Positions 1 to 64,000 of a stretch of 64,000 bases of DNA are shown in pieces. The notes under the pieces were generated by a model. That model did not search any database and was not told the origin of the DNA. It was given only the letters and a program-made list of their open reading frames with translations. Positions within the stretch are counted from its first letter, which is position 1, and each line of letters starts with the position of its first letter. The DNA comes from Candidatus Moraniibacteriota bacterium (GTDB lineage: Bacteria; Patescibacteriota; Minisyncoccia; Moranbacterales; UBA2206), in contig CAVZKT010000002.1 in NCBI GenBank assembly GCA_963775955.1, positions 7,994-71,993 on the forward strand. The letters run 5' to 3'. Both the position numbers and the translations under genes were made by a program.

Positions 1-553
1 CTTCCAGGTTGGTTTTAGGCGCTGGTTGTATTTTTATTTTATTTTCCAAATGCAAAATCAAATCAACCAAAGTGCCCACCGGAATAACTGTCAGATCCTC
101 AATAATGGAAGCCTCGGCGGCATTGTCGCGCGGCACATAAATTTCCGTGAGGCCTTTTTCTTTAGCTAAAATAGCCATCGGCAGGACGCCTTTTACCGGA
201 CGGACTTTGCCGTCCAGCGAGAGTTCGCCGAGAAATAATTTGTTGTGCCAGTCAAAGCTTATTTGCCCGGTCGTCAGAAGAAAACCCAAGGCCATCGGCA
301 GATCGTAAATTGGCCCTTCTTTTTTAAGATCGGCTGGAGCCAGATTGACGGTTACCCGGCCGCACTGGTGCGGGGGCTTAAATTTGCTGTTGCGGATAGC
401 CGCGCTGACGCGGTCGCGCGATTCCTTAACGGCGGCATCAGGCAATCCGACCACATTAAATTGATGCAAGTTGGCTTTGACCGTGTCGGCCTCAACTTCA
501 ATTAGCTCGCTTTTGAGTCCGATAGTAACGGCGGATAATATTTTTGAAGGCAT
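1..553 (-). CDS. comM: Mg-chelatase-like ATPase YifB/ComM, N-terminal part (gene continues past window start)
   Basis: Absent from the ORF track because it is open to the window edge. Reverse translation from ATG (complement of 551-553) gives MPSKILSAVTIGLKSELIEVEADTVKANLHQFNVVGLPDAAVKESRDRV...GELSLDGKVRPVKGVLPMAILAKEKGLTEIYVP, typical YifB/ComM N-domain. Confidence 0.8.
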   Translation of the reverse strand, partial: MPSKILSAVTIGLKSELIEVEADTVKANLHQFNVVGLPDAAVKESRDRVSAAIRNSKFKPPHQCGRVTVNLAPADLKKEGPIYDLPMALGFLLTTGQISFDWHNKLFLGELSLDGKVRPVKGVLPMAILAKEKGLTEIYVPRDNAAEASIIEDLTVIPVGTLVDLILHLENKIKIQPAPKTNLE

Positions 554-604
554 AAAAATTCATGGAACATGAAGCATGAAACATAAAACAATTTTTTAAA
601 TTGC

Positions 605-1021
605 TCATATTTCTTTTCTTTTTTGTTTCATGTTGTATGTTATATGTTTTATAATTAATAATATAACACCCGCGCAGATAAAAACATCCGCAATATTGAA
701 TAACGGCCAGATTTTAAAGTCAATGAAATCAGTGATACAGCCTAAATACAAGCGGTCTATAATATTGGAAACTGCACCGGACAGGATAAGTATTAAGCAT
801 AAAGTGTTGGGCATGAAGCATTTCTTGTATAAAAAAACTGTGAGTATGAAAATAATTATCAGCCAGAATGTCCAGAATAAAATATCAGGAATTTTTATGC
901 CGAAAGCAACGCCAGAATTGCAAATATAAAACCCGCCTAAATGGCGGATTAAAGATTTGCTTAACTGGTCAGCCAAGATTAAAAATGCGAAGAGTATGAT
1001 TTTATTTATTTTAAACATCAA
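605..1021 (-). CDS. lspA: lipoprotein signal peptidase (signal peptidase II)
   Basis: 138-aa polytopic ORF with SNIIDRL and FNIADVFI motifs of LspA. Confidence 0.85.
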   Translation of the reverse strand: MMFKINKIILFAFLILADQLSKSLIRHLGGFYICNSGVAFGIKIPDILFWTFWLIIIFILTVFLYKKCFMPNTLCLILILSGAVSNIIDRLYLGCITDFIDFKIWPLFNIADVFICAGVILLIIKHITYNMKQKRKEI

Positions 1022-1030
1022 TTTGGCAAG

Positions 1031-1393
1031 CTATACGGAGGATTTATTTTTGCATTTAATGCAGCGTCTGGCGGAAGGATTAGCGCGCAGCCGTTCAATT
1101 TCAATAGTTTCCCCGCATTCGGCGCAAGTTCCATAAGTTCCGCTTTCCATTTTTCCCAAAGCCGCAATAATGTCCTGCAATTTTTTTTCAAGCGTTATTT
1201 CCACCGGCAGAGTATCCGCATATTGTTCAACTTCGGTGGTATTATCTTCACGATCGCTTCCAATTTCTTCAAAAGATGTTTTATAATCTCCTTTATCATC
1301 CACGGGCTTGGCAATGCGGGATAAATTTTCTTTCAGCTCCACTTTTTCTTTTAATAAGGCTTCTTTTAATTCGGATGATAATTTTTGATCCAT
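1031..1393 (-). CDS. DksA/TraR-family C4 zinc-finger protein
   Basis: 120 aa, acidic N-terminus, C-terminal CAECGETI...CIKC four-Cys finger. Confidence 0.75.
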   Translation of the reverse strand: MDQKLSSELKEALLKEKVELKENLSRIAKPVDDKGDYKTSFEEIGSDREDNTTEVEQYADTLPVEITLEKKLQDIIAALGKMESGTYGTCAECGETIEIERLRANPSARRCIKCKNKSSV

Positions 1394-1465
1394 GGTTTCG
1401 TTGTTAATTTGTTACATTATTAATTTGATATCACGTGATTATTCTATCAAAGTATCATTTAATTG

Positions 1466-1852
1466 TCTATAAATAAATACTTTTTAAGTGCTTAACCTTA
1501 GCCGTTCGGGACTCCCAGTCCAACCAGACGGAAACAGCGTCAAAGCGGTAATCTTTATCCTGCCAGTTCTTTTTATTAAGATAAGAGCCGGCAATGCGGG
1601 AAAGTTTGCGCAATTTGAGCGGGTGATGTTTTCCTCCGGCAAAGTGTCCTCGTTGCCCTGAAGCCGCCGGGTTTTCACTTCCACAAAAACAAGTTCCCCG
1701 GCTTCTTTATCTTCGGCGATAATATCAATTTCTCCCAGCCGTTTGCCCAGCGAATTTTTGTAATTCATTTCCAAAATTTTGTAGCCGTTATTTTGCAAAA
1801 AATTAGCCGCCACCTGCTCGCCGGTTTTCCCGGCCTCTAAAGCTTGTGTCAT
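1466..1852 (-). CDS. yraN: YraN/UPF0102 family endonuclease (one apparent frameshift near 1620)
   Basis: ORF 1484..1852 starts [21 protein letters not shown]...GEIDIIAED...VFVEVKTR. The family-like tail [35 protein letters not shown] is in another frame after about 1620, with stop at 1466-1468. Confidence 0.7.
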
Positions 1853-1897
1853 ATTGGTCTTATATGTCTTATCCGTCCTAGTTTAACATTTTTGAAA

Positions 1898-1920
1898 ACA
1901 AAAAAACACCTGCCTGGTGC
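1898..1920 (-). terminator. rho-independent terminator-like hairpin (CACCAGGCAGGTG + T7 on minus strand)
   Basis: Stem CACC/GGTG followed by TTTTTTT read on the minus strand. It ends the structured region 1920-2335. Confidence 0.5.
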
Positions 1921-2335
1921 ATACTTGTAAACGATTTACTGCAAGGTATGGGAACCAGGGCGCTCGAACGCCCAAATATTATAAATAATAGGCTGGAACG
2001 CCCCGGTGTTCAACATGTATCAACATGTAACACGGAAACGCTCTAGCGTGGGTGAGTACGCATTGATTGTTATGGTGAACATGTATTTTGTATACATGCG
2101 TTTTTCTCTTGCCACTCTCTGGCTTTCGCCTTTATAAAGAACAAATTTTTATTTTTTATTTTTATTTTAATAAAAATTTTTTTGTTTTTGTTTTAGGGTC
2201 TCCGATTTTTATCGGAGCGGTTCTGAAATGTTATTCAGAACACTTGAACAGCAAGAGAGTTTTCAATCGCAAATAGGGGGAAATTGCGATTGAAAACCCT
2301 AGTGCTGTTCTGGTTTATATTTTAACGAACCTTCA
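1920..2335. ncRNA. candidate structured non-coding RNA / structured spacer (class not recognised)
   Basis: About 400 bp without a credible ORF. Nested hairpins include CTCCGATTTTTATCGGAG, GTTCTGAAATGTTATTCAGAAC, the long stem GAACAGCAAGAGAGTTTTCAATCGCAA...TTGCGATTGAAAACCCTAGTGCTGTTC, a GGCGAAAGCC GNRA-type loop and a T-arm-like GGGCGTTCGAGCGCCC (minus). Confidence 0.25.
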
Positions 2336-2673
2336 ACATCCACACGCGCCTTTTTGTAAGGCTTTTCGCATACTGTATAGCCATTATAGCAGAAAAAAAG
2401 GGAAAAGTCAAAGGTATTTTGGGGAAAGTAGCTTGTTTAAGGCAAAAAACGGTATTTTTTAGCTATTTTTTAATCTGTTATATAAAAATTCAATTTTTTG
2501 AAAAAAATTAAAGAAAATCTCTTTTTCCGGACAGCTGGCCAGAACTGTGGATAACATGTTGATACCGTTACAACTTAAACAATTTTAGCTGTACTGTATG
2601 GAAAATCTGCCGGGCAATGTCAATTTATCAGTCTAAAACTAGCATGGATTAAGTTGTAACGGCATTAAAAATG

Positions 2674-3843
2674 CTATTCAGTCTGGGGTTTTAGGTAGTC
2701 TGTAATTGATCTTAGTGTCATTTTGGTAGTTCCGATAACCAGCTTGTCATTGTAAATTGCGTAATCTACTGACAAATCTTCCGGCGATATTATGTTCATG
2801 TAGCGTATGGCTAAGCCGTTATAATCGCTAGTGGCAAATATTTTAGCCGGCAAAGTATATTCGGTTGCCAGAAAAAGCGGGGAGAGTTTTTCGGCCAAAG
2901 TTTTTTCTTCCAGCGCCATTAAGCTTTTTAATTTAACTGGATCTTTGGAATCAATGGCGAGACCCAGCCTGGTGACGGCGTTGTCGTTATAAATAAACAA
3001 GCTGAATGTATCAGACAGGTTTGCGGCGAGCGCCGGCGAAAAGGTGATTTCTGAAATTATCGCAAAATCTTTGAAAAGAATCGAATTTCCCTCCGCGTCA
3101 ATAGTGGTAAATTCAACCGGAGAGGCAATGTTTTCATTTGCCACATCTTGGGCGTAATTTTGCAAAGTTTCTTTCAGCGTGAGGCTGTCAGTAGCGTCAG
3201 TATCAACAACAAGCTCATTTGGTTTGTCAGTTGAAAATTTGGAAACCGGTTCCGGTGTCGGCTCCGGTTCAGTGACGGGCGGGATCACAACAATTTCCGG
3301 AGTGCTTTGGCGGGTAAGCCAAAAATAGTAGCCTCCTCCCGCGATAATTGCAACAATCAAAACAGCTATAACTCCGGCGAATACTTTGCCGAAATTAACG
3401 TGATGCGGGTGCTGTTTTGTTGGGGAACTTTTTTCAGAATCAAAAATAGGTTTTTCAAAAGTTTGAGCCGGGGATTTATGGTCAGCAGCGGCCGGTTTTT
3501 CCGGCTTGGGTGCGGGGCTAACAAACTGAATGCGAGAGTCGGAAGCATCCGATTTTATGGTTTCTGCGCGGGATTCTGTGTTTTCCGGAGCGCTCTTTTT
3601 TGGGGCGGAAAAGTCCAAAAACGGACTGCCCTTTTGCGCTTCCGTAAGTTTTTCCCGGTTTATGGGCTGGATGCGGGCTGTCTCCTCTTGATCTTCATTT
3701 TTTTTAGCCAGTTCGGGATGTTTAATCGCTTCCAAATCTTTTTTCATGGTATGCACCGGCAGATCTTTAACCGGCAAATCGTGTTCCTGGCTTAAGTTGG
3801 CTTGGCTGGCATCAGTTGTTTGATTGTTTTTGTTTTGAAACAT
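2674..3843 (-). CDS. hypothetical membrane-anchored protein (disordered N-terminus, one TM, folded C-domain)
   Basis: 389-aa ORF with single hydrophobic helix FAGVIAVLIVAIIAGGGYYFWL. No recognised motif. Confidence 0.6.
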   Translation of the reverse strand: MFQNKNNQTTDASQANLSQEHDLPVKDLPVHTMKKDLEAIKHPELAKKNEDQEETARIQPINREKLTEAQKGSPFLDFSAPKKSAPENTESRAETIKSDASDSRIQFVSPAPKPEKPAAADHKSPAQTFEKPIFDSEKSSPTKQHPHHVNFGKVFAGVIAVLIVAIIAGGGYYFWLTRQSTPEIVVIPPVTEPEPTPEPVSKFSTDKPNELVVDTDATDSLTLKETLQNYAQDVANENIASPVEFTTIDAEGNSILFKDFAIISEITFSPALAANLSDTFSLFIYNDNAVTRLGLAIDSKDPVKLKSLMALEEKTLAEKLSPLFLATEYTLPAKIFATSDYNGLAIRYMNIISPEDLSVDYAIYNDKLVIGTTKMTLRSITDYLKPQTE

Positions 3844-3960
3844 TTTTTTATTTTTCGCCGGATTATTTTTTCGGCAAATTTTAAATTAAAAATAGAGACG
3901 CTTTGCGCATCTCTATTTTACAACGAAAACGGTTTTATTGCCAATGGTAAGCTGTGGATA

Positions 3961-6083
3961 TCATTTGATAATTTTTGCCGCCGCCTTGATGGACAAATTT
4001 ATCCGGCCCTGGCTGTCAATTTCCCGGACTTTGACCGGAACGATATCGCCGATTTGAACCACGTCTTCAACTTTTTCTACGCGGTGGTCAGCCAGTTCCG
4101 AAATATGAATCAAGCCTTCCTGCCCGGGCAGAATTTCCGCAAAGGCGCCGAAGTTCATAATACGGGTGATTTTAGCGTTGAATATTTCGCCGGCTTTTAC
4201 TTCGTGCGTCAGGTTATCAATCCATTCCTGCGCTTTTTTGGCGGCTACTGCGTCCGGAGAAGTGATAAAAACCGAACCGTCGTCCTCAATGTCAATTTGC
4301 ACGCCGGTTTCGTCAATAATAGCGTTGATAATTTTGCCTCCCGTGCCGATGACATTCCTGATTTTGTCCGGGTTAATCTTCATAATGATAATTCTTGGCG
4401 CATATTGGCTCATTTCCGCTCGCGGAGCAGGGATTGCAACCGTAATTTTCTCCATAATTTCCATTCTGTTTTCCCGGGATTGCTCCAGAACGGCCTTCAG
4501 CATTTCCAGCGTTACGCCATCCAACTTTACATCCATTTGCAGCGCTGTGATGCCGATTTCGGTGCCAGCCGCTTTAAAGTCCATGTCGCCATAATGGTCT
4601 TCCAATCCTTGGATATCGGTGAGAACTTTGAATTTTCCGTCATGTTCCCGACGATAATTCCCATGGCAATTCCGCTAACCGGGCTTTTGATTGGCACGCC
4701 GGCATCCATAAGCGACAGAGTTGATCCGCAAGTGGAAGCCATTGAAGAAGATCCATTGGAGGAAAGCATTTCGGAAACTAAAAGAATAGTGTAGGGAAAT
4801 TCATCTTTGGGAGGCAAAACTGGAACTAAAGCTTTTTCGGCCAGAGCGCCGTGGCCGACTTCGCGCCGTCCCGGTCCGCGCATCGGCTTCACTTCTCCCA
4901 CTGAATACGGAGGAAAATTGTAATGATGGATATATCTTTTTTTCATATCCACTTCCATTGTGTCAATCACCTGTTCATCGCCAGGAGAACCCAGAGTTGT
5001 GACAGTCAGAGCTTGTGTTTCTCCGCGGGTGAATAAGTCCGGTGCCGTGCGTTCTGGGCAAAATTCCAACTTGGCATGCAATTTGTCGAATTTCATTTAA
5101 TTTGCGGCCGTCCGGGCGTTGTTCTTTTTCCTAAAATATTCTGATGCACAATTTCATCCGAAGTTTCTTCAAAAACTTGCTCGGCAATTTCTTTTAATGT
5201 CTTTTCACGTTCGGAGCTTCTGGAAAAGTTTCTTTGATATAGGCGTTGACTTTTTCCTTGATAGCTTTGATTTTTTCCTCAATCACTTGCTTATCTTGGG
5301 TCATACAGGGCTTCAGCCAGGTTTTCTGCCAGCAAAATTTCTTTTATTTTAGCTTCAAATTCAGGCGTGCCTTGCAATAAGGCCGGTTCTGATTTGGCTT
5401 TGCCAACTTCTTTTTGAATATCTTCAATAAAAGCGGCAATTTTTTTGACGGCTTCATGGCCGAATTCAAAAGCTGGACAGAATTTCTGCTTCCGGAACTT
5501 CCTTGGCGGCTGTTTCAATCATATTGATTTTATCCTTGGTTCCGGAAAGCACGATGTCAAAATCTCCGTCCGTAGTTTCGCCATTGACCGGGTTCAAAAT
5601 AAATTCGCCCTTAACTCTGCCGATGCGCACCGCGCCAACCGGGCCGTTCCAAGGAATATTGGAAATAGAAAGGGCGGCGGAAGCGGCGATGATTGCCAAG
5701 ATATCCGGATCGTTTTCTCCATCATAAGAAAAAACCGTGACAATAACTTGCACTTCATTGCGCATCCGGTGGTTAAAAAGCGGGCGGATGGTGCGGTCAA
5801 CCATTCTTCCGGAAAGAACGGCGTCGTCCGAAGGGCGGCCTTCTCTTTTAATAAATCTTGAGCCTTTGATTTTTCCGGCGGCATAATATCTTTCTTCAAA
5901 ATCCACCATCAGCGGGAAATATCCGCTGATTCTGGACGCGCCTTTGCTCATAGTGGCGGCGGCTAAAACAACCGTGTCGCCATAGCGCACAGTTACTGAT
6001 CCATTGGCCTGTCCGGCTAAAAGCCCGGCTTCAACCTCAAGAATTCTCCCTCCGATTTGGAGAGACCATTTTTTATGTTCCAT
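3961..6083 (-). CDS. pnp: polynucleotide phosphorylase (interrupted by at least 3 frame changes)
   Basis: Fragments 5466-6083, 5291-5518, 4527-5096 and 3961-4605 give, in order, RNase PH domain 1, the helical linker, RNase PH domain 2 (RPDGR...[15 protein letters not shown]), then KH and S1 domains. Confidence 0.9.
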
Positions 6084-6333
6084 ATAGAACGTACTAGCCT
6101 TGCGCCAGCAACGTCATAAACACGATACTTATCTCGAGGCTCGTAACTCATAACTCATAACGATTCCGGGTCGGGTTACGGGTTATGCGTGTCGAGAGAA
6201 ATATTGTGCCTGTTACGCACTAGCAAAGACTGATTAATAAATTATTAAGTATTATGATCATATATTACTATGGGCATTTTGTCAAAAAGAAAGGGAGATT
6301 TTTAGTTTCCCGCACCTAATTTTCTTAGGTTTT

Positions 6334-6702
6334 TTAACCGGATACAAATCCAATAAAAGTACACAAATGGTTGTCTTGAATTTTTTTCTCGATAAAAAAA
6401 TGATCGTTAGTAACCAGCCAAACTGGTTTTTTTCGGTGTCTCGTTAAAATCCATTTTTCATCTATTTCTCCGAATTTGCCAACCCGTTGCGTTTCAACCA
6501 GAGTAATTGGATTACAATAATCCATAGTTCTTCGCCAGACGCTTCGTTTTTTGGCAGTTATTTTTTCCAGAAATTCCATGGCTGCCCAATAAGTGGCGAA
6601 TTTTTTTATTACAACTTTTTGCAAAAGGCCTTTTCTGAAAGTATAAAGCAAAACAAGCAACCCGGGTACAATCGTGCACATTAACAAAAACACTTTTTCC
6701 AT
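6334..6702 (-). CDS. hypothetical protein with N-terminal TM helix
   Basis: 122-aa ORF, no recognised motif. Confidence 0.45.
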   Translation of the reverse strand: MEKVFLLMCTIVPGLLVLLYTFRKGLLQKVVIKKFATYWAAMEFLEKITAKKRSVWRRTMDYCNPITLVETQRVGKFGEIDEKWILTRHRKKPVWLVTNDHFFIEKKIQDNHLCTFIGFVSG

Positions 6703-6730
6703 TTTTACCCTCCCTATATTTTTAAAATTA

Positions 6731-7228
6731 CTATATCAAAAACTTCCTTTTATTTTCCGAAAGACTGGTGAATTCGTCAGCGGCTTCAATGAGTTTGGAG
6801 CTGGTGGATTCTTTAAAGGCCATCACTTCCACAATACAACCGGTGGTGTTTTGAATATATTCCACGACTGGAATATAATCTCCGTCGCCGGAAACTAAAA
6901 CTAAAGCATCCAGGCTCTTGGACATTTTGATGGCGTCCACCGCGATGCCGACATCCCAGTCGCCTTTTTTGGCTCCGCCGGGAAAGATTTGCAGATCTTT
7001 GGTTTTTACTTCAAAGCCTTGTTTTCCGAGCGCTTCAAAAAATTTTTCTTCCTGGCCTTCAACAGTTTTGATTCCATAAGCAATCGCGCGGATCAGTTTT
7101 CTTCCCGAAACCGCGTCCAAAAGGACGTTTTTGAAATTAACTTTTTTTCCGTGAAGCACGCGGGCGCTGTAATAGAGATTTTGAATGTCCACTAATACAC
7201 CGACTCTTTGTTCTTTGAACTTTGCCAT
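6731..7228 (-). CDS. NYN-domain (LabA-like) protein
   Basis: MAKFKEQRVGVLVDIQNLYYSAR...LVSGDGDYIPVVEYIQ. The internal ATG at 7226-7228 is the more likely start than the track's 7279. Confidence 0.75.
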   Translation of the reverse strand: MAKFKEQRVGVLVDIQNLYYSARVLHGKKVNFKNVLLDAVSGRKLIRAIAYGIKTVEGQEEKFFEALGKQGFEVKTKDLQIFPGGAKKGDWDVGIAVDAIKMSKSLDALVLVSGDGDYIPVVEYIQNTTGCIVEVMAFKESTSSKLIEAADEFTSLSENKRKFLI

Positions 7229-7439
7229 TTTTGTCTTTGAGCGGAGCGAAAAGCTACAAAAATGAGCATCCCGCACCAATTCATTTATTAAATTATCTAT
7301 TAGTTAAAATTAAGCCGCAGGCGAATCCGTGGAACCATCCAGATATTGGCAGAAAACCAGTTTCGGAATTGGTGCTGGGATAGCCATCGCTTTTTATTTA
7401 GTTAAAACTTCCAAGGTTAAGCCTCGGAAGTTGAAGTGA

Positions 7440-7706
7440 TTATTTCAGATCTAATTGTTTCAGCAGTTTTTTGTAAGCTTTTTCGTCTTTGCCTTCCAGA
7501 TAGCTCATCAGTTTTTTTCTTTTGGAAACCATCTTGAGCAGACCTCTGCGGGAATGAAAATCTTTCGGATTTTTTTTAAGATGAGAAGTGAGCTTTTTGA
7601 TCTGTTCGGTGAAAAGGGCGATCTGGTATTCCGGCGAACCGGAGTCCTTCTCATGCCTTTTTACTTCCTTGGTCACTTTATCTTTTTGTTTGCCTGTGAG
7701 GGCCAT
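7440..7706 (-). CDS. rpsO: 30S ribosomal protein S15
   Basis: 88 aa, ...GSPEYQIALFTEQIKKLTSHLKKNPKDFHSRRGLLKMVSKRKKLMSYL. Sits upstream of pnp as in many bacteria. Confidence 0.9.
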   Translation of the reverse strand: MALTGKQKDKVTKEVKRHEKDSGSPEYQIALFTEQIKKLTSHLKKNPKDFHSRRGLLKMVSKRKKLMSYLEGKDEKAYKKLLKQLDLK

Positions 7707-7913
7707 ATGTTTTGGGGCTGAACATTCGTTCCGATCCGCCGCGGCGGACGAAAACCAATGTCCGCTAAATTAAAATAAATTATTTTTCCAATGCGTCTTT
7801 ATGTCATCGTAAATTTTTTAGGGTCTGATAAGCTTCCATAATTTCAATGCTGACGTTGCACTGTCTTTCAGGGCTTCCTGCTATATTAGTTCTTGAATAT
7901 CTATGTCCTTTCC

Positions 7914-8084
7914 CTAAAATCCGCGGTGAATTTCTTGCCTATTAATCACATCTATATCTTCAGTGCTAAATATTTTTAGCGCAGCAATTCCACTATATCT
8001 TCGGCATATGCCTTTAATTAGAACATTCTTTTTCCGCTTCTTAGTTGCTTTTTCTGGAGTTAATTCCGAATTTTCTTCAAACAT
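7914..8084 (-). CDS. small hypothetical ORF (56 aa, possibly truncated by an indel)
   Basis: Below the ORF-track cutoff. MFEENSELTPEKATKKRKKNVLIKGICRRYSGIAALKIFSTEDIDVINRQEIHRGF. Weak. Confidence 0.2.
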   Translation of the reverse strand: MFEENSELTPEKATKKRKKNVLIKGICRRYSGIAALKIFSTEDIDVINRQEIHRGF

Positions 8085-8142
8085 AAATTTAGCTTAGTGC
8101 ATTATAACCATATCAAAGGAAGAGGATTTTGTCCAGGATGGT

Positions 8143-8320
8143 TTTACTTTTTCTTTCCGCAAGAAAAAGTAACAAAAAGAACTCTCAGCAGGACAAAATT
8201 TCCAAACAAATCCTACGCTCGTTCGCTAAAATTTTTGGTTGCCCCGAGACGGACCTAAAAATTTCTTGATGCTCTCTCACTTGAGTTTGTGGTTGGAAAT
8301 TTTGTATGCTGAAGAATTTT
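8143..8320 (+). repeat. ~190-bp long-hairpin repeat, copy 1 of 3
   Basis: CTTTTTCTTTCCGCAAGAAAAAGTAACAAAAAGAACTCTCAGCAGGACAAAATTTCCAAACAAAT... is repeated almost verbatim at 43452 and (more diverged) 46851. The left and right halves are imperfect reverse complements. Confidence 0.8.
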
Positions 8321-8351
8321 TTAAAATATGCTAGAATGGATAAGTTATTTA

Positions 8352-8451
8352 CCCCGTTAGAGTTTTAATATGAATTATGCGGGGATAAAGCAGTAATCTT
8401 TTTTGGTTTTTCAATATTAAATAAATTTAATTTTGTAAAACTCTAACGGGG
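8352..8451 (+). repeat. CCCCGTTAGA-type inverted-repeat element (16-bp perfect arms)
   Basis: CCCCGTTAGAGTTTTA at 8352-8367 and TAAAACTCTAACGGGG at 8436-8451 flank an AT-rich 68-bp core. The right arm abuts the pcrA GTG start. Confidence 0.8.
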
Positions 8452-10715
8452 TGGAAAACGACATTCTAAAAAATCTGAATCCGGCGCAGAGGGAAGCCGT
8501 GGAAACCACTGAAGGGGCGGTTTTGATCATTGCCGGAGCCGGCTCGGGCAAGACCAGGGCGCTCACGCACCGCGTGGCCTATCTGATCAAAGAAAAAAAG
8601 ATTCCGCCGCGAAATATTCTGGCGGTGACTTTTACCAACAAAGCGGCGCAAGAAATGAAAGAACGAGTGCGGGTATTATTAGATGTTAATAACCAAAAAC
8701 TAAAAACTAAAAACTACGAACTTCCAATAATGGGCACTTTCCATTCTATCTGCGCGCGGATATTGCGCCACGAAATTGAAAAATTGGGCTATAAAAAAAC
8801 TTTCAATATTTTTGACGACCAGGACCAACTGGCGACGATGAAAAAGGCGATGAAGGAAAGTGAGATGGACATGGAGCAATTTAAACCGCAGGCGATGCTT
8901 AATGCGATTTCCAAAGCCAAGAATGAACTGATTGACGCGGCGACTACAGAGAATCCATCGGCAGTTATTATGAAGAAACGGTGTCCAAGGCCTATATTGC
9001 TTACCAAAAAAAACTCAAAGAGCAAAACGCGCTTGATTTTGACGATATTATCATGCTCACCGTCCAATTATTCCGGAAATTTCCGGAAATTTTGGAAAAA
9101 TACCAGAATTTTTTCCGCTATATCATGGTGGACGAATACCAAGACACTAATCGCGCGCAATATACCTTGATTAATATGCTAGCCAAAAGGAACGGCAACA
9201 TCTGCGTCGTGGGCGATGACTGGCAGGGTATATATTCCTGGCGCGGAGCGAACATCCAAAATATCCTGGATTTTGAAAAGGATTATCCTAGCGCCAAAGT
9301 CATAAAATTGGAGCAAAACTACCGTTCCACGCAGAACATTTTGGATGCGGCCTATGGCGTAATTTCCAAAAATATCAACCGCAAGGACAAAAAAATTTGG
9401 ACCCAGAGCGCCAGCGGACAACTCATAACCTCCTATGAAGCCGGAGATGAAAGAGATGAGGCGGAATTTGTGGTGAAGGAAGTTTTGCAAGAGAGAGAAA
9501 AAGAAAAACACAAATTTTCCGATTTTGTAGTTTTGTATCGTACCAACGCGCAATCCCGCATCATGGAAGAAGTGATGCTTCAAAATTCAATTCCCTATAG
9601 GATAATCGGCGGAATAAAATTTTATTTGCGCAAGGAAATAAAAGACATTATCGCCTATTTGCGCCTCATTCAAAATTTCAATGACGCGGTATCGCTGGAG
9701 AGAATAATAAATGAACCCAAAAGAGGCATTGGAGAAGTTACGCTTAAGCATTGGGTTGAAACTTTCAAAAGAAAATAATATTGATCTGATTAATTGCGGA
9801 TTTACAAATCCGAAATCCGAAATCCTAAATCCGAAATAAATTCAAATCCGCCAACCGGCGGACAAAATTCAAAAATCTCGACTGGAAAATATTTTTAAGT
9901 TTTGTGATTTTATCAAAAGGATGAATGAGGCGATCCGCAAATTGCCGCTGACTGATTTTATGGAAAAAGTCTTTGCAGAGTCCGGGTATGAAAAATTTCT
10001 TTTGGACGGCACGGAAGAGGGAGAAATGCGGCGGGAGAATATCCGGGAGCTGCTGACAGTGGCCAAAAAATACACAGAATATAAAGGCGAAGAAGCCCTG
10101 CGGATGTTTTTGGAAGAAGTCGCGCTGGCATCTGACACGGACAATGTGAACCAAAACCTGGATGCCGTGCACCTTATGACGCTTCACAGCGCCAAGGGAT
10201 TGGAATTTAAAGTCGTTTTTATTGCCGGCCTGGAAGAAGGAATCCTGCCTCATTCCCGCAGTATGCTGGATCAGGGCGAAATGGAAGAGGAAAGGCGGCT
10301 GATGTATGTCGGCATCACGCGCGCCAAAGAAAAAGTTTATCTGTTGTTTACCAGCCAGCGCAATATTTTTGGTTCCACGCAAGTTAATCCGCCATCAAGA
10401 TTTCTGGATGATATACCGCCGCACCTTGTGCGGAATTTCCAATTTCCAATTTCCAATTTCCAAACAAATTCCAAATTACAAAATCAAATCCAAAAATTTC
10501 CCCTCACCCGTCCCGATATACATCAGGACACCCTCTCCCGAAAGGAGAGGGAAATACGGAATAAAAACACTTTTAAAGATGGTGATAGGGTAAAACACAA
10601 AATTTTCGGCGAGGGCCTAATAGTTTCCTCGCAAGGCGATACACTCACAATCGCTTTTTCCAAATCCGGGCTAAAGAAGCTTTCCGCTTCCATCGCGCCG
10701 CTTAAGAAGATTTAG
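8451..10715 (+). CDS. pcrA: ATP-dependent DNA helicase PcrA/UvrD (interrupted: frame changes near 8941 and 9765, in-frame TAA at 9837)
   Basis: Fragments 8451-9170, 8981-9778 and 9921-10715. Motifs AGAGSGKT, TFHSICARIL, VDEYQDTN, VGDDWQGIYSWRGA, LEQNYRST, TLHSAKGLEF, MYVGITRAKE. Confidence 0.9.
9806..9837 (+). repeat. tandem heptamer repeat (AAATCCG)x4.5 inside pcrA
   Basis: AAATCCGAAATCCGAAATCCTAAATCCGAAAT, followed by hairpin TCCGCCAACCGGCGGA. Confidence 0.8.
10432..10498 (+). repeat. tandem heptamer repeat (TTCCAAT)n and derivatives inside pcrA C-terminus
   Basis: GGAATTTCCAATTTCCAATTTCCAATTTCCAAACAAATTCCAAATTACAAAATCAAATCC, translated as RNFQFPISNFQTNSKLQNQIQ. Confidence 0.8.
10499..10552 (+). 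repeat. double-hairpin GC-rich element, copy in pcrA
   Basis: TCCCCTCACCCGTCCCGATATACATCAGGACACCCTCTCCCGAAAGGAGAGGG, same architecture as 25343-25390 and (inverted) 12796-12845. Confidence 0.75.
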
Positions 10716-11758
10716 TAAATGTAGCCTTTAATAATCCGGCTTCTGGCGTCAAGAACCCTGAAGTCTTTTTTGGCCCAGCCATTATAGTTCATTTCGGAAA
10801 TAGTTACGTTGCTGCCGCTGACTTTTTCCACAATGCCGACATGGCCCCACCATGACTCCGAAGTCACAATAATCGCTCCCGGGCGCGGAGTCTTGCCGGT
10901 AGAATAGCCCATAGACTTGGCGTGGTAAAGCCAGGTACCGGCGTTTCCCGACCAGGGAACATACCTTCTTTGGGCTACATACCAGGTGCAATACCCATAT
11001 GGAAACTTATGTCCCGCGCCGGCTTTTCCGGAAAGAGCTGTGCCGGATGGAGTAAAAGATTCATACGGGCGGGCGGCAATCGGCGTCCGGGGGACAGCGG
11101 GAGCTGCCACCTCTTTCTGGCCGTTTGGAATTATAATTTGCTCTCCAGCTTTGAGTTCGCCATCAGCCGGCAAATCATTAAAAGCGATAATTTTACCCTT
11201 ATCGGCTTTATATTTGTTGGCAATAGCGTCCAAGCTGTCGCCGGATTTGACCGTATAAGTCAGGCCGGCAACCGGCAAAATAAATATTTTATCTCCAGGC
11301 ATAATTGAATCAACATTATCAAGCTCATTGGACCAGAGGATGGTATTGACGGTGATATTAAATTTTGAAGCGATGGAGCTCACCGTATCTCCGGAGCGGA
11401 CTTCATAAATTTTTACGCCCCCGTCTTCTTCCGGATCCCGTTTAACCGGGCTGGTGCCGGCCACAATTGCCTGGCCCTGGAGGATAAAAGTTTCATTTTC
11501 ATCTTCAAGTTTTGCATTCGGGTCGGGAGCCGTGCTGGATTTAGATAAGTCAACCATGGCTAAATCATGTTTTTTACTGGCCTCCAAAGACATTTTATTG
11601 GCCAGCGGATTTTCATAATTATCTTCACTGCCGAGCGAGCCAAATAAAAAACCACTGGATTCTTTTCCTGCGGCCAAGTTAGTTGCCGAAACCAGAAGAG
11701 CGCTGGAGATAACCACTATAAGCGCGGAGTATCTGCGGAAGAGGTGAAGAGCCTTCAC
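10712..11758 (-). CDS. secreted LysM-repeat / CHAP-domain peptidoglycan hydrolase
   Basis: N-terminal TM/signal, two LysM repeats (YEVRSGDTVSSIASKF..., YTVKSGDSLDAIANKY...), C-terminal CHAP with CTWYV and GHVGIV. Confidence 0.8.
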   Translation of the reverse strand: MKALHLFRRYSALIVVISSALLVSATNLAAGKESSGFLFGSLGSEDNYENPLANKMSLEASKKHDLAMVDLSKSSTAPDPNAKLEDENETFILQGQAIVAGTSPVKRDPEEDGGVKIYEVRSGDTVSSIASKFNITVNTILWSNELDNVDSIMPGDKIFILPVAGLTYTVKSGDSLDAIANKYKADKGKIIAFNDLPADGELKAGEQIIIPNGQKEVAAPAVPRTPIAARPYESFTPSGTALSGKAGAGHKFPYGYCTWYVAQRRYVPWSGNAGTWLYHAKSMGYSTGKTPRPGAIIVTSESWWGHVGIVEKVSGSNVTISEMNYNGWAKKDFRVLDARSRIIKGYIY

Positions 11759-11911
11759 TGTCCGGCGTTCTTTTATAAATGTGGCAATGTTTTTTTGTTG
11801 AATATTTATCTGCTGGCGCAGATTATTCAGGTTTGCCCGCCCTAATAAACCTTGAGTAATGGAGGCGACTAGTTTACTAATGGTGTTGAGCCTTAATTTT
11901 TAACAACTTCC

Positions 11912-11940
11912 ACTATAGCAAACTGAACCAAGCCAGTCAA
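11912..11940 (-). promoter_or_regulatory. sigma70-type promoter for the LysM/CHAP gene
   Basis: Minus strand TTGACT-N17-TATAGT with TGC immediately upstream of the -10. Confidence 0.5.
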
Positions 11941-12071
11941 GGGCGCTGTCAGGAGGGCATATTTTGCTGATCTTAAGCCAAAATAGCCTTTTATAAATTT
12001 TTTGATCTTCGACCATTTTCAATTGTGGTAACTTGGTGTATGATGAAAATGTAAATGTCGCACAATAAATT

Positions 12072-12150
12072 CTCGTAACTCGACTCTCATAACTCGCAAC
12101 AAATCGGACTGGAAATAAAATAGTGTCAAGTTGCGGGTTGCGAGAGTCGA
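12072..12150 (+). repeat. heptad-word hairpin (CGTAACT family) in the xerC-like 5' leader
   Basis: CTCGTAACTCGACTCTCATAACTCGCAAC ... GTTGCGGGTTGCGAGAGTCGA. The arms pair with G:U at the transition differences. Confidence 0.75.
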
Positions 12151-12157
12151 TAAATTT

Positions 12158-13110
12158 ATGATAATTAGAGATCTCAAAAACCAATTTCTGGAATACCTGG
12201 AGATTGAAAAAGGCAAGGCCGGGAAAACTATTGAGAACTATGGCCACTATCTGAATCGGTTTATTGGATGGTCTAAAGTTTTCGATCCCCAGGATATTAC
12301 CGAAGAAACCGTCAGGGGGTTTCGGGTTTATCTTAATCGCTACGAGGACAAAAAAGGGCGGAATCTCAAAAAAATAACCCAAAATTACTATATTATCGCT
12401 CTGCGCAGTTTTTTGAAATATTTGGCCAAAAAGGATATTAAAACGCTGCAAGCGGAGAAAGTGGAAGTGGGAAAAGTGGTCCGTAAAGAAGTGGAATTCC
12501 TGGAAGCGGAGGAAGTGGAGCGAATTTTGGGCGCGGCCGACGGGAATAGTTCCAAGGTTTTGCGGGACCGGGCGATGCTGGAGCTGCTTTTCTCATCCGG
12601 TCTTCGTGTTTCCGAACTCACCAACATTGATCGCGACAAATTGGATCTCAAAAACCAGGAATTTACGGTGCGGGGCAAGGGAGACAAAATAAGGCTGGTT
12701 TTTGTTTCGGACAGCGCCAAAAGAGCGCTGGAAAAATATCTCGATAAGCGGACCGATATTGATCCGGCCTTATTTATTAGAATTCAAGCCAAATTTCCTT
12801 CTCCCTTTGAGGGAAGAAGGTCGGCCGCAGGCCGGATGAGGGTCAGTTAGATCTGCGGCTCACCCCCCGCAGTGTCCAAAGAATGGTCAAATATTACGCG
12901 GCCAAGGCGGGCATCATAAAAGACGTCCATCCGCACACTTTGCGCCATTCTTTCGCCACAGATTTATTGATAAACGGCGCCGATATCCGCAGTGTCCAGG
13001 CCATGCTTGGCCATTCTTCCATTACGACGACGCAAATTTATACCCACATTACCAACCAGCAGCTCAAAGAAGTCCACAAAGCGTTCCACGCGAGAAGAAG
13101 AAAAAAATAA
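12158..13110 (+). CDS. tyrosine site-specific recombinase XerC/XerD-like (frame broken at inserted element about 12796-12850)
   Basis: N-terminal SAM-like domain ([18 protein letters not shown]), [20 protein letters not shown], then after the break [14 protein letters not shown]...[14 protein letters not shown]. Confidence 0.85.
12796..12845 (-). repeat. double-hairpin GC-rich element, inverted copy in the xerC-like gene
   Basis: CCTTCTCCCTTTGAGGGAAGAAGGTCGGCCGCAGGCCGGATGAGGGTC, the reverse-orientation equivalent of the tilS copy. Confidence 0.75.
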
Positions 13111-13133
13111 TCCGCCGCGGCGGATTATTTTTA
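13109..13133 (+). terminator. hairpin AATCCGCCGCGGCGGATT + T-run (xerC-like terminator)
   Basis: Perfect palindrome overlapping the stop codon, followed by ATTTTTAT. Confidence 0.6.
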
Positions 13134-13135
13134 TG

Positions 13136-13208
13136 TGGGCCCGGCTGGATTCGAACCAGCGACCAAGCGATTATGAGTCGCCTGCTACTACCGCTGAGCT
13201 ACGGGCCC
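13136..13208 (-). tRNA. tRNA with CAT anticodon (elongator Met or lysidine-Ile)
   Basis: Minus strand GGGCCCG-TA-GCTC...loop CTCATAA...GCTGG-TTCGAAT-CCAGC-CGGGCCC-A cloverleaf. Confidence 0.85.
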
Positions 13209-13233
13209 GATATTATTTTTTTAATAAATTTAG

Positions 13234-13304
13234 TGGACTCACAGGGAGTCGAACCCTGCACTGAACCATGCCATGGTCCCGTAATACCGATTTACTATGA
13301 GCCC
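13234..13304 (-). tRNA. tRNA-Ala(GGC)
   Basis: Minus strand GGGCTCA...GGACC-ATGGCAT-GGTTC...CAGGG-TTCGACT-CCCTG-TGAGTCC-A, with the G3:U70 Ala identity pair. Confidence 0.85.
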
Positions 13305-13394
13305 GTTTAGCCACGGCTTAAATCCATAATATCATATCAGAAAAAAATTGTTAGTCAAAAAAAAGAGGCTTGTCGTTTGTTCCGACAAGCCCCG

Positions 13395-14507
13395 CTAATC
13401 ATCAGGCGCTAATCCCTTCAGTCTGTTCATTAAATCTTCAACAGACAGAATTTTTTTGACGCGATCAGCGTTTGTTCCTACGGTATAAAGAGCTAAATCT
13501 TCTATGCATCCGGCAGAGGCTAGCAAGCCGCTGCAAATGTCAAAATATTTCTCACAGTCGTGGCGAGCCGGACAAACCGTAAATTTTCCCTCGGCATCTT
13601 TTCGCAGGACATATCCCTTATCGCAAAAGGGTTTGCGGGATTTGCTTCCCATAAACATCGGTGACTGCTTAACCACTCTAAAGGGAAGTCCACAAGGAGA
13701 TCCGGGAGGATTTATTTCAGGATCGGCAATAACAATATCCTCTTTTTTACAGTTAATAACTGCCTGTTTGTATGCGCTTGTCGCGCTGCTTTCTTCCGTT
13801 GCCAGGAATCTTGTTCCCATTTGTACCCCGTCGGCTCCCTGTTTAATCCAATAAAGAATATCCGCATGAGTATAAATTCCTCCAGCGACAATCACCGGAA
13901 AATCACCATGTTTTTTGGCGATATCCTTAATCAGAGGTAAAAGATTTTCCAGTTTGTTTGACTCAAGATTAATCTGGTCAATTTTAAATCCAAGGTGCCC
14001 TCCCGCCAAGGGTCCTTCCAAAACAACTGCATCCGGCTGATATCCCAGCTTTTCCCATTTTTTGCAAATAATTTCCAGCGCGCGGTCAGATGAAGCAATA
14101 GGGATAAGAGCGGTGTCGCCAGGCGGCTTAATCGCGGGCAAATTTGTGGGAAGACCAGCGCCGGAAATAATGAAATCAACTTTAGCATCAATGGCTGCCC
14201 GCACTGAAACTTTAAAATCTCTCTGCAAAGCAAACATTATATTTATTCCTATGAATCCATAATCTCCCCGGGTTTTTGCATTTGCGATTTGAATGCAAAT
14301 TGCTTCATACTGGCCTACATCTCTGTCAACTTTTTTGCTCACGAGGCGATCAAGGCCGGCGCTGGAAATAACTCCGACTCCGCCTTCGCGCGCAACTGCC
14401 CCAGCCAATAGATCCAAAGAAACACCTACTCCCATTCCTCCCTGAATAATGCAAACAGGGATTTTTTTGCCTTTAATAATTAGAGCAGGCAATAAGCTTT
14501 TTTTCAT
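13395..14507 (-). CDS. nitronate monooxygenase / FabK-like FMN oxidoreductase family protein
   Basis: IIQGGMGVGVS, GINIMFALQ, VLEGPLAGGHLGF, VAGGIYTHADI...GADGVQMGTRFLATEES. Confidence 0.75.
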   Translation of the reverse strand: MKKSLLPALIIKGKKIPVCIIQGGMGVGVSLDLLAGAVAREGGVGVISSAGLDRLVSKKVDRDVGQYEAICIQIANAKTRGDYGFIGINIMFALQRDFKVSVRAAIDAKVDFIISGAGLPTNLPAIKPPGDTALIPIASSDRALEIICKKWEKLGYQPDAVVLEGPLAGGHLGFKIDQINLESNKLENLLPLIKDIAKKHGDFPVIVAGGIYTHADILYWIKQGADGVQMGTRFLATEESSATSAYKQAVINCKKEDIVIADPEINPPGSPCGLPFRVVKQSPMFMGSKSRKPFCDKGYVLRKDAEGKFTVCPARHDCEKYFDICSGLLASAGCIEDLALYTVGTNADRVKKILSVEDLMNRLKGLAPDD

Positions 14508-14615
14508 ATTTTACCTCCCTGTTTTTTTGGTTTGTTTTTAAAAAACTTCTTTTCAGTTTGCCAATTTCAGCAATATTTACATAATAAATCTAACTTGTAG
14601 TATAATAAAGGTATT

Positions 14616-16096
14616 ATGGCAATCCTGTCAAGAACGTGGAATAATTTTAGATCCCGGCCGGACGCGTGGTTTTTCTACGGTTTCCTTTTAACCTTCGCAT
14701 TATCTATCCGCAAGGTTTTATTTTTTTATCCGATCAAGGGTAATTTCAATGAATATGCCGGAATTTACCTTTATTTAAGCGATATATTACTAATTTTAAC
14801 AATTCTGGTCTGGTTTTATACTATATTACGAAATAAAAGGTCTGATTTGTCAAGTTGTATCAAATTCTTCAGCCGTCAGGAGGTTTACATTTTGCCACTT
14901 GTGTTAGCGGTCTGGACATTTTTAAGTGTCTCGTGGGCAGACAACACAAACCTGGCGCTTTTTAAATCGCTTAAATTAACCGAATTTGGCTTATTATTTA
15001 TATATATTGCATATAATGCTTTAAATAAGCCTTTTATCCGCAATACAGTCGGCTTAATTGTTATTTTAGGCTTTATACAAGCCATAATTGGCGTAGCACA
15101 GGCCATTTTACAGCATTCCGTCGGCTTATTTTGGCTTAGAGAAAGCCTAATTTCGCTAAATATTGACGGCGTAGCCAAAGTTATGCTTTTTGGGCATAAA
15201 TTTATCCGTGCTTATGGCCTGTTCCCGCATCCTAACATTTTAGGCGGATTTTTACTGATCTCTATAATTTTTACCGTTCTCTATGATAAAATGTTCCATA
15301 CCCGCCCCGTAGGATGTTCCATGTGGAACATTCCTTCCGGGGTGGAACATTTTCGTTTTTTGCATAGTCGAATAGTTTTATTGATTTTGCTCTTATTTCA
15401 AATACTAGCGCTTTTGTTAACCTTTTCTAAGTCGGCTGTTTTAGGGTTATTTATTGTTATTTGCTATGGCAGTTACAAATTTGTTTCACGAGGAACATTG
15501 GGTAGCTTAATTAAATTGTTCCACGTGAAACATTTCTGTAGATATTTGGTTTCGATCGTAATAATGTTCGCTCTTTTACTAACAATTTTGGGCTTTAATA
15601 TAAACTCTCTGCTTTTTAAATCCCTTAATGAAAGGCTTTTATACCTGAATGTTTCACGTGAAACAATTGCGGATAATCCAATAGTTGGGTTGGGTATGGG
15701 GCAATTTGTGGCGGAAATGCAGAGATATAGCTCTGTTTTTCTAGCCAACTGGCAATATCAGCCGGTCCATAATGTTTTCCTTCTGATCTGGAGCGAACTG
15801 GGCATAATCGGTCTGGTGCTGTTTATTTTGTTTTTGTGGAAGGTGTTTAGGGCAAATAAAATGTTCCACCCCGGTAGGAGAATGTTCCACGTGAAACAAT
15901 TTCATCCGACGGGGCAAGCGTGGAACATTTTCATGTTTCAGGGGGTGAAATAATTGTATTTAAAGCCATTTTACTTGGCTTCATAATCATCATGCTTTTT
16001 GACCACTACTTCTGGGACATCCAACAGGGGCAAATAATGCTTTGGATGATTCTGGGACTAGTCGCTGGCGCTGGAGCTAAAAATAATAATCAGTAA
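14616..16096 (+). CDS. O-antigen ligase (Wzy_C)-like polytopic membrane protein (frameshift near 15950)
   Basis: About 12 TM segments, ...RAYGLFPHPNILGGFL..., GLGMGQF. The tail IVFKAILLGFIIIMLFDHYFWDIQQGQIMLWMILGLVAG continues in another frame to stop at 16094-16096. Confidence 0.7.
15291..15928 (+). repeat. cluster of five TGTTCCACGTGAAACA-type palindromes inside the O-antigen-ligase gene
   Basis: Copies at 15291-15350 (nested), 15482-15497, 15517-15532, 15650-15665 and 15861-15928 (nested), translated as MFH../FHVKH/VSRET peptides. Confidence 0.8.
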
Positions 16097-16126
16097 TTGA
16101 CAAAATGCAGAAATTTTTGCTATAAT
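16097..16126 (+). promoter_or_regulatory. strong sigma70-type promoter (TTGACA-N18-TGCTATAAT)
   Basis: TTGACA at 16097-16102 and TATAAT at 16121-16126 with an extended -10 TG. Followed at once by hairpin TGTAAACAAGAGGTTTACA + T-run. Confidence 0.5.
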
Positions 16127-16269
16127 TGTAAACAAGAGGTTTACAATTTTTTATTTGTTGATAATGCTTTAAATAAGCCATAAAATGGCAATAAAATCAT
16201 AATAATTATTAAATTTGTAAGTTTGACTTTACACTTTTGTAAAATCAAGTTACAATGGCTCGTTGGATT

Positions 16270-17042
16270 ATGAAAAAGAAAATTATAGCGGAAAATCTAA
16301 CAAGGGCTCTTTTACAATTAGGGTTAACTGAGAAAGGAAATGGCAACCTATTTAGTGTTGCTGGAAAATGGCACGCTAACTGTGCAGGATATCGCGCGCG
16401 AAAGCCGGCCTAAGCCGGGTGACGACCTATGCCGCGATAGATGAGCTGAAATCCAAGGGGTTGGTGGCTGAAAGCCGAAAAGGCAAAAGGAGACTGTTTG
16501 TAGCTGAAAATCCGGAAAGTCTTAAAGATCTTACTGAAGTGAAAAAACCCAACAGTTGGAAAAAGAAAAAGCATCACTGGAAAATATAATTCTTCCAGCG
16601 CTAAAGGCGATAAATATCAATCAGACTGGACAAACCACAGATAAAGTTCTTTGAAGGCGCGGATGGGATCAACCGGGTTTATGATGAATACATTTTGAAA
16701 GAAAAAGATTGTATCAACTGCGGATCATATGAAACCGCAACGAAAGTGCTGACCTTCAAAGACGAAGAAGATTATATTCAGGAAGTAAAGAAACTAAAAA
16801 TATTTTATCGCATGATTTTGGAAAACACGCCACTCAACAGAAAATTCGGCGAAATGGCCAAAGGCATCGCGCACACAAAATATCTGGCGCCAGAAACAAA
16901 AATTTCCGCGGACATTGTGGTCGCCGGGCCGTTGGTAGCCTTGATTTCCTATGACAGAAAATCCGCGACACTAATCGAAGACGAATCCATCGCGCAAGCG
17001 ATCAAAATGTATTTGGATTTTATGTGGGAACAGTTACGATAA
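16270..17042 (+). pseudogene. TrmB-like winged-helix transcriptional regulator, about 5 frame disruptions
   Basis: Pieces in three frames: MKKKIIAENLTRALLQLGLTEKE / ATYLVLLENGTLTVQDIARES / VTTYAAIDELKSKGLVAESRKGKRRLFVAENPESL / ...FFEGADGINRVYDEYI / intact C-terminal ORF 16695-17042. Confidence 0.6.
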
Positions 17043-17063
17043 AATTGAAAAAGGAGGTGCTGT

Positions 17064-17417
17064 ATGGTAAGCAAGGAATTAAAGCAGCAATGGGAAGATG
17101 AGGCTGATGAAAGGTTTCCCGAGTTTGCTGAAATATTCAAAATATTCTCGGATTATTATTCTCCCGTGCTCATCGCAACTTTTTTCTTGGCAACAAAAGA
17201 AATGGCCGATAAGATTATTGGACCAGGAGGGGCTACAATGGCAAAGGTGCTAGGACTTTTTGCGGAGACTTGGCGGCTGGCAATCAAGAAAAGTTGTCCT
17301 CCGTGTTGCAAAGCCGATTTTCTGTCATTATTGTCAGAAGCAGTAATAATCTGGGAAGAGAATGGGCGCAAAGACGCCACAATAGAAACCCTGCGCAGAG
17401 TGTGGAGGAAAGTTTAA
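17064..17417 (+). CDS. hypothetical protein
   Basis: 117-aa ORF preceded by AAGGAGG. Confidence 0.5.
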   Translation: MVSKELKQQWEDEADERFPEFAEIFKIFSDYYSPVLIATFFLATKEMADKIIGPGGATMAKVLGLFAETWRLAIKKSCPPCCKADFLSLLSEAVIIWEENGRKDATIETLRRVWRKV

Positions 17418-17448
17418 ATTCGCAGAATGCATTCGAGGGAGGAAATAA

Positions 17449-17791
17449 AATGTTAGAAAATTTCTTTTTATTTAGTATGGATGATATGTTAAGGCAGGCG
17501 GTAGATAATTTGGGAGAAATCTACTGGAAATTTTATGCAGAACAAAATGAAATTTCCAAACTCTTAAAAGTAAAAGAGAAGAAAAAGCGTGTATATATCA
17601 CTTTCGAACCTATTTTTTCTTTCGGAGAAACTTCCATTAGACATGAAATGTGTTTTGAGAAATTGGGAACACTTTTGAGTATTTTGGATGATATGATGAA
17701 ATATTTTCCAGAGCGATGTAAGGCGAAAGAACAGATAGTGAGCTTAATAAGGCGTCTTCTTGAAAACGAGAAGAAAAAAGTCATTATTTGA
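17449..17791 (+). CDS. hypothetical protein
   Basis: ATG at 17449 preceded by GAGGGAGG. The track ORF 17270..17791 overlaps the previous gene. Confidence 0.5.
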
Positions 17792-17853
17792 AAAATCACC
17801 GCATTATCTCGTGCTTGCTAATTATCTCAAAAAATTAGAATCAGGAGGATAAA

Positions 17854-18012
17854 ATGAAAGAACAAGGATTAGACTTATTAGAAGCAGCGAAAAGTTTTGC
17901 GGAGAATCGCGACAAGATGACGGAAAAACTAAGTACAGTCAGCGACATGGGTATAGTGAGACAAGTACGGAAAATATTGAGAACAAAGATAATTCCCAAA
18001 TTTTCCCCTTGA
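17854..18012 (+). CDS. small hypothetical protein (52 aa; may continue after an indel)
   Basis: AGGAGGA 7 nt upstream of the ATG. MKEQGLDLLEAAKSFAENRDKMTEKLSTVSDMGIVRQVRKILRTKIIPKFSP. Confidence 0.35.
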   Translation: MKEQGLDLLEAAKSFAENRDKMTEKLSTVSDMGIVRQVRKILRTKIIPKFSP

Positions 18013-18320
18013 TACAGTTTCTTAATTCTTGCTGCCGACACTCTTCAAAAAGATACCACTTACTTAAATATAGGCTTGGGAGAAATACCGTTATAAAACT
18101 GGAGCGAGAAGGATTTCATATGTGTGACTGCTCGGTTTGGATGAAGATTAGAAAAAAATGAATCACTCAAGATAGATAATAAATCAAAAGGCGGACCGGA
18201 ACACCGGCCGCCTTTTTAAATTCTATTTGCTTTTATTTGCGTGCGTAATATAATAGCTTGACGAAAGAAAAAGGTCGCCTGCGCCTATGGCTATGGAAGA
18301 CCGAAGGAGGTGAAATTAAA

Positions 18321-18854
18321 GTGTTAAGCAAGGCGCTAAGTTTGGAAGAGTTCATTAAAATATATAAAAAATCGGGAGTGGCAAAAGACAAACTGGAACA
18401 GTTATATTGGTCAATGGCAAGATCCTGCATTTTAATCGCTATGGGGAGAAAGCAAACTCAAAGAGCGCGCCAAGAAGAAGATGTTTTTCAGCAATCGGTT
18501 ATTAAGTCCATTAATTTTTCAAAAGTGAGCATTCGGGGAAAATTTCTAAGCAAGATATTTGATCGTGAAAGAGATATAAGAGAAGATGCGAAAAGGAAAA
18601 ATTATCCACTACACGTGATTGAAAATTTTGTGATTGAAAGCCGGCTGTCGATATATGTTCCGTTTTTGCGGCTCAGACTTGAAGACACTGAATTGCTGGA
18701 AGAAGTTGAAAAAAGACTTGAAAAAATTCGTAATCCTCAGAAAAATCACAAGTTTTGGAAGATTGGAATCGGAGTGGCGGGCGGAATGCTTGCTTTAAAA
18801 GTGTTTGTTGATCTTTTGTCAAAAAATAAGAATAAAAAGGAAGAAGCAAAATAA
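18321..18854 (+). CDS. hypothetical protein with C-terminal TM helix
   Basis: GTG at 18321 preceded by AAGGAGGTG. C-terminal IGIGVAGGMLALKVFVDLL. Confidence 0.5.
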   Translation: MLSKALSLEEFIKIYKKSGVAKDKLEQLYWSMARSCILIAMGRKQTQRARQEEDVFQQSVIKSINFSKVSIRGKFLSKIFDRERDIREDAKRKNYPLHVIENFVIESRLSIYVPFLRLRLEDTELLEEVEKRLEKIRNPQKNHKFWKIGIGVAGGMLALKVFVDLLSKNKNKKEEAK

Positions 18855-18903
18855 AATCCTGCGCTTGGATCACCTCGCGCAGGATTTTAAATTTGGAAAG
18901 TTT

Positions 18904-21338
18904 TTACAATACCGTAATAGCGCTTACTTTATCCCCGGCTTGAGGTCGCATAACCCGCACGCCCTGGGTGGCGCGTCCGAGAACGGAAATATCTTTGAGC
19001 GGGATGCGGATGATTTGTCCTTTTTCAGAAGTTATAATCACATCCGTTTCAATATCATCAACATTTATGATGCTGGCGCCGATCAGTTTGCCGGTTTTGG
19101 CGGTGACGCTGGCGGTTTTTATTCCGGAGCCGCCGCGCTTTTGAATTTTATACGCTTTAAGGTCGGTTCTTTTGCCATATCCGTTTTCCGAGATGACCAA
19201 AAGTTGATTGCCTTTTTGATTTTTGAGAACTACATCCATGCCGACAACTTTATCTTCTTTCTTAAGCTTGATGCCGCGCACGCCTCCAGCTGTCCGTCCC
19301 ATCGGGCGCACATCTTTTTCTTGAAAATGGATGGCCTGGCCTTTTGAAGTCGTGATCACCGCTTCATCTTCGCCGCTCGTAGCTTCCACCCAACGCAGGG
19401 CGTCGCCCGTTTGCAGTTTGATGGCTAAGAGGCCAGAGCGCCTGACATTTTCAAATTCTTCCATAGCGGTTTTTTTGATGGTGCCCATTTCCGTGGCCAT
19501 CAGCATATATTTATAAGCGTCGTCTTTGCCAAAAGCCACAACCGCAGTCACAGATTCTTCTTGCGATAAGTTGTAAAAAATTGACGATTGACTGCCCTTT
19601 GGCCACGCGCGATGACGCTGGAATTTCATAAGCTTTGGTTTGGAAAACTTTTCCGCTATTGGTGAAAAATAAAAAATTGTCATGCGCCATGACGCCTAAA
19701 ACTTTTTTAATGGAATCTTCTTCTTTGGTGGCCGCGCCGATCACGCCCTTGCCTCCGCGGTGCTGGACTTTATACGCCGAAGGATCCATTCTTTTGATAT
19801 AGCCTTGTTCGGTAATGGTGATGATCGCTTCTTCATTGGGGATCAGATCTTCCTGCTTGAATTCGCCGACGCCGGATTTAATAATTTTGGTTTTTCTTTC
19901 ATCGCCGAATTTTTCTTTCACGCGCAAAAGTTCGTCTTTTACGATTCCTAAAATTTTCTTTTCGCTTTTCAAAATTATTTCCAATTCTTTAATTAACGCC
20001 AGTTTTTCCGCCAGCTCATCTTCAATTTTCTTGCGTTCAAGGCCGGCCAGTGTTTGCAATTTCATTTCCAAAATCGCGGTCGCCTGCTTGTCGGACAGCT
20101 TGAAATTTTTAATCAGATTTTTATGCGCGATTTCCTTGGTTTCGGATTTTTTAATAGTCGCGATAATCGCGTCAATGTGGTCCAGCGCTTTTTTGAGTCC
20201 CTCCAGAATATGCGCGCGTTCGCGCGCCTTGTCCAAATCAAATTGCGTGCGGCGGGTAACCACAATTTTTCTGTGCGCAACGTAATATTCCAGAATATCT
20301 TTTAAATTTAAAACGGTCGGCTCAATGCCGTCCACCAGCGCCAGCATATTGACGCCGAAATTTTTCTGCAGATCCGTCATGGCATAAAGCTTGTTGAGAA
20401 CTTTTTGCGGATAGGCGTCTTTTTTGAGTTCAATCACGATGCGCACGCCGTCCTTGTCCGATTCGTCGCGGATGTCGCGGATGCCCAAAAGTTTTCCTGT
20501 CATGCACCAGATCTGCCATCTTTTCAATCAAAGCCGATTTGTTGGTGGCATAAGTCATTTCGGTAATCACGATCTGAAAGGCGCCGGTTTTTGGCTCAAC
20601 AATATCCGCTTTGGCGCGCGTGAGAATTTTTCCGCGCCCGGTGCGGTAAGCTTCCAGAATATCTTTCTTGTTGTAAATAATTCCGCCGGTCGGAAAATCC
20701 GGCCCTTGGATGAATTCCACTAATTCTTCAATGGTTGCTTCGGGATTGTCGATGAGATGCGCTATCCCGTCCACCAGTTCGCTCAAATTATGCGGCGGGA
20801 TGTTGGTGGCCATGCCGACCGCAATGCCCATACTGCCGTTCAAAAGCAATTGCGGCAGATTGGCCGGCAGTACCGTCGGTTCCTGATGCTGGCCGTCAAA
20901 ATTCGGCACGAAATCCACCGTATTTTTTTCAATATCAACCAGCATTTCTTCGGCGATGGCGGAAAGCTTGGCTTCAGTATAGCGATAAGCCGCCGCGCCG
21001 TCGCCGTCCATGGAGCCGAAGTTTCCCTGGCCGCGCACCAGCGGATAGCGCAAAGAAAAATCCTGCGCCATGCGCACCATGGAATCATAAACCGCCACGT
21101 CGCCGTGCGGATGGTATTTGCCCAGCACTTCTCCGACGACAGTCGCTGATTTTCGGAATTTGGCGTTAGCGCGCAGTCCCGTGTTCCACATGGAATACAA
21201 AATTCGGCGGTGCACCGGTTTCAAGCCGTCGCGCACATCCGGCAGGGCGCGCGCCACAATAACGCTCATCGCGTAATCCAGATATGACTGCTGGACTTCC
21301 TCAACTATTTCCCTTTTAGTTATGCTTCCGATATCCAT
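18904..21338 (-). CDS. gyrA: DNA gyrase subunit A (two frame changes, about 20495 and about 19600)
   Basis: Fragments 20430-21338 ([37 protein letters not shown]), 19511-20527 and 18904-19683 (beta-pinwheel repeats). An extra A in GACAGGAAAA breaks [18 protein letters not shown]. Confidence 0.92.
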
Positions 21339-21347
21339 AAGATAAAA

Positions 21348-21638
21348 TTATTGCGTGTTATTTATAGAATCATCCAGAGTCTGCTGTTGGTCTAGTACAC
21401 TTTGGAATCCTTCTGTCGCGTTTTCAAGCGATTGCTTGCCGGCGTTAAACTGCTCGGTAATTTCAGAAGTATCAATGCCGGCCATTGGCGGAGCAGTTTC
21501 AATCCGGCTCGCCTTAAGCGAAAAAAACCAAATGATAATTATGAAGAACATGGAGATGGCTACCATTGCCCAGACATAACGCAACCTGATATGTTCAGGC
21601 TTTTTTCTTATTTCTTCCAATTTGTCGTTTATATTCAT
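21348..21638 (-). CDS. hypothetical single-TM protein
   Basis: 96 aa, TM VWAMVAISMFFIIIIWFF. Confidence 0.5.
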   Translation of the reverse strand: MNINDKLEEIRKKPEHIRLRYVWAMVAISMFFIIIIWFFSLKASRIETAPPMAGIDTSEITEQFNAGKQSLENATEGFQSVLDQQQTLDDSINNTQ

Positions 21639-21640
21639 AA

Positions 21641-22294
21641 TTATTCAATGCCCATGACTATGACTTCCATGCTTTTTCCTTCCAAATCTTTCTTTTTAAT
21701 ATGCAGCTTGGAAACTTTTTCTTTCGGGCAGTTGCCAATTTCAGCGCAGAACTTCTTTTCATCCGCTACATCAATGGTTGAGCCGTTAATCTTGTAATGC
21801 ATTGGGATAACAATTACCGGTTCTATTTTTCGGATAAGATCCACCGCTTTTTTAGCATCCAAAGTATAATTTCCGCCAATTGGAACCATTAAAACATCTA
21901 TTCCATTAATTTCTTCCAATTGTTTTTCATTAAGATCGGTTCCCAAATCGCCGAGATGGCAAATCCGCAAGTCTTCGGACTCTAAAATAAAGATGACATT
22001 GGTGACCGGATCTTTAGTCGGTCCGTGTTCGGAAGCCAGACCGACAATATTGATGCCCTTTACCGAATATTCTCCGGGAATATCAATAACAGCCGGGTCG
22101 CCCTTGAGCGCGGAAACATTATTGTGGTCGTAATGATCGTGGCTCACCATCACCAAATCCGCCTGCCCCTGCGGAGGGCGCAAGCCGATGCTTTTATCAA
22201 AGGGGTCCAAAAAAATCACCACGTCTTCCCGTCCGCGCCCGGCCGGTTTGGTGGTTATTTTAAAGCAAGAATGGCCGTAATATTGGATAATCAT
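21641..22294 (-). CDS. metallo-beta-lactamase-fold hydrolase (UPF0173-like)
   Basis: MIIQYYGHSCFKI...DLVMVSHDHYDHNN... Confidence 0.75.
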   Translation of the reverse strand: MIIQYYGHSCFKITTKPAGRGREDVVIFLDPFDKSIGLRPPQGQADLVMVSHDHYDHNNVSALKGDPAVIDIPGEYSVKGINIVGLASEHGPTKDPVTNVIFILESEDLRICHLGDLGTDLNEKQLEEINGIDVLMVPIGGNYTLDAKKAVDLIRKIEPVIVIPMHYKINGSTIDVADEKKFCAEIGNCPKEKVSKLHIKKKDLEGKSMEVIVMGIE

Positions 22295-22540
22295 GGAGTT
22301 TACGAACTGCGAATTTAGTGAAATTACGAATCCGCCGCGGCGGACGAATATACGAATGGTTCTTATTTACATAAATAATTATAGCATCTCAGAACCGGTT
22401 TGTCGAGAGGCTTACGATAAAAACTTAGACTTGGAGGTCTAAGTAAGTATATTTTAGAATTTTGGCTTATTCAAAGTCTTTCCTAAAACCCCGTTCTAGG
22501 AAGTGGCTTGTTTAAGCCCTTTGGTTGTTCTAGCTATGTC

Positions 22541-22568
22541 TTGACATCTTTTTATAATCATATATAAT
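22541..22568 (+). promoter_or_regulatory. sigma70-type promoter upstream of rpsA (TTGACA-N16-TATAAT)
   Basis: TTGACA at 22541-22546, TATAAT at 22563-22568. Confidence 0.45.
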
Positions 22569-22674
22569 AAACACACGGTTAATTATTAAGAAAATAGAAT
22601 ATTGGGAATGATTTAATTCCCATGAACCTTTCTTAATAATTTCCTTTCGACAGGAAATTTTTTAAATTTATAAT

Positions 22675-22750
22675 CTACAAAATTACAAAAAAATATAAAA
22701 CTACAAAAACAACTTTTTGTATTTTTGTAAAAATTTGTAAGTTCGTAGAG
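22675..22750 (+). repeat. low-complexity word hairpin in the rpsA leader
   Basis: CTACAAAATTACAAAAAAATATAAAACTACAAAAACAAC / TTTTTGTATTTTTGTAAAAATTTGTAAGTTCGTAG. Confidence 0.6.
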
Positions 22751-22798
22751 ACATAACTAATTTTATGGGAAATATACTTAGATAAACTGGCGGAAGAA

Positions 22799-24188
22799 GT
22801 GGACAAGCTCACGGAAGAAAAACCGAAGGCTGCCAAAAAATCTTCCACGGCAAAAAAGAAAGTAACAGAAGAAACAGTGGAAGAAATTTCGCCGATGGCC
22901 AAGCTTCTGGAAGGATCGGATGTGAGATTTCCTAATCTCGGCGATGTGATTGAAGGAAAAGTTATTGAAGTGGGGACTAACGCCATTTATCTTGACATTG
23001 AGCCGTTTGGCACAGGGATCGTTTTAGGGCGGGAAATTAAAGACGGCATGGGGACTGGAAAACTTAAAATTGGAAATAAGGTTACGGCGACCATCACTGA
23101 CTTGGAAAATGAGGACGGTTATATTGAACTTTCCATCCGGGAGGCTTCTTATGAAAAGGCCTGGGAGGACTTGGAAAGCAAGAAAGATACTCAGGAAAAA
23201 GTGGCCACCAAGGTTTTGAGCGCCAATAAAGGCGGACTTTTGGTGGAAATCAACGGCATTTCCGGGTTTTTGCCGGTGTCCCAGCTTTCCAGCAAAAATT
23301 ATCCGCGCGTGGAAGACGGCGACAAAAATAAAATTCTAACTTTGCTCAAAAAATTGGTCGCGCAGGAATTGGAAGTGCGCATTTTGGATGCTGACCGCGA
23401 AACGGAAAAACTGATCGTCAGCGAAAAAGCCGCGCAAAAAGAAAAAGATCGGGAAGTTATTTCCGGACTTTCAATCGGCGATGTGGTTGAGGGAGAAGTC
23501 AGCGGAGTGGTTGACTTCGGCGCTTTTGTGAAATTTTTTCCGCTCCAACGCCGATACGGCTAATGTGACTGAAGAAAACAAATTGGAAGGCTTGGTGCAT
23601 ATTTCCGAACTGGCCTGGCAGCTGATTGAAAATCCGCGCGATATCGTCAAAGTCGGGCAGAAAGTCGGCGCGCAAATTATCGGGCTGGAAAATGAGAAAA
23701 TTTCCCTTTCCATGCGGGCGCTGGAAAAAGATCCGTGGAGCAAGCTGGAGTATAAAGTCGGAGATGTCGTCAAAGGAACCGTGCACCGCATCAATCATTT
23801 CGGCGCTTTCGTTTATCTCAATAAGGACATCCATGGCCTGGCCCATGTGAGCGAAATGGGCGAACTGTTTCCCGGTAAAAATATCAACGAACTCATAAAA
23901 GCCGAAGGCGAATATTCCTGGAAAATTCTTTCCATTGAACCGAAAGAGCACAGAATGGGACTGGTTTTGGTAACCGGAAAAGTGGAAAAGTCCGCCAAGG
24001 CGGAAAAACCGGCCAAAGAAAAAGCTGCAGAAATTAAAAAAGAAATTAAGGCCGAAAAGAAAGTAGAAAAAAAGGCCAAAAAACCGGTCAAAGCTGTAAA
24101 AGTTAAAAAAGAACCGTCCTCCTCCGCTAAAGCTTCGGCGGATAAAAAAGAAAAGAAAGTTCCAAAAAAGAAAGAGGCTAGGAAGTAG
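22799..24188 (+). CDS. rpsA: 30S ribosomal protein S1 / multi-S1-domain protein (one frameshift at about 23545)
   Basis: Four S1 repeats (GDVIEGKVIEV, GGLLVEINGISGFLPVSQL, GDVVEGEVSGVVDFGAFVKF, GDVVKGTVHRINHFGAFVYL). A T6 run in AAATTTTTTCC shifts the frame. Lys-rich tail. Confidence 0.85.
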
Positions 24189-24272
24189 ACCCTTTGCCAG
24201 TTTGCGCAAATTTACTTGGCTGGCTATAATATCAGCAAGGAAGGAAATAATTATTAACTTAATATAAATAAT

Positions 24273-24458
24273 ATGCCAGAAGTAGAGCGTATACCGTTTC
24301 CGGGGCAAGGAATACCTCCGATGTCTCCCGAAGACATACAAAAAAAGAATGAATATGAAAAAGGGAAGAAAATACAGATGCGAAACGGTAGTATAGTCAC
24401 GGTAAATAGTTTAAAGGAAGAGATGGAGCTTAGAAGAACGGAAACGGAAAATAACTAA
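24273..24458 (+). CDS. small hypothetical protein
   Basis: 61-aa ORF only. Confidence 0.3.
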   Translation: MPEVERIPFPGQGIPPMSPEDIQKKNEYEKGKKIQMRNGSIVTVNSLKEEMELRRTETENN

Positions 24459-24523
24459 GCCATATCGATATCCAGAGAAGCGCTTTACGGCGCTTCTTAA
24501 ATTTGTGGTATTATTAAACTATT

Positions 24524-25081
24524 ATGATAATTTCGTTCAATGGCAGCCATGGTTCGGGTAAAAGCACTATATCAAAAATGGTGGCGGAAAAGCTTGGCTA
24601 TGAAAGATATGACGGTGGCAGTTTTTTTAGGAATACAGCCAAAAAAAACGGAATGACGCTCAAAGAATTGGGCGCACTTCGGCTTAAAGATCCCAAATGG
24701 GACCATGAGATTGATAATTACATAAAAAAATTGGGCGAAACTAAGGATAATTTTATGGCTGACGGCCGGATGGCTTGGTATTTCATTCCGCATTCCCTGA
24801 AAATTTATTTGAAGGCCAATGAGTTGGAGGCAGCCCAAAGAATTTATACTGAACTACAAAAAGACAAAACTAGAAATATTGAAGAAGGGAAAATGGACTC
24901 TATTGAAAAGGTTCTAGAAAAACAGAAAAAAAGAAAAGAGGAAGACACTATGATTTATGGAAAATATTATGGTGTGGATATCCATGATCCGAAAAATTAC
25001 GATTTTGTTCTGGACACAACTGGTCTGAATATTCAGGAAGTTTTTGAAAAAGTTATGAAATTTGTTGAAAGCAAAAAGTAA
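24524..25081 (+). CDS. P-loop nucleotide kinase, cytidylate-kinase-like
   Basis: MIISFNGSHGSGKSTISKMVAEKLGY... Walker A at the N-terminus, about 185 aa. Confidence 0.6.
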   Translation: MIISFNGSHGSGKSTISKMVAEKLGYERYDGGSFFRNTAKKNGMTLKELGALRLKDPKWDHEIDNYIKKLGETKDNFMADGRMAWYFIPHSLKIYLKANELEAAQRIYTELQKDKTRNIEEGKMDSIEKVLEKQKKRKEEDTMIYGKYYGVDIHDPKNYDFVLDTTGLNIQEVFEKVMKFVESKK

Positions 25082-26108
25082 ATGAGAAATTTAGTTAAAA
25101 CAATCCAAAATACGGCGTTTCAACAGGGGCTTTGGCAGAAAGGGTCAAGGATTATTTTAGGTGTGTCAGGCGGGCCGGACTCGGTTTGCCTGTTGGATGT
25201 GATGGCAAAAATCGCGCTGAAATATGATTTGGAACTGATTGTTGCGCATGTAAATTACGGGTTGCGCGGGAAAGATTCAGAGAAAGATAAAGAGTTTGTG
25301 AGAGAACTGGCAGAGAAATACGGAATTGGAATTGAAGTTTTGCACCCTCATCCGCCCTTCGGGCACCTTCTCCCTAAAAAGGGAGAAGGGGGTTAGGAAA
25401 ACTCGTTCAGAGAACGAGTTACGTTTGATTCGTTACAGATTTTTTGAAAAAGTTCGCCAGGAAAATAAATTTGATTCCATTGCGGTGGCGCATAACGCCG
25501 ATGACCAGGTGGAAACATTTTTAATGCGCGTTATTCGCGGATCCGGCCTCGCGGGACTTTCGGCGATGAAATACAAAAATAATCCGCCGCGGCGGATCAT
25601 CCGCCCGCTGCTGGGAATTTCGCGAAAGGAGATTCTGAAGTATTTGAATAAAACGAATAGAACTTATCGGACGGATAGGACAAACAAGGAAAATTTATTT
25701 TTGCGGAATAAAATCCGAAACCAGCTGATTCCGTATCTGGAAAAAAATTTCAATCCTCAGATTAAAAAAACAATTTTTAGTTCAGTCGGTTCAATTGCCG
25801 AAGACGCGGATCTTTTGGAAAAAATCGCGGAAGAAGTTTATGGGACGGATAGGACAAATAAGACGGATAAAGCAAGTAGTTTGTCTGTTAAAAAATTGAT
25901 GGCTCTGCATCCGGCGTTGCAAAGAAGAATAATTTTAAAAGCCATTTGCAAAGTAAAAAGGGATCTGAAGGACATCGACGCGGCGCACGTGGAAGAAATT
26001 TTGAAAGCGCTTAAAAGCACTAAGGGCAAACGCCAAAGCGTGGCATTTAAAGGGTTGAAATTGACACGCATTGGTGATAAGGTTATAATAACAACTCATA
26101 GCACATAA
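25082..26108 (+). CDS. tilS: tRNA(Ile)-lysidine synthetase (frame change next to an inserted element, about 25335)
   Basis: PP-loop GVSGGPDSVCL, then ...IRYRFFEKV...VAHNADDQVETFLMRVIRGSG...IIRPLLGISRKEI. Confidence 0.88.
25343..25390 (+). repeat. double-hairpin GC-rich element, copy in tilS
   Basis: CACCCTCATCCGCCCTTCGGGCACCTTCTCCCTAAAAAGGGAGAAGGGGG, with hairpins GCCCTTCGGGC and CCTTCTCCC/GGGAGAAGG. Confidence 0.75.
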
Positions 26109-26138
26109 CACGTAACACATAACATATAACATAATAAA
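26097..26138 (+). repeat. tandem heptads CATAACA/CGTAACA/CATAACA/TATAACA/TAATAAA abutting the ftsH ATG
   Basis: Period-7 phasing read directly at 26104-26138. Overlaps the tilS stop. Confidence 0.75.
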
Positions 26139-28010
26139 ATGAAAAATTTAGCCAAAAATATTATCCTGATGTTATTTCTTTTCCTGCTTATTTCCGGGCT
26201 GTTTGTGCTATATTCAGGACCAGCCAAAAAGCCGGCCGAAGTGGCTTTAAGCGCGCTGGTGGCGCAGATTAATGAGGGCAAAGTAAAGAAAATTAGCGTG
26301 GATAATAATGATTTGAACATCACGCTCGCGGACGAAACAGCGGAAAAATCAACCAAAGAACAGGAAACCGGGCTCACGGAATCTCTTAAAAACTACGGAG
26401 TGGACCAGGAAAAACTAAACGCAGTGAATATTGAAATTAAGGGGCCGTCGTCAACTTCGATGTGGTTGGGCACTATTTTGCCCTTTCTTCTGCCCTTTAT
26501 ATTAATTGCGGCCTTTATTTGGTTTATGCTGCGTCAGGCGCAAAGAGGAAACTCCCAGGCTTTGTCTTTTGGAATGTCACGCGCGCGCATGACTGATCCG
26601 AAGGATAAAAAAAATCGGGTGACTTTTGCCGATGTGGCCGGAGCTAAAGAGGCCAAGGAAGAACTCCGGGAAATCGTCGAGTTTTTGAAAAGCCCGGGCA
26701 AGTTTTTAAAACTGGGAGCTAAAATTCCCAAAGGCGTCCTTTTGCTGGGGCCTCCAGGAACGGGAAAAACTTTGATTGCCAAAGCTGTGGCCGGAGAGGC
26801 TAATGTGCCGTTTTTCAATATCAGCGGATCGGAATTTGTGGAAATGTTTGTGGGTGTCGGCGCTTCACGCGTGCGCGATCTTTTCAAGCAAGCCAAGAAA
26901 AACGCGCCGGCCATTGTTTTCATTGATGAAATTGACGCTGTCGGGCGCCATCGCGGAGCGGGGCTAGGCGGCGGACATGATGAACGGGAACAGACTTTGA
27001 ATCAGATCCTGGTAGAAATGGACGGTTTTGACACCACAACCAATGTAATTGTTGTGGCGGCTACCAATCGCCCTGATGTTTTGGATCCGGCGTTGCTGCG
27101 GCCTGGACGCTTTGACCGGCGCGTGGTTATGGATTTACCCGACATTGAAGAAAGGCTGGCAATTCTCCAAATTCACTCTAAAAACAAGCCTTTTGAAGAA
27201 AAGGTTAATTTACGCGTGATTGCCGAAAGAACCTCCGGATTTTCCGGCGCTGATCTTTCCAATTTAGTTAATGAGGCAGCGATTCTGGCTGCCCGGCGGG
27301 GAAAAAAGCAGGTTGAAATGGCGGAGCTTACTGAAGCAATTGAAAAAGTTATTCTGGGGCCGGAAAGAAAAAGCCGGATAATTGACGAGCAGGAAAAGAA
27401 AATTATCGCTTATCATGAAGCCGGACATGCTCTTTTGGGAGCCAGTCTTCCGCACGCCGATTCGGTGCAAAAAGTTTCTATAATTTCCCGCGGCCAGGCT
27501 GGAGGCTACACGCTGTCTGCTCCGGAAAAAGACCGCCGGTTGCATTCCAAAAATTATTTTCTGTCAGAGCTGGCCGTCCTTTTGGGAGGATATGTAAGCG
27601 AAGAAATAATTTTTGGCGAGGTTACGACCGGCGCGTCCAATGATTTAGAGCGGGCAACCGCGATGGCGCGCAATTTGGTGACCAGGTTCGGAATGAGCGA
27701 ATTGGGCCCGCGAACCTTCGGACACAAAGAAGAACTGGTTTTTTTGGGCCGGGAAATTTCCGAGGAAAAAAATTATTCCGAAAAAACCGCCGAGGATATT
27801 GATAAGCAGGTGGCTAAATTTATCGGTGAAGCGCACAATACGGCTGAAAAAATTATTCAGGAAAAGAAAGAGATCCTGGAAAAAATTGTCAGCGTGCTGA
27901 TCGAGAAAGAAGTCATTGAACAGGATGAGTTTAATGAAATAGTTGGACTTAAAAAAAGAGAACATAAAATTGAAGAGAAAAAAGCGGATACAAAAACAAA
28001 AATCGCTTAA
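26139..28010 (+). CDS. ftsH: ATP-dependent zinc metalloprotease FtsH
   Basis: [23 protein letters not shown], 623 aa. Confidence 0.95.
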
Positions 28011-28019
28011 TTTAAAAAA

Positions 28020-28997
28020 ATGTCTAAAATTAACTACTTAGATATCATAAAAAAGGCCGCCGCGGTTACCTGGAAAAATAAAAATCTCTGGTGGTTTGGT
28101 TTTTTTGCGTCGCTTACCAGCGCCGGAAGTTATTTTAGCTATTCTTCTGGAAACGAAAAAGAATTTGCTGGCAGTGCAATAACCAAAGAAAGGGTTATGG
28201 GCTTTGTATCTGATCATATTGCGCTTGTGATTGGCGCGGGAGTTGTTTTCGCTGCCATTTTTATTGTATTTCTTGCGCTGGGAATCATCGGGCGGGGCGC
28301 GTTGATTAAGGCGATCGGTAAAACGCTTAAAAATGAACCGGTTGATTTCAAATCCGGAATGCGCGAGGGGAAAAAATATTTTTGGAAAATTTTGAGCATT
28401 GGATTTTTGAGCGCGATGTTTATTTTTCTAGCCGTCGTAATTTTGGCTATCCCGATTGTTTTTCTATTTTTAAACAAGGCTTATGTTTCAGGCGTTTTAC
28501 TGGCGCTTCTAGCCATCGCCATCCTGATCATGTTTATAATTCTTAGCGTTTTCGTTCGAATTTACGGTTATATTTATGTGACACTGGGGGAGTTGAAAAT
28601 CTGGACGTCCATTGAAAACGCTTATACGCTTCTTCGTAAAAACTTGGGCGTGAGCATTGTCATGGGACTTATTTTTGTACTCCTTGGCATAATTCTGGGC
28701 TTGTCTCTCATTATGCTTCTGGCTCCCATTGTGGCTGTGCTTTTTGTTTTAGGCTCATTTTTTTATTTAATCCTGAAGGGCGTCGGAATTGCCATAGCCA
28801 TCGGGCTGGGCGCTATTACTATTCTTGCGATTACACTTTTTGTCCGGTCTGTTTATGAAACATTCGCGCAGACTATTTGGATTTTATTCTTTTACGAAAT
28901 CGCCAAGCCGAAAGTTGAGGAGACCGTAACTGAAGAAGCCGAGGAAATAAAAGCTGCTCCCGCTCCTGATCCGGTGAAAACAAGTGAGATTTTGTAA
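28020..28997 (+). CDS. hypothetical polytopic membrane protein
   Basis: 325 aa, about 6 TM helices, acidic tail. Confidence 0.55.
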   Translation: MSKINYLDIIKKAAAVTWKNKNLWWFGFFASLTSAGSYFSYSSGNEKEFAGSAITKERVMGFVSDHIALVIGAGVVFAAIFIVFLALGIIGRGALIKAIGKTLKNEPVDFKSGMREGKKYFWKILSIGFLSAMFIFLAVVILAIPIVFLFLNKAYVSGVLLALLAIAILIMFIILSVFVRIYGYIYVTLGELKIWTSIENAYTLLRKNLGVSIVMGLIFVLLGIILGLSLIMLLAPIVAVLFVLGSFFYLILKGVGIAIAIGLGAITILAITLFVRSVYETFAQTIWILFFYEIAKPKVEETVTEEAEEIKAAPAPDPVKTSEIL

Positions 28998-29067
28998 TAA
29001 AACGGGCGTGCTCAGTTTCCGCCAAAGGCGGACCCGCCTATGGCGGGGGTTAGAAAGTATAATGCAC

Positions 29068-29140
29068 GGGCAATTAGCTCAGTGGTTAGAGTGCTTCGTT
29101 GACATCGAAGAAGTCACTGGTTCGATTCCAGTATTGCCCA
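29068..29140 (+). tRNA. tRNA-Val(GAC)
   Basis: GGGCAAT-TA-GCTC...CTTCG-TTGACAT-CGAAG...ACTGG-TTCGATT-CCAGT-ATTGCCC-A. Confidence 0.9.
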
Positions 29141-29356
29141 CAAATTTTTTTCAAAAAAGAAAATTTTTCTGTTTAGCCTGTCCGCCTTCAGAGGAGAGTT
29201 CCAAAAATTCGGAATGACGGAAGCGGAGCAATCTCCTTTTTATATTTCTCTCTCTTTATACTCTTGGTCGCCAGCGTCCCACCCAACCCAACGCTGGCGA
29301 CAGCATGGAATTCCCTAAAATAAAAGCGACAAGAAATTTTCTTGCCGCTTTAAATA

Positions 29357-30262
29357 TTAATCTTCCTTAACCTCCTCCTCTATTAGTCTTTTAAGACATT
29401 CCTCGTTTGTAAATAACTCGTCAGCAGCTTCAAGCAGTTTATGTCTGTAGACATCCTCGAAGAAATCGGAAATTGGTAAGCGTAAGACTGTTGCTTGATT
29501 GAAGAAACTTTCACGGTCAAGTCCAGAATGTTTCATCATGCTGCCAGAAAAATGACGATCCATAATCACCCAAGTTTTTGGGGTATTAATTGTTTTAAGG
29601 GCAATCAGATTGACTTCTTTATTTCTAAGAGCCGAAACAATTTCAACCTTGTTTTCGAATTTTTTCGCAAACCATTGTGCAATAACAGGAGCCACAACAT
29701 CCTTTTCGTATTTTCTTTTAATGTCACTGTCATAATCACCATTAATCCCATGTTCCCTGTAATGGAAAGGGGAATGATCCCCGGTGCATTCAGAAACTAC
29801 ATAAATTTTTTCTGGAGCTACGCCATGATTCTTGATTTTTTCAATAAGGTTAGAAACAATAATCTCAGTTCCAACCATGTCATCATTTATTATGTTTGTA
29901 TATCCTTTTTTAAACATAGCTCCGCAGGTGATCCTAACTGCCTTATCGCATAAAGAATCGAGTGTGTCTGTGAAAAATATTGGATTTTCCTTTTTGCCTT
30001 TAAAACTACCACTTGTATACTGGGTTGGATTTGCTTTTTCGTCCTCGTCGCAAATTATGCGGACGCATGTTTTGTCTGAAATAACCAGGTTATTTCTAAA
30101 CTTTGCCAAGTGCTTGTTCATTCCAATTCTAATTTCATCTACATTGGCTGTAGAAAAAAAAGTAATCATTTCAACCTCAAGGTCTTTTAACCACCCCATA
30201 ATTTTAGGTACGAGTTTTTTATAAAGATCGTTTTCTCTATAAACCACAAATATTTTTTTCAT
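29357..30262 (-). CDS. hypothetical protein (orphan, AT-rich islet)
   Basis: 301-aa ORF, no motif recognised. Confidence 0.5.
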   Translation of the reverse strand: MKKIFVVYRENDLYKKLVPKIMGWLKDLEVEMITFFSTANVDEIRIGMNKHLAKFRNNLVISDKTCVRIICDEDEKANPTQYTSGSFKGKKENPIFFTDTLDSLCDKAVRITCGAMFKKGYTNIINDDMVGTEIIVSNLIEKIKNHGVAPEKIYVVSECTGDHSPFHYREHGINGDYDSDIKRKYEKDVVAPVIAQWFAKKFENKVEIVSALRNKEVNLIALKTINTPKTWVIMDRHFSGSMMKHSGLDRESFFNQATVLRLPISDFFEDVYRHKLLEAADELFTNEECLKRLIEEEVKED

Positions 30263-30428
30263 AAAACCCTCCTGCTCTTTATAGTCCCGCGACTTTAGTT
30301 TTTTTAAAGAACATTTTTATTCTGTGTCGAGTTTTAATCCTCAACATGTCTTTATACATCAAAAAAGTAATCTCGTCCAAAAAAGAGGTGATATTGACAA
30401 GAAAGTAAACTAATGGTTTACTTATGGT

Positions 30429-31289
30429 ATGGATATCTTTGGGGAAAACAATATAAGAGGCCTGATTTTGGATAGTTTATCCAAGGAACCTAAAAAGGGG
30501 GCTGTTTTGGTCGAAGAAATCAAAAATATTCGCAAAAGCACGACCAAGCAAGGGGTTTATAAGGCCTTGAGAGTTTTAATTAAAGAAAAATTAGTAGTGA
30601 AATACCGCAGAAATTTGATGCTGAATCAGATTTGGTTAAACAAAGTAAACAAGTTTTTAAAACAAACTGACGAAAACTATCTAGGTAAAAAGGGCGATCA
30701 AGACATAGATACTCTTGAATGGATGACAGAAGGAAGCAGAATGTCCTATGTTTTTAATAGTTATGATTCGCTTGATCGATTTCACTCGCACATTTTTTCG
30801 TTGATCATTAAAAAAACCGACCCGCAAGCACCGCTGTATGTCTATAATCCTCATGAATGGTTTGTGTTGAAAACAAATTTGAAAGAAAATGAAGATTTTC
30901 TTTTTGATTGGTTAAAAGAAAGAGGCAGACAGGTATATTTTACTATCGGACATGGCACTTTTTTAGACAAAAATTTCAGAAAAAATTACTCATCCGAAGA
31001 ATTTGAAATTGCTATAGATGAAAAAACCAATTATCCTGAAAACTGCTACATTAACATAATTGGAAATTATATTATAGAGATGAAGAATAATAAGGAATTT
31101 GCAGGAAAATTACATGCAATTTACGAAAATTCGACAGACGAAAACGAGGCTAGCGAGAAAATAACGGCGTTGCTGAAAACCAAACACAAAATAAAGATGA
31201 TTCTGTCTTGCAACAGTCAGAAGGCGAAAAAAGTGAAAGCGAAGCTTGGAAAAAATTTCTTTATTCCTAAAGAATTAAAAAATAAATAG
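30429..31289 (+). CDS. hypothetical protein with N-terminal winged-helix-like segment
   Basis: GAVLVEEIKNIRKSTTKQGVYKALRVLIKEKLVVKY resembles a wHTH. Divergent from 29357-30262. Confidence 0.45.
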   Translation: MDIFGENNIRGLILDSLSKEPKKGAVLVEEIKNIRKSTTKQGVYKALRVLIKEKLVVKYRRNLMLNQIWLNKVNKFLKQTDENYLGKKGDQDIDTLEWMTEGSRMSYVFNSYDSLDRFHSHIFSLIIKKTDPQAPLYVYNPHEWFVLKTNLKENEDFLFDWLKERGRQVYFTIGHGTFLDKNFRKNYSSEEFEIAIDEKTNYPENCYINIIGNYIIEMKNNKEFAGKLHAIYENSTDENEASEKITALLKTKHKIKMILSCNSQKAKKVKAKLGKNFFIPKELKNK

Positions 31290-31508
31290 ACAGCTTTAGC
31301 TTCGAGGTGTGAAAGCATATAATCGATGCGGAAAACTGAAAAAACTTTAACTATTGTCTTATTTAATAATTTCTATCTGCGAACTTTTGCTAAACCATCA
31401 AAAGGGAGTCATATTGGTTTAAGTGTGTGCGAATGGGGCGGAGACTAAGTAGAATTTTGAAAAAAAGTTTGAGCTTGGTTGTAAATTCGCACCAAATAAT
31501 ATAAAATC

Positions 31509-31530
31509 GTCCTTATAGTTCAATGAATAG
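31509..31530 (+). pseudogene. 5' fragment resembling tRNA-Arg(CCT) (acceptor + D-arm only)
   Basis: GTCCTTATAGTTCAATGAATAG matches GTCCCCATAGTTCAATGGATAG of the intact gene at 32208 (19/22), then diverges into GGCAAGC... Confidence 0.55.
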
Positions 31531-31555
31531 GGCAAGCCCGTCCTTGGACTTTGTC

Positions 31556-31571
31556 GCTGTTCATGCTATAA
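31556..31571 (+). promoter_or_regulatory. extended -10 promoter element TGCTATAAT
   Basis: CATGCTATAATTTATTT sits directly upstream of the ATG at 31579, giving a near-leaderless arrangement. Confidence 0.4.
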
Positions 31572-31578
31572 TTTATTT

Positions 31579-32151
31579 ATGAGAGGAAAACCTGTTTCAA
31601 AAAAAGAAATACAGAAAATAGAGCAACTGAGAAAAACGGGGCATAGTCTGCCTGAAATTTGCAGAGTTTTGAAGCGAAGAAAATCCACGGTTCATGGATA
31701 TGCAAAGGATGTGGTTGTATTGCCGGAATATATAAATATTTTAAGACAAAAACAAGGTGGTAGTGCAGCAAGAGCTGAAAAATTTTGGAATAAAGCAAGA
31801 TTTAACGCAAAAAAACTATTAAGAAAAATCGGAAAAAGGGAAAAACTTTTTATTTTAGCTGCTATTTATTGGGGAGAAGGAGCAAAAAAAGAATTTAATC
31901 TTATTAACAGCGATCCGGCACTTATTCAAGTCTCCCTTTCCTGCTTAAGAGAGATTGGAGTTAAGGAAAAAGATCTTCGTATCACACTTAGGGTTTATGA
32001 GGGCATAAATATTGAAGATGCTAAAAAATATTGGTCGAAAATATGCAAAGTAAACTCAAGGAATATCAAAAATGTTAATGTTTTGGAAGGTAATAAAATC
32101 GGAAAGCTTCCATATGGAATGTGCAGAATACGCATAACCAAAGGCGGATAA
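31579..32151 (+). CDS. HTH + LAGLIDADG-like putative homing endonuclease
   Basis: N-terminal resolvase-type HTH (IEQLRKTGHSLPEICRVLKRRKSTVHGY). LFILAAIYWGEGAKKEFNLINSD resembles a LAGLIDADG motif. Flanked by a tRNA fragment and an intact tRNA. Confidence 0.35.
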   Translation: MRGKPVSKKEIQKIEQLRKTGHSLPEICRVLKRRKSTVHGYAKDVVVLPEYINILRQKQGGSAARAEKFWNKARFNAKKLLRKIGKREKLFILAAIYWGEGAKKEFNLINSDPALIQVSLSCLREIGVKEKDLRITLRVYEGINIEDAKKYWSKICKVNSRNIKNVNVLEGNKIGKLPYGMCRIRITKGG

Positions 32152-32207
32152 TCATTCAAACTGATTATGAGTATGATTGAACATATTAAATTTCAAATTA
32201 TAAAAAT

Positions 32208-32279
32208 GTCCCCATAGTTCAATGGATAGAACGAGAGACTCCTAAGCTCTAGATCCACGTCCGATTCGTGGTGGGGACA
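32208..32279 (+). tRNA. tRNA-Arg(CCT)
   Basis: GTCCCCA-TA-GTTC...loop CTCCTAA...CCACG-TCCGATT-CGTGG-TGGGGAC-A. Unusual TCCGA T-loop and an A:G at pair 31:39. Confidence 0.75.
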
Positions 32280-32318
32280 CACTTTGACTCGCTTCACTTG
32301 TTCAGTGCAAGCAAAAAA

Positions 32319-33852
32319 ATGATCAAAAAAATTCCAACTCAAGTCATTGAAGTTTTACAAAAACTGGAAGAATCAGGCTTCGAGGCTTTTATCGTGGGCG
32401 GATGCGTGCGGGATTTGCTCACATTGTGGTGAGCCTGTGAACCAAAAGACTGGGATGTAGCGACTAATGCCAAGCCGGAAGAAGTGCAAAAAATATTCCC
32501 GGACAGTTTTTATGAAAATGAATTTGGAACGGTCGGAGTGAAAGTAAAGCCGTTTATTAAAAATGGAAATCCGAATCGTGAGCATGACGTGATAGAAGTA
32601 ACCACCTATCGCATTGAATCGAAATATTCCGACAAGCGCCGGCCGGATAAAGTTGAATTTGCAAAAACATTAGAGGAAGATTTATCAAGAAGGGATTTTA
32701 CCATCAACGCGATCGCATTAAAACTCGTAACTCATAACGCACAACTCGACACCCGAAGAGGAAAAAATAGCTACGAGCTACGAGCTATGGGTTACGAGAT
32801 CATTGATCCATATGATGGTCAGAAAGATATTAAGAAAAAAATAATCCGCGCAGTGGGTGACCCGCATGAAAGATTTGATGAAGATGCTTGCGGATGATGC
32901 GAGCGGTGCGGTTTCACGCGGAGCTGGGATATAAAATTGAAAAAAATACTTTTGAAGCCATTAAAAAAATATAGCCGGGGATTTAAAACACATTGCTCTT
33001 GAAAGAATAAAAGACGAACTGGCCAAAATTATATTATCCGACAATCCATGCTGAAGGCATTGATATGCTGCATAAAACTAAATCTTCTGGAATATATTAT
33101 TCCGGAATTGGAAAAGGGCGTGGGCGTGAAACAAAACCGCCATCATATCTATACGATATACAAACACAGCATTTTATCTTTAAAACATTGTCCTTCGCAA
33201 AAAATTGGAAGTGCGCTTGGCTGCGCTTCTGCATGACATTGCTAAGCCGCAAACCAAAAGAGGCGAAGGCGAATATGCGACTTTCTATAACCACGATCAT
33301 GTGGGTGCGCGGGTGGCGGCCAAAATTCTTGAGCGTCTGCGTTTTTCACGTGAAACAATTGAAAAGGTGAAACTTCTCGTGGATAATCATATGTTTTATT
33401 ACAATCCGGAAGAAGTGGGAGCCAGTTCCGTCAGAAAATTAATTCAAAAAGTCGGCTTGGAAAATATGAAAGATTTGATTGATGTGCGCATTGCCGATCG
33501 TTTGGGTTCGGGCGTGCCGAAGGCCAAGCCGTATAAATTGCGCCACTTGGAATATATGATTGAAAAAGTTTCCCACGATGCCATTTCCGTAAAGATGCTA
33601 AAAATCAACGGCAATGATCTGATGAAAGAATTAAATTTAAAACCCGGTCCCAAAATCGGCGCGATTCTGGATGTTTTGCTCTCGGAAGTTATTGAAGATG
33701 CTTCCAAAAATAATCGCGAGCATCTTTTAACGCGCGCTAAAGAATTGGATAAGGAGGATTTGAAAAAACTCCGCCAGATGGCGAAGGTAAAGATTGAAGA
33801 GAAAAAAGAAGAGGAAGACAAGGAAATTAAGAGAAAACATTGGGTGAAGTAG
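32319..33852 (+). CDS. cca: CCA-adding enzyme / poly(A) polymerase family with HD domain (5-6 frame changes)
   Basis: Pieces: MIKKIPTQVIEVLQKLEESGFEAFIVGGCVRDLL / PKDWDVATNAKPEEVQKIF...RDFTINAIAL...IIDPYDGQKDIKKKIIRAVGDPHERFDEDA / LRMMRAVRF.. / ...LAALLHDIAKP...YNHDHVGA. Confidence 0.85.
32724..32798 (+). repeat. 75-nt heptad-word hairpin inserted in frame in cca
   Basis: CTCGTAACTCATAACGCACAACTCGAC...AGCTACGAGCTACGAGCTATGGGTTACGAG encodes VTHNAQLDTRRGKNSYELRAMGY between the conserved RDFTINA and IIDP motifs. Confidence 0.8.
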
Positions 33853-33943
33853 GACCATTAGCTCAGTTGATTACCCGCCTCGGCTCGTGGAAGACACTTT
33901 GCGAGGCAGGGAGCACTGCATTTTCACCCCGCACCAAATTTAT

Positions 33944-34129
33944 GGATGCGTAGCTCAACCGGTTAGAGCGCTGCATTTTCATCCCGTTAGATATATGGAC
34001 GATTAGCTCAGTTGGTTAGAGCGTTGCATTCACATTGCAAAAGTCACTGGTTCGAGTCCAGTATCGTCCACAGAAAATCTAACGGGACAAGCATTGCAGG
34101 GGTCACAAGTTCAAGTCTTGTGCCATCCA
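33944..34129 (+). other. middle interrupted tRNA-like gene (same UUC anticodon arm) containing tRNA-Val(CAC)
   Basis: 5' part 33944-33981, 3' part 34094-34129. Bounding repeat CCCGTTAGAT (33983-33992) / ATCTAACGGG (34077-34086). Acceptor pairs 5/7. Confidence 0.5.
33997..34070 (+). tRNA. tRNA-Val(CAC)
   Basis: GGACGAT-TA-GCTC-AGTTGGTTA-GAGC-G-TTGCA-TTCACAT-TGCAA-AAGTC-ACTGG-TTCGAGT-CCAGT-ATCGTCC-A. Confidence 0.9.
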
Positions 34130-34230
34130 CATAAAATTGGTGCGGGGCAGGTTGCAGGGGTCAGTGGTCCGAGTCCGCTAGTGACCACAAATACTAAAAA
34201 CCAAATACAAAAAACTAAAAACTAACCAAA

Positions 34231-34846
34231 ATGGCTTCGCAAGTTTCCCACATAATTTACGCCCGCAAATATTTCGAAAAAAATCCGGCTTTGCCTAATT
34301 TTGAAGATGAATTTATGCTGGGCTGTGTTTTTCCGGACATCCGCCGGATTGACGAAAGTATAAAAAGAAAAGACACGCATCGCTGTTTTTCGCCGCTGGA
34401 TTTGAATTTTTCAGGACTTTCTCCGTTCCAGGCCGGCTGGAAATTTCATTTGTATTGCGATATGAAGCGGGAGGAGATTTTAAATAAATATAAATTTTAT
34501 GAAATTCCCGGAACTGCTGATTTTTGGCACCAGTCAGCCAAACAACTGGAAGATGAAATTATTTATGAAGAGTATAATAATTGGGAAAAAGTCGTGCATT
34601 ATTTCAATAATGTTCCAAAGATAGAAATAGGCATAGGATGTTACACATGAAACTTTCCAGCTGTGGTATGCGATAATCGCCAAATATATTGAGAAAAAAC
34701 CGGACAACAAATCAGCGCATATTTTTTTATCAAAACAACTGTCATGGGCGGAAAAAGCCGACGATATAGTCAAATCAGTTGACAATTTGCGCAAAAATGA
34801 GAGAGTTATAGGGATACTCAGGAAGGTGAAGGATGAAATATTATAG
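34231..34846 (+). CDS. hypothetical protein (one frameshift near 34645)
   Basis: ORF 34231-34650 continues as HETFQLWYAIIAKYIEKKPDNKSAHIFLSKQLSWAEKADDIVKSVDNLRKNERVIGILRKVKDEIL in another frame. Confidence 0.5.
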
Positions 34847-34927
34847 GCCTTGGGGTGTGGTGGAACCCGCGCAGCAGAGCGAGGCGTGGTGCGGGGCAAG
34901 CTGGCAGATTTACCTCGTGCAAATGGC

Positions 34928-35010
34928 GGGCATGTGGCGAAATTGGTATACACGCATGCTTCAGGTGCATGTGGGAGCAATCCTTGAGAGTTCGAGTCTC
35001 TCCATGCCCA
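34928..35010 (+). tRNA. tRNA-Leu(CAG)
   Basis: GGGCATG-TG-GCG...CATGC-TTCAGGT-GCATG, long variable arm, GAGAG-TTCGAGT-CTCTC-CATGCCC-A. Confidence 0.85.
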
Positions 35011-35146
35011 CTTTATTTTTCGGAGCGTGGTATAGTGGTATTACCTGCAGCACCAGAGCGAGGCGCTCGGTGCGAGGCAGGCGCCCGTTAAATACCGGAG
35101 CATAGTATACCGGTAGTACGCGCCCCCTGCCCCGTTAAATATTTTT

Positions 35147-35217
35147 CGGGATATAGTATAGTGGTAGTACGCGCGATTCGGGTTCGTGAAGTCCCAGTTC
35201 GATTCCGGGTATCCCGA
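35147..35217 (+). tRNA. tRNA-Pro(CGG)
   Basis: CGGGATA-TA-GTAT-AGTGGTA-GTAC-G-CGCGA-TTCGGGT-TCGTG-AAGT-CCCAG-TTCGATT-CCGGG-TATCCCG-A (one A:C in the T-stem). Confidence 0.8.
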
Positions 35218-35449
35218 CATCGAAAAATTTAACGGGGTGAAGGTGGGTGTAGACCGGGTTCGATTCCCGGCATCCCGACCGAAAATTTAACAGGGTGAAG
35301 GTTCGTGAAAACCGGGCTCGCCCCGCGCCATTTCTCGGGATAATTGTGGTTTTATTAGGCATTAAGGCGAAGCCGCTTCGCTTTAGTTCTGATGAATATC
35401 ACAGATTATGTTTGGAAATGGTGCGGGGTGAAATTCCCGGCATCCCGAC

Positions 35450-35743
35450 ATGAAAATAATTATAAAAAAAATTAAAGAAAATCCGACAAGTCTGCTGCGG
35501 ATGGCCGGCTATATTTTTCAGCGCAACGAGGGCGAAGAAATGAGTTTTATCCGTCCTTTGGCGCGCGCGGGCTTTCCGCGTTTCCATATGTATGCTAGTG
35601 TGGCTGGAACTGATTTAGCAATAAACATCCATCTGGATCAGAAAAAAGAAACCTACGGAAATTCTAATCGCCATCATGGAGAATATGGAGATGAAGGCGC
35701 ATTAAAGGCGGAGATTGAGAGAATAAAAAGTATTTTGCAATAA
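35450..35743 (+). CDS. hypothetical protein
   Basis: 97-aa ORF between tRNA clusters. Confidence 0.5.
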   Translation: MKIIIKKIKENPTSLLRMAGYIFQRNEGEEMSFIRPLARAGFPRFHMYASVAGTDLAINIHLDQKKETYGNSNRHHGEYGDEGALKAEIERIKSILQ

Positions 35744-35748
35744 ATTAT

Positions 35749-35831
35749 GCCCGGGTGGTGAAACGGCAGACACGCTAGGTTTAGGACCTAGTGAGAGAAA
35801 TCTCGTGAAGGTTCAACTCCTTTCCCGGGCA
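35749..35831 (+). tRNA. tRNA-Leu(TAG)
   Basis: GCCCGGG-TG-GTG...CTAGG-TTTAGGA-CCTAG, long variable arm, GAAGG-TTCAACT-CCTTT-CCCGGGC-A. Confidence 0.88.
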
Positions 35832-35834
35832 CAT

Positions 35835-36776
35835 ATGAAAAAAATATCAGTTACCAAAATTAACGCAGGCAATCGCCTTGACAAATTCCTCGCCAGGGAA
35901 TTTTTTTCGCTTGGATTAACGCGGGGAGAAATAATACGAAATATAAAGTCGGGGAATATATTAGTTAATAAAAACAAAGTTAAGCCAAGCTATCAGCTTC
36001 GTCTTAATGACGAAATAAGATTCAAGATACAAGATACAAAAAGCGAATTAGTCAAAAATCAAAACCTGAAAATAAAAATAATTTATCAGGACAAAAACAT
36101 TATTGTTATAGACAAACCGGCCGGTACTTCTGTCCATCCTGCGAAAGCTGACGAGAAAAATACTTTAGTAAATTTTTTAGTTTACAAATTTCCAGAAATA
36201 AAAAATGTGCATGATAACACCAAGGACTCTTATTTGCGTCCAGGGATTGTGCATAGATTAGACAAGGATACTTCCGGTGTGATGGTTGTGGCGAGAAATA
36301 TAAAAGCTTTTCAAGAACTGAAGAATTTGTTTAAAGAACATAAGGTTGAAAAAAAATATCTGGCGCTGGTTTACGGAAAATTAAAAGATAAAAAAGGCGT
36401 GATTGAAAAGCCGATTGCGCGCGCGGCGACTTATAAAAAACAGGTGATTGCCGGACGGAAAACCAAAACCAAAATCCGCGAAGCCGTGACGAGATATAAA
36501 GTTATCAAAGAATATCAAAACTATTCATTGGTTGAGGCTATGCCCAAAACCGGAAGAATGCACCAAATTCGGATCCATCTTTTTTCCATCGGCCATCCGA
36601 TTGTCGGGGATAAAATTTATAAAACAAAGAGGAGAGACATTCCACAGGGAGTTGCTCGCCAGCTTTTACACGCTAAAAGCCTGAGTTTTAAGCTGCTAGG
36701 CAAACAATATAATTTTCAAGCAGATCTGCCGGAAGACTTTTCAAAACTTCTGATGGGGTTGACTAAAGGAGCATAA
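35835..36776 (+). CDS. rluD: RluA-family 23S rRNA pseudouridine synthase (RluD-like)
   Basis: S4-like N-terminus, HRLDKDTSGVMVVA, GRMHQIRIHL. ATG at 35835 avoids overlap with the tRNA. Confidence 0.85.
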   Translation: MKKISVTKINAGNRLDKFLAREFFSLGLTRGEIIRNIKSGNILVNKNKVKPSYQLRLNDEIRFKIQDTKSELVKNQNLKIKIIYQDKNIIVIDKPAGTSVHPAKADEKNTLVNFLVYKFPEIKNVHDNTKDSYLRPGIVHRLDKDTSGVMVVARNIKAFQELKNLFKEHKVEKKYLALVYGKLKDKKGVIEKPIARAATYKKQVIAGRKTKTKIREAVTRYKVIKEYQNYSLVEAMPKTGRMHQIRIHLFSIGHPIVGDKIYKTKRRDIPQGVARQLLHAKSLSFKLLGKQYNFQADLPEDFSKLLMGLTKGA

Positions 36777-36897
36777 AAAGGTAGGATAATAAGGCTAAAA
36801 TTTAATCAAATTTGCACATACTCAATGGTGGGTTTTTTATTGTCAAGCGAGTGATGATAACTATTTTATTTAAACAAACTTCGAGTATAATAAAGTC

Positions 36898-37338
36898 ATG
36901 CAGAAAAAAATTATCGAATTTAACCAGGCGCAGAGATCCAAAAAGTTTCCGGATTTTCAAGCCGGAGATGTAGTCAAGGTTCACCGGAAAATCAAGGAAG
37001 GAGACAAGGAAAGAATCCAAATTTTTCAGGGCATCATAATTTCCATTAAGGGCAAACAGAGTTCCTCACCGATGATCACAGTGCGCAAAGTTTCCGACGG
37101 CATTGGAGTGGAATTGATTCTGCCGATTTTTTCACCGGGCATAGAAAAAATAGAAGTGGTGAAAAGAGCCAATGTCAGAAGGTCCAAGCTCTTTTATCTG
37201 CGGGGGCTTACCGCCAAAAAAAGCCGGATGAAATACAAAGAACTGGCCGAATTCATACCAGAGGAAGAAAAAGCCAAAGAGCCGGTGGCCGAAAATATTT
37301 CTGCTGAAGAAGCAAAGGAAACTAGCGGAGAAAAATAA
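36898..37338 (+). CDS. rplS: 50S ribosomal protein L19 with acidic C-terminal extension
   Basis: FPDFQAGDVVKVHRKIKEGDKERIQIFQGIIISIKG...VRKVSDGIGVE. Confidence 0.9.
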   Translation: MQKKIIEFNQAQRSKKFPDFQAGDVVKVHRKIKEGDKERIQIFQGIIISIKGKQSSSPMITVRKVSDGIGVELILPIFSPGIEKIEVVKRANVRRSKLFYLRGLTAKKSRMKYKELAEFIPEEEKAKEPVAENISAEEAKETSGEK

Positions 37339-37362
37339 AAAATGTTTTTGCGGATGTCTTTT

Positions 37363-37445
37363 GGGGATATGGCGGAATCGGTATACGCGATAGGTTGAGG
37401 ACCTATGCTCGTAAGAGCGTGAGGGTTCAAGTCCCTCTATCCCCA
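37363..37445 (+). tRNA. tRNA-Leu(GAG)
   Basis: GGGGATA-TG-GCGG...ATAGG-TTGAGGA-CCTAT, long variable arm, GAGGG-TTCAAGT-CCCTC-TATCCCC-A. Confidence 0.9.
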
Positions 37446-37450
37446 CACAG

Positions 37451-37500
37451 GCGCGCTTAGCTCAGTTGGCTAGAGTCCGCCACGGCGGATTTACACCGAG
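37451..37500 (+). pseudogene. partial copy of tRNA-Val(TAC) (acceptor, D-arm, modified anticodon arm)
   Basis: GCGCGCTTAGCTCAGTTGGCTAGAG is identical to 37745-37769, followed by TCCGCCACGGCGGA-TTTACAC-CGAG. Confidence 0.7.
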
Positions 37501-37511
37501 AGGGTAAAATT

Positions 37512-37754
37512 ATGTTTTTTGTATACATTATCGAAAATAATGACGGAAAGCTGTATATTGGTCAAACCTATAATTTAGAAAAAAGAATTCTAGATCATAA
37601 CGAATTAGGAATAGGATATACTTCTAAATTTAGACCATGGAAATTAATATATTCAGAAAGTTTTTATTCCAGGAAAGATGCTATGAAAAGAGAAAAATAT
37701 TTAAAAACCGGAGCTGGCAGGGACTGGATTAAAAATAATATCAGGCGCGCTTAG
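37512..37754 (+). CDS. GIY-YIG nuclease-domain protein (80 aa)
   Basis: MFFVYIIENNDGKLYIGQTYNLEKRILDHN...KREKYLK. The stop codon TAG lies inside the 5' end of the downstream tRNA-Val(TAC). Confidence 0.8.
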   Translation: MFFVYIIENNDGKLYIGQTYNLEKRILDHNELGIGYTSKFRPWKLIYSESFYSRKDAMKREKYLKTGAGRDWIKNNIRRA

Positions 37755-37821
37755 CTCAGTTGGCTAGAGCGCCTCGTTTACACCGAGGATGTCGGGGGTT
37801 CAAGTCCCTCAGCGCGCACCA
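37745..37821 (+). tRNA. tRNA-Val(TAC), the only tRNA here with an encoded CCA
   Basis: GCGCGCT-TA-GCTC-AGTTGGCTA-GAGC-G-CCTCG-TTTACAC-CGAGG-ATGTC-GGGGG-TTCAAGT-CCCTC-AGCGCGC-A-CCA. Confidence 0.9.
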
Positions 37822-37933
37822 TTTCGGAAAAGTGCGGATGGAGTCCGCCACGGCGGATTTACAACAGAGAGTTTGGGGGCTGAAAGTTCGCCGTGGCGAA
37901 TTCGAGTCCTATAGGATCCACCCTTAAAAATAA

Positions 37934-38181
37934 CCTGGATAGCTCAGTTCCGCCAAGGGCGGACAGGGTTCGAGCACACGACCCCGCACTAAAATTTTGC
38001 CGAGTTAGCTCAGTGGTAGAGCACACGACTGAAAATCGTGGTGTCCCCAGTTCGATCCTGGGACTCGGCACATAAATGGCAAAATTTAGTACGGGGCAAG
38101 CTGAAAATTTTACCCCGCACCAATCCGCCGCGGATTTGGTGTCGGGGCCTTGCGTGCCCAGTTCGACTCTGGGATCTGGCA
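37934..38181 (+). other. interrupted tRNA-Phe-like gene enclosing intact tRNA-Phe(GAA)
   Basis: CCTGGATAGCTCAGTT[CCGCCAAGGGCGG]...GAGCACACGAC | CCCGCACTAAAATTTT | tRNA-Phe | AAAATTTAGTACGGGG CAAG CTGAAAA [TTTTACCCCGCACCAATCCGCCGCGGATTTGGTGTCGGGG] CCTTGCGTG-CCCAG-TTCGACT-CTGGG-ATCTGGC-A. Confidence 0.5.
37999..38070 (+). tRNA. tRNA-Phe(GAA)
   Basis: GCCGAGT-TA-GCTC-AGTGGTA-GAGC-A-CACGA-CTGAAAA-TCGTG-GTGTC-CCCAG-TTCGATC-CTGGG-ACTCGGC-A. Confidence 0.9.
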
Positions 38182-38231
38182 CAAAATATTGCTTTGCATG
38201 AAGCGGGTCTGCCCGCCAAGGCGAAGCGCAG

Positions 38232-38303
38232 GCGGGTATCGTATAGCGGCTATTATATTACCTTGCCAAGGTAGAGATACGGGTTCGACTCCCGTTACCC
38301 GCT
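38232..38303 (+). tRNA. tRNA-Gly(GCC)
   Basis: GCGGGTA...TTACC-TTGCCAA-GGTAG...ACGGG-TTCGACT-CCCGT-TACCCGC-T. Preceded by a duplicated GCGGGT + GC hairpin. Confidence 0.8.
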
Positions 38304-38405
38304 CAGCGAAAAATGAGGCTAATTGAAGCCTTGTTTTTTATTACCCATGAGGGAAATCGAACTGTGTGGTATAATAAAAATGTAATAAATTAAAAAAATA
38401 ATGTT

Positions 38406-38786
38406 ATGAAGATAGAACAGGGACCCCAAAAACCTCTCAATAAAGATGAAGCGCATGAGTTAGCTAATATGATGAAAGCTAAATGGCCGCTAGTATCAAG
38501 AACTGCGGAAGACTACAATCGAGCGCTTATTTTAGTTGAGGAAATAAAACAAGAAGCTGAAAAGGAATCTAATGTGGAAAAAGTTTTTAATGATGTGGCT
38601 CGTCGGGCAGTAACAAATTATCATGACTTCCTTGATTTTGTTCTTGGATTATGCGGAAGTGGAGATGATTTGGAAAAAAGATCTATGTCACTTCATGATC
38701 TTGAAGATGCGGCAAAAAAATTAAAAGATTTGAAATTCGAAGCAAAAAAAGTTGCAGAACGAGAAAATAATGGAGTTGCCCAGTAG
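38406..38786 (+). CDS. hypothetical protein
   Basis: 126-aa ORF. Hairpin terminator at about 38936-38961. Confidence 0.5.
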   Translation: MKIEQGPQKPLNKDEAHELANMMKAKWPLVSRTAEDYNRALILVEEIKQEAEKESNVEKVFNDVARRAVTNYHDFLDFVLGLCGSGDDLEKRSMSLHDLEDAAKKLKDLKFEAKKVAERENNGVAQ

Positions 38787-39068
38787 TTTATTTTTAAACA
38801 TTGCAAAGCATTAGAAGGTTTGGGTAAATACGATTTAAAATGAAGTTTGAACTTCTTCGGGAAGGCAAGGCTTAAACAAAGTAGTTCTCTCTGAATCCAG
38901 TTCTAATCGTGTAGCTTAAAGAGCTCAAAATTCATAAAAACGGCTTAAATGGGCCGTTTTTATATTGCAGGGATTGACATTACTAATTTTAATTGCTAAC
39001 TTTGTATATCAAGCTGTACCTGAAAAATCTAGAGCTATTAAGCTCAATAAATAGAAGGAGGAATTAAG

Positions 39069-39503
39069 ATGAACGACAATGATCGTGCCGAGGCATTGCG
39101 GGAAATGAGACTTTTTAAAGTTGGCAGCAGCTTTCTCTTTGCAGTTCAAATACCTGATGACTCAGTCGGGTGTAGCGGCTCTCGTTGCTCAAATTGCAAT
39201 AATACGGTGGCTTACTGCGAGCAAAGATGCACATCGTGCGGTTTTCCGTTTATTGGGCCGTCAGGCTTTCCTCAATTCTCTAAGTGGAAGACTCTTGATT
39301 CAAGCAGAAAAAGAATACTAGTCGAAGATGTTTACGCAAGCGGTGTTTCCAGGGGTCGTCTTGGATATTCAAATGTTGAGTTTGTCCCGCTAACCGTCAG
39401 GGAGTTAAGTAGAGTTGAAAGACTGGAAGGGTGTGACGCCAGACACTTTATCTCGGCTCACTTAATATCGCCAAAGGTAATCAGGGTAACTCTTTTTGAG
39501 TGA
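39069..39503 (+). CDS. hypothetical Cys-rich (zinc-ribbon-like) protein
   Basis: GGAGGA RBS. CSGSRCSNCNNTVAYCEQRCTSCGFPF. Confidence 0.5.
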   Translation: MNDNDRAEALREMRLFKVGSSFLFAVQIPDDSVGCSGSRCSNCNNTVAYCEQRCTSCGFPFIGPSGFPQFSKWKTLDSSRKRILVEDVYASGVSRGRLGYSNVEFVPLTVRELSRVERLEGCDARHFISAHLISPKVIRVTLFE

Positions 39504-39537
39504 GTAAAAAACAAAACGTCAGCTCTAATAAGCTGTG

Positions 39538-39562
39538 CCAGGTACGATAACCCTGGTTTTTT
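39538..39562 (+). terminator. rho-independent terminator
   Basis: CCAGGTACGATAACCCTGG + TTTTTT. Confidence 0.6.
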
Positions 39563-39841
39563 ATTTAAAACAAACACTTTCTCTCATAAACCCAGTTCAA
39601 ACCCCAGAAGTATCCGCCTCGGGCGGAACTACGGGGTAGGCTGTATGAACCCCGGTAGCAAATCCGCGGCGGATTGCTACAGGGTAAACTTCCCAGCTCA
39701 AAAATAGTCCAAAACACCCTTTTTCAAGCCGAAAATCCTACCCGGGGATTTTTTGGTTTTTATGGCTTAAATCAGCCTAAAACAAAAAGCGGGAGAAATC
39801 TGTATGGCTTAAATAAGCCAAAAAGTCGAATCGGCCTTTTA

Positions 39842-39918
39842 CCCCGTTAGAAGTTATATATTTTGCTTATTAAAGCCTTAAATGGCAATTTTTCGCTTGA
39901 AAAAGACTTCTAACGGGG
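39842..39918 (+). repeat. CCCCGTTAGA-type inverted-repeat element
   Basis: CCCCGTTAGAAGT (39842-39854) / ACTTCTAACGGGG (39906-39918). Confidence 0.8.
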
Positions 39919-39947
39919 TTGACAGCTGGATGAGGATCTGCTATACT
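39919..39947 (+). promoter_or_regulatory. sigma70-type promoter TTGACA-N17-TATACT (extended -10 TGC) abutting the repeat arm
   Basis: GGGGTTGACAGCTGGATGAGGATCTGCTATACTGG, 70 nt upstream of the 40016 gene. Confidence 0.6.
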
Positions 39948-40015
39948 GGTTGGTCAGCCTGGAAAGGCTATTTTATTTGGAGTCTGGGCCTGACATTAAC
40001 AATTAAAAGCAATAC

Positions 40016-40585
40016 ATGCGTATCATTAGTAAGTTGATGGTCGCGCTGGCGCTTTTGGCGGTAATTATGCCTCAAGTAGCCCTGGCGGCCGAAAACGAGG
40101 ACACTAATGAAACACAAACAAAATTTAAAATACAAGAGAATAATCAGGCTGTTGATGGCCTTGTCTATGACAACATACTGATTCAAGCGCCTTACAATTA
40201 TCCCGGATACGAGCCGGTTAAGACTCCCGATGAGCTTAAGCGGGAAGCGATGGCCGAGAAGTATAAAAATTTAATTGCTTCTGCCAACTTTCCACAAGGA
40301 AAATTTGTGCTTAACGCTTCAGCCTATACGGCGGCGGCGGATGAGTGCGGAAAAAGCAACGGCATTACGGCCAGCGGCGTCAAAGTTATGGAAAACAGAA
40401 CTTTGGCCTGCCCGCCCCAATATCCTTTTGGAACCAAAATCCAAATTGATGGCATGGGAACCTATGTTTGCGAAGACCGCGGGGGAGCGATCAAGGGCAA
40501 TCATGTGGACATCTATATGGAAACCAAGTCCCAAGCTTTCGCTTTCGGACGAAGAAATCTGGTGGCGGAAATAGTCCTGAACTAA
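40016..40585 (+). CDS. secreted 3D-domain protein (MltA/RlpA-like fold)
   Basis: Signal peptide. ASAYTAAADECGKSNGITASG...YPFGTKIQIDGMGTYVCEDRGGAIKGNHVDIYM. Confidence 0.75.
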   Translation: MRIISKLMVALALLAVIMPQVALAAENEDTNETQTKFKIQENNQAVDGLVYDNILIQAPYNYPGYEPVKTPDELKREAMAEKYKNLIASANFPQGKFVLNASAYTAAADECGKSNGITASGVKVMENRTLACPPQYPFGTKIQIDGMGTYVCEDRGGAIKGNHVDIYMETKSQAFAFGRRNLVAEIVLN

Positions 40586-40768
40586 AAATTCAAAATAAAA
40601 TATGCAAAAACATCCCGAGCAATTGGGATGTTTTTGTTTACTCCCGCATCAACTTTTTATTTTATTAAATTTCGATTATTAACCAATTAATTTCTATGTA
40701 AAAAGTTGGTGCGGGGTTTGACCTAAGGAGTTGTTTTTGGTAAACTAAGCCTTGTAATATAGTATTTT

Positions 40769-40841
40769 GGTCGCGTGGCGAAGCAGCTAACGCGGCGGTC
40801 TGCAAAACCGCTATTCGTGGGTGCAACTCCCACCGCGACCT
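40769..40841 (+). tRNA. tRNA-Cys(GCA)
   Basis: GGTCGCG...GCGGT-CTGCAAA-ACCGC...GTGGG-TGCAACT-CCCAC-CGCGACC-T. Confidence 0.8.
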
Positions 40842-40855
40842 CAATAAAATTAAAC

Positions 40856-40939
40856 GCCCGGGTGGTGGAACCGGTAGACACAAGGGACTTAAAATCCCTC
40901 GGTAGCAATACCGTGCGAGTTCGAGTCTCGCCCCGGGCA
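40856..40939 (+). tRNA. tRNA-Leu(TAA)
   Basis: GCCCGGG-TG-GTGG...AGGGA-CTTAAAA-TCCCT, long variable arm, GCGAG-TTCGAGT-CTCGC-CCCGGGC-A. Confidence 0.9.
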
Positions 40940-40943
40940 CAAA

Positions 40944-40967
40944 AAAACAGGCAGTAAGCCTGTTTTT
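40944..40967. terminator. bidirectional hairpin terminator
   Basis: AAAAAAACAGGCAGTAAGCCTGTTTTT lies between the convergent tRNA genes and the speH-like gene. Confidence 0.65.
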
Positions 40968-40979
40968 AACTTTATAAAT

Positions 40980-41372
40980 CTAGTATCTGAAATTTATTGA
41001 AATTTTATAACTATTCGCTCCGAAAAATTTTTTGGCGAATTCAGCTGTTTTATAGGGCGGGTATTCCTTGCAACTGAAAATATCCAGATAGACGGCATTG
41101 CTTTGGTTGGCGAAATGGCCGGAAATGAGAGAGGTTTCAATAAGTTGTGTCATGGAAAAACCGGTAACCCGCGGATCGTCGCCAAAATCAATAACCACAG
41201 TTTTTCCAAACCGGCGCATCTTTATCAAGTCGCATAGTTCTTTCACGAACTGTTTCACCTTTTTGGCGCTGCGGATCGTTTTTGGATTGCAATCGTAAAG
41301 ATCAACGCAAGTGCTCATGCCCCACGGATTTTTCTTTTTGTATTTTTTGATTATTTTTTGGTCTTTAGCCAT
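40980..41372 (-). CDS. S-adenosylmethionine decarboxylase-related protein (SpeH-like)
   Basis: 130 aa, LIETSLISGHF resembles the self-processing ES site region. Confidence 0.55.
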   Translation of the reverse strand: MAKDQKIIKKYKKKNPWGMSTCVDLYDCNPKTIRSAKKVKQFVKELCDLIKMRRFGKTVVIDFGDDPRVTGFSMTQLIETSLISGHFANQSNAVYLDIFSCKEYPPYKTAEFAKKFFGANSYKISINFRY

Positions 41373-41461
41373 TTCATTTCCCCTCCCGCCTCTAGCGGAA
41401 ATTTGCCAATAGTTTTAGTTAGTGGATTTAATTATAAGATAAACTGAAATTTATGCAATAG

Positions 41462-42055
41462 TTATTTTTGTTCTTCTCTGAGCTTTTTCAAAACTTTCGG
41501 AATTCGTTTGAAATCTTTAATCAAAACTTCGCGCATACTGCCGTTATATAGCGCGGCGGCAGGATGATAAAGCGTATAAAAAACCTGTTTTCCCAGGCCT
41601 TCCATTTCCCGGCGCAGGGCTTTGCCGTGGACTTGGGAAATTTTTTGTCTGGGCAAAAAGCGCTCCATGCTGTGACGCCCCAGAGTCACTATTAATCCGG
41701 GCTGGATTATTTTTATTTGCTCTAAAAGCCACGGCCAGCAGGCTTCCGCCTCCTCCGGGAGCGGATCGCGGTTTGCCGGCGGGCGGCACTTAACGACATT
41801 GGCAATATAAACCTGGTCGCGCTTGAGTTTTATAGAGGCAAGCATTTCATCCAGAAATTTTCCCGCCGCGCCCACAAACGGACGGCCCAGCTCGTCCTCT
41901 TTCTGTCCCGGCCCCTCGCCGATAAACATAATTTCAGCGTCTGCCGATCCTTCGCCGGGAACAACCTGCTTGCAAGTCGCGCGCAAGACACAGTGGCTGC
42001 AGGCCAGCATTTTTTTATTCAGTTGGCCTAGTTGTTCTTGTTTGTTTAAGGTCAT
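41462..42055 (-). CDS. udg: uracil-DNA glycosylase, family 4
   Basis: CSHCVL...C, GEGPGQKEDELGRPFVGAAGKFL, ...HPAAAL. Confidence 0.85.
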   Translation of the reverse strand: MTLNKQEQLGQLNKKMLACSHCVLRATCKQVVPGEGSADAEIMFIGEGPGQKEDELGRPFVGAAGKFLDEMLASIKLKRDQVYIANVVKCRPPANRDPLPEEAEACWPWLLEQIKIIQPGLIVTLGRHSMERFLPRQKISQVHGKALRREMEGLGKQVFYTLYHPAAALYNGSMREVLIKDFKRIPKVLKKLREEQK

Positions 42056-42566
42056 GGATTTTGATTAATGCAAAGTTATTATTTTCCGTATTCCAAACAG
42101 CAAAAGTCGGCAGGTAAAGTTCCCCGGCCACGTTGCCGGGATTTAGCATCACACAGTTCCTTTCTTGTCCGTCCGTAGCCTTGGCGAAGGAGGACCACGG
42201 CCTATGCGTATGGCCGCAAAAAACGAAGTCATATTTTCCAGTGCTGCATAATTCTTTTGCTTTTTCCGGATAGTGGACAAACGCGATATTATAATTGCCT
42301 ATTTTGGCTTCCCCATAATCCCTGAAAATCCAAGTGTTTTTGTATTCAGCTTCAAAATCGTAATTTTTAAGATGACTATCATCCATATTTCCGAAGCAAA
42401 AATATGTTTCACCGGAAAAATTGTCATTCAAAAAATCTAAAGTATCCATCGATCCTAAATCTCCGCAGCAGATGACCGTCTGGATATTTTCTTTTGCGCA
42501 ATAATCCAGGACCTTTTTAAGGTTAACCTCGTTATTATGGATGTCTGATATAATCGCAACTTTCAT
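42015..42566 (-). CDS. YfcE/MJ0936-type metallophosphoesterase
   Basis: MKVAIISDIHNN, GDLG, GNMD, CGHTH. Confidence 0.75.
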   Translation of the reverse strand: MKVAIISDIHNNEVNLKKVLDYCAKENIQTVICCGDLGSMDTLDFLNDNFSGETYFCFGNMDDSHLKNYDFEAEYKNTWIFRDYGEAKIGNYNIAFVHYPEKAKELCSTGKYDFVFCGHTHRPWSSFAKATDGQERNCVMLNPGNVAGELYLPTFAVWNTENNNFALIKIHDLKQTRTTRPTE

Positions 42567-43394
42567 TTATTTTGAATCCCTTAATTTTTTTAGAAGTTTT
42601 ATGTCCTCCTCCACTTCCGGCCATTCGGTTTCGCAGAGCATGTCAATATTATTTTTTTTAGCGAAGGCGGCGATGTTTTCAAAAGCTTTGAGGCCGATTT
42701 TACCTTTGCCTATGTGTTCGTGGCGGTCTTTATTGGAACCGCAATCAGATTGGCTGTCGTTGGCGTGGATGAGTTTTATATTTTCAATCCCAATGTCTTT
42801 GTCAACTTTTTTAATTGCAGTTTCAAAATCCCGCCAATCATATCCTGATGCAAAAGAATGCTGGGTGTCCAAGCAAATGCCGGCTATGGCGGGGCTTTTC
42901 ACGCCGTCAATAATTTCTTTCAATTCTTTCAAATCATCACCGATAATTTCTCCCGCGCCGGCGCTGTTTTCCAATAATAATCTAGTGCTTCCGGAATATC
43001 CTTCCAAAGTTTTTTTGAGCATCTCAATGGTTTTTTTTATGGCTTCTATTTGACCAAGATCTTTGGCAGTGCCAATGTGGGTCATGACATATTTGGCGCC
43101 GAGGAGGCTGCCTCTTTCCAGTTCATCGCGGATAGTTTTTACAGATCCATAGCGAATGCGGCTATTAGCAGAAGCCAGGTTGATATAGTAGGGGGTGTGA
43201 ATATAGACATCTCGTAACTCGTAACTCGTAACTCTTAACTTAAATTCATGAATTAATTCAGGAGTTAACTCTGGCGCTTTGCCGCCCTGGGGCGCGCGGG
43301 TGAAAATTTGAATGACTTCGCATCCTAAAGCATGCCCGTTCTTAGGGGCGTTCCAAATTCCGCCGGCGATGGAAACATGACAGCCGATGTGCAT
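42567..43394 (-). CDS. nfo: endonuclease IV
   Basis: IGCHVSIAGG, HTPYYINLAS, ENSAGAG, CLDTQHSFASGYD, HANDS. Contains the (GAGTTAC)x3 repeat encoding LRVTSYELRD. Confidence 0.88.
   Translation of the reverse strand: MHIGCHVSIAGGIWNAPKNGHALGCEVIQIFTRAPQGGKAPELTPELIHEFKLRVTSYELRDVYIHTPYYINLASANSRIRYGSVKTIRDELERGSLLGAKYVMTHIGTAKDLGQIEAIKKTIEMLKKTLEGYSGSTRLLLENSAGAGEIIGDDLKELKEIIDGVKSPAIAGICLDTQHSFASGYDWRDFETAIKKVDKDIGIENIKLIHANDSQSDCGSNKDRHEHIGKGKIGLKAFENIAAFAKKNNIDMLCETEWPEVEEDIKLLKKLRDSK
43211..43239. repeat. tandem heptamer CTCGTAA/CTCGTAA/CTCGTAA inside nfo
   Basis: CTCGTAACTCGTAACTCGTAACTCTTAAC. Confidence 0.8.
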
Positions 43395-43451
43395 GTTTAT
43401 ATTTTAGCATATAATTGCAATTTCCACTTTCTTTTGGCAGCAAAGCCTTCC

Positions 43452-43630
43452 TTTTACTTTTTCTTTCCGCAAGAAAAAGTAACAAAAAGAACTCTCAGCC
43501 GGACAAAATTTCCAAACAAATTCTGCGTTCGCGAGCTAAAAGTTCACGGCTGCTTCCGCCAGGGGCGGAATCAAGGAACTTTTTTAACGCTCACTCGCTT
43601 GAATTTCGGGGAAATTTTATAGGCTGAATG
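43452..43630 (+). repeat. ~190-bp long-hairpin repeat, copy 2 of 3
   Basis: The first about 75 nt are near-identical to 8143-8217. Apex differs (TCCGCCAGGGGCGGA). Confidence 0.8.
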
Positions 43631-43652
43631 TTTTTTAAAAAATTTATATAAG

Positions 43653-44702
43653 CTAGATTATCTCCCAACCATTCTCGGTTTCAACTATTTTTCCCTTAAT
43701 CTCAAATCCGCTGGCGAGTTTGTGGCCGCCGCCGCCAAATCGGGCGGCAATTTTTGATACGTCCACATCCTTATATTCTTCCGAGCGCAGGCTGCCTTTT
43801 ATTACGCCGTCATCTCTTTCCGAAAGTATTAAGGAAAATTTCGTGTCTGGAACGGTGTTGAGAATGCCGGCCACTTGCGCAATGTCTTCTGTTCCGGCGG
43901 AGCATTCTTCCAGATCTTTTTGTGTCAGCACGGAAATAATCATGCCGTTATTCGGGTTTATTTTTGCCCGCTTAAAAGCCTTGCCCCAGAGCTTGAGCGT
44001 GGAAATGTTTTTATTGGCAAATGCCGTTTCAATGATTTTAGAAAGCGGGGCGCCTTTTTTTAGAAGCACAGAAGCGATTTCCATGACGCGCGGGGTGGTA
44101 TTTGAATGCTGGAAAGATCCGGTGTCGCCCAAAATGCCGAGCATAAGAAAAGTGGCCATCGGGCGCGTGAACTCGATTTTGCTAAATTCAAAAAAAGCAT
44201 AGACAATTTCGCAGACGGATGAATAATGAGCGTCAATGATATTGATATCGCCCTTAAGAGTGATATCGGGGTGATGATCTAAAAGTGCTACAATCTGGTT
44301 TTCTTTGTTTATAAAACTACTCCGATTAAATACGGCTTCGCCGTCCCAGTTAAGCGGGGATTTAACAGGGTAAATTTTTTGGAAGCCGCGCTCCACGCTG
44401 TCCGCGGCGATGATTAAATTGTATTTTTTCAAGTCCAGTTTGCCCGGATGAATAAAATTTTCCGCAGAGAGAGGACGTAAGTATTCCGGGTATGGATCAA
44501 AGCAGGCAATGTCCGCGGATTTCCCCAAGTTTTTTATATATTCCTTGAGCGCCAGGCATGATCCGACAGTATCGCCGTCCGGGCGGGAATGGGCAAAAAG
44601 AAGAATCCGTCCCGATTCCTTAATAACGTAATTTAAAGTATGAAATTCTTGGGAAAATTTTTTCACCGGATGGTTTAATAAAAAATGCGACTTTTGCCGC
44701 AC
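43653..44702 (-). CDS. nrnA: DHH/DHHA1 phosphoesterase (NrnA-like)
   Basis: HSRPDGDTVGS, LLDHHPD, GGGGHKLASG. Confidence 0.8.
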   Translation of the reverse strand: MRQKSHFLLNHPVKKFSQEFHTLNYVIKESGRILLFAHSRPDGDTVGSCLALKEYIKNLGKSADIACFDPYPEYLRPLSAENFIHPGKLDLKKYNLIIAADSVERGFQKIYPVKSPLNWDGEAVFNRSSFINKENQIVALLDHHPDITLKGDINIIDAHYSSVCEIVYAFFEFSKIEFTRPMATFLMLGILGDTGSFQHSNTTPRVMEIASVLLKKGAPLSKIIETAFANKNISTLKLWGKAFKRAKINPNNGMIISVLTQKDLEECSAGTEDIAQVAGILNTVPDTKFSLILSERDDGVIKGSLRSEEYKDVDVSKIAARFGGGGHKLASGFEIKGKIVETENGWEII

Positions 44703-44705
44703 TCC

Positions 44706-45041
44706 TTATTTATTGATTTCTTTTAGCAGTTTTTCGATTTCATCCGCTTTGGACTCAGTCATATCGATTTTGAATTCAATCTTTGGAAGCGGTTTCATTA
44801 CGAGTTTTTTATTGAGAGCGCCCTGGATCCGGTAAAGTTCTTTCTTAAGAGTTTTGGCGGCGTAATCAATTTCTTTTTCCGGGAAAATACTTACGAATAT
44901 CCGAGTATAGCGGAGGTCGGGGGTTGTGTCAACCTTGGCGACCGTGACAAAAACACCGGGCTTTAAATCCAGTTCTCTGGCAATAATTTCGCCCAGGTGT
45001 TTTTTTATAAGCTCGTTTATTTTGAGGAGACGGTCGGACAT
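44706..45041 (-). CDS. rbfA: ribosome-binding factor A
   Basis: 111 aa, directly downstream of infB. VTVAKVDTTPDLRYTRIFVSIF. Confidence 0.85.
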   Translation of the reverse strand: MSDRLLKINELIKKHLGEIIARELDLKPGVFVTVAKVDTTPDLRYTRIFVSIFPEKEIDYAAKTLKKELYRIQGALNKKLVMKPLPKIEFKIDMTESKADEIEKLLKEINK

Positions 45042-45050
45042 ATTTTATTG

Positions 45051-46835
45051 TTATAAACTTTTTTTCTTTACCTCTTCTTTATATGAAACAAGAACATCGC
45101 CCTCTTTGATTTTCGTTTCGCCGTCAAAAGTAATTCCACATTCATTGCCGGAGGCCACTTCGTCCACATTTACTTTGTTCTGCTGAAGATTGAAAAGTTT
45201 TCCCTTGCCAATCACGGCGTCGCTCCGCATAACTTCAATGAGCGAACTGTTTGCAATTTTTCCCGAAGCAACCTTGCCGCCGACGATCATATCTTTTTTC
45301 CCGGTCTTGAAAATGGCCAGCACCTTCATTTTACCGAGATCCGTTCTTTCAATTTCCGGAGGCAGCATGGCGATCAGCTTGTTTTTAATGTCAGTCACCA
45401 GCTCGTAAATAATCTTGTAATTTTTGATTTCAACCCTGCTTGATTCGGCCAGCCGGCTTGCGACCGGGGTGGTTTCCACATTAAATCCGTAAATAATGGC
45501 GCCGGAGGCTTGCGCCAGGCGCACCTCGGATTCAGTGGTGTTTCCCACGCCGGTAGCGATGTAATGGACTGCCACTTCGTCTGATTTTATTTCAGCCAGT
45601 ATTTGTTCCACGGCTTCCAGCGATCCCTGCACGTCGGCTTTTAAAATTATATTCAGTTTTTTTATTTTTTCGTCGGCGATGGATTTGAAAAGTTTTTGCG
45701 CGGTAAAATCTCCCATCTTCCCGGTTTGGGTCTTAGAAAGACCGCGGAGCTCCTCTAATTTTGATTTAGCCGACTTTCCTGTCACTGCCTGCAAGATGTC
45801 ATTGGCATTAGGGGCGATGTTGAGGCCGATTATGGCAACCGGAGCGGAAGGTCCGGCCTCCAGAATTTTTTTTCCGGTAAAGTCCTCGATTTTTCTTACG
45901 CGGCCATGGGCGGAGCCGGCAATAATATCCTGGCCTTCTTTAAGTATTCCGGTTTTTATAAGAACAATAGCCACCGGGCCCTTGTGAGGATCAAGATGCG
46001 ATTCAAGGACTATGCCCAAAGCCGGATTTTTGCCCGCGGCTTTAAAATCTTCAACTTCGGAAACCAAAAGAATATTTTCAAGCAAGCCGTCGATGCCGAT
46101 ATTTTGTTTGGCGCTGATTTCAGAACTCAAAACCTGTCCGCCCCAGTCTTCCAGAAGAATGCCATGGTCAGCCAGATCTTTTTTGACTCTCTGGATATTG
46201 GCTTCGGGCTTGTCAATTTTGTTGATAGCGACAATAGTTGGAATTTTTTTAGCCAGCAGATACTCAATAACTTCTTTGGTTTGCGGGCGCACGCCGTCAT
46301 CGGCCGCGACAACCAAAACAGCGATGTCAGCGATGCTTACGCCGCGTTCGCGCATAGCGCTGAAAGCTTCATGTCCCGGAGTATCCACAAAAGTAATAAG
46401 CTGTCCCTTCTTTTTAACTTGATAAGCGCGGATATGCTGGGTAATGCCGCCGGCTTCTTTAGCCGCCACATTAGTTTTGCGGATGGTATCCAAAAGCGTG
46501 GTTTTTCCGTGATCAACATGTCCGAGAATAGTGACAACCGGCGGACGCGGATGCAAATTTTCTCCAGATTCCTTTTCCTTTTTTAAAATTTCCAGAAGCT
46601 TTTCCAGGGTCATGGCGGCTCCCGCCTCAATAATTTCTTCTGAAGCTTCATATCCCAAATCCTGGGCGATTATGGAAGCGGTCTCAAAATCAATTTGCTC
46701 ATTGATGGTGGCTAGAATCCCGTTTTTCATAAGTTCCGTGATCACAGTGTTAAGCGACAAGCCCAAAAGCTCGCTGAATTTTTTGACAGTGATGGTGGGA
46801 GGAAGATTTACTTTTTTCTTTTCTATTTCAGGCAT
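45051..46835 (-). CDS. infB: translation initiation factor IF-2
   Basis: RPPVVTILGHVDHGKTTLLD, DTPGHEAF, NKIDK, 594 aa. Confidence 0.95.
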   Translation of the reverse strand: MPEIEKKKVNLPPTITVKKFSELLGLSLNTVITELMKNGILATINEQIDFETASIIAQDLGYEASEEIIEAGAAMTLEKLLEILKKEKESGENLHPRPPVVTILGHVDHGKTTLLDTIRKTNVAAKEAGGITQHIRAYQVKKKGQLITFVDTPGHEAFSAMRERGVSIADIAVLVVAADDGVRPQTKEVIEYLLAKKIPTIVAINKIDKPEANIQRVKKDLADHGILLEDWGGQVLSSEISAKQNIGIDGLLENILLVSEVEDFKAAGKNPALGIVLESHLDPHKGPVAIVLIKTGILKEGQDIIAGSAHGRVRKIEDFTGKKILEAGPSAPVAIIGLNIAPNANDILQAVTGKSAKSKLEELRGLSKTQTGKMGDFTAQKLFKSIADEKIKKLNIILKADVQGSLEAVEQILAEIKSDEVAVHYIATGVGNTTESEVRLAQASGAIIYGFNVETTPVASRLAESSRVEIKNYKIIYELVTDIKNKLIAMLPPEIERTDLGKMKVLAIFKTGKKDMIVGGKVASGKIANSSLIEVMRSDAVIGKGKLFNLQQNKVNVDEVASGNECGITFDGETKIKEGDVLVSYKEEVKKKSL

Positions 46836-46850
46836 AAATATTTTATTTAA

Positions 46851-47040
46851 CTTTCTTTGGCCGCAAAGAAAGTTACAAAGAAACTCTCGAGCAGGCGAAA
46901 TATTCTAACAAATTCTGCGCTCGTTCGCTAAAATTTTTGGTTGCCCCGCTCCTCGCCCGTAGGCTACGGCCGAGGGGCGGACCTAAAATTTTTTAACGCT
47001 CTCTTGCTTGAATTTGTAATAGAATATTTTGCACGCTCGA
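46851..47040 (+). repeat. ~190-bp long-hairpin repeat, copy 3 of 3 (most diverged)
   Basis: CTTTCTTTGGCCGCAAAGAAAGTTACAAAGAAACTCTCGAGCAGGCGAAATATTCTAACAAATTCTGCGCTCGTTCGCTAAAATTTTTGGTTGCCCC... Confidence 0.75.
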
Positions 47041-47072
47041 TCTTATTTTAAAAAATATATTTTTTTGATTTT

Positions 47073-47597
47073 TCAATTTATCTTTTTCGGTTCCTGTAGC
47101 ATGGCGATTTTGATGGCCTGCTCTTCTTCTTCGGTGAGCGGATATTTTTCTGATTTTCCGGCAGCGACAGCTTTGGCATAAATCCGGGTGCCTTCGCGGG
47201 TGTATAAGGAAGAAATGATAATCCCGCTATTTTTTCCATTGAGAAGCGCAATGGCGAAGCTTTGATCTCCGCCGACTTCCTTAAAAGGATTAAAACGTAC
47301 CAGTCCGGTTTTATGCAATCCGCGGAATGATAAGCTGTTTATTTGATTGGAAATTCCATAAAGCTCCTGAATTTCTTTGTCCAAAGTTTTAAGACTCCCG
47401 GCCTGATTCAGGAGGATTTCTTCCAAGTTTTTAATCTTATTTCCGGAAAAAAGCAAATTGTTCTTCTTTTTAATTCTTGAGATGCCGACCTGCAGGAAAA
47501 TATTCCAAAGCAGAATAACGCCGGAAACAGCGGCTAAGGCGATAATAATATTTTCTGAATTGTTTTTGATTAGTTCCACCCCATTAGAGTTTTCCAA
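47073..47597 (-). CDS. DUF4446-like membrane-anchored protein
   Basis: N-terminal TM. GLVRFNPFKEVGGDQSFAIALLNGKNSGIIISSLYTREGTRIYAKAV. Confidence 0.6.
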   Translation of the reverse strand: MENSNGVELIKNNSENIIIALAAVSGVILLWNIFLQVGISRIKKKNNLLFSGNKIKNLEEILLNQAGSLKTLDKEIQELYGISNQINSLSFRGLHKTGLVRFNPFKEVGGDQSFAIALLNGKNSGIIISSLYTREGTRIYAKAVAAGKSEKYPLTEEEEQAIKIAMLQEPKKIN

Positions 47598-47642
47598 AAT
47601 TATGAAAAATAATATTGGAATCGTAAAAATAATTAGACGCAG

Positions 47643-47676
47643 CCCCGTTTTAAATTAGATAAAAGCTCTAACGGGG
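47643..47676. repeat. short CCCCGTT...TCTAACGGGG hairpin (truncated member of the family)
   Basis: CCCCGTTTTAAATTAGATAAAAGCTCTAACGGGG, 45 nt upstream of the minus-strand gene start at 47597. Confidence 0.65.
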
Positions 47677-47749
47677 TCCATATCCGGCCTAAATAAAAAA
47701 TTGCGCTTATTCCAGGCTAGCATTAACTTTGGCTTGTGTAAACCTTTTG

Positions 47750-47836
47750 CGGAAGAGGTGAGATTCGAACTCACGAAGAGATTTCTCCCTTACGGCTTTT
47801 CGAGAGCCGCGCCTTCAACCACTCGGCCACTCTTCC
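47750..47836 (-). tRNA. tRNA-Ser(CGA)
   Basis: Minus strand GGAAGAG-TG-GCCG...CGGCT-CTCGAAA-AGCCG, long variable arm, GTGAG-TTCGAAT-CTCAC-CTCTTCC-G. Confidence 0.88.
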
Positions 47837-48002
47837 TAATATTTTTTAAAAACTTTTTTCACAAACCCACCCACCGCCTTTGGCGGGGCCCCGCTTTAGC
47901 GGTGGTCTGCCAACCCTCCATACCATTAAATCTATAAAAAATCGCAGCTATTGGCAAATGTCTGGCGGGCTATTTGGTGAATTTGGATTTTTGTTGTAAA
48001 AT

Positions 48003-48560
48003 ATGGATATGGAGAACAACTCAACTTTTGACGTAAAATTTCTTAATCCGCAAGCGGTGATTGACCAGCTGGATATCCGGGATGGAATGAAAATTGCGGA
48101 CTTCGGTTGCGGAGCCGGACATTTTTCTGTGGTGGCGGCTAAAAAAGTCGGGGAAAAAGGAGTGGTTTTTGCAATTGACATTTTGCCTGAGAAACTGGAA
48201 ACAGTGCAGAGCCAGGCAAAAAATTTGAGCCTTACTAATATTTTGGTCAAACGGGAAAATTTGGAGCTGGAAAACGGCTCCAAATTGCCGGACAAAAGCG
48301 TTGATTGGGTAATAATTAAAGATATGCTTTACCAGAATAAAGAAAAAGGAAAAATTCTCTCTGAGGCCAAAAAAATTCTGGCGGAAAAAGGAAAAATTTT
48401 AGTGGTGGAATGGATAATAGAAGACACTTCTATCGGTCCCTCAAAAGAATTGCGCATCAGCAAAGACGACTTGATAGATTTGGCGCAAAAAAACGGGCTG
48501 GGAGTTCTTAAGGAAGTCAGCGCGGGCGATTTTCATTATGGGCTGGTGCTTATAAAGTAG
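48003..48560 (+). CDS. class I SAM-dependent methyltransferase
   Basis: IADFGCGAGHFS motif I, 185 aa. Confidence 0.7.
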   Translation: MDMENNSTFDVKFLNPQAVIDQLDIRDGMKIADFGCGAGHFSVVAAKKVGEKGVVFAIDILPEKLETVQSQAKNLSLTNILVKRENLELENGSKLPDKSVDWVIIKDMLYQNKEKGKILSEAKKILAEKGKILVVEWIIEDTSIGPSKELRISKDDLIDLAQKNGLGVLKEVSAGDFHYGLVLIK

Positions 48561-48578
48561 AAAGTATAAAGCAGATTA

Positions 48579-49990
48579 ATGTTAATAAATACAAAAACTA
48601 AATTAGTTCTATCTATTCTTGCGTTGAGCGGCATTTTGCTTTTGGGCGGATGCGGGTGCAAGCAGACCAATCCAAATAAATACAGCCTGAAACTTGAAGT
48701 TTGGGGGCTTTTTGACAACCAGGAAGCATTTGGCGATATTATTGAAAATTACAAGCGGATTAATCCCAATATTGCCGATATCAGCTATAAAAAGTTGGCA
48801 CCGGACACTTATGAAAAAGACCTGGTTGAAGCGCTGGCTTCCGGGCAGGGGCCTGATATATTTTTAATTCAAAACAACTGGCTGCCCAGCTTCACGGACA
48901 AGTTAGCGCCGGCTCCGGCTAATATCCTAACCGAACAAAAGTTCCGCAATGATTTTGTGGATGTGGCGGCTAATGATTTTTTGAACCAAGGCAAGATTTA
49001 CGCCGTGCCCTTGAGCGTGGATACATTAGGGCTTTACTATAACAAGGATCTTTTCAATGAAGCCGGGATAACCGCCCCTCCTAAAAACTGGACGGAATTT
49101 ATGGATGACGTGAGAAGGCTAACTCGCTTGGGAAAAAGCGGGGAGGTGATCCGCTCGGGAGCGGCTATTGGCACTGCCTACAATATTAACCGCTCAACAG
49201 ACATTCTTAACTTACTAATGCTTCAAAACGGGACAGAAATGGTCAATGGCCAGGTTGGCCGGGCGCTTTTTGACCAGGTTGTGAAAAATGGCGATCAAAG
49301 CATGTCTCCTGGAGAAAACGCTCTTAATTTTTACACTCAATTTGCGGAAAACAGTTCTTCGGTTTATTGCTGGAATCCAAGAATGCATTATTCCATTGAT
49401 GCTTTCAGCGAGGGTGCGGCGGCTATGATGCTTAATTATTCCTGGCACATAGACACTGTTTCAGCCAAATCCCCCAAGCTTAACTTTGCCGTGGCGCCCG
49501 TTCCCCAGCTGCCGAATATGCCGGCCGTGAACTATGCCAACTACTGGGGCTACGCGGTGGCGAAAAACAAAAAATCAGCAGATGTCTCTAACCCGAATCA
49601 GACGCCGGTGGCGGATGATATTCGCACGGGCGAAGCCTGGAAATTTCTGGTCTTTTTTGCCACCAGGCCGGAAGCGGCTATGAATATTTCTGCGAATGTA
49701 GCCGGCCAGCAAAAGACAATGACAACCAATTTTGATCCGGCTGTCAGTTATCTTGAAAAAACCAGAAAGCCGGCGGCCCGGCGGGATCTTATTGAAATCC
49801 AGAAAAATGATCCCAAAATCGGAATATTCGCGGCGCAGAATCTTTTCGCCAAAAGCTGGTATGAAACCGATCCGAATGCCATTGAAGCATTTTTGCCGAG
49901 ATGATAGACAAGGTGAACCGCGGAGCCGGAACTCCTGCCGATGTTATCCGGGCGGCGGCTTCGCAAGTGAATGTGATTATGAATCGGTGA
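48579..49990 (+). CDS. ABC-transporter extracellular solute-binding lipoprotein (frameshift near 49895)
   Basis: Lipobox LLLGGCGC. The family-1 SBP-like body and the tail EMIDKVNRGAGTPADVIRAAASQVNVIMNR are in different frames. Confidence 0.7.
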
Positions 49991-50047
49991 TTTAAAAATA
50001 CAAATTTGAAATTTTTAATTTTTAAATAAACTAAATTTTTAAACAAA

Positions 50048-50989
50048 ATGAGAAATAAAAATTACATAATAGTTGCGCTTTTGGCTTGTGGATTGTTTGC
50101 TGTTGGCAACAGGGCAATCGCAGCGGATTGCATGAGCGAACTAAAAGGCAGTTGCACCTCAATAACTACATGCACTGGGTCAGGCAAAAAATTTGTCGAT
50201 GCTACCGGCTGTCCCAAGGATACTTACTGTTGTGTTGCGCAAAGTTCATCTGGAGGGGTTTGCAGCGGATCATGTATAACCAAAGAAATCTGTGACAATA
50301 ATGGGGGAACGGTGGATGAAACTGCCAGTTGTGAGGAATCCTATGTTTGCTGCGTGGTAAAATCTCAAATTTCTCCAGTTGTTAATCCATCAGAAAATAA
50401 TATAGAGAGTAACGGTACGCAAACCGAGCAAACAACAACGCCGGCGGCCAGCAATAAGGATATAACTTTCCCCAACCCGATCAAGGCTTCAACGATGAGC
50501 GAGTTTTTGGGCAATGTTCTCAACGCGCTTTTGGGAGTAGTGGCTTTTATTTCTCTTATTTTTATTATCATCGGCGCGGTGATGTATATGCTTTCCGCCG
50601 GCAATGAGCAAAATATTGAACGCGCCAAAAAAACCATCACCGGCGCAGTGGTGGGACTAGCAATCGCGGCGGCAGCTCCGACTTTTCTCAAAGAAATAAA
50701 AAAGATCCTGGGCGGGGCCAGCGGCACGAACGCGGATGATATTGTGAATAAAGCCTATACGCTCAAAGACATCGCCATTAACGTGCTCAACTTCTTATTG
50801 GCGGTTACCGGGATTGTTGCTATAATTGGTTTGATAGTCGGGGCGATATTTTATCTGACTTCCTATGGCGACGAAGAGCGGATGGAAAAAGGCAAGAAAA
50901 TTTTAGTGGCTTCAATTATCGGAATCGTTATCGCTTTTTCCTCGCTGGTGATTGTCCGGCAAGTGGCTAAATTAATAGCGGCGCAGTAG
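50048..50989 (+). CDS. secreted Cys-rich protein with two VirB2/TrbC-like pilin domains (paralog 1)
   Basis: Signal peptide, two C..C..C..CCV modules, then two repeats of helix-(SAGNEQNIERAKK / SYGDEERMEKGKK)-helix. Confidence 0.65.
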   Translation: MRNKNYIIVALLACGLFAVGNRAIAADCMSELKGSCTSITTCTGSGKKFVDATGCPKDTYCCVAQSSSGGVCSGSCITKEICDNNGGTVDETASCEESYVCCVVKSQISPVVNPSENNIESNGTQTEQTTTPAASNKDITFPNPIKASTMSEFLGNVLNALLGVVAFISLIFIIIGAVMYMLSAGNEQNIERAKKTITGAVVGLAIAAAAPTFLKEIKKILGGASGTNADDIVNKAYTLKDIAINVLNFLLAVTGIVAIIGLIVGAIFYLTSYGDEERMEKGKKILVASIIGIVIAFSSLVIVRQVAKLIAAQ

Positions 50990-51109
50990 GATTAGTATTT
51001 AGTATGGAGTATTAAGAATAATTTAAAATAAAAATAAAAATTCACCCTGTTGAGTAATCCGCCTGAGGCGGATTACTCAACAGGGTAAAGCTAGAAAGGC
51101 TGGTGAAAT

Positions 51110-51466
51110 ATGAAAAATAAAATTAAATCAATAGCGGCATCCGCATCAGTGGCGATCTTGACAATTCCGGCGCTGGCCATGGCCCAATTCCAGTCTCCAT
51201 CCGGAACAAATCTTCCAACAGGTTCAATTTCAGGAATCGTTAAGAATATTATGAACTGGATACTGGGAATTGTGGGAATTTTAGGCGTTATCGGCTTTGC
51301 CATCGCGGGCATTCTGTATCTCACCGCGGCCGGAGATGAAGACAGGATTGCGACGGCCAAGAAGGCAATGACTTGGGCAATCGTGGGCGTGGTAGTGGCC
51401 CTTCTCGGGCTGGTTATTCTTAAGGCGGCGGAATCAATGCTGGGCGGATCATCAACGACATTTTAG
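51110..51466 (+). CDS. VirB2/TrbC-like pilin (paralog 2)
   Basis: Signal peptide ...ALAMA. IMNWILGIVGILGVIGFAIAGILYLTAAGDEDRIATAKKAMTWAIVGVVVALLGLVIL. Confidence 0.65.
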   Translation: MKNKIKSIAASASVAILTIPALAMAQFQSPSGTNLPTGSISGIVKNIMNWILGIVGILGVIGFAIAGILYLTAAGDEDRIATAKKAMTWAIVGVVVALLGLVILKAAESMLGGSSTTF

Positions 51467-51558
51467 GGCACTCAAATAAACAGATATATATCAAACAAAA
51501 GCGACTTAAGGTTATCCACAGGTCGTTTTTGTTTATTTGTGGAATATTTTTGAAATTG

Positions 51559-51567
51559 TGGTATAAT
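51559..51567 (+). promoter_or_regulatory. extended -10 element TGGTATAAT upstream of pilin paralog 3
   Basis: TTGTGGTATAATAT, followed by heptad words CATGTAG/CGTAAAA/CATGGAA/CATAAAA. Confidence 0.4.
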
Positions 51568-51639
51568 ATATTCACGAAGCATGTAGCGTAAAACATGGAA
51601 CATAAAACAATAAAGTAAATAATAAATAATAAAATAAAT

Positions 51640-52041
51640 ATGAATAAAAAAGTTATCAGTCTTTTAATTCTCTCGTTAATATTAATTCCGTCGGTTGCTT
51701 TAGCGGCGACGGACTGGGGATTTTCCCTTAGTATTGGCAGCGGTTCTGGCGGAGGCGGATGGAACGTAGGAAACTTTACCGGCTTCGGCCTGCCAGCCGG
51801 CTCTATTACCGGAATATTTTTAAATATCCTGCTTTGGATCTTGTATATTTTCGGCATCCTGGGCGTCATCGGGTTTGTGATTTCCGGCATACTTTATCTG
51901 ACTGCGGCCGGCAATGAAGACCGGATGGCGTCGGCTAAGCGCGCCCTGTTTTATTCCATTATTGGCGTGGTAGTCGGGCTCTTGGGCGTGGTTATTTTGC
52001 AGGCAGTCGATCTGGCGCTGAACAGCGTGTCCAGCTTCTAA
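51640..52041 (+). CDS. VirB2/TrbC-like pilin (paralog 3)
   Basis: Signal peptide. FLNILLWILYIFGILGVIGFVISGILYLTAAGNEDRMASAKRALFYSIIGVVVGLLGVVIL. Confidence 0.65.
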   Translation: MNKKVISLLILSLILIPSVALAATDWGFSLSIGSGSGGGGWNVGNFTGFGLPAGSITGIFLNILLWILYIFGILGVIGFVISGILYLTAAGNEDRMASAKRALFYSIIGVVVGLLGVVILQAVDLALNSVSSF

Positions 52042-52120
52042 ATTGTTAATTGCCAAAGTGCTAAATGGCTATGAATATAAACAATTTAACCATTTAATAA
52101 TTTAGCCATAAAGTATATTT

Positions 52121-52809
52121 ATGCAACATAAAAAAGTATTTTTTCTTACAATTTTTGTTTAGCTTTTCTTTTTTCAATCAATTTTGTTTTCGCGCAGACT
52201 TGCAGCGATCCGATTGATCCAACGAGTGAAACGGGGCGGTGCCTTTCCACGTGCGATTCGGCCACGGAACATGAGATTTCCGGAACTTGCATGGGGCAGG
52301 TTTGCTGCGCGTCCGAATCCTTCGGGTGATATCCCAAGCATTTCCGTAAAAAGGCGATGATGGGAGCTGCAGCCTCTCATCGGAACTTGTTGCAAACGGC
52401 CATTGAGGTGTTATGCAGATTCTGGGGCTGCGCAGGCACTTGTCAGTCAGTGAGCTACTCCGGCGATACTGCTCCGGCAGAATCTTCCGGACTTCCGGCT
52501 GCTTCCTCCGGGACTGCTAGCGGAGGCTGGAGTTTGGGCAGTATTAATAGCTTTGGACTGCCGGGCGGTTCGGTAATGGGTATTGCGGTTAATGTTTTGA
52601 TTTGGATACTGGGGATTTTCGGAATCATCGGAATCATCGGTTTTCTCATTTCCGGCATTATCTATCTTACCGCGGCGGGCGATGAAGATCGCATGGCATA
52701 CGCCAAGCGGGCGATGCAATATTCCATCATCGGCGTGATTGTGGGGCTGGTCGGATTCGTGGTTATCCAGGCGATAGATTACGCGTTGAACGCATATTCA
52801 AGTTTTTAA
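52121..52809 (+). pseudogene. Cys-rich + VirB2/TrbC-like pilin (paralog 4), disrupted (frameshift about 52155, in-frame TGA 52327-52329)
   Basis: MQHKKVFFLTIFV* / LAFLFSINFVFAQTCSDPIDPTSETGRCLSTCDSATEHEISGTCMGQVCCASESFG* / ...VLIWILGIFGIIGIIGFLISGIIYLTAAGDEDRMAYAKRAMQYSIIGVIVGLVGFVVI. Confidence 0.55.
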
Positions 52810-52868
52810 GATCCCTACGAATATACGAATAATTTTGGAAATAAATTTTTTATAAAACTAAAAACATT

Positions 52869-53597
52869 ATGGCAAACAAAAAAATATTATTTTTAACGCT
52901 AATTTGTGGAGTAGTTTTATTTTTAGCGGGTAGCTACAATGCTTATGCGGACTGCGCCGGTTGTATGCAGGACTGTAATAATAACAATATCAACGCAGAC
53001 GTGCCAACTGATTGTGATGCGCAGTGCTTAACTCAGTGCGCCACCTCTGCCACCTCTAGTAATCCATGTTTCAACAAAACAAACGGGTTTTCCTGCACGG
53101 CGGACGGGGGAGGTGCCGGCTCTTGTTATGGCGAGATTTGCATTCGATGCGGACAAGCAGGAGATAGTTGTGAGGATAATTGCTGTTCCGGACTGGAATG
53201 TGTTTCTTCACAATGTGTGAGTGCTACATCTACGCCAGGTGCTACGCCCCAGACTCCTGTGGCTACGCCAGGAGCAAATCCAAACAATTCCTCGGTACAA
53301 CCTTCCGGAACAGGAATTGTAATTCCCACAGGAACTGGTCTGCCTGATCCTTCCGGCGGAATCGCCCAAATTGTCCGCAATCTTCTGACCTGGCTTTTGG
53401 GAATCGTGGGTGTGATTGCGATCATTGGGTTTGTAATTTCCGGCATTCAGTATTTGACTTCGGCGGGCGATGAAGATCGGATGAAATCGGCCAAAAGAAA
53501 TATGCTTTATGCCATTATCGGCGTGGTGGTGGTTCTGTCATCTTATGTCATCATTCAGGCGATTCAATACGCGTTGGAGGCGAAATCAATGTTTTAA
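52869..53597 (+). CDS. secreted Cys-rich + VirB2/TrbC-like pilin (paralog 5)
   Basis: Signal peptide, 17-Cys N-domain, Pro/Thr linker, LLTWLLGIVGVIAIIGFVISGIQYLTSAGDEDRMKSAKRNMLYAIIGVVVVLSSYVII. Confidence 0.65.
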   Translation: MANKKILFLTLICGVVLFLAGSYNAYADCAGCMQDCNNNNINADVPTDCDAQCLTQCATSATSSNPCFNKTNGFSCTADGGGAGSCYGEICIRCGQAGDSCEDNCCSGLECVSSQCVSATSTPGATPQTPVATPGANPNNSSVQPSGTGIVIPTGTGLPDPSGGIAQIVRNLLTWLLGIVGVIAIIGFVISGIQYLTSAGDEDRMKSAKRNMLYAIIGVVVVLSSYVIIQAIQYALEAKSMF

Positions 53598-53654
53598 TCC
53601 TGTAGCCTGAAACCTGGAACCCAAAACCAAAATTTTATAACACTTGAAAAATAT

Positions 53655-53686
53655 AAAAGCACCAGTTGTTAAAACATGGTGCTTTT
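53655..53686. terminator. bidirectional hairpin terminator between convergent operons
   Basis: AAAAGCACCAGTTGTTAAAACATGGTGCTTTT. Confidence 0.65.
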
Positions 53687-53723
53687 CTTCCCCTTTCTTT
53701 TTCTGAAATTTTTCGGATTTTTT

Positions 53724-54251
53724 TTATGATATTTTTTTGACAGTTATTACGCCAGATCCAAAAGAACTATCAAAATGACCAGATCCGAATACTTTGCCAT
53801 TTTTTGATTCAAAGCGTAATTCGGAAATTATCCACTGCATATCTTCATATGCGGGTGGACGTTTTTCCTCTAAAAGAGTACCGCTAAATATATTCGGAGC
53901 AGTCTCATTCAGTTCCAGCACAAGCTTTCTGCCATCAGGATATGTTGATTTACTTATGATGTTTGTGTCTGGCCACAGATCGAAATTTGAGCAAGAAGTA
54001 TTTTGGCAAACCTGAAATCTTCCAGACAAGTTGACTTTTTCCGGTTCCGGCGCTACGGCTGTAATTTGCGCGGCCGGTGCCGGCGCAGGCATGGGAATTG
54101 GATTGTAACCGGCTGACCTTACGCCTGCCGGTTCTTTCTCATACTTCCACATAATATTTTTGGAAGCAATCCATCCACGGCGGTTTTTTCCGATAGGGTC
54201 TCCAAACTCATTCGGCAGAACAACCGGAAGTCGTCCGATTGCGTCTTTCAT
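53724..54251 (-). CDS. hypothetical protein
   Basis: 175-aa ORF. Overlaps the upstream gene by 44 nt, so it could be fused to it through an indel. Confidence 0.45.
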   Translation of the reverse strand: MKDAIGRLPVVLPNEFGDPIGKNRRGWIASKNIMWKYEKEPAGVRSAGYNPIPMPAPAPAAQITAVAPEPEKVNLSGRFQVCQNTSCSNFDLWPDTNIISKSTYPDGRKLVLELNETAPNIFSGTLLEEKRPPAYEDMQWIISELRFESKNGKVFGSGHFDSSFGSGVITVKKIS

Positions 54252-54930
54252 CCGCAGGCTTGCCCTCCAGATTAAAAACTCTGAATGCGTCGCCTCTTTT
54301 CAGAAGTTTTTTAATTTCAGTGCCGTTTTCGTTAGTGTAAACGGCTACATTATCTTCGGCCGCGAATCCCTGGATTCCGGCCTCTCTTTCAGATTGGGCG
54401 GATTTTTTGTCCACTGAATTTGCCCAGCCTTGTTCCGCGTTTTTCCATCCTCTGGCCGTACTTTGGCTTAAGTTTGGAAAAATTGTTCCATATATCAGCA
54501 GTCCGAAAAGTATTGCGACCGTGGGTGCTGTCAGCCAGCGAGTAAATTTGATTATTTTACCCATGACTGGCAGGCTATTGAATATTCTCGGCAGAGTAAA
54601 AAGGAAAAACCAGAGAGGAAACAACAAGCCGAAAACTATCCCGGTTTTCCCCCATCCGATTGCGTAGCCAAAGGTAGTAGATGCTGTGAAAAATAGCAGT
54701 CCGAACAGCACATATACTGCCAGCGAGATCACGAGAATTATGAGTACAACTATTCCAGCTGCTGCAAGAGCGCTTCCAATTTGCTGCCAGGTTGGCATAA
54801 AAGCCGCGATGTTCCAGAATGTGCCGCCGATAAAACGGGCGATGGCAGCGCGGACAGTTGCACTGAAAATGCAAGCTACTCCAATTACTGCTACCATAGT
54901 CAGAATTAATATAATGGCTGCCTGTATCAT
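54208..54930 (-). CDS. hypothetical polytopic membrane protein
   Basis: 240 aa, about 6 TM helices. AGGAGG RBS and a TAATG overlap with the upstream gene. Confidence 0.55.
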   Translation of the reverse strand: MIQAAIILILTMVAVIGVACIFSATVRAAIARFIGGTFWNIAAFMPTWQQIGSALAAAGIVVLIILVISLAVYVLFGLLFFTASTTFGYAIGWGKTGIVFGLLFPLWFFLFTLPRIFNSLPVMGKIIKFTRWLTAPTVAILFGLLIYGTIFPNLSQSTARGWKNAEQGWANSVDKKSAQSEREAGIQGFAAEDNVAVYTNENGTEIKKLLKRGDAFRVFNLEGKPADERRNRTTSGCSAE

Positions 54931-55704
54931 TATTTTATCCTCCTGTTCTGGTATCTTTCTTTGGCTTTCTCGAAGTAGCTCAAAGAGCTTTTGTCGAGTT
55001 CGGCTAGGTTTTCTTTTTGACCTTCCGTAATACTTTTACCTGCCTGAATTGCTGCACCGCTGGTGGCTTTTACAACCCTTCGCAATGTTTCAGGAATCGT
55101 TGCTTTCTTTTTCTCGGAGATCAGCGAAAAAACATTTTTCCCCTGAAGAAATAAAACTTTTTCTTCAGGCTTGTCTCGCTTGAGAAGTTCTTTGAAAAAT
55201 TTCTCCCGCGAGAACGAAACCTTTTTCGTAATCAGTAAACGATGTTTCTTCCCGAGGACCAGTTTCCCCCTTTTTTGGATTTTGGGATTTTTTAGTTTCC
55301 CGCTTTAACTGCTGGACGATATGTGCTACAAAAAGCACATAAGCTTCCGCTTTTTTGGGATTCTGGTTGCGCAGATAGACTTCAAAGTCGTCTATCTTTG
55401 CTCGATCATCCGTCGTAAGCTTTGCCTCGGTTGAATAAAGCGCGGCGGCATAAACTATTTCATCCGCTACGCTTTTACTGGCTGCTGCCGTGTCAAAACC
55501 GAGAATAGTTTCTAATTTTTTAGTAAGCTTCTCGGCTCCTTTCTCACTTAGCTTCTGAAAGGCTGTTTTCAGAATAATACCAAAAACCGGTATTGCCGTG
55601 AGTGCTGTTACCCAGCGATCAATTTTTTCAAATTTACCCGGGCCTCTTCTTCCTTCTTCCTTCTTTTCGTCAGTCATAATAAACCTCCTTCGCCTTTTCG
55701 GCAT
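54930..55704 (-). CDS. hypothetical membrane-anchored protein (frameshift near 55200)
   Basis: ORF 55165-55704 continues in another frame as ELLKRDKPEEKVLFLQGKNVFSLISEKKKATIPETLRRVVKATSGAAIQAGKSITEGQKENLAELDKSSLSYFEKAKERYQNRRIK. Confidence 0.45.
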
Positions 55705-55891
55705 TCTTTATAGATTTTTTGGTTAATTTATTCACTTTTCAAAGGGCTTTCGTCTCATCCATGCCCATCCCTTCATTACATTCTGTAACAGGGAATACTA
55801 GCATAAATACAGCTGGAAGTCAATGGCTTGGCTGTTTTTGGCTTATACAAGCCTCCTCAAAAGCGGGAGAAATATGTGAACATCCACTTGA

Positions 55892-56000
55892 CCCCGTTAG
55901 AAGTTCACAGACGTCTTTTTTCACATAGATACGCGCGAGCGAAGCGGCTTTACCTTTAAGTATTCTTTTTGGTGGATACTTTCCAAAAATTCTAACGGGG
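55892..56000 (+). repeat. CCCCGTTAGA-type inverted-repeat element
   Basis: CCCCGTTAGAA (55892-55902) / TTCTAACGGGG (55990-56000). Confidence 0.8.
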
Positions 56001-56029
56001 TTGACTTTCTGATGGAGGCTTGCTAAGAT
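56001..56029 (+). promoter_or_regulatory. sigma70-type promoter TTGACT-N17-TAAGAT (extended -10 TGC) abutting the repeat arm, upstream of nusA
   Basis: GGGGTTGACTTTCTGATGGAGGCTTGCTAAGATAT, paralogous to 39915-39949. Confidence 0.55.
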
Positions 56030-56107
56030 ATAAATGTGATACAGTTATGAGTGATCCGCATGAGGCGGGTCTTTTTTTAAGAAATTAACTAAATCTAAAT
56101 AAAACTT

Positions 56108-57538
56108 ATGAGAAAAAAGAAGAATAATAAATCACAGGATAATATTCAGGGAGGACTGGGTGATTTTAGCAGCGCTATCTCGGCGCTCTGCGAAGAAAAA
56201 GGCATCTCCAAAGAGAAGGTGATTGAAACGATTGAAGCGGCGCTGGCAGCGGCCTATAAAAAAGATTATGGCAAAAAGGGACAAAACATCAAGGCGGTTT
56301 TTGATGAAAAAACCGGCGGCACCAAGTTTTTTCTGGTAAAAGAAGTAGTGGACGAAACTCTGCGGGAATTTGTCACTGAAGAAGAATTGGCAAAGCGGGT
56401 AGCGCAGAGAGAAGCAGAAAAAAAAGCGGGTGAATCCGCCTCTGTCCCGATGGACATCGGGGCTAAGGCGGATGAGGCAGAAAAACTGCCGAGGTATAAC
56501 CCGGAAAGAGACTTAACGCAAAAAGAAGCCAAAAAAATAAAAAAAGACGCGGCTGTCGGGGACGTGATTGAAATTGAACTGGAAACCAAGCGGGATTACG
56601 GGCGCGTAGCGGCGCAAACTGCCAAGCAGGTTATCATCCAGCGGATTCGGGAAGCGGAAAGGGACGCGATGTATGACGAATACAAAGACAAGGAAGGACA
56701 GATTGTGAGCGGCGTTGTGCAAAGGATTGAAGGCCGCAATGTTTTTGTGGATCTGGGAAAATCCATCGGAGTTTTATTTCCGTCCGAGCAGGTGGAGCGG
56801 GAAAGCTATCGCATCGGGCAAAGGCTTAAGATTTATATCCAGAAAGTGGAAGCCGGATCAAAAGGTCCCGGCATCACTTTGAGCCGGGTGCATCCCTTGA
56901 TGATCCAGAAACTGTTTGAACTGGAAGTTCCGGAAATTTTCGCGGGCACAGTGGAAATCAAGGCTATCGCGCGCGAAGCGGGGGAGCGGACCAAGATAGC
57001 GGTGTCTTCCACGGAAGAAGGAATTGATCCAATCGGATCCTGTGTCGGGCAGAAAGGCACGCGGGTGCAGACTGTGATCGAAGAGCTGGGCGGGGAAAAA
57101 ATTGATATTATTCTTTGGAACGACGATGTGGCGAAATTTATCGCGTCGGCTTTGTCGCCGGCCAAGGTTTTAAAAGTGGATATCAAAGAGGCGCAGAAAG
57201 ATGCAGTGGTAAGCGTTCCGGAAGACCAATTGTCTCTGGCCATCGGGAAGCGCGGGCAGAATGTCCGCCTGGCGGCCAAGCTTACCGGCTGGAAAATTGA
57301 TATTATGGGAGTGAAAATCGGCGGCCAGCCCGCAGCGGGTGCAGCGCTTCTGGCGGGCGAAGTTGTAAAAGCGGAAGAAGTTATCGCGGACGCGGAGGAA
57401 GCCGCGGAACCTGCGGAAAAAGTAGTGGATACGGAAGTAAAGACCGAAGAAGTAGTCGAAGAAAAGAAAGAAAAAAAGAGCAAGAAAAAAACGAAAAATA
57501 AAGAAGCAAAAAAAGATGAAGGAGAAATCAAAAAATAA
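56108..57538 (+). CDS. nusA: transcription termination/antitermination factor NusA with long acidic/Lys-rich tail
   Basis: S1 (GQIVSGVVQRIEGRNVFVDLG) and two KH domains (GSCVGQKGTRVQ, AIGKRGQNVRLA). Confidence 0.92.
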   Translation: MRKKKNNKSQDNIQGGLGDFSSAISALCEEKGISKEKVIETIEAALAAAYKKDYGKKGQNIKAVFDEKTGGTKFFLVKEVVDETLREFVTEEELAKRVAQREAEKKAGESASVPMDIGAKADEAEKLPRYNPERDLTQKEAKKIKKDAAVGDVIEIELETKRDYGRVAAQTAKQVIIQRIREAERDAMYDEYKDKEGQIVSGVVQRIEGRNVFVDLGKSIGVLFPSEQVERESYRIGQRLKIYIQKVEAGSKGPGITLSRVHPLMIQKLFELEVPEIFAGTVEIKAIAREAGERTKIAVSSTEEGIDPIGSCVGQKGTRVQTVIEELGGEKIDIILWNDDVAKFIASALSPAKVLKVDIKEAQKDAVVSVPEDQLSLAIGKRGQNVRLAAKLTGWKIDIMGVKIGGQPAAGAALLAGEVVKAEEVIADAEEAAEPAEKVVDTEVKTEEVVEEKKEKKSKKKTKNKEAKKDEGEIKK

Positions 57539-57597
57539 AAGATATCCTCGCCTTATGATTTTTCTAAAAACTAATTAATTATATAAAGTAAAAATAT

Positions 57598-59709
<2,112 letters not shown>

Positions 59710-59723
59710 TATAAAGTTTTGTT

Positions 59724-60539
59724 ATGCCGGAAAAATTTGAAAATCTGTATTCCCTAGATAAAGCTCAAGACGAAGCCAATTTAGTGCGGGAAAAAATTGA
59801 AAAAGGATATACAATGGATTGTACTGAAGATGAAAAGTTAATTAAAGATGAGAAAAAGGAAGATTGGAAGAAAAAGTATGAGGAGAGAAAAGCTGAAATT
59901 AAAACTCCAGATGAGAAATTGATAAAAAGAATCGGGGGAAAAAAAGGCAATGCATATCAGGACAGCGGAATGAAGTGGATGTGGCGTAATTTGATTGAAA
60001 ATGAAGATAGTTTAAGGAATTATTTAAAAAATAAAACATTGTTTGACGTTGGATGTGGAAAAGTTGGAAATAGAACCGCAGCTTATTTAACTGGAAAGAA
60101 AAGATTTTGGGATCCAAATCTCCGTGAGTTTAAGGATGGTCATCAGTTTGATTTAAAAATAAAAAACATAATTTCAGTCGATCCCTTTGTTGATCTCAAT
60201 GCCAAGACAAAATCAGAAATAGATAAAGGACGTATTAAAGAAAAAGCTAGTCAATTTATAAAAAATGATGGCTTATCATTTTTAATTTCACAGGAAGCTG
60301 GATCTGGAAATAATCTTACGATCAACATAAATTATGCCCTGATTCCAGATGAGGAGTATTTGAAAAGACTAGCCCAAGAAATATTTAGAGTGACCCCAAA
60401 TGACGGAATATTTATATCAGGAGGTTCTGATTTAATAGAAAGAGAAGCAAAAACCCTTTTTCCTTTTTATAGAAGCCTAGGAACTTTAGTAGTATTCGCT
60501 AAAAAAGATGTTGAAGGATTTTTTCAAAAATCAAAATAA
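59724..60539 (+). CDS. hypothetical protein (possible methyltransferase fold, weak)
   Basis: 271 aa. LFDVGCGKVGN resembles SAM motif I. Confidence 0.4.
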   Translation: MPEKFENLYSLDKAQDEANLVREKIEKGYTMDCTEDEKLIKDEKKEDWKKKYEERKAEIKTPDEKLIKRIGGKKGNAYQDSGMKWMWRNLIENEDSLRNYLKNKTLFDVGCGKVGNRTAAYLTGKKRFWDPNLREFKDGHQFDLKIKNIISVDPFVDLNAKTKSEIDKGRIKEKASQFIKNDGLSFLISQEAGSGNNLTININYALIPDEEYLKRLAQEIFRVTPNDGIFISGGSDLIEREAKTLFPFYRSLGTLVVFAKKDVEGFFQKSK

Positions 60540-60557
60540 TCTAAAACAAAAAAGATA

Positions 60558-61184
60558 ATGTTAATTTTCATTGATGATTCCGGGGATGCCGGGTTTAAAT
60601 TAGATAAAGGCTCAAGCAAGTTTTTTGTAATCAGCGCGGTTATTTTTGACGATAATCTCGAAGCCGAAAAAACAGCCGTGGCGATCAAGCAGTTTCGCAG
60701 GGACGCGGGATTTTCCGATAGGGTAGAATTTAAGTTCAATAAATCCAGGAGAAAAATTCGCGAAGGCTTCCTGAAAACAGTAAACACTTTCAATTTCAGA
60801 ATTAGGAATCTGATTATTGACAAAAGTTTAATACGAAGCGAAGAGCTGCGAAATAACAGAGAATCATTTTACAGTTACGCGATAAAGATGCTTTTGAAAT
60901 ACAGCAACAAGACCATTTCAGAAGCCTCCATAAAAATAGATGGAAGCGGAGACAGGATTTTCAGGAAAACATTTCTTTCCTATTTGAGAAAACAGCTGAA
61001 TACTAAAGAAGCAAAAATTATAAAAAAGTGCAAACTGGTAAATTCAAAAAACAATGTTTTGATTCAACTGGCGGATATGGTTGCGGGAAGTGTGAGAAGA
61101 TCTTATGATAAGGAAAAGACCGATCACGATGTCTATAAAAATATCATAAAAAAGCACATTGAAGACGAATGGAAATTCAAGTAG
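60558..61184 (+). CDS. DUF3800-domain protein
   Basis: MLIFIDDSGDAGF...FFVISAVIF...QLADMVAGSV. Confidence 0.7.
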   Translation: MLIFIDDSGDAGFKLDKGSSKFFVISAVIFDDNLEAEKTAVAIKQFRRDAGFSDRVEFKFNKSRRKIREGFLKTVNTFNFRIRNLIIDKSLIRSEELRNNRESFYSYAIKMLLKYSNKTISEASIKIDGSGDRIFRKTFLSYLRKQLNTKEAKIIKKCKLVNSKNNVLIQLADMVAGSVRRSYDKEKTDHDVYKNIIKKHIEDEWKFK

Positions 61185-61364
61185 AATAAAAAACAGCCCC
61201 GAAGGGCTATTTCCGACCACGTTCCTATGCTGGATGTCCCAGCCACACCACCATCCGGTGATAGTTCAGAATACAGGTCTTTGTGCTTATAATACTAGCA
61301 TAACTAAAAAATATTTCAAGTTAAATTGTCCACAGCCTAAAATATGGCTTAAATAAGGAATTTT

Positions 61365-62675
61365 ATGAATATGAATAATGCGAGTATAAAAAAACTGCCA
61401 AAATCTAAAATTGAATTTGAAATAACCGTTCTGTGGGCGGAATGGGGGAAATATCTGGACCGGGCGGCCAGCGAAGTTTCGGGAGAAATAAAAATTCCCG
61501 GTTTTCGTCCGGGAAAAGCGCCGCGGAACATTGTGGAACAAAAAGTCGGCAAGGGCGCGGTCTTGAATACAGCGGCGGAAAAAGCGGTGCAAAAAGCTTA
61601 TGCTGATTTTGTCATGAAGGAAAAGCTGGAAGTAATCGGCAGTCCGGAAATTACCATTGAAAAATTAGAAGAAGGCAATGACTTTATTTTTAAAGCGCAA
61701 GTGGCGATAATGCCGGGAGTCGAACTTAAAGAAAAATATAAAAAAGCCGTTAAAAAAATCAACGCGGAACATAAAGAAAAAAAAGCGGAAATAAGCGAAG
61801 ACGAAATTGAACTGGAAATGGAAAAGCTGGCCAATTCCAGGGTAAAATTAGTGACAGTGAGAAGAGAAGCGAAAAGCAATGATAGCGTGGAAATAGATTT
61901 TACGGTTCTGGTAAATAATGTTCCGATTGAAGGCGGCACTTCCAAAAATCATCCGCTGATTATCGGCCGCGGAGTTTTTATTCCCGGATTTGAAGACAAT
62001 ATCATCGGTATGCGGGAAGGCGAAGAAAAAGAATTTGAGCTGGCGTTTCCCGCGGATTATCACAAAAAAGACCTGGCCGGGGAAAACGCAACCTTCAAAG
62101 TAAAAATGAATCTGGTGCAGGAAAGGCAGGTGCCGGAACTCAATAATGAGTTCGCGAAATCTTTGGGAAATTTTGAAAATTTGGAAGCGCTCAAAAAAAA
62201 TATCCAGGAAGGCATGATTGAGGAGCGGGCGATAAAATTAAAGGAGCGGAAAAGAAATGAATTTATTGAAAAAATAATCGAAAATTCCGAAATTGAACTG
62301 CCGGAAATTTTAACGCGCGGTGAAATCCATCAGATGATGCACGAATTTGAGCAAAACCTGGCGCCGATGGGAATGAATTTGGACCAGTATCTCGCCAAAC
62401 TGAAAAAAGACAAAAAAGAACTGGAAAAAGACTGGGAACCGGTGGCCGAAAAGCGGGTGAAGTCAGCGCTGCTGCTCAAGGAAATCGCCAAACTGGAAAA
62501 TATCGCCGCCGATTCAGCGGAAATTGAAGCGGAAATGAACAAGACGATGCAATTCGCCGTGGCGAACAAGAATGTCAAAAATCTGGAGAAGAATATTGAT
62601 ATGGAAAGATTGTATAACCATATGAAGGGAATGCTGGAAAATGAAAAAGTGTTTAATTACCTTGAAAAATTATAA
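61365..62675 (+). CDS. tig: trigger factor
   Basis: PGFRPGKAPRNIVEQK, FKBP-type middle domain, 436 aa. Upstream of clpP. Confidence 0.92.
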   Translation: MNMNNASIKKLPKSKIEFEITVLWAEWGKYLDRAASEVSGEIKIPGFRPGKAPRNIVEQKVGKGAVLNTAAEKAVQKAYADFVMKEKLEVIGSPEITIEKLEEGNDFIFKAQVAIMPGVELKEKYKKAVKKINAEHKEKKAEISEDEIELEMEKLANSRVKLVTVRREAKSNDSVEIDFTVLVNNVPIEGGTSKNHPLIIGRGVFIPGFEDNIIGMREGEEKEFELAFPADYHKKDLAGENATFKVKMNLVQERQVPELNNEFAKSLGNFENLEALKKNIQEGMIEERAIKLKERKRNEFIEKIIENSEIELPEILTRGEIHQMMHEFEQNLAPMGMNLDQYLAKLKKDKKELEKDWEPVAEKRVKSALLLKEIAKLENIAADSAEIEAEMNKTMQFAVANKNVKNLEKNIDMERLYNHMKGMLENEKVFNYLEKL

Positions 62676-62679
62676 TTTT

Positions 62680-62815
62680 TCAAAAATCCAAAATTCAAAA
62701 TCTCAAATTCCAAATAAATCACAATGACCAAAATCAAAAATTTTAAACTGTTTTGAATTTAAAAAATTCGAATTTGGAATTTATTTAGGATTTGTAATTT
62801 ATAATTTGTAATTTT
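62680..62815 (+). repeat. low-complexity word hairpin in the tig-clpP spacer
   Basis: CAAAAATCCAAAATTCAAAATCTCAAATTCCAAATAAATC ... GAATTTGGAATTTATTTAGGATTTGTAATTTATAATTTG. Confidence 0.7.
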
Positions 62816-62829
62816 TTAATTCATTTGAT

Positions 62830-63430
62830 ATGAATAAAAATAATATAGTTAACCAATATCTAATTCCCACAGTCATTGAAAAAACCACCTATGGCGAACG
62901 CGCTTATGATATTTATTCGCGCCTGCTTAAAAGACCGGATAATTTTTCTAGGCGGGCCGATTGATGATCTGGCGGCCAACAGCATCATCGCCCAGCTTTT
63001 ATTTTTGGATTCGCAGAACAACAAAGAGGATATCAAAATTTATATCAATTCTCCGGGCGGATCGGTGACGGCGGCGCTGGCAATTTATGACACGATGCAG
63101 TATGTGAAAGCGGACGTAGCCACGATTTGCATCGGCATGGCGGCTTCGGCCGCGGCTCTTCTGCTTTCGGCCGGAGCCAAAGGCAAGCGCAATATTCTTC
63201 CCAACGGAGAAGTGATGATCCACCAGATTATGGGCGGCGCGGAGGGGCAGGCGACGGATGTGGCGATCCACGCCAATCATATTTTAAAAATCAAGCAGAA
63301 GCTGAATGAAATTATGGCTAGGCATACCGGCCAGCCGGTTTCCAAAGTGGAAAAAGACGCCGAACGGGACTATTTTATGAGCGCCGACGAAGCCAAAAAA
63401 TATGGGATTGTGGATAGGATTATCAAATAG
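62830..63430 (+). CDS. clpP: ATP-dependent Clp protease proteolytic subunit (one frameshift near 62927)
   Basis: [34 protein letters not shown] / [12 protein letters not shown]...[18 protein letters not shown]...[11 protein letters not shown]...MIHQ. An extra A in an A-run. Confidence 0.92.
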
Positions 63431-63585
63431 AATGTACAAAGTATAAAGATAAAAATTCCCTTCAGTTCGGGGAATTTTTGCTTTATTTGAGCCAGTTTAT
63501 TTGAAAGTGAAATAAATCTATTGACATATATGTAAATATGATATATCCTTGCAATAGCGTAACTAATTGGCTAAATAAATAACAT

Positions 63586-63810
63586 ATGACAGAAGTAACA
63601 ACAAATAAGCGAGAACGCTTTAAACGGCTAGGTGCATATAGAACAAATGAAGTGCTTAAAAAGCTCAAGGTTCTTGGTAATTGCTCCAATCGGAGTGCTT
63701 ATGAATATACAGAAGAAGAAATTGGAAAGATTTTTTCAGAAATTGAAAGAGCAGTTAGAGAAACAAAATCAAAATTTCACTTTAGCAAACATAAAGAATT
63801 TAAATTATAA
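63586..63810 (+). CDS. hypothetical protein
   Basis: 74-aa ORF in an AT-rich segment. Confidence 0.4.
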   Translation: MTEVTTNKRERFKRLGAYRTNEVLKKLKVLGNCSNRSAYEYTEEEIGKIFSEIERAVRETKSKFHFSKHKEFKL

Positions 63811-63816
63811 AAAAAT

Positions 63817-64000
63817 ATGAAATCAGTAAAATTATCCAAACAAGAAAAAATATTGTTAGCACTGCTTGAGCTTTCGAAAAGTTCAAAAAATAATTTGAAG
63901 TTCGAAGATGTTGTTGTTAGTATATTCAGAAAATTTCCCGATGACTTTCATTTAAAGGGATACAAAGAATATCCTGATGCCGATGCAATACGAAGACCTC
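63817..64000 (+). CDS. hypothetical protein, N-terminal part (runs off window end)
   Basis: MKSVKLSKQEKILLALLELSKSSKNNLKFEDVVVSIFRKFPDDFHLKGYKEYPDADAIRRP, open to the edge. Confidence 0.4.
   Translation, partial: MKSVKLSKQEKILLALLELSKSSKNNLKFEDVVVSIFRKFPDDFHLKGYKEYPDADAIRRP

Follow-up and report, generated by a model that had tools for sequence, protein, structure and literature searches.

Our data indicate that the hairpin-forming segment within the CCA-adding enzyme gene (cca) of this Patescibacteria genome, together with its kin elsewhere in the 64-kb stretch of DNA analyzed here (the window), probably consists of heptameric simple-sequence repeats (SSRs), some with an adjoining inverted copy that makes them quasi-palindromic, and that these are by-products of replication rather than selected RNA structures. 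Heptameric repeats and quasi-palindromes are of a known kind and the setting, Patescibacteria, is new; a literature search for heptanucleotide repeats in Patescibacteria found nothing. A poorly studied phenomenon is thereby extended to the Candidate Phyla Radiation (CPR). If this reading is right, essential and conserved enzymes of the smallest bacterial genomes would gain peptide segments through 7-nt slippage and palindrome growth, with the reading frame and the tolerance of the protein surface acting as filters on the new segments. This would parallel the Rickettsia palindromic elements, yet no mobile element would be needed. For annotation, heptad segments should not be taken for riboswitch-like RNAs, inteins or misassemblies.

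The heptad hairpin within cca

The cca gene (32319..33852, + strand) encodes a class II CCA-adding enzyme with an HD domain, identified from three-frame translation, PDB matches (6ibp and 1miv) and homologues; three-frame translation also showed that the gene is interrupted in the record by frameshifts and one in-frame TGA. An inverted-repeat search placed a hairpin at 32724..32798 (+ strand), with arms at 32724-32748 and 32774-32798 and a loop of 25 nt. The hairpin lies in frame in a continuous ORF (32484-32897), encodes LVTHNAQLDTRRGKNSYELRAMGYE, and occupies the beta-turn between motifs B and C. Its folding energy is -23.0 kcal/mol on the + strand (mRNA) and -31.1 kcal/mol on the - strand (antisense), corresponding to z-scores of -3.8 and -4.8 against shuffled controls. 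Relative to the CCA-adding enzymes solved in the PDB, approximately 21 extra residues are found between RRDFTINA and IIDP. The preliminary description had called the segment a 75-nt in-frame insertion. An in-frame addition between conserved motifs is indeed present, while its net size is 54 nt compared with the closest relatives and about 63 nt compared with the canonical spacing.

The hairpin is absent from the closest relatives, L142 (81% identical), L143 (79%) and L145 (72%), as well as from a syntenic 28-kb relative. Comparison with these sequences resolved two new blocks on either side of a retained AAAAAATAGC. The first is a block of 36 nt (32726..32761, + strand), comprising the 5' arm (CGTAACT CATAACG CACAACT CGACA...) and part of the loop, which is missing in L142, L143, L145 and the 28-kb relative. 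It is followed by the ancestral AAAAAATAGC (32762..32771, + strand; codons K-N-S), which now lies within the hairpin loop and for which L142, L143 and L145 have an identical 10-mer at the corresponding site (AAAACTAAAAAATAGCGACTACGAA). The second block consists of three added heptads, TACGAGC TACGAGC TATGGGT (32772..32792, + strand; 21 nt, or seven codons), which derive by copying from the ancestral TACGAG (Tyr-Glu) immediately downstream (32793-32798); at that position relatives have one TACGAR or TATGAA only. Because ancestral bases persist in the loop and at the base of the 3' arm, the sequence comparison indicates that the hairpin grew in situ, probably by unit slippage and inverted copying, and that no transposon insertion was involved. 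A cyanobacterial origin, which had been prompted by an GCGATCGC site adjoining the hairpin, was ruled out since all protein matches are from Patescibacteria.

The same signature of in situ growth can be read from the 5' leader of pnp, which carries a heptad hairpin at 6132..6199 (- strand; fold z -4.8) and a promoter-like site at 6285-6257 on the same strand. Here, a block of 62 nt (6140-6201) stands for 12 nt in the relative while the rest of the leader is conserved, and the BLAST alignment to the relative ends at 6139. In the outer stem, TCGAGA is the ancestral half, paired with a half that is new.

We propose that replication slippage would first amplify a local proto-repeat in 7-nt steps, such as the conserved TACGAG in cca or, for the pnp leader, ATAACC. 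The array, with some of its ancestral flank, may then be copied in reverse complement through a template switch, either intrastrand or strand-switch, giving rise to the second arm. The products would be 7-nt tandem arrays of about 3-6 units, which form a quasi-palindrome or hairpin in those places where an inverted copy lies next to them. Comparison between relatives suggests that turnover is fast and that the surviving arrays are those at tolerant sites, namely A-rich 5'UTRs without a Shine-Dalgarno sequence, intergenic spacers, and protein loops or linkers. Within genes, the sequences show that the arrays stay in frame and that a unit is mutated where an in-frame TAA would arise: the unit at such a place reads CGCACAA in the window cca and CGCAAAA in L001. 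The second step resembles quasipalindrome template-switch mutagenesis as modeled in E. coli, in that pre-existing sequence next to it is reverse-complemented to make or lengthen one arm, and ancestral bases are found in the cca and pnp stems. In the classical E. coli cases, an imperfect palindrome that already exists has a few bases corrected, whereas here 36-60 nt of new sequence are accompanied by tandem unit amplification. The reason for the 7-nt step is a published hypothesis only, that of polymerase-footprint slippage proposed for heptamers (PMC4692102).

Heptad arrays and their words across the window

Period 7 stands out in this DNA. Exact tandem runs in the window number six at period 7 and 0-1 at each other period from 4 to 15. 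With Tandem Repeats Finder (TRF), the 64-kb window yielded 10 period-7 arrays that do not overlap, each with 3.1-5.6 copies of its unit; other CPR loci yielded 6 over 383 kb, and DNA from outside the CPR 2 over 897 kb. In 655 kb of CPR DNA, 50 arrays have period 7, while periods 6, 8 and 9 account for 5, 13 and 2, respectively. Among tandem repeats, period 7 is thus alone in being over-represented, both in the window and in these 655 kb of related Patescibacteria DNA.

We found that five convergent array pairs form stem-loops. In addition to the hairpins of cca (32724-32798) and the pnp leader (6132-6199), a CATGRAA / TTTYATG hairpin straddles the stop codon (605-607) of lspA (552..655, - strand; inverted-repeat search, fold z -3.5, Pfam Peptidase_A8). 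A xerC-like integrase gene has another in its leader (12072..12150, + strand; fold z -6.6 for 12080-12150, Pfam Phage_integrase), with a promoter-like site at 12016-12044 and arms that read CTCGTAA CTCGACT CTCATAA CTCGCAA / GTTGCGG GTTGCGA GAGTCGA. The fifth occupies the tig-clpP spacer (62683..62805, + strand), is built of AAAATYC units and inverted GAATTTG/GGAATTT units, and folds with -20.3 kcal/mol on the + (sense) strand and -32.6 kcal/mol on the - (antisense) strand. The Pfam scan covered 10 window ORFs.

Arrays without an inverted partner outnumber the hairpins. An ACACATA/ACACGTA array of 5.6 units (26093..26131, + strand, TRF) fills essentially the whole 5'UTR of ftsH, from a perfect TTGACA-17-TATAAT promoter (scan 12/12) to the ATG at 26139. 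The array in nfo (43211..43240, - strand, TRF) consists of 4.3 CTCGTAA units on the + strand, which appear as TTACGAG in the sense orientation of nfo, and encodes LRVTSYELRD. A degenerate CATGRAA-type array (51573..51608, + strand) lies in the 5'UTR of a T4SS-pilin-like gene (ATG 51640). Folding against shuffles showed no hairpin at any of these three places (26093-26131, 43211-43240 and 51573-51608), with z about 0. In a pcrA/uvrD-like helicase, TRF detected (AAAAACT)4.3 (8687..8716, + strand), an 8-residue insertion relative to PcrA in the PDB alignment; (AAATCCG)4.6 in the helicase region (9806..9837, + strand), preceded by one inverted unit (GCGGATTT); and (AATTTCC)4.3 followed by degenerate AAATYCN units (10434..10494, + strand) in the variable C-terminal linker. 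According to the PDB alignment, the sites taken by the helicase arrays are an insertion loop and a variable linker. Three further TRF arrays, all on the + strand, are (AAAAACT/AAATACT)5.3 (34189..34225), which stops 5 nt before the ATG at 34231; (AAGATAC)3.3 (36017..36039), in the linker between the S4 and catalytic domains of an rluD-like pseudouridine synthase; and (AAAGTAG)3.1 (48554..48575), which stops 3 nt before the ATG at 48579. Coding genes are occupied in frame at tolerant sites in cca, the pcrA-like helicase, the rluD-like gene and nfo.

The preliminary description had listed heptad tandem words at seven loci and had treated all seven as members of one hairpin family. The words are present at all seven, and those at the lspA 3' end, the pnp leader, the xerC-like leader and cca do form hairpins; those in the ftsH 5'UTR, nfo and the pilin 5'UTR are single arrays. 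A non-random population of arrays and hairpins does exist, in which at least three word groups (CNCRTAA, CATGRAA and ACACATA) had been mixed, and the list had omitted other window arrays at 8687, 9806, 10434, 34189, 36017, 48554 and 62683. At least eight further arrays of the window use other words. The supposed insertion in nfo does not hold either, since the segment aligns with endonuclease IV structures without a gap and has the same length in a relative of 73% identity.

We found many different heptad words among the arrays of the window and of CPR DNA, and some words recur at unlinked loci. Allowing up to 2 mismatches, CTCRTAACTCRTAA has 15 matches versus 0.85 expected. The word CNCRTAA occurs at 6140, 12072, 26095, 32724 and 43211 and CATGRAA at 561 and 51573; the 6140 and 32724 loci are identical over 15 nt, and both CATGGAACAT and CATAAAACAAT are common to the arrays at 51573 and 561. 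Similar words were found in other genomes (CTCGCAA/GAGTTAC in L158, CGCATAA in L001 and AATTTCC in L150). The arrays also change between close sequences: whole-unit differences separate viral contigs that are otherwise nearly identical, with (CTCATAA)3 against 4 and 2 against 4, and at orthologous sites in a relative of 72-80% identity arrays are present, absent or differently worded. A word-specific family across organisms was rejected. (CTCRTAA)3 is found in 30 viral-contig stretches versus 26 for the same-composition control (CTACTAA)3 and 4 for (CCTATAA)3, and since the control word (CTACTAA)3 is about as frequent, CTCRTAA is not special outside the source genome. A dispersed binding motif was also rejected, with 14 CTCRTAA singletons outside arrays versus 12.3 expected.

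A vocabulary common to unlinked loci is not predicted by pure local slippage from unrelated seeds, and may point to templating from ectopic sites, to a mechanism biased toward certain words, or to selection; part of it can stem from the exclusion of stop-containing words from coding arrays. A word-biased writing mechanism would account for the vocabulary common to unlinked loci and genomes. One reading combines three proposals, that the arrays are written by a word-biased, possibly templated mechanism, that the motif B-C turn of cca is a hypervariable diversification arm driven by slippage, and that the arrays before start codons are selected leaders replacing the Shine-Dalgarno sequence. We consider this combination possible but rather unlikely. 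If true, the essential tRNA-maturation enzyme would have a built-in diversification site. Upstream of the ORF at 34231, the relative carries another array, (ACGGAAT)2, in the same place, and arrays right before start codons, whose position is conserved while their sequence is not, could be functional.

Comparable heptameric repeats are known from other bacteria. A general excess of heptamers was reported by Mrazek et al. 2007, as summarized in PMC4692102; according to the same source, heptameric SSRs are over-represented in many bacteria and convergent pairs in Xanthomonas can form stem-loops. The arrays of the window resemble the cyanobacterial STRR of Calothrix and Nostoc and the GGGAATC repeats of Xanthomonas in their 7-nt unit, arrays of approximately 4 units, several words per genome and period excess, in their enrichment near gene starts and ends and frequent convergent stem-loop pairs, and probably in a wide variation of length and sequence among close relatives. 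They differ from these known heptameric SSRs in their Patescibacteria host, in that about half of the arrays are translated within essential genes, and in that a single protein loop serves repeatedly as a hot spot in different lineages. Moreover, the window words are A/C-rich and not G-rich, so G-quadruplex formation does not explain them. Phase-variable heptanucleotide repeats (H. influenzae hmw promoters and E. coli K1 neuO) are similar in having 7-nt units, the number of which would change by slippage here too, and in that the coding frame is kept only by multiples of three units; in contrast, the window genes are housekeeping genes, and their arrays are short and interrupted with no sign of on/off switching.

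Strand preference and descent of the hairpins

The hairpins might instead be functional RNA elements selected in the transcript, such as processing or RNase III sites, mRNA stabilizers, attenuators or translational pause signals. Their folding z-scores are significant, the hairpins of pnp and the xerC-like gene are each found in a 5'UTR preceded by a promoter-like site, and arrays recur just upstream of start codons, with the position conserved for the ORF at 34231. The E. coli pnp leader also contains a hairpin that is cleaved by RNase III. However, relatives of 72-81% identity lack the hairpins while the flanks are conserved, and since the hairpins are absent from close relatives no conservation backs a functional RNA. 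Strand preference also argues against it. The antisense strand folds better than the mRNA in four of the five window hairpins, the pnp-leader and lspA hairpins among them. It is likewise the more stable strand in 14 of 19 cca-loop inserts of other genomes (14:5, Wilcoxon p = 0.008), whereas control windows in the genes of these 19 inserts lean to the opposite strand. A.C mismatches weaken the stems in the sense strand, so the mRNA hairpin would be tolerated or counter-selected rather than selected.

The preliminary description had stated that nearly all arm mismatches are transitions that keep G:U pairing on the + strand, and had concluded that RNA structure is selected in one orientation. We counted 18 transitions and 18 transversions, and G:U-compatible mismatches number 10 on the + strand and 8 on the - strand, which rules out G:U selection on the + strand; with antisense usually the more stable strand and the hairpins absent in close relatives, the conclusion falls as well. 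No Rfam family matched over the hairpins, and a terminator role was rejected since no terminator-like site overlapped the four hairpins scanned. Overall, we judge a selected RNA function unlikely.

We also find it unlikely that the hairpins descend from a small mobile palindromic element (a MITE, a REP/REPIN or one like the Rickettsia palindromic elements) that inserts its copies into genes and spacers by means of a transposase encoded elsewhere. One word family does occur at five or more loci, with the 15-nt identity between the 6140 and 32724 loci, and clearly different palindromic elements are found in the same cca loop of other Patescibacteria. There are also precedents in which palindromic DNA is inserted in frame in protein genes, the Rickettsia palindromic elements being one. 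Another is that of Coxiella MITEs inserted in frame in protein genes (PMC5896051). The Rickettsia and Coxiella elements resemble the window hairpins as hairpin DNA translated in frame in conserved essential proteins at tolerant surface sites, and are dispersed, mobile, 100-150 bp or more in length and share a family consensus. The window hairpins, in contrast, are short and variable in their words, lack shared termini and contain ancestral sequence. They have only the heptad word in common, with ends, lengths and loops that differ, and neither target-site duplications nor terminal repeats were found at them; nor is the word enriched as a singleton. Because ancestral sequence sits within the cca loop and in the stems of cca and pnp, insertion of a single block would not yield this layout. 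The predominance of arrays lacking an inverted partner, and the different words of close relatives, also speak against a mobile element. REP/REPIN elements with RAYT (PMC3116915, PMC3733652) are similar as short, dispersed, extragenic imperfect palindromes in many copies. Here, however, no common stem sequence is present and no GTAG/CGTC-tagged stem common to the window copies is visible; the arms are tandem heptads and many are intragenic.

The motif B-C loop of Patescibacteria CCA-adding enzymes

Heptad arrays accumulate to an exceptional degree at the beta-turn between motifs B and C of the CCA-adding enzyme in Patescibacteria. Across 67 other Patescibacteria loci, the loop holds 16 of the 40 heptad arrays although it makes up 0.59% of the bases, and permissiveness alone does not explain this concentration. 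That 40% of the heptad arrays found around cca gather in one loop of one enzyme is a puzzle. Among the 120 closest homologues, approximately half have a turn lengthened by extra residues (spacing 46-108 versus 42-44), compared with 2 of 53 non-CPR loci with measurable spacing.

These data could suggest that the cca insert is kept for the protein, as a head-domain arm of variable length that is useful in Patescibacteria and for which slippage merely generates length variation. The frequency of extra residues, the concentration of arrays and the maintained reading frame and avoidance of stops would all fit. We nevertheless hold such an arm to be very unlikely. The sequences and lengths of the inserts are unrelated from lineage to lineage, and almost no extra residues are found in the closest relatives. 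In an AlphaFold2 model of homologue P0026, which bears the same kind of insert as the window cca, the insert has a pLDDT of 48-63, predicting disorder, between two strands of a domain with pLDDT >90. Furthermore, other palindromic junk occupies the same site, in that clearly different palindromic elements were found in this loop in L151, L172, L176/177, P0103, P0068 and P0030.

Assembly or sequencing artefacts are extremely improbable as a source of these features: the assembly is error-prone and rich in frameshifts, with many in cca and pnp and a helicase region split into several ORFs, most plausibly by the same kind of error, but none of the frameshifts checked falls within an array, one of them, inspected base by base, resembles a homopolymer one base short, and like arrays occur at the same cca site in independent NCBI, JGI and ENA assemblies (L001, L002, L005, L014, L144 and L149-L161).

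Heptad arrays and hairpins in the window

Our data indicate that tandem arrays of 7-nt words, and hairpins in which an array faces an inverted copy, are a real feature of the window. Heptad words were found at every coordinate listed in the preliminary description, and CTCRTAACTCRTAA has 15 matches with at most two mismatches, compared to 0.85 expected. The hairpin family proposed there stands for four members, which fold beyond shuffled controls (552-655, z -3.5; 6132-6199, z -4.8; 12080-12150, z -6.6; and 32724-32798 within cca, z -3.8 on the + strand and -4.8 on the - strand), while the other three (26093-26131, 43211-43240, and 51573-51608) lack a hairpin fold and are single arrays, each with z about 0. 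The membership was also incomplete, since the window contains further arrays of (AAAAACT)n at 8687 and 34189, (AAATCCG)n at 9806, (AATTTCC)n at 10434, (AAGATAC)n at 36017, and (AAAGTAG)n at 48554, as well as an AAAATYC/GGAATTT hairpin at 62683-62805. Across the window and the compared loci, arrays are often close to 30 nt long (4.3 units) independent of the word, and the 5' arm of hairpins is always an A/C-rich array. For nearly all single arrays in the window the A/C-rich form reads on the + strand (leading, G>C), including those of nfo and ORF 55165-55704, two genes on the minus strand. One A-rich hairpin (22674-22749, z -4.5) is non-heptadic, its arms being tandem repeats of period 8-10 (CTACAAAA / TTACAAAAAA).

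The common feature of these elements is period 7 and not one word. We found six exact tandem runs at period 7 in the window and zero to one at each other period from 4 to 15. TRF, with a minimum of three copies, detected 10 period-7 arrays in the 64-kb window, compared to 6 in other CPR loci (383 kb) and 2 in non-CPR loci (897 kb). In 655 kb of CPR DNA, 50 arrays have period 7, and periods 6, 8, and 9 have 5, 13, and 2. Furthermore, a syntenic 28-kb contig from a relative contains eight period-7 arrays whose words all differ from those of the window. This agrees with the excess of heptameric SSRs in bacteria, which is published but little studied; convergent pairs of such repeats in Xanthomonas can form stem-loops, and the polymerase footprint has been proposed as a link to them (PMC4692102). 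The elements described here belong to this known class, heptameric SSRs with inverted pairs; what is new is the host group, the unusually frequent translation, and one site of the CCA-adding enzyme at which they strikingly recur.

Several arrays lie upstream of genes. According to a promoter scan, the ftsH 5'UTR array occupies the gap between a perfect sigma-70 consensus, TTGACA-17-TATAAT (26061-26089), and the ATG, and a promoter-like site at 6285-6257 places the pnp hairpin in the leader. Arrays also occupy the 5'UTRs of the xerC-like gene, the pilin gene, and the ORFs starting at 34231, 48579, and 50048. A clear Shine-Dalgarno sequence was found in none of the 17 start regions inspected, whose leaders are A/T-rich. 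In viral contigs, several (CTCATAA)n arrays likewise stop directly 5' of an ATG, and near-identical contigs differ by whole units (L083, L097, and L098 versus L101; L093 and L095 versus L104; L086, L103, and L106).

Strand preference, translation, and shared words

The preliminary description had read the arm mismatches as biased toward G:U pairing on the + strand, and so as a sign of strand-specific selection on RNA structure. Neither point was borne out: of the mismatches across all window hairpins, 10 would keep G:U pairing on the + strand and 8 on the - strand, the other 18 being transversions, and folding energies follow gene orientation rather than the + strand. The cca, pnp leader, lspA, and tig-clpP hairpins fold less stably in the mRNA than in the antisense orientation; the xerC-like hairpin is the one exception, its sense form being the more stable. 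In cca-loop inserts of other genomes the antisense form is more stable in 14 of 19 cases (mean 4.5 kcal/mol, Wilcoxon p = 0.008), whereas in control windows of the same genes (n=591) the sense form is slightly more stable (Mann-Whitney p = 0.0007). From these counts and energies, the palindromes look like DNA-level products and not selected RNA hairpins. In the transcript, their pairing appears to be worn down through loss of stop codons, A-rich sense strands, or counter-selection of structure. The hairpins gave no Rfam matches, and terminator-like sites were absent among them.

Translated arrays are present in cca, a pcrA-like helicase (three arrays), a rluD-like gene, nfo, and the C-terminus of lspA. 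Compared to PcrA, the first helicase array inserts 8 residues, and the third is located in a variable C-terminal linker, while the nfo array, previously taken for an insertion, aligns gaplessly with endonuclease IV proteins of solved structure. Three successive units take a heptad through all three reading frames. After CTCGTAA CTCATAA, the third unit would carry an in-frame TAA; at this place the window has CGCACAA and the (CGCATAA)n array of locus L001 has CGCAAAA. Locus L158 repeats CTCGCAA ten times, facing GAGTTAC, and the nfo array is translated from the stop-free strand, TTACGAG. These sequences show the arms to be constrained by translation.

The word CNCRTAA occurs at five unlinked window loci and CATGRAA at two, and similar words recur in other genomes. 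We found no singleton enrichment of the heptad word; in viral contigs, its arrays occur in 30 stretches, a frequency similar to that of one of two control words of the same composition (26), the other control giving 4. The need for stop-free coding narrows the vocabulary but leaves non-coding copies unaccounted for. The shared words may reflect ectopic template switching from one array to another, or a mechanism biased toward certain words.

A recurrent insertion site in the CCA-adding enzyme

The motif pair RRDFTxNA and EDALR could be located in 53 non-CPR enzymes; its spacing is 42-44 residues in 51 of these, 49 and 62 in the remaining two, and 64 in the window cca. In the AlphaFold2 model of P0026, a homologue with a very similar insert (mean pLDDT 87.5), the insert lies between strands 134-137 and 160-163 with pLDDT 48-63, while the remaining domain exceeds 90. 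These data place the cca segment, which is added in frame, at a beta-turn. The hairpin is missing from the closest relatives, which have IALKLKNSDYEIVD here (L142, 81%; L143, 79%; L145, 72%; L146; L154), and the 28-kb relative has a 25-nt gap versus 79 nt in the window. The in-frame insertion described previously holds, although not as a 75-nt block: its net size is 54-63 nt and it grew in situ. Relatives read TTAAAACT-AAAAAATAGCGAC-TACGAA, and the window reads TTAAAACT, 36 new nt, AAAAAATAGC, TACGAGC TACGAGC TATGGGT, and TACGAG. The old K-N-S codons are now in the hairpin loop, the conserved Tyr-Glu codons recur in three added units (21 nt, 7 codons) that form the 3' arm, and the 5' arm is approximately the reverse complement of these units. 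Two new blocks around old codons, with a 3' arm derived from Tyr-Glu codons, indicate that the hairpin grew in place.

In the pnp leader, a 62-nt block (6140-6201) stands where the relative has 12 nt, the rest of the leader being conserved, and the stem pairs ancestral TCGAGA with newly made TCTCGA. The pattern at cca and the pnp leader bears the mark of slippage plus template switching, and not that of a block inserted in one step with duplication of its target site. Outside the hairpin block, the pnp leader (6085-6135 and 6202-6290, - strand), with its promoter-like -35 box, shows good conservation with the 72-80% identical relative (contig 19990-20215). This conserved part, which contains a small stem at 6110-6092, may be a regulatory leader.

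About half of the 120 best homologues carry extra residues at the cca turn (spacings 46-108), and in the DNA of independent genomes the very same site is occupied by differing heptad arrays: (CGCATAA)4 with an inverted arm in L001, AAAACCT in L002, AAGTTAA in L005, CTTCAAG in L014, AACAAAC in L144, AAATCCC in L149, L152, and L153, AATTTCC and ATACGAN in L150, and more arrays in L155, L158, L159, and L161. Several 3' arms are built from local TACGAR codons. Among 67 non-window Patescibacteria loci, 16 of 40 period-7 arrays fall in the cca linker, which makes up 0.59% of bases (binomial p about 1e-25), an unexpected hot spot in comparison with the surrounding DNA. Other palindromic repeat elements, which are G+C-rich, also occur in this loop (L151, L172, L176/L177; P0030, P0068, P0103), with translations including VTLRRKEKGLGRDSSPTVQNDK, CHPERSEGSRDSS..AQNDR, and SFPRRRESR; they resemble members of dispersed repeat families that are translated in frame. 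A second variable cca loop, between the VKV strand and EVTTYR (alignment A1 columns about 105-135), has inserts in several lineages, including a (CAGGAAA)5 array in L158 (1189-1223).

Host, gene breaks, and other repeats

All close protein matches of the window cca and pnp are Patescibacteria/CPR (Paceibacteria, Moranbacteria, Wolfebacteria, and similar). Frameshifts are numerous in the record: cca (32319-33852) is spread over three frames with one in-frame TGA (about 32427-32429, inside a small CTCAC...GTGAG palindrome), and pnp (about 3900-6083) and the pcrA-like helicase (8451-10715) are each split into several ORFs. The single cca shift inspected at base level, GCTTGCGG, where the frame would be kept by GCTTTGCGG, looks like a homopolymer one base short. 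We treated the frameshifts as assembly errors; similar gene breaks are present in the syntenic relative contig. None of the frameshifts checked falls in a heptad array.

A second, unrelated repeat family is the mini-palindrome TCCGCC-N2-4-GGCGGA, with 13 copies versus 0.04 expected (7735, 9847, 13111, 22331, 23991, 25583, 29018, 37476, 37844, 37949, 39613, 43555, and 51058), often A/T-flanked (ATCCGCC...GGCGGAT). By coordinates, some copies are close to the ends of genes or to tRNA genes, and others appear to fall within genes. At 35147-35320, the 3' part of tRNA-Pro (GTTCGATTCCCGG(T/C)ATCCCGAC) and about 35 nt downstream are duplicated (period 58 nt, 2.1 copies), an arrangement reminiscent of a tRNA-gene integration scar. 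Immediately upstream of the trigger-factor gene, 61211-61279 (- strand) matches the Rfam DUF3800-IX RNA with 48.8 bits versus a gathering score of 36.8.

Follow-up and report, generated by a model that had tools for sequence, protein, structure and literature searches.

A minimal GIY-YIG nuclease gene and an intact tRNA-Val(TAC) lying between palindrome-bearing tRNA fragments: a candidate tRNA-gene cassette with relatives in several bacterial phyla

[quoted passage not shown] This is the closest analogue of the locus described here, which was found in a 64-kb stretch of a Candidatus Moraniibacteriota genome (the window, meaning the whole stretch of DNA analysed), as both combine a GIY-YIG gene among tRNAs, a nuclease 3' end fused to a tRNA 5' end, and tandem units, which here occur at related loci. 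SegB, however, is phage-encoded, much longer and I-TevI-like, with a C-terminus that can lose 28 residues (PMC13096335), whereas the product of the open reading frame (ORF) studied here is an 80-aa bare Slx1/UPF0213 catalytic domain encoded in cellular genomes. Split halves of the resident tRNA and a companion palindrome, moreover, are absent from the searched text of the SegB study (PMC13096335). In Patescibacteria, group I introns of tRNA genes carry HNH, LAGLIDADG and PD-(D/E)XK endonucleases, with GIY-YIG never mentioned in a 2026 survey (PMC13011429). These introns share with the present locus the same organisms, the tRNA-gene target and an endonuclease ORF, but here no intron RNA is detectable and the tRNA on the ORF side is uninterrupted.

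The best sequence and fold matches of the protein, with the same catalytic residues, are the UPF0213 proteins (BH0048, EF2693, Bacillus subtilis YazA and Escherichia coli YhbQ) and the eukaryotic Slx1 nuclease domain. Neither has associated broken tRNAs or palindromes, however; yazA occurs as a single gene flanked by trmN6 and rsmI, with no adjoining tRNA gene, and Slx1 has a RING domain and needs Slx4. Integrative elements that target tRNA genes are kilobases long, rely on tyrosine or serine integrases, duplicate the 3' end of their target and make the tRNA gene whole again with a tRNA segment that they carry. The present locus resembles them in the insertion within a tRNA gene, the partial duplicate and the one intact, functional tRNA, but differs in lacking an integrase, in its size of about 0.3 kb, in duplicating the 5' part or both halves, and in the palindromes that disable the duplicate. 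Short GC-rich palindromes that are scattered and also clustered around a nuclease gene recall REP/RAYT systems and the mobile GC-rich clusters of fungal mitochondria. RAYT transposases are HUH (Y1) enzymes, whereas the protein flanked by palindromes here is a GIY-YIG protein, and to our knowledge REPs are not embedded in tRNA pseudogenes. A search of the full-text literature, with subscription journals largely outside its reach, returned no description of a GIY-YIG gene accompanied by a palindrome and by tRNA copies that are split or broken, and the three-part architecture of nuclease gene, intact tRNA and palindrome-bearing broken copy is apparently undescribed.

Organisation of the tRNA-Val(TAC) locus

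The features of the locus are as follows, in window coordinates.

37451..37500, + strand: psi1, broken 5' part of tRNA-Val(TAC), identified from the repeat and from the same design upstream of the ATG in relatives
37476..37489, no strand: palindrome copy 1, TCCGCC-AC-GGCGGA (TCCGCCACGGCGGA)
37498-37504, + strand: Shine-Dalgarno-like GAGAGGG ahead of the nuclease ORF
37512..37754, + strand: GIY-YIG nuclease gene, 80 aa, UPF0213/Slx1-like by Pfam match, profile and predicted fold
37745..37821, + strand: intact tRNA-Val(TAC) with acceptor stem GCGCGC and encoded CCA (ARAGORN; Rfam tRNA, 69 bits)
37836..37922, + strand: psi2, broken 3' part of an older tRNA-Val(TAC), identified from repeats and acceptor type

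An exact direct repeat of 28 nt (37448-37475 and 37742-37769) comprises CAG followed by nt 1-25 of tRNA-Val(TAC), for which the chance expectation in 64 kb is about 3e-8 by arithmetic estimate. The first-pass annotation, made from the letters alone, had reported a duplicate of the first 25 nucleotides of this tRNA at 37451-37475, and this was confirmed as part of the longer repeat. In psi1, nt 1-25 (37451-37475) are followed by the palindrome TCCGCCACGGCGGA in place of nt 26-31 and then by nt 32-42 (37490-37500). The last of these, TTTACACCGAG, equals 37777-37787 of the intact tRNA and consists of the anticodon loop and the 3' strand of the anticodon stem, in agreement with the earlier claim that the loop was kept while a palindrome replaced the 5' stem. 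The ATG of the nuclease ORF comes 11 bases after TTTACACCGAG. At its 3' end the ORF reads ...AGG CGC GCT TAG, its final 10 nt being nt 1-10 of the intact tRNA-Val(TAC) and its stop codon being U8-A9-G10 of that tRNA. The intact tRNA is the functional copy carried with the nuclease ORF, and, as had been noted, its CCA is encoded, which holds for none of the other 14 tRNAs in the window.

Further downstream, the module GGATGGAG-TCCGCCACGGCGGA-TTTACA (37836-37863) is 93% identical to 37468-37495 and corresponds to the third, degenerate module of the earlier description. It falls in the 5' portion of psi2, which contains a D-arm remnant, palindrome copy 2 (37844-37857) and, as anticodon loop, TTTACAAC. 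Where the 5' strand of the T-stem belongs stands a second palindrome, TTCGCC-GT-GGCGAA (37887-37900), and the remainder (37901-37922), beyond the module as first described, is a full tRNA 3' end with T-loop and acceptor 3' strand (...CCTATAGGATCCACC). Between the two broken parts, the insert (37501-37835) contains only the 80-aa ORF and the tRNA, without an integrase or recombinase gene, and no further copy of the nuclease ORF was found within the 64-kb window. An Rfam scan of 33000-42000 at E<=1 returned tRNAs only, with no group I intron or other intron family, which bears out the earlier placement of the ORF outside an intron or intein context. A group I intron or split tRNA was rejected on these grounds and because the palindromes replace tRNA nucleotides, so that excision would restore no tRNA. 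The RNA fold predicted for the leader (37448-37530) was of ordinary stability (z = -0.9).

Some of the comparison loci (given L numbers) were anchored on the gene for ribosomal protein L19, which precedes tRNA-Leu(GAG) in the window. In L081, L083, L086, L094 and others, the order L19/tRNA-Leu(GAG)/tRNA-Val(TAC)/Phe/Gly was kept in compact arrays without ORF or palindrome. Both states of the tRNA-Val(TAC) locus, with and without the ORF, were thus found among related genomes, as the first-pass annotation had proposed to look for; presence and absence at the conserved site were seen between related lineages, not within one species. In L001, the intact tRNA-Val gene is identical to that of the window and has the acceptor GCGCGCT, whereas the upstream piece (psi1) has GGATCCT. 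The downstream 3' pieces end in ...CCTATAGGATTCAC in L001 and ...CCTATAGGATCCACC in the window (AGGATTC and AGGATCC, respectively). The acceptor type of psi2 in the window, GGATCC, agrees with psi1 of L001 and with both halves found in L082, where a complete GGATCC-type tRNA-Val is split near the anticodon loop by an intact GCGCGC-type tRNA-Val with no ORF, each half bearing a long palindrome and nested palindromes being present.

As the flanking acceptor is GGATCC and the intact one GCGCGC in the closest relatives, psi1 and psi2 are the two halves of an older resident tRNA-Val, and the insert that splits this older gene is the ORF together with a new tRNA-Val. The first 28 nt of psi1 in the window have apparently been homogenised with the intact gene, to which they are identical, and this tract stops exactly at the palindrome. 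ORF-less syntenic arrays on the one hand and flanks derived from an older tRNA-Val on the other support the earlier interpretation, in which homing or duplication left the layout as a scar in a tRNA gene. A further arrangement was seen in L003, in which an intact GCGCGC-type gene and the ORF are followed by a full-length GGACGG-type copy disrupted by one palindrome; this layout suggests serial replacement of the tRNA gene.

The encoded nuclease

The 80-aa protein matched the Pfam GIY-YIG domain (PF01541) with an E-value of 2.4e-18 and 66.6 bits (cut-off 22.6), which, together with the TAG at U8-A9-G10, upheld the earlier description of a GIY-YIG ORF whose stop is supplied by the intact tRNA. 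The domain fills the whole ORF, and the protein stops at residue 80 without a C-terminal DNA-binding region. Across 37 relatives, Y5, Y15, G17, R25, H29, N30 and E61 were invariant, and the catalytic Tyr, Tyr and Arg and the metal-binding Glu of the GIY-YIG superfamily are all kept. The group I intron endonuclease model TIGR01453 gave 24.7 bits against a cut-off of 56.05, its match being confined to residues 3-31. A 37-relative profile ranked the UPF0213 structures BH0048 and EF2693 first, SLX1 next and I-TevI only at 1e-3 (1zg2, 1.7e-12; 1ywl, 1.4e-11; SLX1, 1e-7; I-TevI 1mk0, 1e-3). The AF2 model (pLDDT 91.8) has an alpha/beta GIY-YIG fold, with the UPF0213 structure 1zg2 and Slx1 6seh as top Foldseek matches (TM 0.70, rmsd 2.3 A). 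By profile and predicted fold, the nuclease, which has no extensions beyond the catalytic domain, therefore belongs to the minimal UPF0213/Slx1 type and not to the I-TevI type. The first-pass annotation had spoken of a classic homing-endonuclease module, which stands for the GIY-YIG domain and falls for the I-TevI type; the HMM comparison it had suggested, GIY-YIG against a UPF0213-like family, gave a GIY-YIG match with UPF0213 structures as the top profile matches.

The ORF is 85% identical to its relative in L001, with dS of about 1 (synonymous sites saturated) and a dN/dS of 0.08, a low ratio which at such saturation indicates that the nuclease gene is functional and under purifying selection. 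Small genes of this kind are annotated by the thousands as 'GIY-YIG nuclease family protein' without an assigned role, and a profile of the ORF family retrieved 28,715 cluster representatives at E<=1e-3, with 7,821 remaining at E<=1e-10. With PADLOC models for anti-phage defence, the sole match was marginal (PDC-S14 at E=0.0086), and identity as a defence system was rejected for want of a credible PADLOC match. An origin in phages or plasmids was likewise rejected, since matches there were only distant (about 40% identity) and tRNA-adjacent in neither of the two cases inspected.

Related loci and the companion palindrome

A one-genome-per-species scan yielded 171 related stretches, of which the best 80 loci (L001-L080) were analysed. 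Their hosts belong to CPR/Patescibacteria, Bacteroidota, Verrucomicrobiota, Planctomycetota, Acidobacteriota, Ignavibacteria, Desulfobacterota and others. Among the 93 ORF copies in these best 80 of 171 loci, 72 adjoin an intact tRNA on the same strand, adjacency being defined as a distance of at most 60 nt downstream (41 ORFs) or at most 100 nt upstream (34 ORFs). The 21 copies without an adjacent tRNA include 11 inner members of tRNA-anchored tandem arrays and several at contig ends. At least 15 anticodons or tRNA species carry ORFs (Lys, Asn, Val, Met, Gln, Pro, Phe and others), and in 18 copies the stop codon is tRNA nt 8-10, in the same register as in the window. Where the ORF precedes the tRNA, a copy of the same tRNA (nt 1-23 and 32-43) lies directly 5' of the ATG in 39/40 loci, with a GC palindrome in place of nt 24-31 in 37/40. 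Where the tRNA precedes the ORF, a 3' part of the tRNA lies past the stop codon in 25 of 31 loci, with a palindrome in 24. The gap between palindrome and ORF is 10-43 nt on the ATG side or 0-46 nt on the stop side, and broken copies flank the intact tRNA on both sides in 10/38 and 14/30 loci. Near-identical tandem ORF units were also present (three in L016, two each in L006 and L024).

The first-pass annotation had named, as an outcome that would count against it, a ubiquitous stand-alone family with no tRNA linkage elsewhere and with the partial copy absent from relatives. The family did prove ubiquitous and stand-alone, whereas the present branch of it showed tRNA linkage (72/93), and the partial copy was present in other genomes. 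An encoded CCA was rejected as a sign of a foreign cassette tRNA, because it sets the tRNA apart in the window (1/15) but not generally (27/74 ORF-adjacent tRNAs against 16/43 others). For 58 of 83 ORFs, the closest relative in another genome was attached to the same anticodon, compared with about 11 expected, a figure to which shared taxonomy contributes; nuclease lineages thus remain attached to a single kind of tRNA.

The arrangement might be put down to a fortuitous repeat or to misassembly among the many tRNA genes of the region, given that the genome is of the metagenome-type CPR kind and that tRNA arrays are rich in repeats. Dozens of assemblies, independent of one another and drawn from different studies and phyla, show the same architecture, however, and the ORF is conserved with a dN/dS of 0.08, so that such an explanation is contradicted by the comparisons and hardly credible. 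The strong purifying selection and long retention of the ORF could also be those of an enzyme that serves its host in the metabolism of tRNAs or their genes, its position in tRNA operons securing co-expression and the broken copies being by-products of array recombination. Consistent with this, the housekeeping relative yazA of B. subtilis overlaps trmN6, the gene for the tRNA1(Val) m6A37 methyltransferase, and a protein joining this GIY-YIG clade to a TrmH-like tRNA methyltransferase has been reported (PMC1564403). However, the gene is missing from close syntenic relatives, occurs in multiple copies per locus and in tandem arrays, involves at least 15 different tRNA species and nearly always has a wrecked tRNA copy alongside, so that a host-serving role was judged unlikely.

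Broken tRNA copies were also found where there is no ORF, and the window itself contains such cases.

37935..37989, + strand: broken 5' part of tRNA-Phe with a D-loop palindrome, TCCGCC-AAG-GGCGGA, at 37949-37963; no ORF
37999-38071: intact tRNA-Phe, between its broken 5' and 3' copies
38101..38183, + strand: broken 3' part of tRNA-Phe, following the intact gene
29004..29047, + strand: broken 5' fragment GGGCGTGCTCAGTT with two abutting palindromes; no ORF

The 3' part of the broken tRNA-Phe consists of the anticodon loop CTGAAAAT, the palindrome AATCCGC-C-GCGGATT (38122-38136) and a copy of the T-arm and acceptor, while the fragment at 29004-29047 sits 20 nt upstream of an intact tRNA-Val(GAC) at 29068. 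In all, palindrome-bearing tRNA wrecks lacking an ORF were found for tRNA-Phe and tRNA-Val(GAC) in the window and at loci L082 and L100.

Palindromes of the form CCGCC-N-GGCGG numbered 77 in the 36 kb flanking the ORFs, compared with 27 in the 372 kb that make up the rest of these loci, which corresponds to 2.1 per kb beside ORFs against 0.07 per kb elsewhere, a 30-fold enrichment. The 76 catalogued beside ORFs follow the consensus T-CCGCC-N0-4-GGCGG-A, with the preceding T in 72 and the following A in 73. Through the centre, 39/76 are perfect, where 25% would be expected for 2-3-nt centres and 6% for 4-nt centres, the cases not being phylogenetically independent; this symmetry speaks for a feature at the level of DNA and not for a hairpin in RNA. 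In some lineages alternative stems occur in which both arms have changed (TCCGGC/GCCGGA, CCGTC/GACGG and TCCCG/CGGGA), indicating that pairing is what the palindromes keep. One broken tRNA in L012 holds three palindromes, and about 18 lie in the window, many far from the ORF, where a pattern scan expects 0.1 by chance. In the broken tRNAs, the palindromes replace tRNA nucleotides and are not clean insertions. Fold-back break repair was rejected as their origin, since the arms are of constant sequence and not local sequence, and identity as ordinary terminators was rejected for those in broken tRNAs, which have no T-runs, occur several per fragment and have perfect centres. Elsewhere, CCGCC hairpins in L092 and L144 do resemble terminators.

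The palindrome could itself be the primary entity, a miniature REP/MITE-like mobile element spread in trans by the nuclease as REPs are spread by RAYTs, with tRNA genes as preferred landing sites; only hits in spare tRNA copies would survive, palindromes would consequently build up in broken copies, and the nuclease gene would reside among its palindromes. The T-CCGCC/GGCGG-A shared by the 76 palindromes, 39 of them perfect, is what a DNA-level element would show, and the presence of several per broken tRNA (three in L012, nested in L082), the roughly 18 in the window at many sites distant from the ORF, and the palindromes in ORF-less broken tRNAs all agree with it. It is nevertheless a doubtful explanation, though possible, as the centres vary from copy to copy, so that these are not simple copies of one master, tRNA nucleotides are replaced with no clean insertion, and some of the CCGCC hairpins are terminator-like (L092, L144). 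The fixed register of ORF and tRNA and the nesting of old and new tRNAs would also be left unexplained.

Because the wreck and hairpin module abuts the ORF, an order like the repeat-then-toxin order of type III systems, an RNA-level toxin and antidote was also considered, in which the nuclease would cut its cognate tRNA, the transcript of the palindrome-bearing wreck would serve as a type III-like decoy or inhibitor, and the intact tRNA would compensate. The compensatory stem variants (TCCGGC/GCCGGA, CCGTC/GACGG, TCCCG/CGGGA) fit this proposal, as does the link of the clade to tRNA enzymes through the yazA/trmN6 overlap and the TrmH fusion (PMC1564403). Perfect palindrome centres, however, are not expected from selection on an RNA hairpin, and the nested old and new tRNA genes are again left unexplained, which makes the proposal quite improbable. 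We know of no GIY-YIG enzyme that is a tRNA nuclease.

Possible modes of spread and retention

Together, these comparisons of sequence suggest that a large branch of the small GIY-YIG genes consists of selfish elements specific to tRNA genes and built on one constant plan of three parts. The reading favoured here, with moderate confidence, is that the ORF belongs to a large lineage, spread across phyla, of minimal Slx1/UPF0213-type genes (about 80 aa) that live as selfish tRNA-gene cassettes. The cassette in the window would consist of the nuclease ORF and the intact tRNA-Val(TAC), lying inside an older tRNA-Val(TAC) whose parts psi1 and psi2 now flank it and are non-functional. By analogy with SegB of phages T4/T6, the nuclease may cut in or beside a tRNA gene, and the break may then be repaired by recombination through conserved tRNA sequence, copying the cassette. 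The insertion would be tolerated as the cell retains one intact tRNA, while the displaced tRNA pieces would fill with palindromes that break up the repeated homology. As the fold is Slx1-like and structure-specific and no DNA-binding domain is present, the nuclease itself probably binds or cuts the palindrome in cruciform or hairpin form. If ORF and tRNA are co-transcribed, the RNase P cut at tRNA nt 1 would remove the stop codon, and tRNA maturation and nuclease translation would be mutually exclusive for each transcript.

Several observations bear on how far such a cassette would behave like a homing element. No visible difference separates the intact ORF-adjacent tRNA from the tRNA-Val of empty sites; for example, that of L006, which has ORFs, resembles that of L081, which has none. 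The locus thus gives no evident sign of the 'immune donor allele' logic usual in homing, which counts against a simple homing model, as do the palindrome-bearing wrecks without an ORF. The window and L001 share the insertion by descent, and its long retention under constraint (dS of about 1, dN/dS of 0.08), which likewise speaks against simple homing, is less what a decaying parasite would show than what a gene that is useful or addictive would. At most loci, broken copy and intact tRNA share their acceptor stem, so that local duplication fits as well as insertion of a foreign tRNA. Simple decay offers no explanation for one palindrome stem recurring from CPR to Bacteroidota and Verrucomicrobiota.

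A more far-reaching version of the cassette reading, put forward only tentatively, is that the element is a natural 'cleave-and-rescue' gene drive on essential tRNA genes, in which a palindrome-directed, Slx1-like nuclease destroys resident copies and the cassette supplies the sole working one. The nuclease would recognise the palindrome as a DNA structure, and the cell would be unable to lose the cassette. If true, this would account for the long retention, the nested old and new tRNAs, the serial replacement suggested by L003 and the palindrome-filled wrecks, and the palindrome would provide a programmable handle for an 80-aa nuclease. Free-standing nuclease cassettes are of a known kind, and the palindrome-and-rescue logic stands a real chance of being new.

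Should the cassette reading be correct, it would account for many tRNA fragments and GC palindromes that so far lack an explanation in the genomes of CPR, Bacteroidota, Verrucomicrobiota and others, and would provide a route by which single-copy essential tRNA genes are replaced. The family would then be a cellular counterpart of the phage-encoded SegB, and would offer for study a very small nuclease with a simple DNA handle. Cultured carriers of the family are Flavobacterium fluviale and Pedobacter sp. SYP-B3415.

Broken tRNA copies at sites lacking the nuclease ORF

Broken tRNA copies bearing GC-rich palindromes were also found in the window at two sites from which the GIY-YIG nuclease ORF was absent, beside tRNA-Phe and tRNA-Val(GAC):

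29004-29047: 5' fragment of a tRNA and, after it, the directly adjoining palindromes TCCGCCAAAGGCGGA and CCCGCCTATGGCGGG, 20 nt 5' of intact tRNA-Val(GAC)
37935-37989: broken 5' copy of tRNA-Phe, with a palindrome
37999-38071: intact tRNA-Phe, enclosed by the two broken copies
38101-38183: broken 3' copy of tRNA-Phe, with a palindrome

The string CCCCGCAC is common to both broken tRNA-Phe copies, the upstream one of which is also kept in L001, a locus among the closest relatives of that in the window. In comparison locus L100, the intact tRNA-Leu(GAG) and tRNA-Val(TAC) genes are each followed downstream by a broken 3' copy (3116-3262 and 3350-3470), one of them carrying the palindrome TCCCGCCAAAGGCGGGA in its T-loop; the nuclease ORF is again absent from the locus. 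The intergenic stretch 39590-39690 of the window, which contains two palindromes (TCCGCCTCGGGCGGA and AATCCGCGGCGGATT) and the T-arm-like CCCAGTTCAAACCCCAG, may be another such tRNA remnant.

As a separate observation, the tRNA-Phe gene of L082, another close relative, at about 2140-2450, is interrupted within its anticodon loop by about 330 nt and was not called by ARAGORN. In appearance the interruption resembles the group I introns that have been reported from tRNA genes of Patescibacteria (PMC13011429).

Dispersed palindromes in the window

CCGCC...GGCGG palindromes also occur away from the nuclease gene, the majority of them intergenic, with the following start positions:

7736
13112: adjoins tRNA-Met
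22332
25584: inside an ORF of 260 codons; its translation there would be PPRR
39614
43556
47874: adjoins tRNA-Ser
51059: forms the core of a longer palindrome

Database members of the nuclease family

Many database proteins of the nuclease family matched by the profile (e.g. P0093, P0094, P0098, P0104 and P0137) are 100-215 aa long, with a domain that begins at residue 20-60 or occurs twice; these entries are probably gene calls that either extend across the broken tRNA leader or join tandem copies into one. In B. subtilis (L162, record NZ_AP028965.1, labelled plasmid; 753-1782), yazA, a housekeeping UPF0213 gene, lies 5' of rsmI and overlaps the end of trmNF, the gene for the tRNA1(Val) adenine37-N6 methyltransferase. 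This overlap is a second, independent link between the nuclease clade and tRNA(Val) biology.

What the first reader, a model, noticed from the sequence alone, without database searches (positions are those of the whole stretch)
37934..38181. Intact tRNA-Phe(GAA) sits inside an interrupted tRNA-Phe-like gene
The 11 nt before the left repeat (GAGCACACGAC) are identical to the D-stem/anticodon-stem of the enclosed tRNA-Phe. After the right repeat (AAAATTTAGTACGGGG-CAAG) the Phe anticodon loop CTGAAAA reappears.

A second, cargo-less hairpin follows (TTTTA-CCCCGCACCAA-TCCGCCGCGGA-TTTGGTGTCGGGG). After it comes a T-arm and acceptor (CCCAG-TTCGACT-CTGGG-ATCTGGC-A). The host D-loop also carries a CCGCCAAGGGCGG hairpin.

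The host 5' acceptor CCTGGAT pairs 6/7 with ATCTGGC when G:U pairs are allowed. Host and cargo are thus paralogs of the same isoacceptor. This fits either a self-targeting 'replacement cassette' or a nested gene.
Basis: seen in the sequence. Interest (0 to 1): 0.75.

Follow-up and report, generated by a model that had tools for sequence, protein, structure and literature searches.

The report
Spare tRNA nested in dead tRNA
In this ultra-small (CPR/Moranbacteria) bacterium, a working tRNA-Phe gene flanked by a palindrome sits inside the broken remains of an older tRNA-Phe gene; the same pattern recurs at other tRNA genes and in distant relatives, and I found no published description of it.

Summary
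An intact tRNA-Phe(GAA) (37999-38070) lies between 17-nt inverted arms. Around it sit a tRNA-Phe 5' half and 3' half that also carry a D-loop mini-hairpin and a second, empty palindrome.

The pattern is not unique. The window also holds a 3-deep tRNA-Val(CAC) nest and a tRNA-Pro nest that is at least 3-deep. Relatives hold Phe, Val, Pro, Leu and Gly nests. All 12 armed tRNAs found sit in hosts of the same isoacceptor.

The outer Phe gene is a chimeric pseudogene. Its acceptor stem pairs 4/7 and its anticodon stem 3/5 after excision. Its 3' half is 33/34 identical to an uninterrupted tRNA-Phe in a close relative.

Distribution is patchy. The syntenic site is plain, group-I-intron-bearing or nested, depending on the genome. 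The nest is mosaic and does not follow the genome tree: its left part is 95-96% identical to a distant relative whose fourfold-degenerate sites are near saturation.

Best reading: a DNA-level, horizontally exchanged, palindrome-armed replacement cassette, not a spliced nested gene. How it inserts, and which enzyme does it, remain unknown. I found no published description.

The parts
37934..37981 (+). Outer ('host') tRNA-Phe 5' half: a decayed acceptor strand, the D-arm and the anticodon-stem 5' strand CACGA
   Evidence: for the sequence. It is 95% identical to L201 5636-5701. Against intact type-1 tRNA-Phe (GCCAGATTAGCTC) it has 4 substitutions within the 7-nt acceptor strand.
37950..37962 (+). 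Mini-hairpin CCGCCAAGGGCGG inserted in the host D-loop after AGTT
   Evidence: The same element sits at the same site in L201 and L004. The family CCGCC-N3-GGCGG occurs 11 times in the window against 0.2 expected. Elsewhere it lies in D- and T-loops of other pseudo-tRNAs.
37982..37998 (+). Left arm of cassette A (CCCCGCACTAAAATTTT)
   Evidence: It forms an inverted repeat with 38080-38096. It is identical in L201 and is CCCACACTAAAATTT in L004.
37999..38070 (+). Intact inner tRNA-Phe(GAA), the presumed working gene (no encoded CCA)
   Evidence: ARAGORN and Rfam RF00005 at 69.9 bits. It is 92-93% identical to the Phe genes of L201 and L210.
38071..38100 (+). Trailer CATAAATGG, right arm CAAAATTTAGTACGGGG and terminal CAAG of cassette A
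   Evidence: The terminus GGGG-CAAG recurs at the Val, Leu and Phe nests in the window, L001, L004, L016, L022, L201 and L209.
38101..38107 (+). Host anticodon loop remnant CTGAAAA
   Evidence: The block CAAGCTGAAAATTTTA is identical in the window, L201 and L004.
38108..38147 (+). Empty palindromic element B (TTTTA + CCCCGCACCAA / TCCGCCGCGGA loop hairpin / TTTGGTGTCGGGG), inserted right after the host anticodon loop
   Evidence: Homologous B elements with different but still complementary arms and loops occur in L201, L203 and L004.
38148..38181 (+). Host 3' part: anticodon-stem 3' strand (T)CCTT, variable loop GCGTG, T-arm, acceptor 3' strand ATCTGGC and discriminator A
   Evidence: It is 33/34 identical to the 3' part of the intact tRNA-Phe of L212 and 89% identical to L203.

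Best explanation
The locus is the product of DNA-level gene replacement, not a gene that is spliced.

**What happened (inferred order).** A resident tRNA-Phe gene was interrupted by a roughly 115-bp cassette. The resident gene was the GCCAGAT...ATCTGGC type that is still intact in close relatives. The cassette consists of two complementary arms of a genome-wide palindrome family (CCCCGCACYAA... / ...TTRGTGCGGGG-CAAG) enclosing a complete, foreign allele of the same tRNA.

**What each part does now.** The inner tRNA supplies the function. The outer halves are redundant and have become a pseudogene. They have picked up a D-loop mini-hairpin and an empty palindrome (B), lost acceptor pairing, and recombined with other alleles.

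**How nested alleles spread.** They move between lineages as blocks by homologous recombination. The anchors are the highly conserved tRNA sequences of the Leu-Val-Phe-Gly cluster. This explains the patchy, mosaic distribution that conflicts with the genome tree. Gene conversion between host halves and cargo reshuffles alleles, so host and cargo roles can swap. A repeat of the process into the cargo gives the 3-deep Val and Pro nests.

**Functional analogy.** The cassette is a third way for an insertion in an essential tRNA gene to be tolerated in these genomes. The other two seen here are self-splicing group I introns and GIY-YIG endonuclease elements with an adjacent partial tRNA copy.

**Shown versus inferred.** Shown: the architecture, its recurrence, the cognate-only hosts, the range of host decay, the mosaicism and the conflict with the genome tree. 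Inferred: the order of events, spread by recombination, and any role for the arms (for example as a transcript stem that isolates the inner pre-tRNA). Unknown: the initial insertion mechanism and the enzyme responsible.
For: 1. **Recurrence in the window.** There is a 3-deep tRNA-Val(CAC) nest at 33852-34187 and a tRNA-Pro nest of at least 3 levels at 35020-35450.

2. **Recurrence elsewhere.** In 92 sources holding 219 tRNAs, 12 tRNAs are flanked by CCCC-type arms, and all 12 sit in cognate host halves. These include distant Parcubacteria: L022, L016 and L038, whose L19 proteins are 48-53% identical to the window's.

3. **Three states at the syntenic Phe site.** It is plain in L002, L008, L009, L205, L206, L208, L209, L210 and L212/L213. 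It carries a group I intron in L001 (RF00028, 79.9 bits), and by homologous intron sequence in L003 and L211, which have no Rfam call (L003 was scanned; L211 was not scanned). It is nested in the window, L201, L203 and L004.

4. **Hosts range from intact to wrecked** (ARAGORN after excision).
   - L201 Val: 121 of 169 constructs give tRNA-Val(CAC).
   - L203 Phe: 4990 of 9801.
   - L201 Phe: 237 of 9801.
   - Window Phe: 1824 of 367,353.
   - L004 Phe: 0 of 9801.
   - In L038 the cassette replaces the whole anticodon arm of the Gly host.

5. **Conflict with the genome tree.** Fourfold-degenerate-site identity between the window and L201 is 0.33-0.51, against 0.65-0.68 for L203. Yet the host 5' half plus left arm is 95% identical to L201, and the right arm plus linker is 96% identical. 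The adjacent Val(TAC) is 97% identical. The right end of the nest matches L203 (89%) and L212 (33/34) instead.

6. **Allele turnover in the cluster.** Working tRNAs of these relatives are only 66-97% identical, and the best match for each tRNA lies in a different genome.

7. **Host and cargo roles swap.** This is seen between L016 and L022 for Val(TAC) and between L201 and the window for Val(CAC).

8. **Gene conversion.** The window cargo carries the anticodon arm CACGA/TCGTG-GTGTC that belongs to the host in L201.

9. **Independent assemblies agree.** L202 reproduces the L201 Pro nest and L204 reproduces the L203 Phe nest.

10. **Endonuclease-rich neighbourhood.** A GIY-YIG ORF lies at 37512-37754 between a pseudo-Val and the intact Val(TAC). 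The ORF at 31579-32151 is homologous to the ORF that lies next to the intron-bearing tRNA-Phe genes.
Against: - No transposase, recombinase or nuclease could be tied to the arms.
- There is no target-site duplication, and junctions sometimes lose a few host bases.
- No free-standing armed tRNA (one without host halves) was seen. Random transposition would produce such copies, so targeting must depend on homology, on structure or on selection. I cannot tell which.
- The arm motifs (CCCCGTTAGA, CCCCGCACCAA) are conserved across lineages whose synonymous sites are saturated, while each copy keeps its own complementary inner stem. This also fits a host function for the hairpins, such as RNA processing or transcript insulation. 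Three empty copies sit directly before -35/-10 boxes.
- The 16-mer CAAGCTGAAAATTTTA is identical in the window, L201 and L004. That is unexpected for pure junk unless the transfers were recent.
- There are no expression data.
- Whether the inner gene is the only tRNA-Phe in the genome is unknown.
Confidence: 0.62

Rival explanations
1. Functional nested or split gene. The cassette and the hairpins act as introns. They would be removed by RNase P and RNase Z cutting out the inner tRNA followed by a ligase, or by an archaeal-like endonuclease, so that the outer tRNA-Phe is also matured.
For: - The arms bring the host halves together in the predicted fold.
- In L201 and L004, removing [CCCGCAC..GGGGCAAGC] and [TTTACCCC..GGGG] restores perfect anticodon arms.
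- Some hosts are otherwise flawless: L201 Val, L022 Val and the L203 acceptor stem at 7/7.
Against: - The window host is chimeric, with acceptor pairing 4/7 and anticodon stem 3/5.
- The L004 host lacks the D-stem 3' strand.
- The L038 host has no anticodon arm at all.
- Host decay is graded rather than constrained.
- Close relatives do without the nest.
- The junctions show one long helix flanked by unequal single-stranded stretches, not a bulge-helix-bulge motif (read from the sequence).
- The organism is a bacterium.
- Cargo and host have the same anticodon, so a second product would add nothing.
Confidence: 0.06
2. The composite is a host-selected structured transcript. On this view the conserved palindromes are processing or insulating stems, for example RNase III sites like those flanking rRNAs. 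They would be needed to release tRNAs from the polycistronic cluster transcript, and the tRNA-like halves are incidental.
For: - The arm sequences are conserved across very distant Parcubacteria while their interiors are not.
- Each copy keeps its own arm complementarity.
- Empty copies sit at transcription-unit boundaries just upstream of promoters.
- The fold has z = -3.3.
Against: - Most tRNAs in the window (12 of 15) and in relatives have no arms.
- Armed tRNAs occur only inside cognate host halves, which a general processing signal does not predict.
- Arm mismatches are not enriched for G-U wobble pairs on the transcribed strand (read by eye).
- The distribution is patchy and conflicts with the genome tree.
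Confidence: 0.17
3. An actively transposing or homing selfish element. A dedicated nuclease or recombinase would recognise the CCCCG... arms or the tRNA gene and actively insert the cassette into the cognate tRNA gene. Repeated cutting of the cargo would then drive the Russian-doll nesting.
For: - Junctions are the same at successive levels: Pro ...G|CCCCGTTAAAT...GGGG-TGAA|GGT twice, and Val TTTTCA|CCC..GGG|CARG twice.
- The termini TTCA-CCCC...GGGG-CAAG are the same in the Val and Leu nests of several genomes.
- GIY-YIG and HTH/LAGLIDADG-like ORFs are scattered through the tRNA cluster.
- All hosts are cognate.
Against: - No enzyme gene lies inside or consistently next to the cassettes.
- The two Val levels use different arm families.
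- Insertion positions differ between lineages: D-loop, position 26, 31/32, 35/36, or replacement of the whole arm.
- There are no target-site duplications.
Confidence: 0.13
4. Assembly artefact, or neutral debris from tandem duplications inherited vertically.
For: The source is a metagenome-derived contig. The cca gene nearby carries several one-base indels.
Against: - The same nests appear in independent JGI, ENA, Logan and NCBI assemblies.
- The non-tRNA parts are 95-96% identical to L201 although fourfold-degenerate sites are near saturation.
- Deriving a nest from tandem copies would need three copies and two matched deletions, repeated at least nine times.
Confidence: 0.02

Closest known systems
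Group I introns (some with homing endonuclease genes) in tRNA anticodon loops of Patescibacteria (PMC13011429)
   Same: The target is the same (tRNA genes of CPR bacteria), and here even the same syntenic tRNA-Phe (L001, L003, L211). The distribution is patchy. The insertion is tolerated because tRNA function is restored.
   Different: The nest has no ribozyme: there is no RF00028 hit in the window. Function is restored by a spare gene, not by splicing. The insertion sites differ: 31/32 and 38/39 here, against 34/35 for the Phe intron.
Twintrons (introns nested within introns)
   Same: Russian-doll nesting produced by repeated insertion into the previously inserted copy.
   Different: Twintrons are removed by sequential splicing. 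Here the outer layers are simply abandoned.
Palindromic repeat families: Rickettsia palindromic elements, REPINs, Neisseria Correia elements (from my own knowledge)
   Same: The elements are 70-115 bp with complementary ends. There are many copies per small genome. They insert into RNA genes and, in L203, in frame into the cca coding sequence. Some lie beside promoters.
   Different: Interiors are not conserved between copies. No target duplication is seen. A subset encloses a complete tRNA gene and then always lies inside the cognate tRNA gene.
Genomic islands and prophages that integrate into tRNA genes and carry a partial tRNA copy to rebuild the gene (from my own knowledge)
   Same: A tRNA gene is targeted, and displaced tRNA fragments are left as direct repeats. 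The GIY-YIG unit at 37451-37821 looks like this type.
   Different: The cassette is about 0.1 kb and has no integrase. It carries a whole tRNA, and both host halves are displaced, so the result is nested rather than tandem.
Archaeal intron-containing, split and permuted tRNAs and mobile tRNA introns (Fujishima et al. 2009 and 2010, cited in PMC10714607)
   Same: tRNA genes are interrupted at several positions, and complementary flanks can bring the halves together.
   Different: The organism is a bacterium. There is no bulge-helix-bulge motif. The hosts decay. The 'intron' contains a full copy of the same tRNA.
Phage T4 SegB, a free-standing GIY-YIG homing endonuclease in a tRNA gene cluster (from my own knowledge)
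   Same: Endonuclease genes are interspersed among tRNA genes, and tRNA-region alleles are inherited preferentially.
   Different: No endonuclease lies within the Phe nest, and no nested tRNAs are reported for T4.

Membership tests
Archaeal-type spliced or split tRNA | Bulge-helix-bulge motif at the exon-intron junctions | tested here: not met
   The junctions are a continuous 16-17 bp helix flanked by unequal single-stranded stretches, for example 8 versus 5 nt in L022. There are no 3-nt bulges separated by 4 bp (read; fold).
Archaeal-type spliced or split tRNA | Excision yields a canonical cloverleaf | tested here: not met
   Window: 0.5% of 367,353 boundary combinations give a tRNA call, and the natural boundaries give a 3/5 anticodon stem and a 4/7 acceptor. 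The feature is met only in some relatives.
Archaeal-type spliced or split tRNA | The genome encodes a tRNA-splicing endonuclease and ligase | not testable with these tools
   Only 64 kb of the genome is available. The organism is bacterial (FtsH, IF-2, NusA, trigger factor).
Group I intron in tRNA | Match to the group I catalytic core (Rfam RF00028) | tested here: not met
   There is no hit in the window at the gathering threshold or at E<=10. The positive control is L001 at 79.9 bits.
MITE / REPIN / RPE-like palindromic repeats | Many dispersed copies with complementary termini | tested here: met
   At least 13 copies of two arm families lie in 64 kb. The arms are shared with L001, L004, L016, L022 and L209.
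MITE / REPIN / RPE-like palindromic repeats | Target-site duplication | tested here: not met
   No duplication is seen at the fresh junctions (L201 Val, L022 Val, L038 Gly). A few host bases are lost instead.
MITE / REPIN / RPE-like palindromic repeats | Conserved internal sequence derived from a parent element | tested here: not met
   Only the arms align among seven empty copies.
MITE / REPIN / RPE-like palindromic repeats | A cognate transposase (for example RAYT/TnpA) in the genome | not tested
   The whole genome is not available. None was noticed among the 22 ORFs submitted to Pfam (20 window ORFs, and one window ORF plus one L001 ORF); most of the 112 ORFs of at least 100 aa in the window were not scanned.
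tRNA-targeting integrative element | An integrase or recombinase gene within the inserted DNA | tested here: not met
   The insert is 115 bp and non-coding.
Homing-endonuclease-associated mobile insertion | An endonuclease gene in or beside the insertion | tested here: inconclusive
   A GIY-YIG ORF lies at 37512-37754, about 180 nt upstream of the nest, but it belongs to the Val(TAC) unit. Nothing lies inside the Phe nest.
Homing-endonuclease-associated mobile insertion | Patchy distribution that conflicts with the genome tree, with co-converted flanks | tested here: met

The most novel reading that the evidence does not exclude
The palindrome-armed tRNA cassettes may be a new class of selfish element specific to CPR bacteria. 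Its defining trick would be to carry a complete spare copy of the essential gene it disrupts. A conserved protein that recognises the TTCA-CCCCG...CGGGG-CAAG ends would insert it preferentially into the cognate tRNA gene. Because the cargo is itself a target, the element would re-invade its own cargo, producing multi-level nests and driving rapid turnover of tRNA alleles across Parcubacteria.
Probability: 0.3. Interest if true: 0.9.

Novelty: categorically new. Interest (0 to 1): 0.8.

Why it matters
If correct, it adds a third way for insertions in essential tRNA genes to be tolerated in genome-reduced bacteria: bringing a spare gene, alongside self-splicing and partial-copy reconstitution.

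It would explain the unusually fast, mosaic turnover of tRNA alleles seen here, where orthologous tRNAs are only 66-97% identical among close relatives.

It bears on annotation. Pseudo-halves and hairpin-bearing tRNA wrecks can be mistaken for split or intron-containing tRNAs.

It provides a natural bacterial system in which interrupted, nested and fragmentary tRNA genes arise. That is relevant to the long-running debate on how split and intron-containing tRNAs originate.

The conserved arm motifs also point to an unidentified DNA- or RNA-binding factor shared across Parcubacteria.

Tried and rejected
- **ARAGORN intron mode** (-i 0,300) finds only the inner tRNAs.
- **Rfam at E<=10** across 28-42 kb gives no family for the arms or host halves.
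- **Literature.** Searches for nested tRNAs, for interrupted tRNAs in CPR bacteria and for the arm motifs found nothing relevant. The one close paper (PMC13011429) treats group I introns only.
- **Integron attC.** GTTAGAT / ATCTAAC fit the attC core consensus, but the polarity in the stem is reversed and the CCCCGCACC family lacks the motif. Rejected.
- **Retroelement primer-binding site.** CCCCGCACCA resembles a tRNA 3' end, but no tRNA in the window ends that way and the second arm family has no such motif. Rejected.
- **G-U wobble in arm mismatches.** I looked for enrichment as a sign of RNA-level selection. By eye the mismatches are a mix of C-A, A-A and G-T. Inconclusive.
- **Origin from a three-copy tandem array by two deletions.** Rejected as unparsimonious given at least nine independent nests whose host halves match each other.
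- **L026 (Saccharibacteria).** Its 'armed' tRNA-Val is a different AT-rich repeat without host halves.

Full report
**1. Observation.**

| Coordinates | Feature |
|---|---|
| 37934-37981 | tRNA-like 5' half (..CCTGGATAGCTCAGTT, then the hairpin, then ACAGGGTTCGAGCACACGA) |
| 37950-37962 | 13-nt hairpin CCGCCAAGGGCGG in the D-loop |
| 37982-37998 | left arm CCCCGCACTAAAATTTT |
| 37999-38070 | intact tRNA-Phe(GAA) |
| 38071-38079 | trailer CATAAATGG |
| 38080-38096 | right arm CAAAATTTAGTACGGGG |
| 38097-38100 | CAAG |
| 38101-38107 | anticodon loop CTGAAAA |
| 38108-38147 | TTTTA plus the cargo-less hairpin B |
| 38148-38156 | CCTT GCGTG |
| 38157-38181 | T-arm, acceptor strand and discriminator |

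- The inner tRNA is called by ARAGORN and by Rfam at 69.9 bits.
- The 11-mer GAGCACACGAC repeats nucleotides 21-31 of the inner tRNA.
- CCCCGCAC occurs 10 times in the window against 1.2 expected.
- The 248-nt RNA folds with z = -3.3, with the arms closing the inner tRNA and B forming a separate hairpin.
- The one weak point is the acceptor. In the register homologous to real tRNA-Phe only 4 of 7 positions pair.

**2. Context.**
The window is bacterial (FtsH, IF-2, NusA, trigger factor). Its closest relatives by L19 are Candidatus Moranbacteria MAGs. The order L19 - tRNA-Leu(GAG) - Val(TAC) - Phe(GAA) - Gly(GCC) is conserved.

**3. The pattern is general.**
The window also holds two further nests:

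- a 3-deep tRNA-Val(CAC) nest at 33852-34187;
- a tRNA-Pro nest of at least 3 levels at 35020-35450.

Both use two arm families, CCCCGCACYAA... and CCCCGTTA....

Empty palindromes of the same families, 73-109 nt long, lie at 7270, 8352, 35321, 39842, 40643, 47579 and 55892. Only their arms align. Three of them are followed directly by TTGAC -35 and -10 boxes.

A scan of 219 tRNAs in 92 sources found 12 tRNAs flanked by CCCC-type arms. All 12 lie inside halves of the cognate tRNA.

- Phe: window, L201, L203, L004.
- Val(CAC): window, L201.
- Pro: window, L201.
- Leu(GAG): L001, L209, L216.
- Val(TAC): L016, L022.
- Gly(GCC): L038.

L016, L022 and L038 are Parcubacteria whose L19 is only 48-53% identical to the window's. 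They nevertheless use nearly the same arms (CCCCGTTAGAT) and the same termini (TTCA-CCCC...GGGG-CAAG). L202 and L204 are independent assemblies that reproduce the L201 and L203 nests.

**4. Is the outer gene functional?**
No, at least not in the window.

- Brute-force excision followed by ARAGORN gave a tRNA call in 1824 of 367,353 boundary combinations (0.5%).
- With the natural boundaries the anticodon stem is CACGA versus TCCTT (3/5).

Across nests, hosts range from perfect to wrecked.

| Host | Constructs giving a tRNA call |
|---|---|
| L201 Val | 121 of 169, all clean tRNA-Val(CAC) |
| L201 Pro | 94 of 169 |
| L203 Phe | 4990 of 9801 (acceptor 7/7) |
| L201 Phe | 237 of 9801 |
| L004 Phe | 0 of 9801 |
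| window Pro (middle level) | 0 of 289 |

In L038 the cassette replaces the entire anticodon arm of the Gly host. This graded decay is what redundant copies show, not what exons show.

**5. An uninterrupted host exists.**
L212/L213 and L209 carry a plain tRNA-Phe, GCCAGAT...ATCTGGCA. Its 3' part is 33/34 identical to the window's host 3' half.

At the same syntenic site the tRNA-Phe of L001 carries a group I intron (RF00028, 79.9 bits) with an HTH/LAGLIDADG-like ORF downstream; L003 and L211 show the same intron by sequence homology, without an Rfam call. Group I introns in Patescibacteria tRNAs are published (PMC13011429). Nested tRNAs are not mentioned there or in any other paper I could find.

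**6. Vertical decay alone is excluded.**
Fourfold-degenerate-site identity against the window is:

- 0.33-0.51 for L201;
- 0.65-0.68 for L203;
- 0.25 for L004, which is saturated.

Identity of the window's nest segments to three relatives:

| Segment | L201 | L203 | L004 |
|---|---|---|---|
| host 5' half + left arm | 95% | 49% | 75% |
| cargo | 92% | 75% | 81% |
| trailer, right arm, linker, B left arm | 96% | 68% | 79% |
| B right arm + host 3' half | 67% | 89% | 72% |

- The neighbouring Val(TAC) is 97% identical to L201, and Gly is 95% identical to L212.
- The window's nest is therefore a recombinant of an L201-like left block and an L203/L212-like right block.
- Working tRNAs of these relatives are only 66-97% identical, and the best match for each lies in a different genome. 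Allele replacement in the cluster is rampant.
- Host and cargo roles swap between genomes: L016 versus L022 for Val(TAC), and L201 versus the window for Val(CAC).
- The window cargo carries the anticodon arm that belongs to the host in L201. That indicates gene conversion between layers.

**7. Neighbourhood.**
- 37451-37505 is the 5' two-thirds of a Val(TAC) copy. Its first 25 nt are identical to the intact gene, and a hairpin replaces the anticodon-stem strand.
- It is followed by an 80-aa GIY-YIG ORF at 37512-37754 (Pfam 2.4e-18) and then the intact Val(TAC).
- L210 and L216 have the same unit. L212 has the ORF after a duplicated tRNA-Gly 3' end.
- 37833-37925 is the wreck of the GGATCC-type Val(TAC) that is still intact in L212.
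- The ORF at 31579-32151, beside tRNA-Arg, is homologous to the ORF that lies next to the intron-bearing tRNA-Phe genes.
- Mini-hairpins CCGCC-N3-GGCGG occur 11 times against 0.2 expected. They recur in the D- and T-loops of pseudo-tRNAs.

**8. Interpretation.**
The best-supported account is DNA-level replacement. A palindrome-armed cassette carrying a whole foreign allele was inserted into the resident cognate gene. The outer copy then decayed and was colonised by other hairpins. Nested alleles are exchanged between lineages as blocks by homologous recombination anchored on conserved tRNA sequences. Gene conversion between layers shuffles the alleles.

Three things remain unknown:

- the first insertion step;
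- why hosts are always cognate (homology-dependent spread, tRNA-gene targeting combined with selection, or both);
- what recognises the conserved arms.

A host function for the hairpins, such as transcript processing or insulation, is not excluded and could coexist with this account.

**9. Novelty.**
The components have analogues:

- palindromic repeats such as Rickettsia palindromic elements, REPINs and Correia elements;
- group I introns with homing endonucleases;
- tRNA-targeting islands;
- twintrons.

A complete tRNA gene enclosed in a palindrome and nested, recursively, in its own isoacceptor gene is not among the described kinds I could find.

Noticed in passing
window 33852-34187: Three-level tRNA-Val(CAC) nest. 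The intact gene is 33997-34071, with arms CCCGTTAGATATAT / ATCTAACGGG. It lies inside a second Val copy (33944-34130) with arms CCCCGCACCAAATTTAT / ATAAAATTGGTGCGGGG. That in turn lies inside a third copy whose D-loop holds a 37-nt insert. Acceptor pairing falls from 7/7 to 5/7 to 4/7 going outward.
   Followed up: partly
window 35020-35450: tRNA-Pro nest. The intact Pro(CGG) gene is 35147-35218. Two further 5' halves lie upstream and three 3' fragments downstream. An element with a decayed interior (35321-35428) splits the outermost T-loop. The 5' halves (CGGAGCR) and 3' halves (CATCCCG) do not match each other.
   Followed up: partly
window 37451-37925: A pseudo-Val(TAC) 5' part with hairpin TCCGCCACGGCGGA, then an 80-aa GIY-YIG ORF (37512-37754), then the intact Val(TAC). 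Next comes the wreck of a second Val(TAC) allele of the GGATCC type (intact in L212/L213), which carries two hairpins.
   Followed up: partly
window 32259-33852: The CCA-adding enzyme gene looks broken. It has an in-frame TGA inside a 9-nt insertion near 32429 and at least 4 one-base indels between 32887 and 33200, relative to the intact 532-aa ORF of L203. None of the tRNA genes inspected in the window encodes CCA, so this is unexplained. Possibilities are a second gene elsewhere, assembly indels or a real pseudogene.
   Followed up: partly
L203 about 1390-1420 (within the cca ORF 894-2492): A GC-rich palindrome (CCCTGCCTCGCCGGCAGGCGGG) sits in frame inside the coding sequence of the CCA-adding enzyme. 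It belongs to the same hairpin family found in the pseudo-tRNA D-loops of L216. This is reminiscent of Rickettsia palindromic elements.
   Followed up: no
window 31579-32151: A 190-aa HTH_38 ORF lies next to tRNA-Arg(CCT). It is homologous (BLASTP 1e-12) to the ORF downstream of the group-I-intron tRNA-Phe in L001, L003 and L211, and shares a YW(A/G)EG motif. It is probably a free-standing homing-endonuclease-like gene.
   Followed up: partly
window 39842-39918, 40643-40715, 55892-56000: Empty palindromes of the same arm families end in GGGG directly followed by TTGAC(A/T/C)-N17-TATACT / TAAACT / TAAGAT promoter-like boxes. These lie upstream of the 3D-domain gene, tRNA-Cys and nusA respectively.
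   Followed up: no
window 38196-38231: The tRNA-Gly(GCC) leader duplicates the first six bases of the tRNA (GCGGGT). It can form two mutually exclusive hairpins, one of which sequesters the 5' acceptor strand. It is conserved in L004, L201 and L203.
   Followed up: no
window 34848-34927 and 37350-37357: One-sided leftovers. A Leu 5' fragment (GCCTTGGGGTGTGGTGGAA, the L205-type allele) plus a half palindrome ending GGTGCGGGGCAAG lies before the intact Leu(CAG). An 8-nt remnant GCGGATGT lies before Leu(GAG), where L216 and L209 still have full Leu nests.
   Followed up: partly
window 28999-29060: A pseudo-tRNA 5' fragment (..GGGCGTGCTCAGTT) followed by two mini-hairpins (TCCGCCAAAGGCGGA, CCCGCCTATGGCGGG) lies just upstream of the intact tRNA-Val(GAC).
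   Followed up: no
window 61211-61279 (-): Rfam DUF3800-IX RNA (RF02968), 48.8 bits, above its gathering score.
   Followed up: no

Follow-up and report, generated by a model that had tools for sequence, protein, structure and literature searches.

The inverted repeat at positions 39842-39918 of the window (the whole stretch of DNA that was analysed, 64 kb) is very probably a non-autonomous DNA transposon, a miniature inverted-repeat transposable element (MITE), inserted on the native promoter of a 3D-domain gene. It is a real but ordinary insertion, belonging to a new family in an under-studied phylum. Members of this family are 60-120 bp long, are bounded by terminal inverted repeats of about 11-14 bp starting with (C/T)CCCGTTAGAA, vary in their AT-rich interior and duplicate 4 bp of the target, T-N-N-A, on insertion. 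They are short and non-coding, their ends are conserved and their duplication is of fixed length, they are present or missing at orthologous sites of related genomes, and they are dispersed in many copies over many contigs.

The repeat, which the first-pass annotation had given as 13 bp around a 51-bp core, is a perfect 14-bp inverted repeat (ACCCCGTTAGAAGT at 39841-39854 and ACTTCTAACGGGGT at 39906-39919) with a 51-nt AT-rich core between the arms. The element itself carries the arms CCCCGTTAGAAGT and ACTTCTAACGGGG and, as single-stranded DNA, has a predicted fold of -20 kcal/mol (z = -6.8). As had been read earlier, the right arm runs directly into TTGACA (39919-39924), followed by N17 and TG-TATACT ending at 39947; in a promoter scan, the TTGACA-N17-TATACT site scored 11/12, the top promoter-like site of the region. 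The right copy of the 4-bp duplication reads TTGA (39919-39922), from which the left copy, TTTA, has diverged. No Rfam family was found at this locus at E <= 1, apart from chance-level lncRNA hits. Coordinates of the features are collected in Table 1.

Table 1. Copies of the two arm families (F1 and F2), native features of the 3D-domain locus and tRNA nests in the window.
Feature	Position	Strand	Remarks
F2 copy at start of minus-strand ORF 6731-7279	7270..7378	.	
F1 copy in pcrA leader	8352..8451	.	geometry as in DUF4446 copy
tRNA-Val nest, three layers	33852..34192	+	inner intact tRNA-Val(CAC) 33997-34071
tRNA-Pro nest, three layers	35020..35451	+	inner tRNA-Pro(CGG) 35147-35218; arms 35130-35144, 35223-35237
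tRNA-Phe nest	37933..38184	+	inner tRNA-Phe 37999-38071; arms 37982-37993, 38085-38096
Native upstream flank	39764..39819	.	palindromes GGCTTAAATCAGCC and GGCTTAAATAAGCC, AAAGCGGGAGAAAT between; outside element
Target-site duplication, left copy	39838..39841	.	TTTA; TCGA in L016
MITE copy, family F1 (very probable)	39842..39918	.	77 bp, CCCC to GGGG; AT-rich interior 51 nt
Native sigma-70-type promoter of 3D-domain gene	39919..39947	+	TTGACA, 17 nt, TG-n-TATACT
3D-domain (YuiC-like) gene served by promoter	40016..40585	+	Pfam PF06725
F2 copy before tRNA-Cys promoter -35 (TTGACC)	40643..40715	.	arms CCCGCATCAAC.../...GTTGGTGCGGG
F1 copy in DUF4446 start codon (gene on minus strand)	47579..47676	.	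98 bp; TGGA/TGGA; new GTG start
F1 copy upstream of nusA	55892..56000	.	109 bp; TTGA/TTGA perfect duplication (55888-55891, 56001-56004)

Contigs of relatives were gathered via homologues of the 3D-domain protein, of the neighbouring 97-aa protein and of NusA. The window encodes NusA, L19, an RluD-type pseudouridine synthase, the CCA-adding enzyme and 15 tRNAs. Its closest relatives in the genome collections are Candidatus Moranbacteria/Moraniibacteriota MAGs with conserved gene order, the host being a member of the CPR (Candidate Phyla Radiation)/Patescibacteria. Following this comparison, both presence/absence variation and target-site duplications were found. The site at the 3D-domain gene is filled in the window, in L016/17 and in L013 (sequence identical to the window), and empty in L014/15, L020, L018/19, L021 and L001. 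The sequence at empty sites is ...ggtct|TTGACA; at filled sites it is ...TTTA[CCCC...GGGG]TTGACA for the window and ...TCGA[CTCC...GGGG]TTGACA for L016. Whether filled or empty, the site is accompanied in all relatives by TTGACA-N17-TGCTATACT and, further upstream, by the flank containing the GGCTTA..TAAGCC palindromes. The earlier description as a promoter-bearing module with an outward-facing -35 is therefore not supported: the promoter and the left flank, including GGCTTAAATAAGCC, occur in relatives without the repeat, the element stops at GGGG, and the TTGA that follows is the duplicated target, so that the -35 is target DNA and not cargo of the element.

At nusA, the window and L144 have a filled site, with TTGA on both sides, and L143 and L145 an empty one. 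The native promoter of this gene reads TTGACT-17-TAAGAT at 56001-56029. In filled nusA alleles the element is accompanied by a further 21-26 nt (AGCGGGAGAAATATGTGAACA...), which the empty alleles lack and which resemble the native motif upstream of the 3D-domain gene; this segment is beyond what simple transposition explains. The cleanest pair comes from the DUF4446 start codon. In L016, where it is empty, the site reads ATGGAACTC (in longer context ggccggacATGGAACTC), and in the window, where it is filled, ggccggatA-TGGA-[98 bp]-TGGA-ACTA, the two differing by exactly the element plus one TGGA (ATGGAA -> A-TGGA-[element]-TGGA-A). The F2 copy at the tRNA-Cys promoter is missing in L014, whose 3D-domain protein is 90% identical and which reads ...tttttgTTTGACC at this position. 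Insertion polymorphism was found at these four sites, namely the 3D, nusA and tRNA-Cys promoters and the DUF4446 start codon. The genome of L021 has an empty 3D site and a filled nusA site and the L016-type genome the reverse, so the sites vary independently.

The resemblance between the 3D and nusA upstream regions that had been pointed out is real: AAAGCGGGAGAAAT occurs exactly at both 39786 and 55860, and the two regions align with 72% column identity. This similarity mostly reflects native promoter-upstream architecture outside the element, the exception being the 21-26-nt segment confined to the filled nusA alleles. The quasi-palindrome said to recur does have variants elsewhere in the window (39764, 55840, 22505, 16166 (GCTTTAAATAAGCC), 15018, 38942 and 61346); as an exact match, GGCTTAAATAAGCC is present at 39806 only.

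Within the 64 kb, five F1 and at least six F2 copies were counted. The motif CCCCGTTARA occurs nine times in the window against 0.38 expected, a number reached in 0/100 shuffles, and its hits pair locally in inverted orientation at 8351-8452, 35130-35237, 39841-39919 and 55891-56001, with a CCCG-type pair at 33982-34087. CCCG...CGGG inverted repeats of at least 9 bp number 16, compared with 1.7 in shuffles. The sites listed in the first-pass annotation, including 8351-8452 and the nusA upstream region (55891-56001), were all recovered. The copy it had placed at 47643-47676 has the arms and is not shortened, being a full 98-bp copy whose left arm, CCCCATTAGAG, has one mismatch. Overlooked in that list was the second arm family, F2 (CCCCGCACCAA), with sites at 7270-7378, 33927-34147, 35321-35428, 37982-38096, 38113-38150 and 40643-40715, the last lying directly upstream of the TTGACC -35 box. 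Three of the window copies abut a -35 box and two a start codon. In the pcrA copy (8352..8451), the last G of the element and the flank form a GTG start codon (8451-8453); its flanks, TTTA and TGGA, differ, the duplication having diverged. An alternative genetic code was considered for the broken pcrA gene and rejected, the breaks being plain frameshifts.

Metagenomes were scanned with the pattern CCCGTTAGA-N59-89-TCTAACGGG, by which elements were found in at least 120 metagenome contigs, so that copies are not confined to the window; viral contigs (IMG/VR) contained copies in 11 stretches. The following values refer to the matches listed. The flanking 4-mers were identical in 67 of the 122 copies with usable flanks and in 0/122 of a shifted control, and matched at three of four positions in a further 16 of the 122. 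The duplicated 4-mer is T-N-N-A, with T first in 66/67 and A fourth in 62/67, the frequent targets being TGAA, TAAA, TTTA, TTCA, TTGA and TGGA. These targets often lie in ATGAA or ATGGA (apparent start codons), in GTAAA|GGAG (stop/ribosome-binding-site junctions) and in TTGACA. Copies are 59-122 bp long with no ORF noted inside, and have arms of 10-18 bp with a conserved core CCCGTTAGAA and an arm spacing of 40-95 nt. At each end, conservation stops after 11-12 nt, and for 93 of 141 interiors no related sequence was detected. Such a lack of similarity between interiors is uncommon in MITE families. The interiors were also inspected as decayed tRNAs, a reading that was rejected: a T-loop-like motif was present in 2/143 only, one of which is real tRNA cargo. 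About a fifth of the copies, including all those in tRNA context, have asymmetric flanks CNNG|...|TGAA in place of a duplication. Promoters of the form TTGACA-N17-TAnnnT have a copy on their TTGA in unrelated contigs as well (L064, with two copies, L076, L141 and L052). The earlier suggestion of a MITE-like element is supported by polymorphism at three orthologous sites, the 4-bp duplication and the presence of hundreds of copies in other genomes.

The comparisons above establish the insertion polymorphism, the duplication, the conserved ends, the spread of the family and the native origin of the promoter; the transposase step is inferred. A transposase acting in trans, presumably of the DDE type, would bind both arms, cut out or copy the element and insert it at a staggered 4-bp cut. 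The copy at 39842-39918 entered a promoter that the 3D-domain gene already had, at the TTGA within its -35 hexamer TTGACA. Following target duplication, the right-hand TTGA together with CA rebuilds the -35, by which the promoter survives the insertion, and only the DNA upstream of it, including two GGCTTA..TAAGCC palindromes, is displaced by about 81 bp. At start codons, the last G of the element and the duplicated TGNA create a new GTG start. The insertion may affect expression, and copies may uncouple promoters from upstream operator-like palindromes.

Three loci of the window contain an arm-flanked tRNA within loops of decaying copies of the same tRNA (Table 1); the arms noted earlier around tRNA genes were confirmed, at 33982-34087 (tRNA-Val(CAC)) and 35130-35237 (tRNA-Pro(CGG)). 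In the Val nest, the inner tRNA lies between arms 33982-33994 and 34075-34087 within the anticodon loop of a Val-like shell, and this shell is in turn enclosed by arms 33927-33944 and 34130-34147 and, around these, by a second shell; the orthologous Val shell of L021 is interrupted in the D-loop instead. The acceptor strands of both shells of the Pro nest are mismatched, and an F2 element (35321-35428) occupies the T-loop of the outer shell. The shell of the Phe nest retains the loop CTGAAAA, a second, small F2 element is located at 38113-38150, and the same nest is found in L021. Further nests were found in the unrelated contigs L122 (Val(GAC) and Ser(UGA)) and L123 (Ser(UGA)). In every readable nest, shell and inner tRNA agree in anticodon or in amino-acid identity. 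The Leu-Val-Phe-Gly array of the close relative L014 is compact and free of such inserts, so the nests are lineage-specific insertions. Between L021 and L022 the Pro nest differs by one substitution, compared with about 10% in neighbouring genes, and the T-loop F2 element is present in L022 and missing in L021 (CACG[...]TGAAATT vs TTCGATT). A search for target-site duplications failed for copies in tRNA context, which are flanked by CNNG|...|TGAA or TTCA|...|CAAG. Split or trans-spliced tRNA halves were likewise discarded, as the orphan acceptor strands CGCTCCG and CGGGATG have no partner in the window.

For these loci we tentatively consider that the arm-tRNA-arm unit may be a previously undescribed selfish cassette that enters the loop of a resident gene for the same tRNA and leaves decaying shells behind, a possibility to which we give less than even weight. 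Entry could proceed by homing or recombination, possibly aided by GIY-YIG nucleases, whose genes, one of them at 37512-37754, sit in the tRNA arrays beside partial tRNA duplications, and repeated invasions would produce the 'Russian-doll' arrangement. Such a cassette would be tolerated because a working replacement copy comes along. A more radical variant is that the shells are still used and that the insert may be removed by RNase P/Z-type enzymes that cut the arm helix, the ends then being ligated; if true, bacteria would possess a protein-dependent tRNA splicing pathway.

More generally, the arms could be RNA-level elements, either intron-like intervening sequences or processing stems, with the insert removed or cleaved from the transcript, for example by RNase P/Z or RNase III, leaving interrupted tRNAs and mRNA leaders functional. 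This is unlikely, although part of the tRNA data agrees with it. Inserts occupy loops that are exposed in the tRNA, namely the D-loop, T-loop and, after position 35, the anticodon loop, and arm sequences vary between nests yet remain complementary. The outer tRNA-Pro and tRNA-Val(CAC) shells of L021/L022 have perfect acceptor, T and anticodon stems, and a valid tRNA results when the element is removed: a 72-nt tRNA-Pro(CGG) was called by ARAGORN only after removal of exactly the element plus TGAA. Under this explanation the exon-exon junction predicted for an L021-type genome is ...CACGACCCG|GGTTCATG.... The restored Pro loop of L021, however, is CCCGGGT, with C at position 33, normally an invariant U. 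In the window, the acceptor strands of the shells are mismatched, and in-silico excision restored no Pro or Phe shell and gave only non-Val anticodon calls for the Val shells. Because the inner tRNA always has the same anticodon, the shell is dispensable. Outside the tRNAs, free copies have duplications at the DNA level, and the copy at 39842-39918 lies upstream of its promoter, so that it would be transcribed by read-through only.

Known tRNA introns offer a partial parallel. Group I introns at position 35/36 of Patescibacteria tRNA genes, inserted after U35, are self-splicing and have been validated in vitro (PMC13011429). The nests share with them the phylum, an anticodon-loop insert after position 35 (CTTG|, CCCG|) and escape from standard tRNA annotation. 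They differ in that their inserts are hairpins of 80-115 nt, some with a whole tRNA, that follow G35 and are also found in D- and T-loops; moreover, no group I intron family reached the Rfam gathering threshold in the window. An archaeal-type intron was rejected by inspection, which revealed no bulge-helix-bulge motif, in which a 4-bp helix separates two 3-nt bulges, and showed a continuous helix of 10-18 bp from the junction. Archaeal split and multi-intron tRNAs are known from Nanoarchaeum and Thermoproteales, and free-standing homing endonucleases such as T4 SegB from tRNA clusters. The former resemble the nests in having tRNA halves joined to complementary GC-rich arms and non-canonical loop positions, the latter in the GIY-YIG genes found here inside tRNA arrays. 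Unlike archaeal split tRNAs, the shells of the nests decay and the inserts carry a complete replacement tRNA with the same anticodon.

Still less probable is that the hairpin is a structure selected for regulation of the 3D-domain gene, nusA and tRNA-Cys, be it a cruciform, a protein-binding inverted repeat or an insulator. Such a role would account for the three window copies at -35 boxes and the two at start codons, for the strong stem (z = -6.8), and for the position of the element between the -35 and a conserved GGCTTA..TAAGCC palindrome in both the 3D and the nusA promoter. The same promoters, however, lack the element in relatives with 79-90% identical proteins, and neither the arm spacing (40-95 nt) nor the interior sequence is constrained. 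The conserved regulatory cruciform offered as an alternative in the first-pass annotation is thus not supported, the element being dispensable in close relatives and interiors differing between copies. The position bias follows from the T-N-N-A target (TTGA, TGAA, TGGA) and from the compact genome, whose short intergenic stretches are the only places where insertions survive. Finally, that the arms are recombination sites (integron attC-like, or of a serine or tyrosine recombinase) with the interiors as cassettes is highly implausible: GTTAGA resembles GTTRRRY, variable interiors including whole tRNA genes lie between conserved arms, and a large serine recombinase adjoins the 3D-domain/tRNA-Cys locus in L014, but the half-site order GTTAGA...TCTAAC is the reverse of attC (RYYYAAC...GTTRRRY, with extrahelical bases and an IntI gene nearby), a 4-bp T-N-N-A duplication is the signature of a transposase and not of a recombinase, copies are dispersed singly without arrays, and no integrase was found near copies among the few ORFs scanned for protein families.

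The insertion at the 3D promoter is accordingly discussed as a MITE. Neither the window nor about 150 loci fetched from other contigs contained an autonomous element combining these arms with a transposase gene. Arm pairs that lie far apart and show a T-N-N-A duplication were rejected as candidates for the autonomous partner: they enclose rpmE/prfA (identified by reading translated ORFs), a dehydrogenase, enolase or short ORFs, and no transposase. IS1380 elements are the prokaryotic relatives of piggyBac and likewise have characteristic end and duplication features. By their CCC...GGG ends and 4-bp T-N-N-A duplication, the copies described here resemble piggyBac/IS1380, a lead that carries no claim of membership. 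In piggyBac, the 4-bp duplication is of the TTAA type with variants TAAA and TCAA, and termini start with CCC and end with GGG (PMC10813416); TTAA, TAAA and TCAA all fit T-N-N-A, and the termini are common to both. Members of IS1380 capture adjacent DNA via surrogate ends (PMC9330008), and a similar capture could explain the unrelated interiors of the present family. piggyBac and IS1380 come with a transposase; since none was found here, the link is drawn from the end and duplication signatures only.

Bacterial MITEs include Correia/NEMIS of Neisseria, RUP of Streptococcus pneumoniae, ERIC/IRU and Nezha. Common to Correia, RUP, ERIC, Nezha and the present family are a short, non-coding sequence with terminal inverted repeats and a target-site duplication, many dispersed copies, presence or absence at orthologous intergenic sites, a frequent position beside promoters and in leaders, and the potential to form hairpins in transcripts. 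Correia and RUP duplicate TA and are similar over their whole length between copies, and Correia carries promoter elements of its own. The window family instead duplicates 4 bp of the form T-N-N-A and conserves about 11 nt per end. In contrast to Correia, the -35 at a window copy is supplied by the target and not by the element; a Correia-type, promoter-bearing MITE was rejected, as empty sites already have -35 and -10. The host is a CPR bacterium, unlike the hosts of the named MITEs. In literature searches, partly in full text, that combined CPR, Moranbacteria or Patescibacteria with MITEs or tRNA insertions, the only papers found dealt with group I introns, and none described a MITE in CPR bacteria.

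An active-looking DNA transposon family with a piggyBac/IS1380-like signature thus populates very small, gene-dense Patescibacteria genomes, where its insertions are located exactly on functional punctuation, namely -35 boxes, start codons and stop/ribosome-binding-site junctions. They survive there because the duplicated target rebuilds the signal (TTGA the -35, G plus TG the GTG start). Copies are useful as strain-level markers. The nested tRNA loci point to unusual turnover of tRNA genes, are more interesting than the free copies and merit a study of their own. Insertion on a promoter is an ordinary kind of event; arm-wrapped nested tRNAs are unusual.

In relatives whose 3D and nusA promoters carry no element (empty sites), the palindrome GGCTTA-N2-TAAGCC is located 13-18 nt upstream of the -35 at both promoters. 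It is separated from the -35 by the MITE insertions at these promoters, and may represent an operator or UP-like site. Adjoining the element, the filled nusA alleles contain 21-26 additional nt (AGCGGGAGAAATATGTGAACA...; window 55862-55887) that the empty alleles of L143 and L145 lack. This segment is a near-duplicate of a motif (39786-39805) that is native to the DNA upstream of the 3D-domain gene.

The F2 element found in tRNA T-loops, inserted between TCG and TGAAATT, contains an internal palindrome, GGCGAAGCCGCTTCGC, that is conserved in three distant genomes. A related motif, GCGAAGCGGCTT, is contained in the nusA copies of the other family, F1 (window 55928-55945 and the corresponding L144 element). 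In the relative L016, a third arm variant (CCCCCACACCAA) is present in five copies within 12 kb, with T-N-N-A flanks. The CCCC...GGGG ends are constant, and the sequence of the arms appears to diverge from one lineage to another. IMG/VR contigs assigned to viruses contain F1-type elements as well, with three copies on UViG_3300038429_000794. Such contigs may represent phages of CPR bacteria, or CPR DNA placed in the wrong class, and could be a means by which the elements spread.

At several loci, inverted-repeat arms surround an intact tRNA, housed in turn in a loop (D, anticodon or T) of a shell tRNA with the same anticodon. This 'Russian-doll' nesting reaches at most three layers. Shells are decayed in the window, whereas those of some relatives look intact. 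Very short GC hairpins, CCGCC-N3-4-GGCGG, recur within tRNA remnants and D-loops of the window, and terminator stems of this form are seen too. The Pro shell holds a longer hairpin, inserted between the D-stem and position 26; the window (35044-35079) and L001 (9375-9409) differ in it by compensatory changes.

A partial (5′), chimeric tRNA-Val(TAC) copy lies on one side of the window GIY-YIG gene, and a complete tRNA-Val(TAC) that encodes CCA lies on the other. Downstream, the ancestral Val(TAC) gene (L014 type) persists as a remnant full of hairpins. Similar genes are present in tRNA arrays of L014 and L003. In L014, a close relative, a large serine recombinase overlaps the tRNA-Cys/tRNA-Leu(TAA) pair directly downstream of the 3D-domain gene, and an integrated element is therefore suggested at that locus.

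Coordinates of features in the window and in compared contigs
Feature	Location	Strand	Remarks
GGCTTA-N2-TAAGCC palindrome	window 39764-39777, 39806-39819, 55840-55853, 22505-22518		14 bp
Same, further sites	window 16166, 15018, 38942, 61346		
F2 element in tRNA T-loop	window 35321-35428; L022 9869-9976; L002 11920-12024		
Third arm variant	L016 1566-1645, 3571-3653, 6472-6594, 9299-9362, 10133-10259		
F1-type elements, viral-class contigs	L146-L156		IMG/VR
'Russian-doll' tRNA loci	window 33852-34192, 35020-35451, 37933-38184; L021 8840-9035, 9810-9998; L022 9696-9998; L122 1740-1985, 9330-9620; L123 1330-1560; L002 11760-12055		
CCGCC-N3-4-GGCGG hairpins (examples)	window 37467-37482, 37843-37858, 37888-37901, 37957-37971, 38124-38138, 29011-29040, 13100-13125		
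GIY-YIG gene	window 37512-37754	+	80 aa; flanks 37452-37511, 37830-37915
Similar GIY-YIG genes	L014 2039-2281; L003, about 12065-12335		
Large serine recombinase	L014 6749-8341	-	530 aa
pcrA/uvrD-like helicase gene	window 8451-10715	+	
DUF3800-IX RNA (RF02968) match	window 61211-61279	-	Rfam, 48.8 bits (gathering score 36.8)

Two changes of frame, one near 8980-9170 and the other near 9780-9920, disrupt the pcrA/uvrD-like helicase gene of the window, which is either a pseudogene or contains assembly indels.
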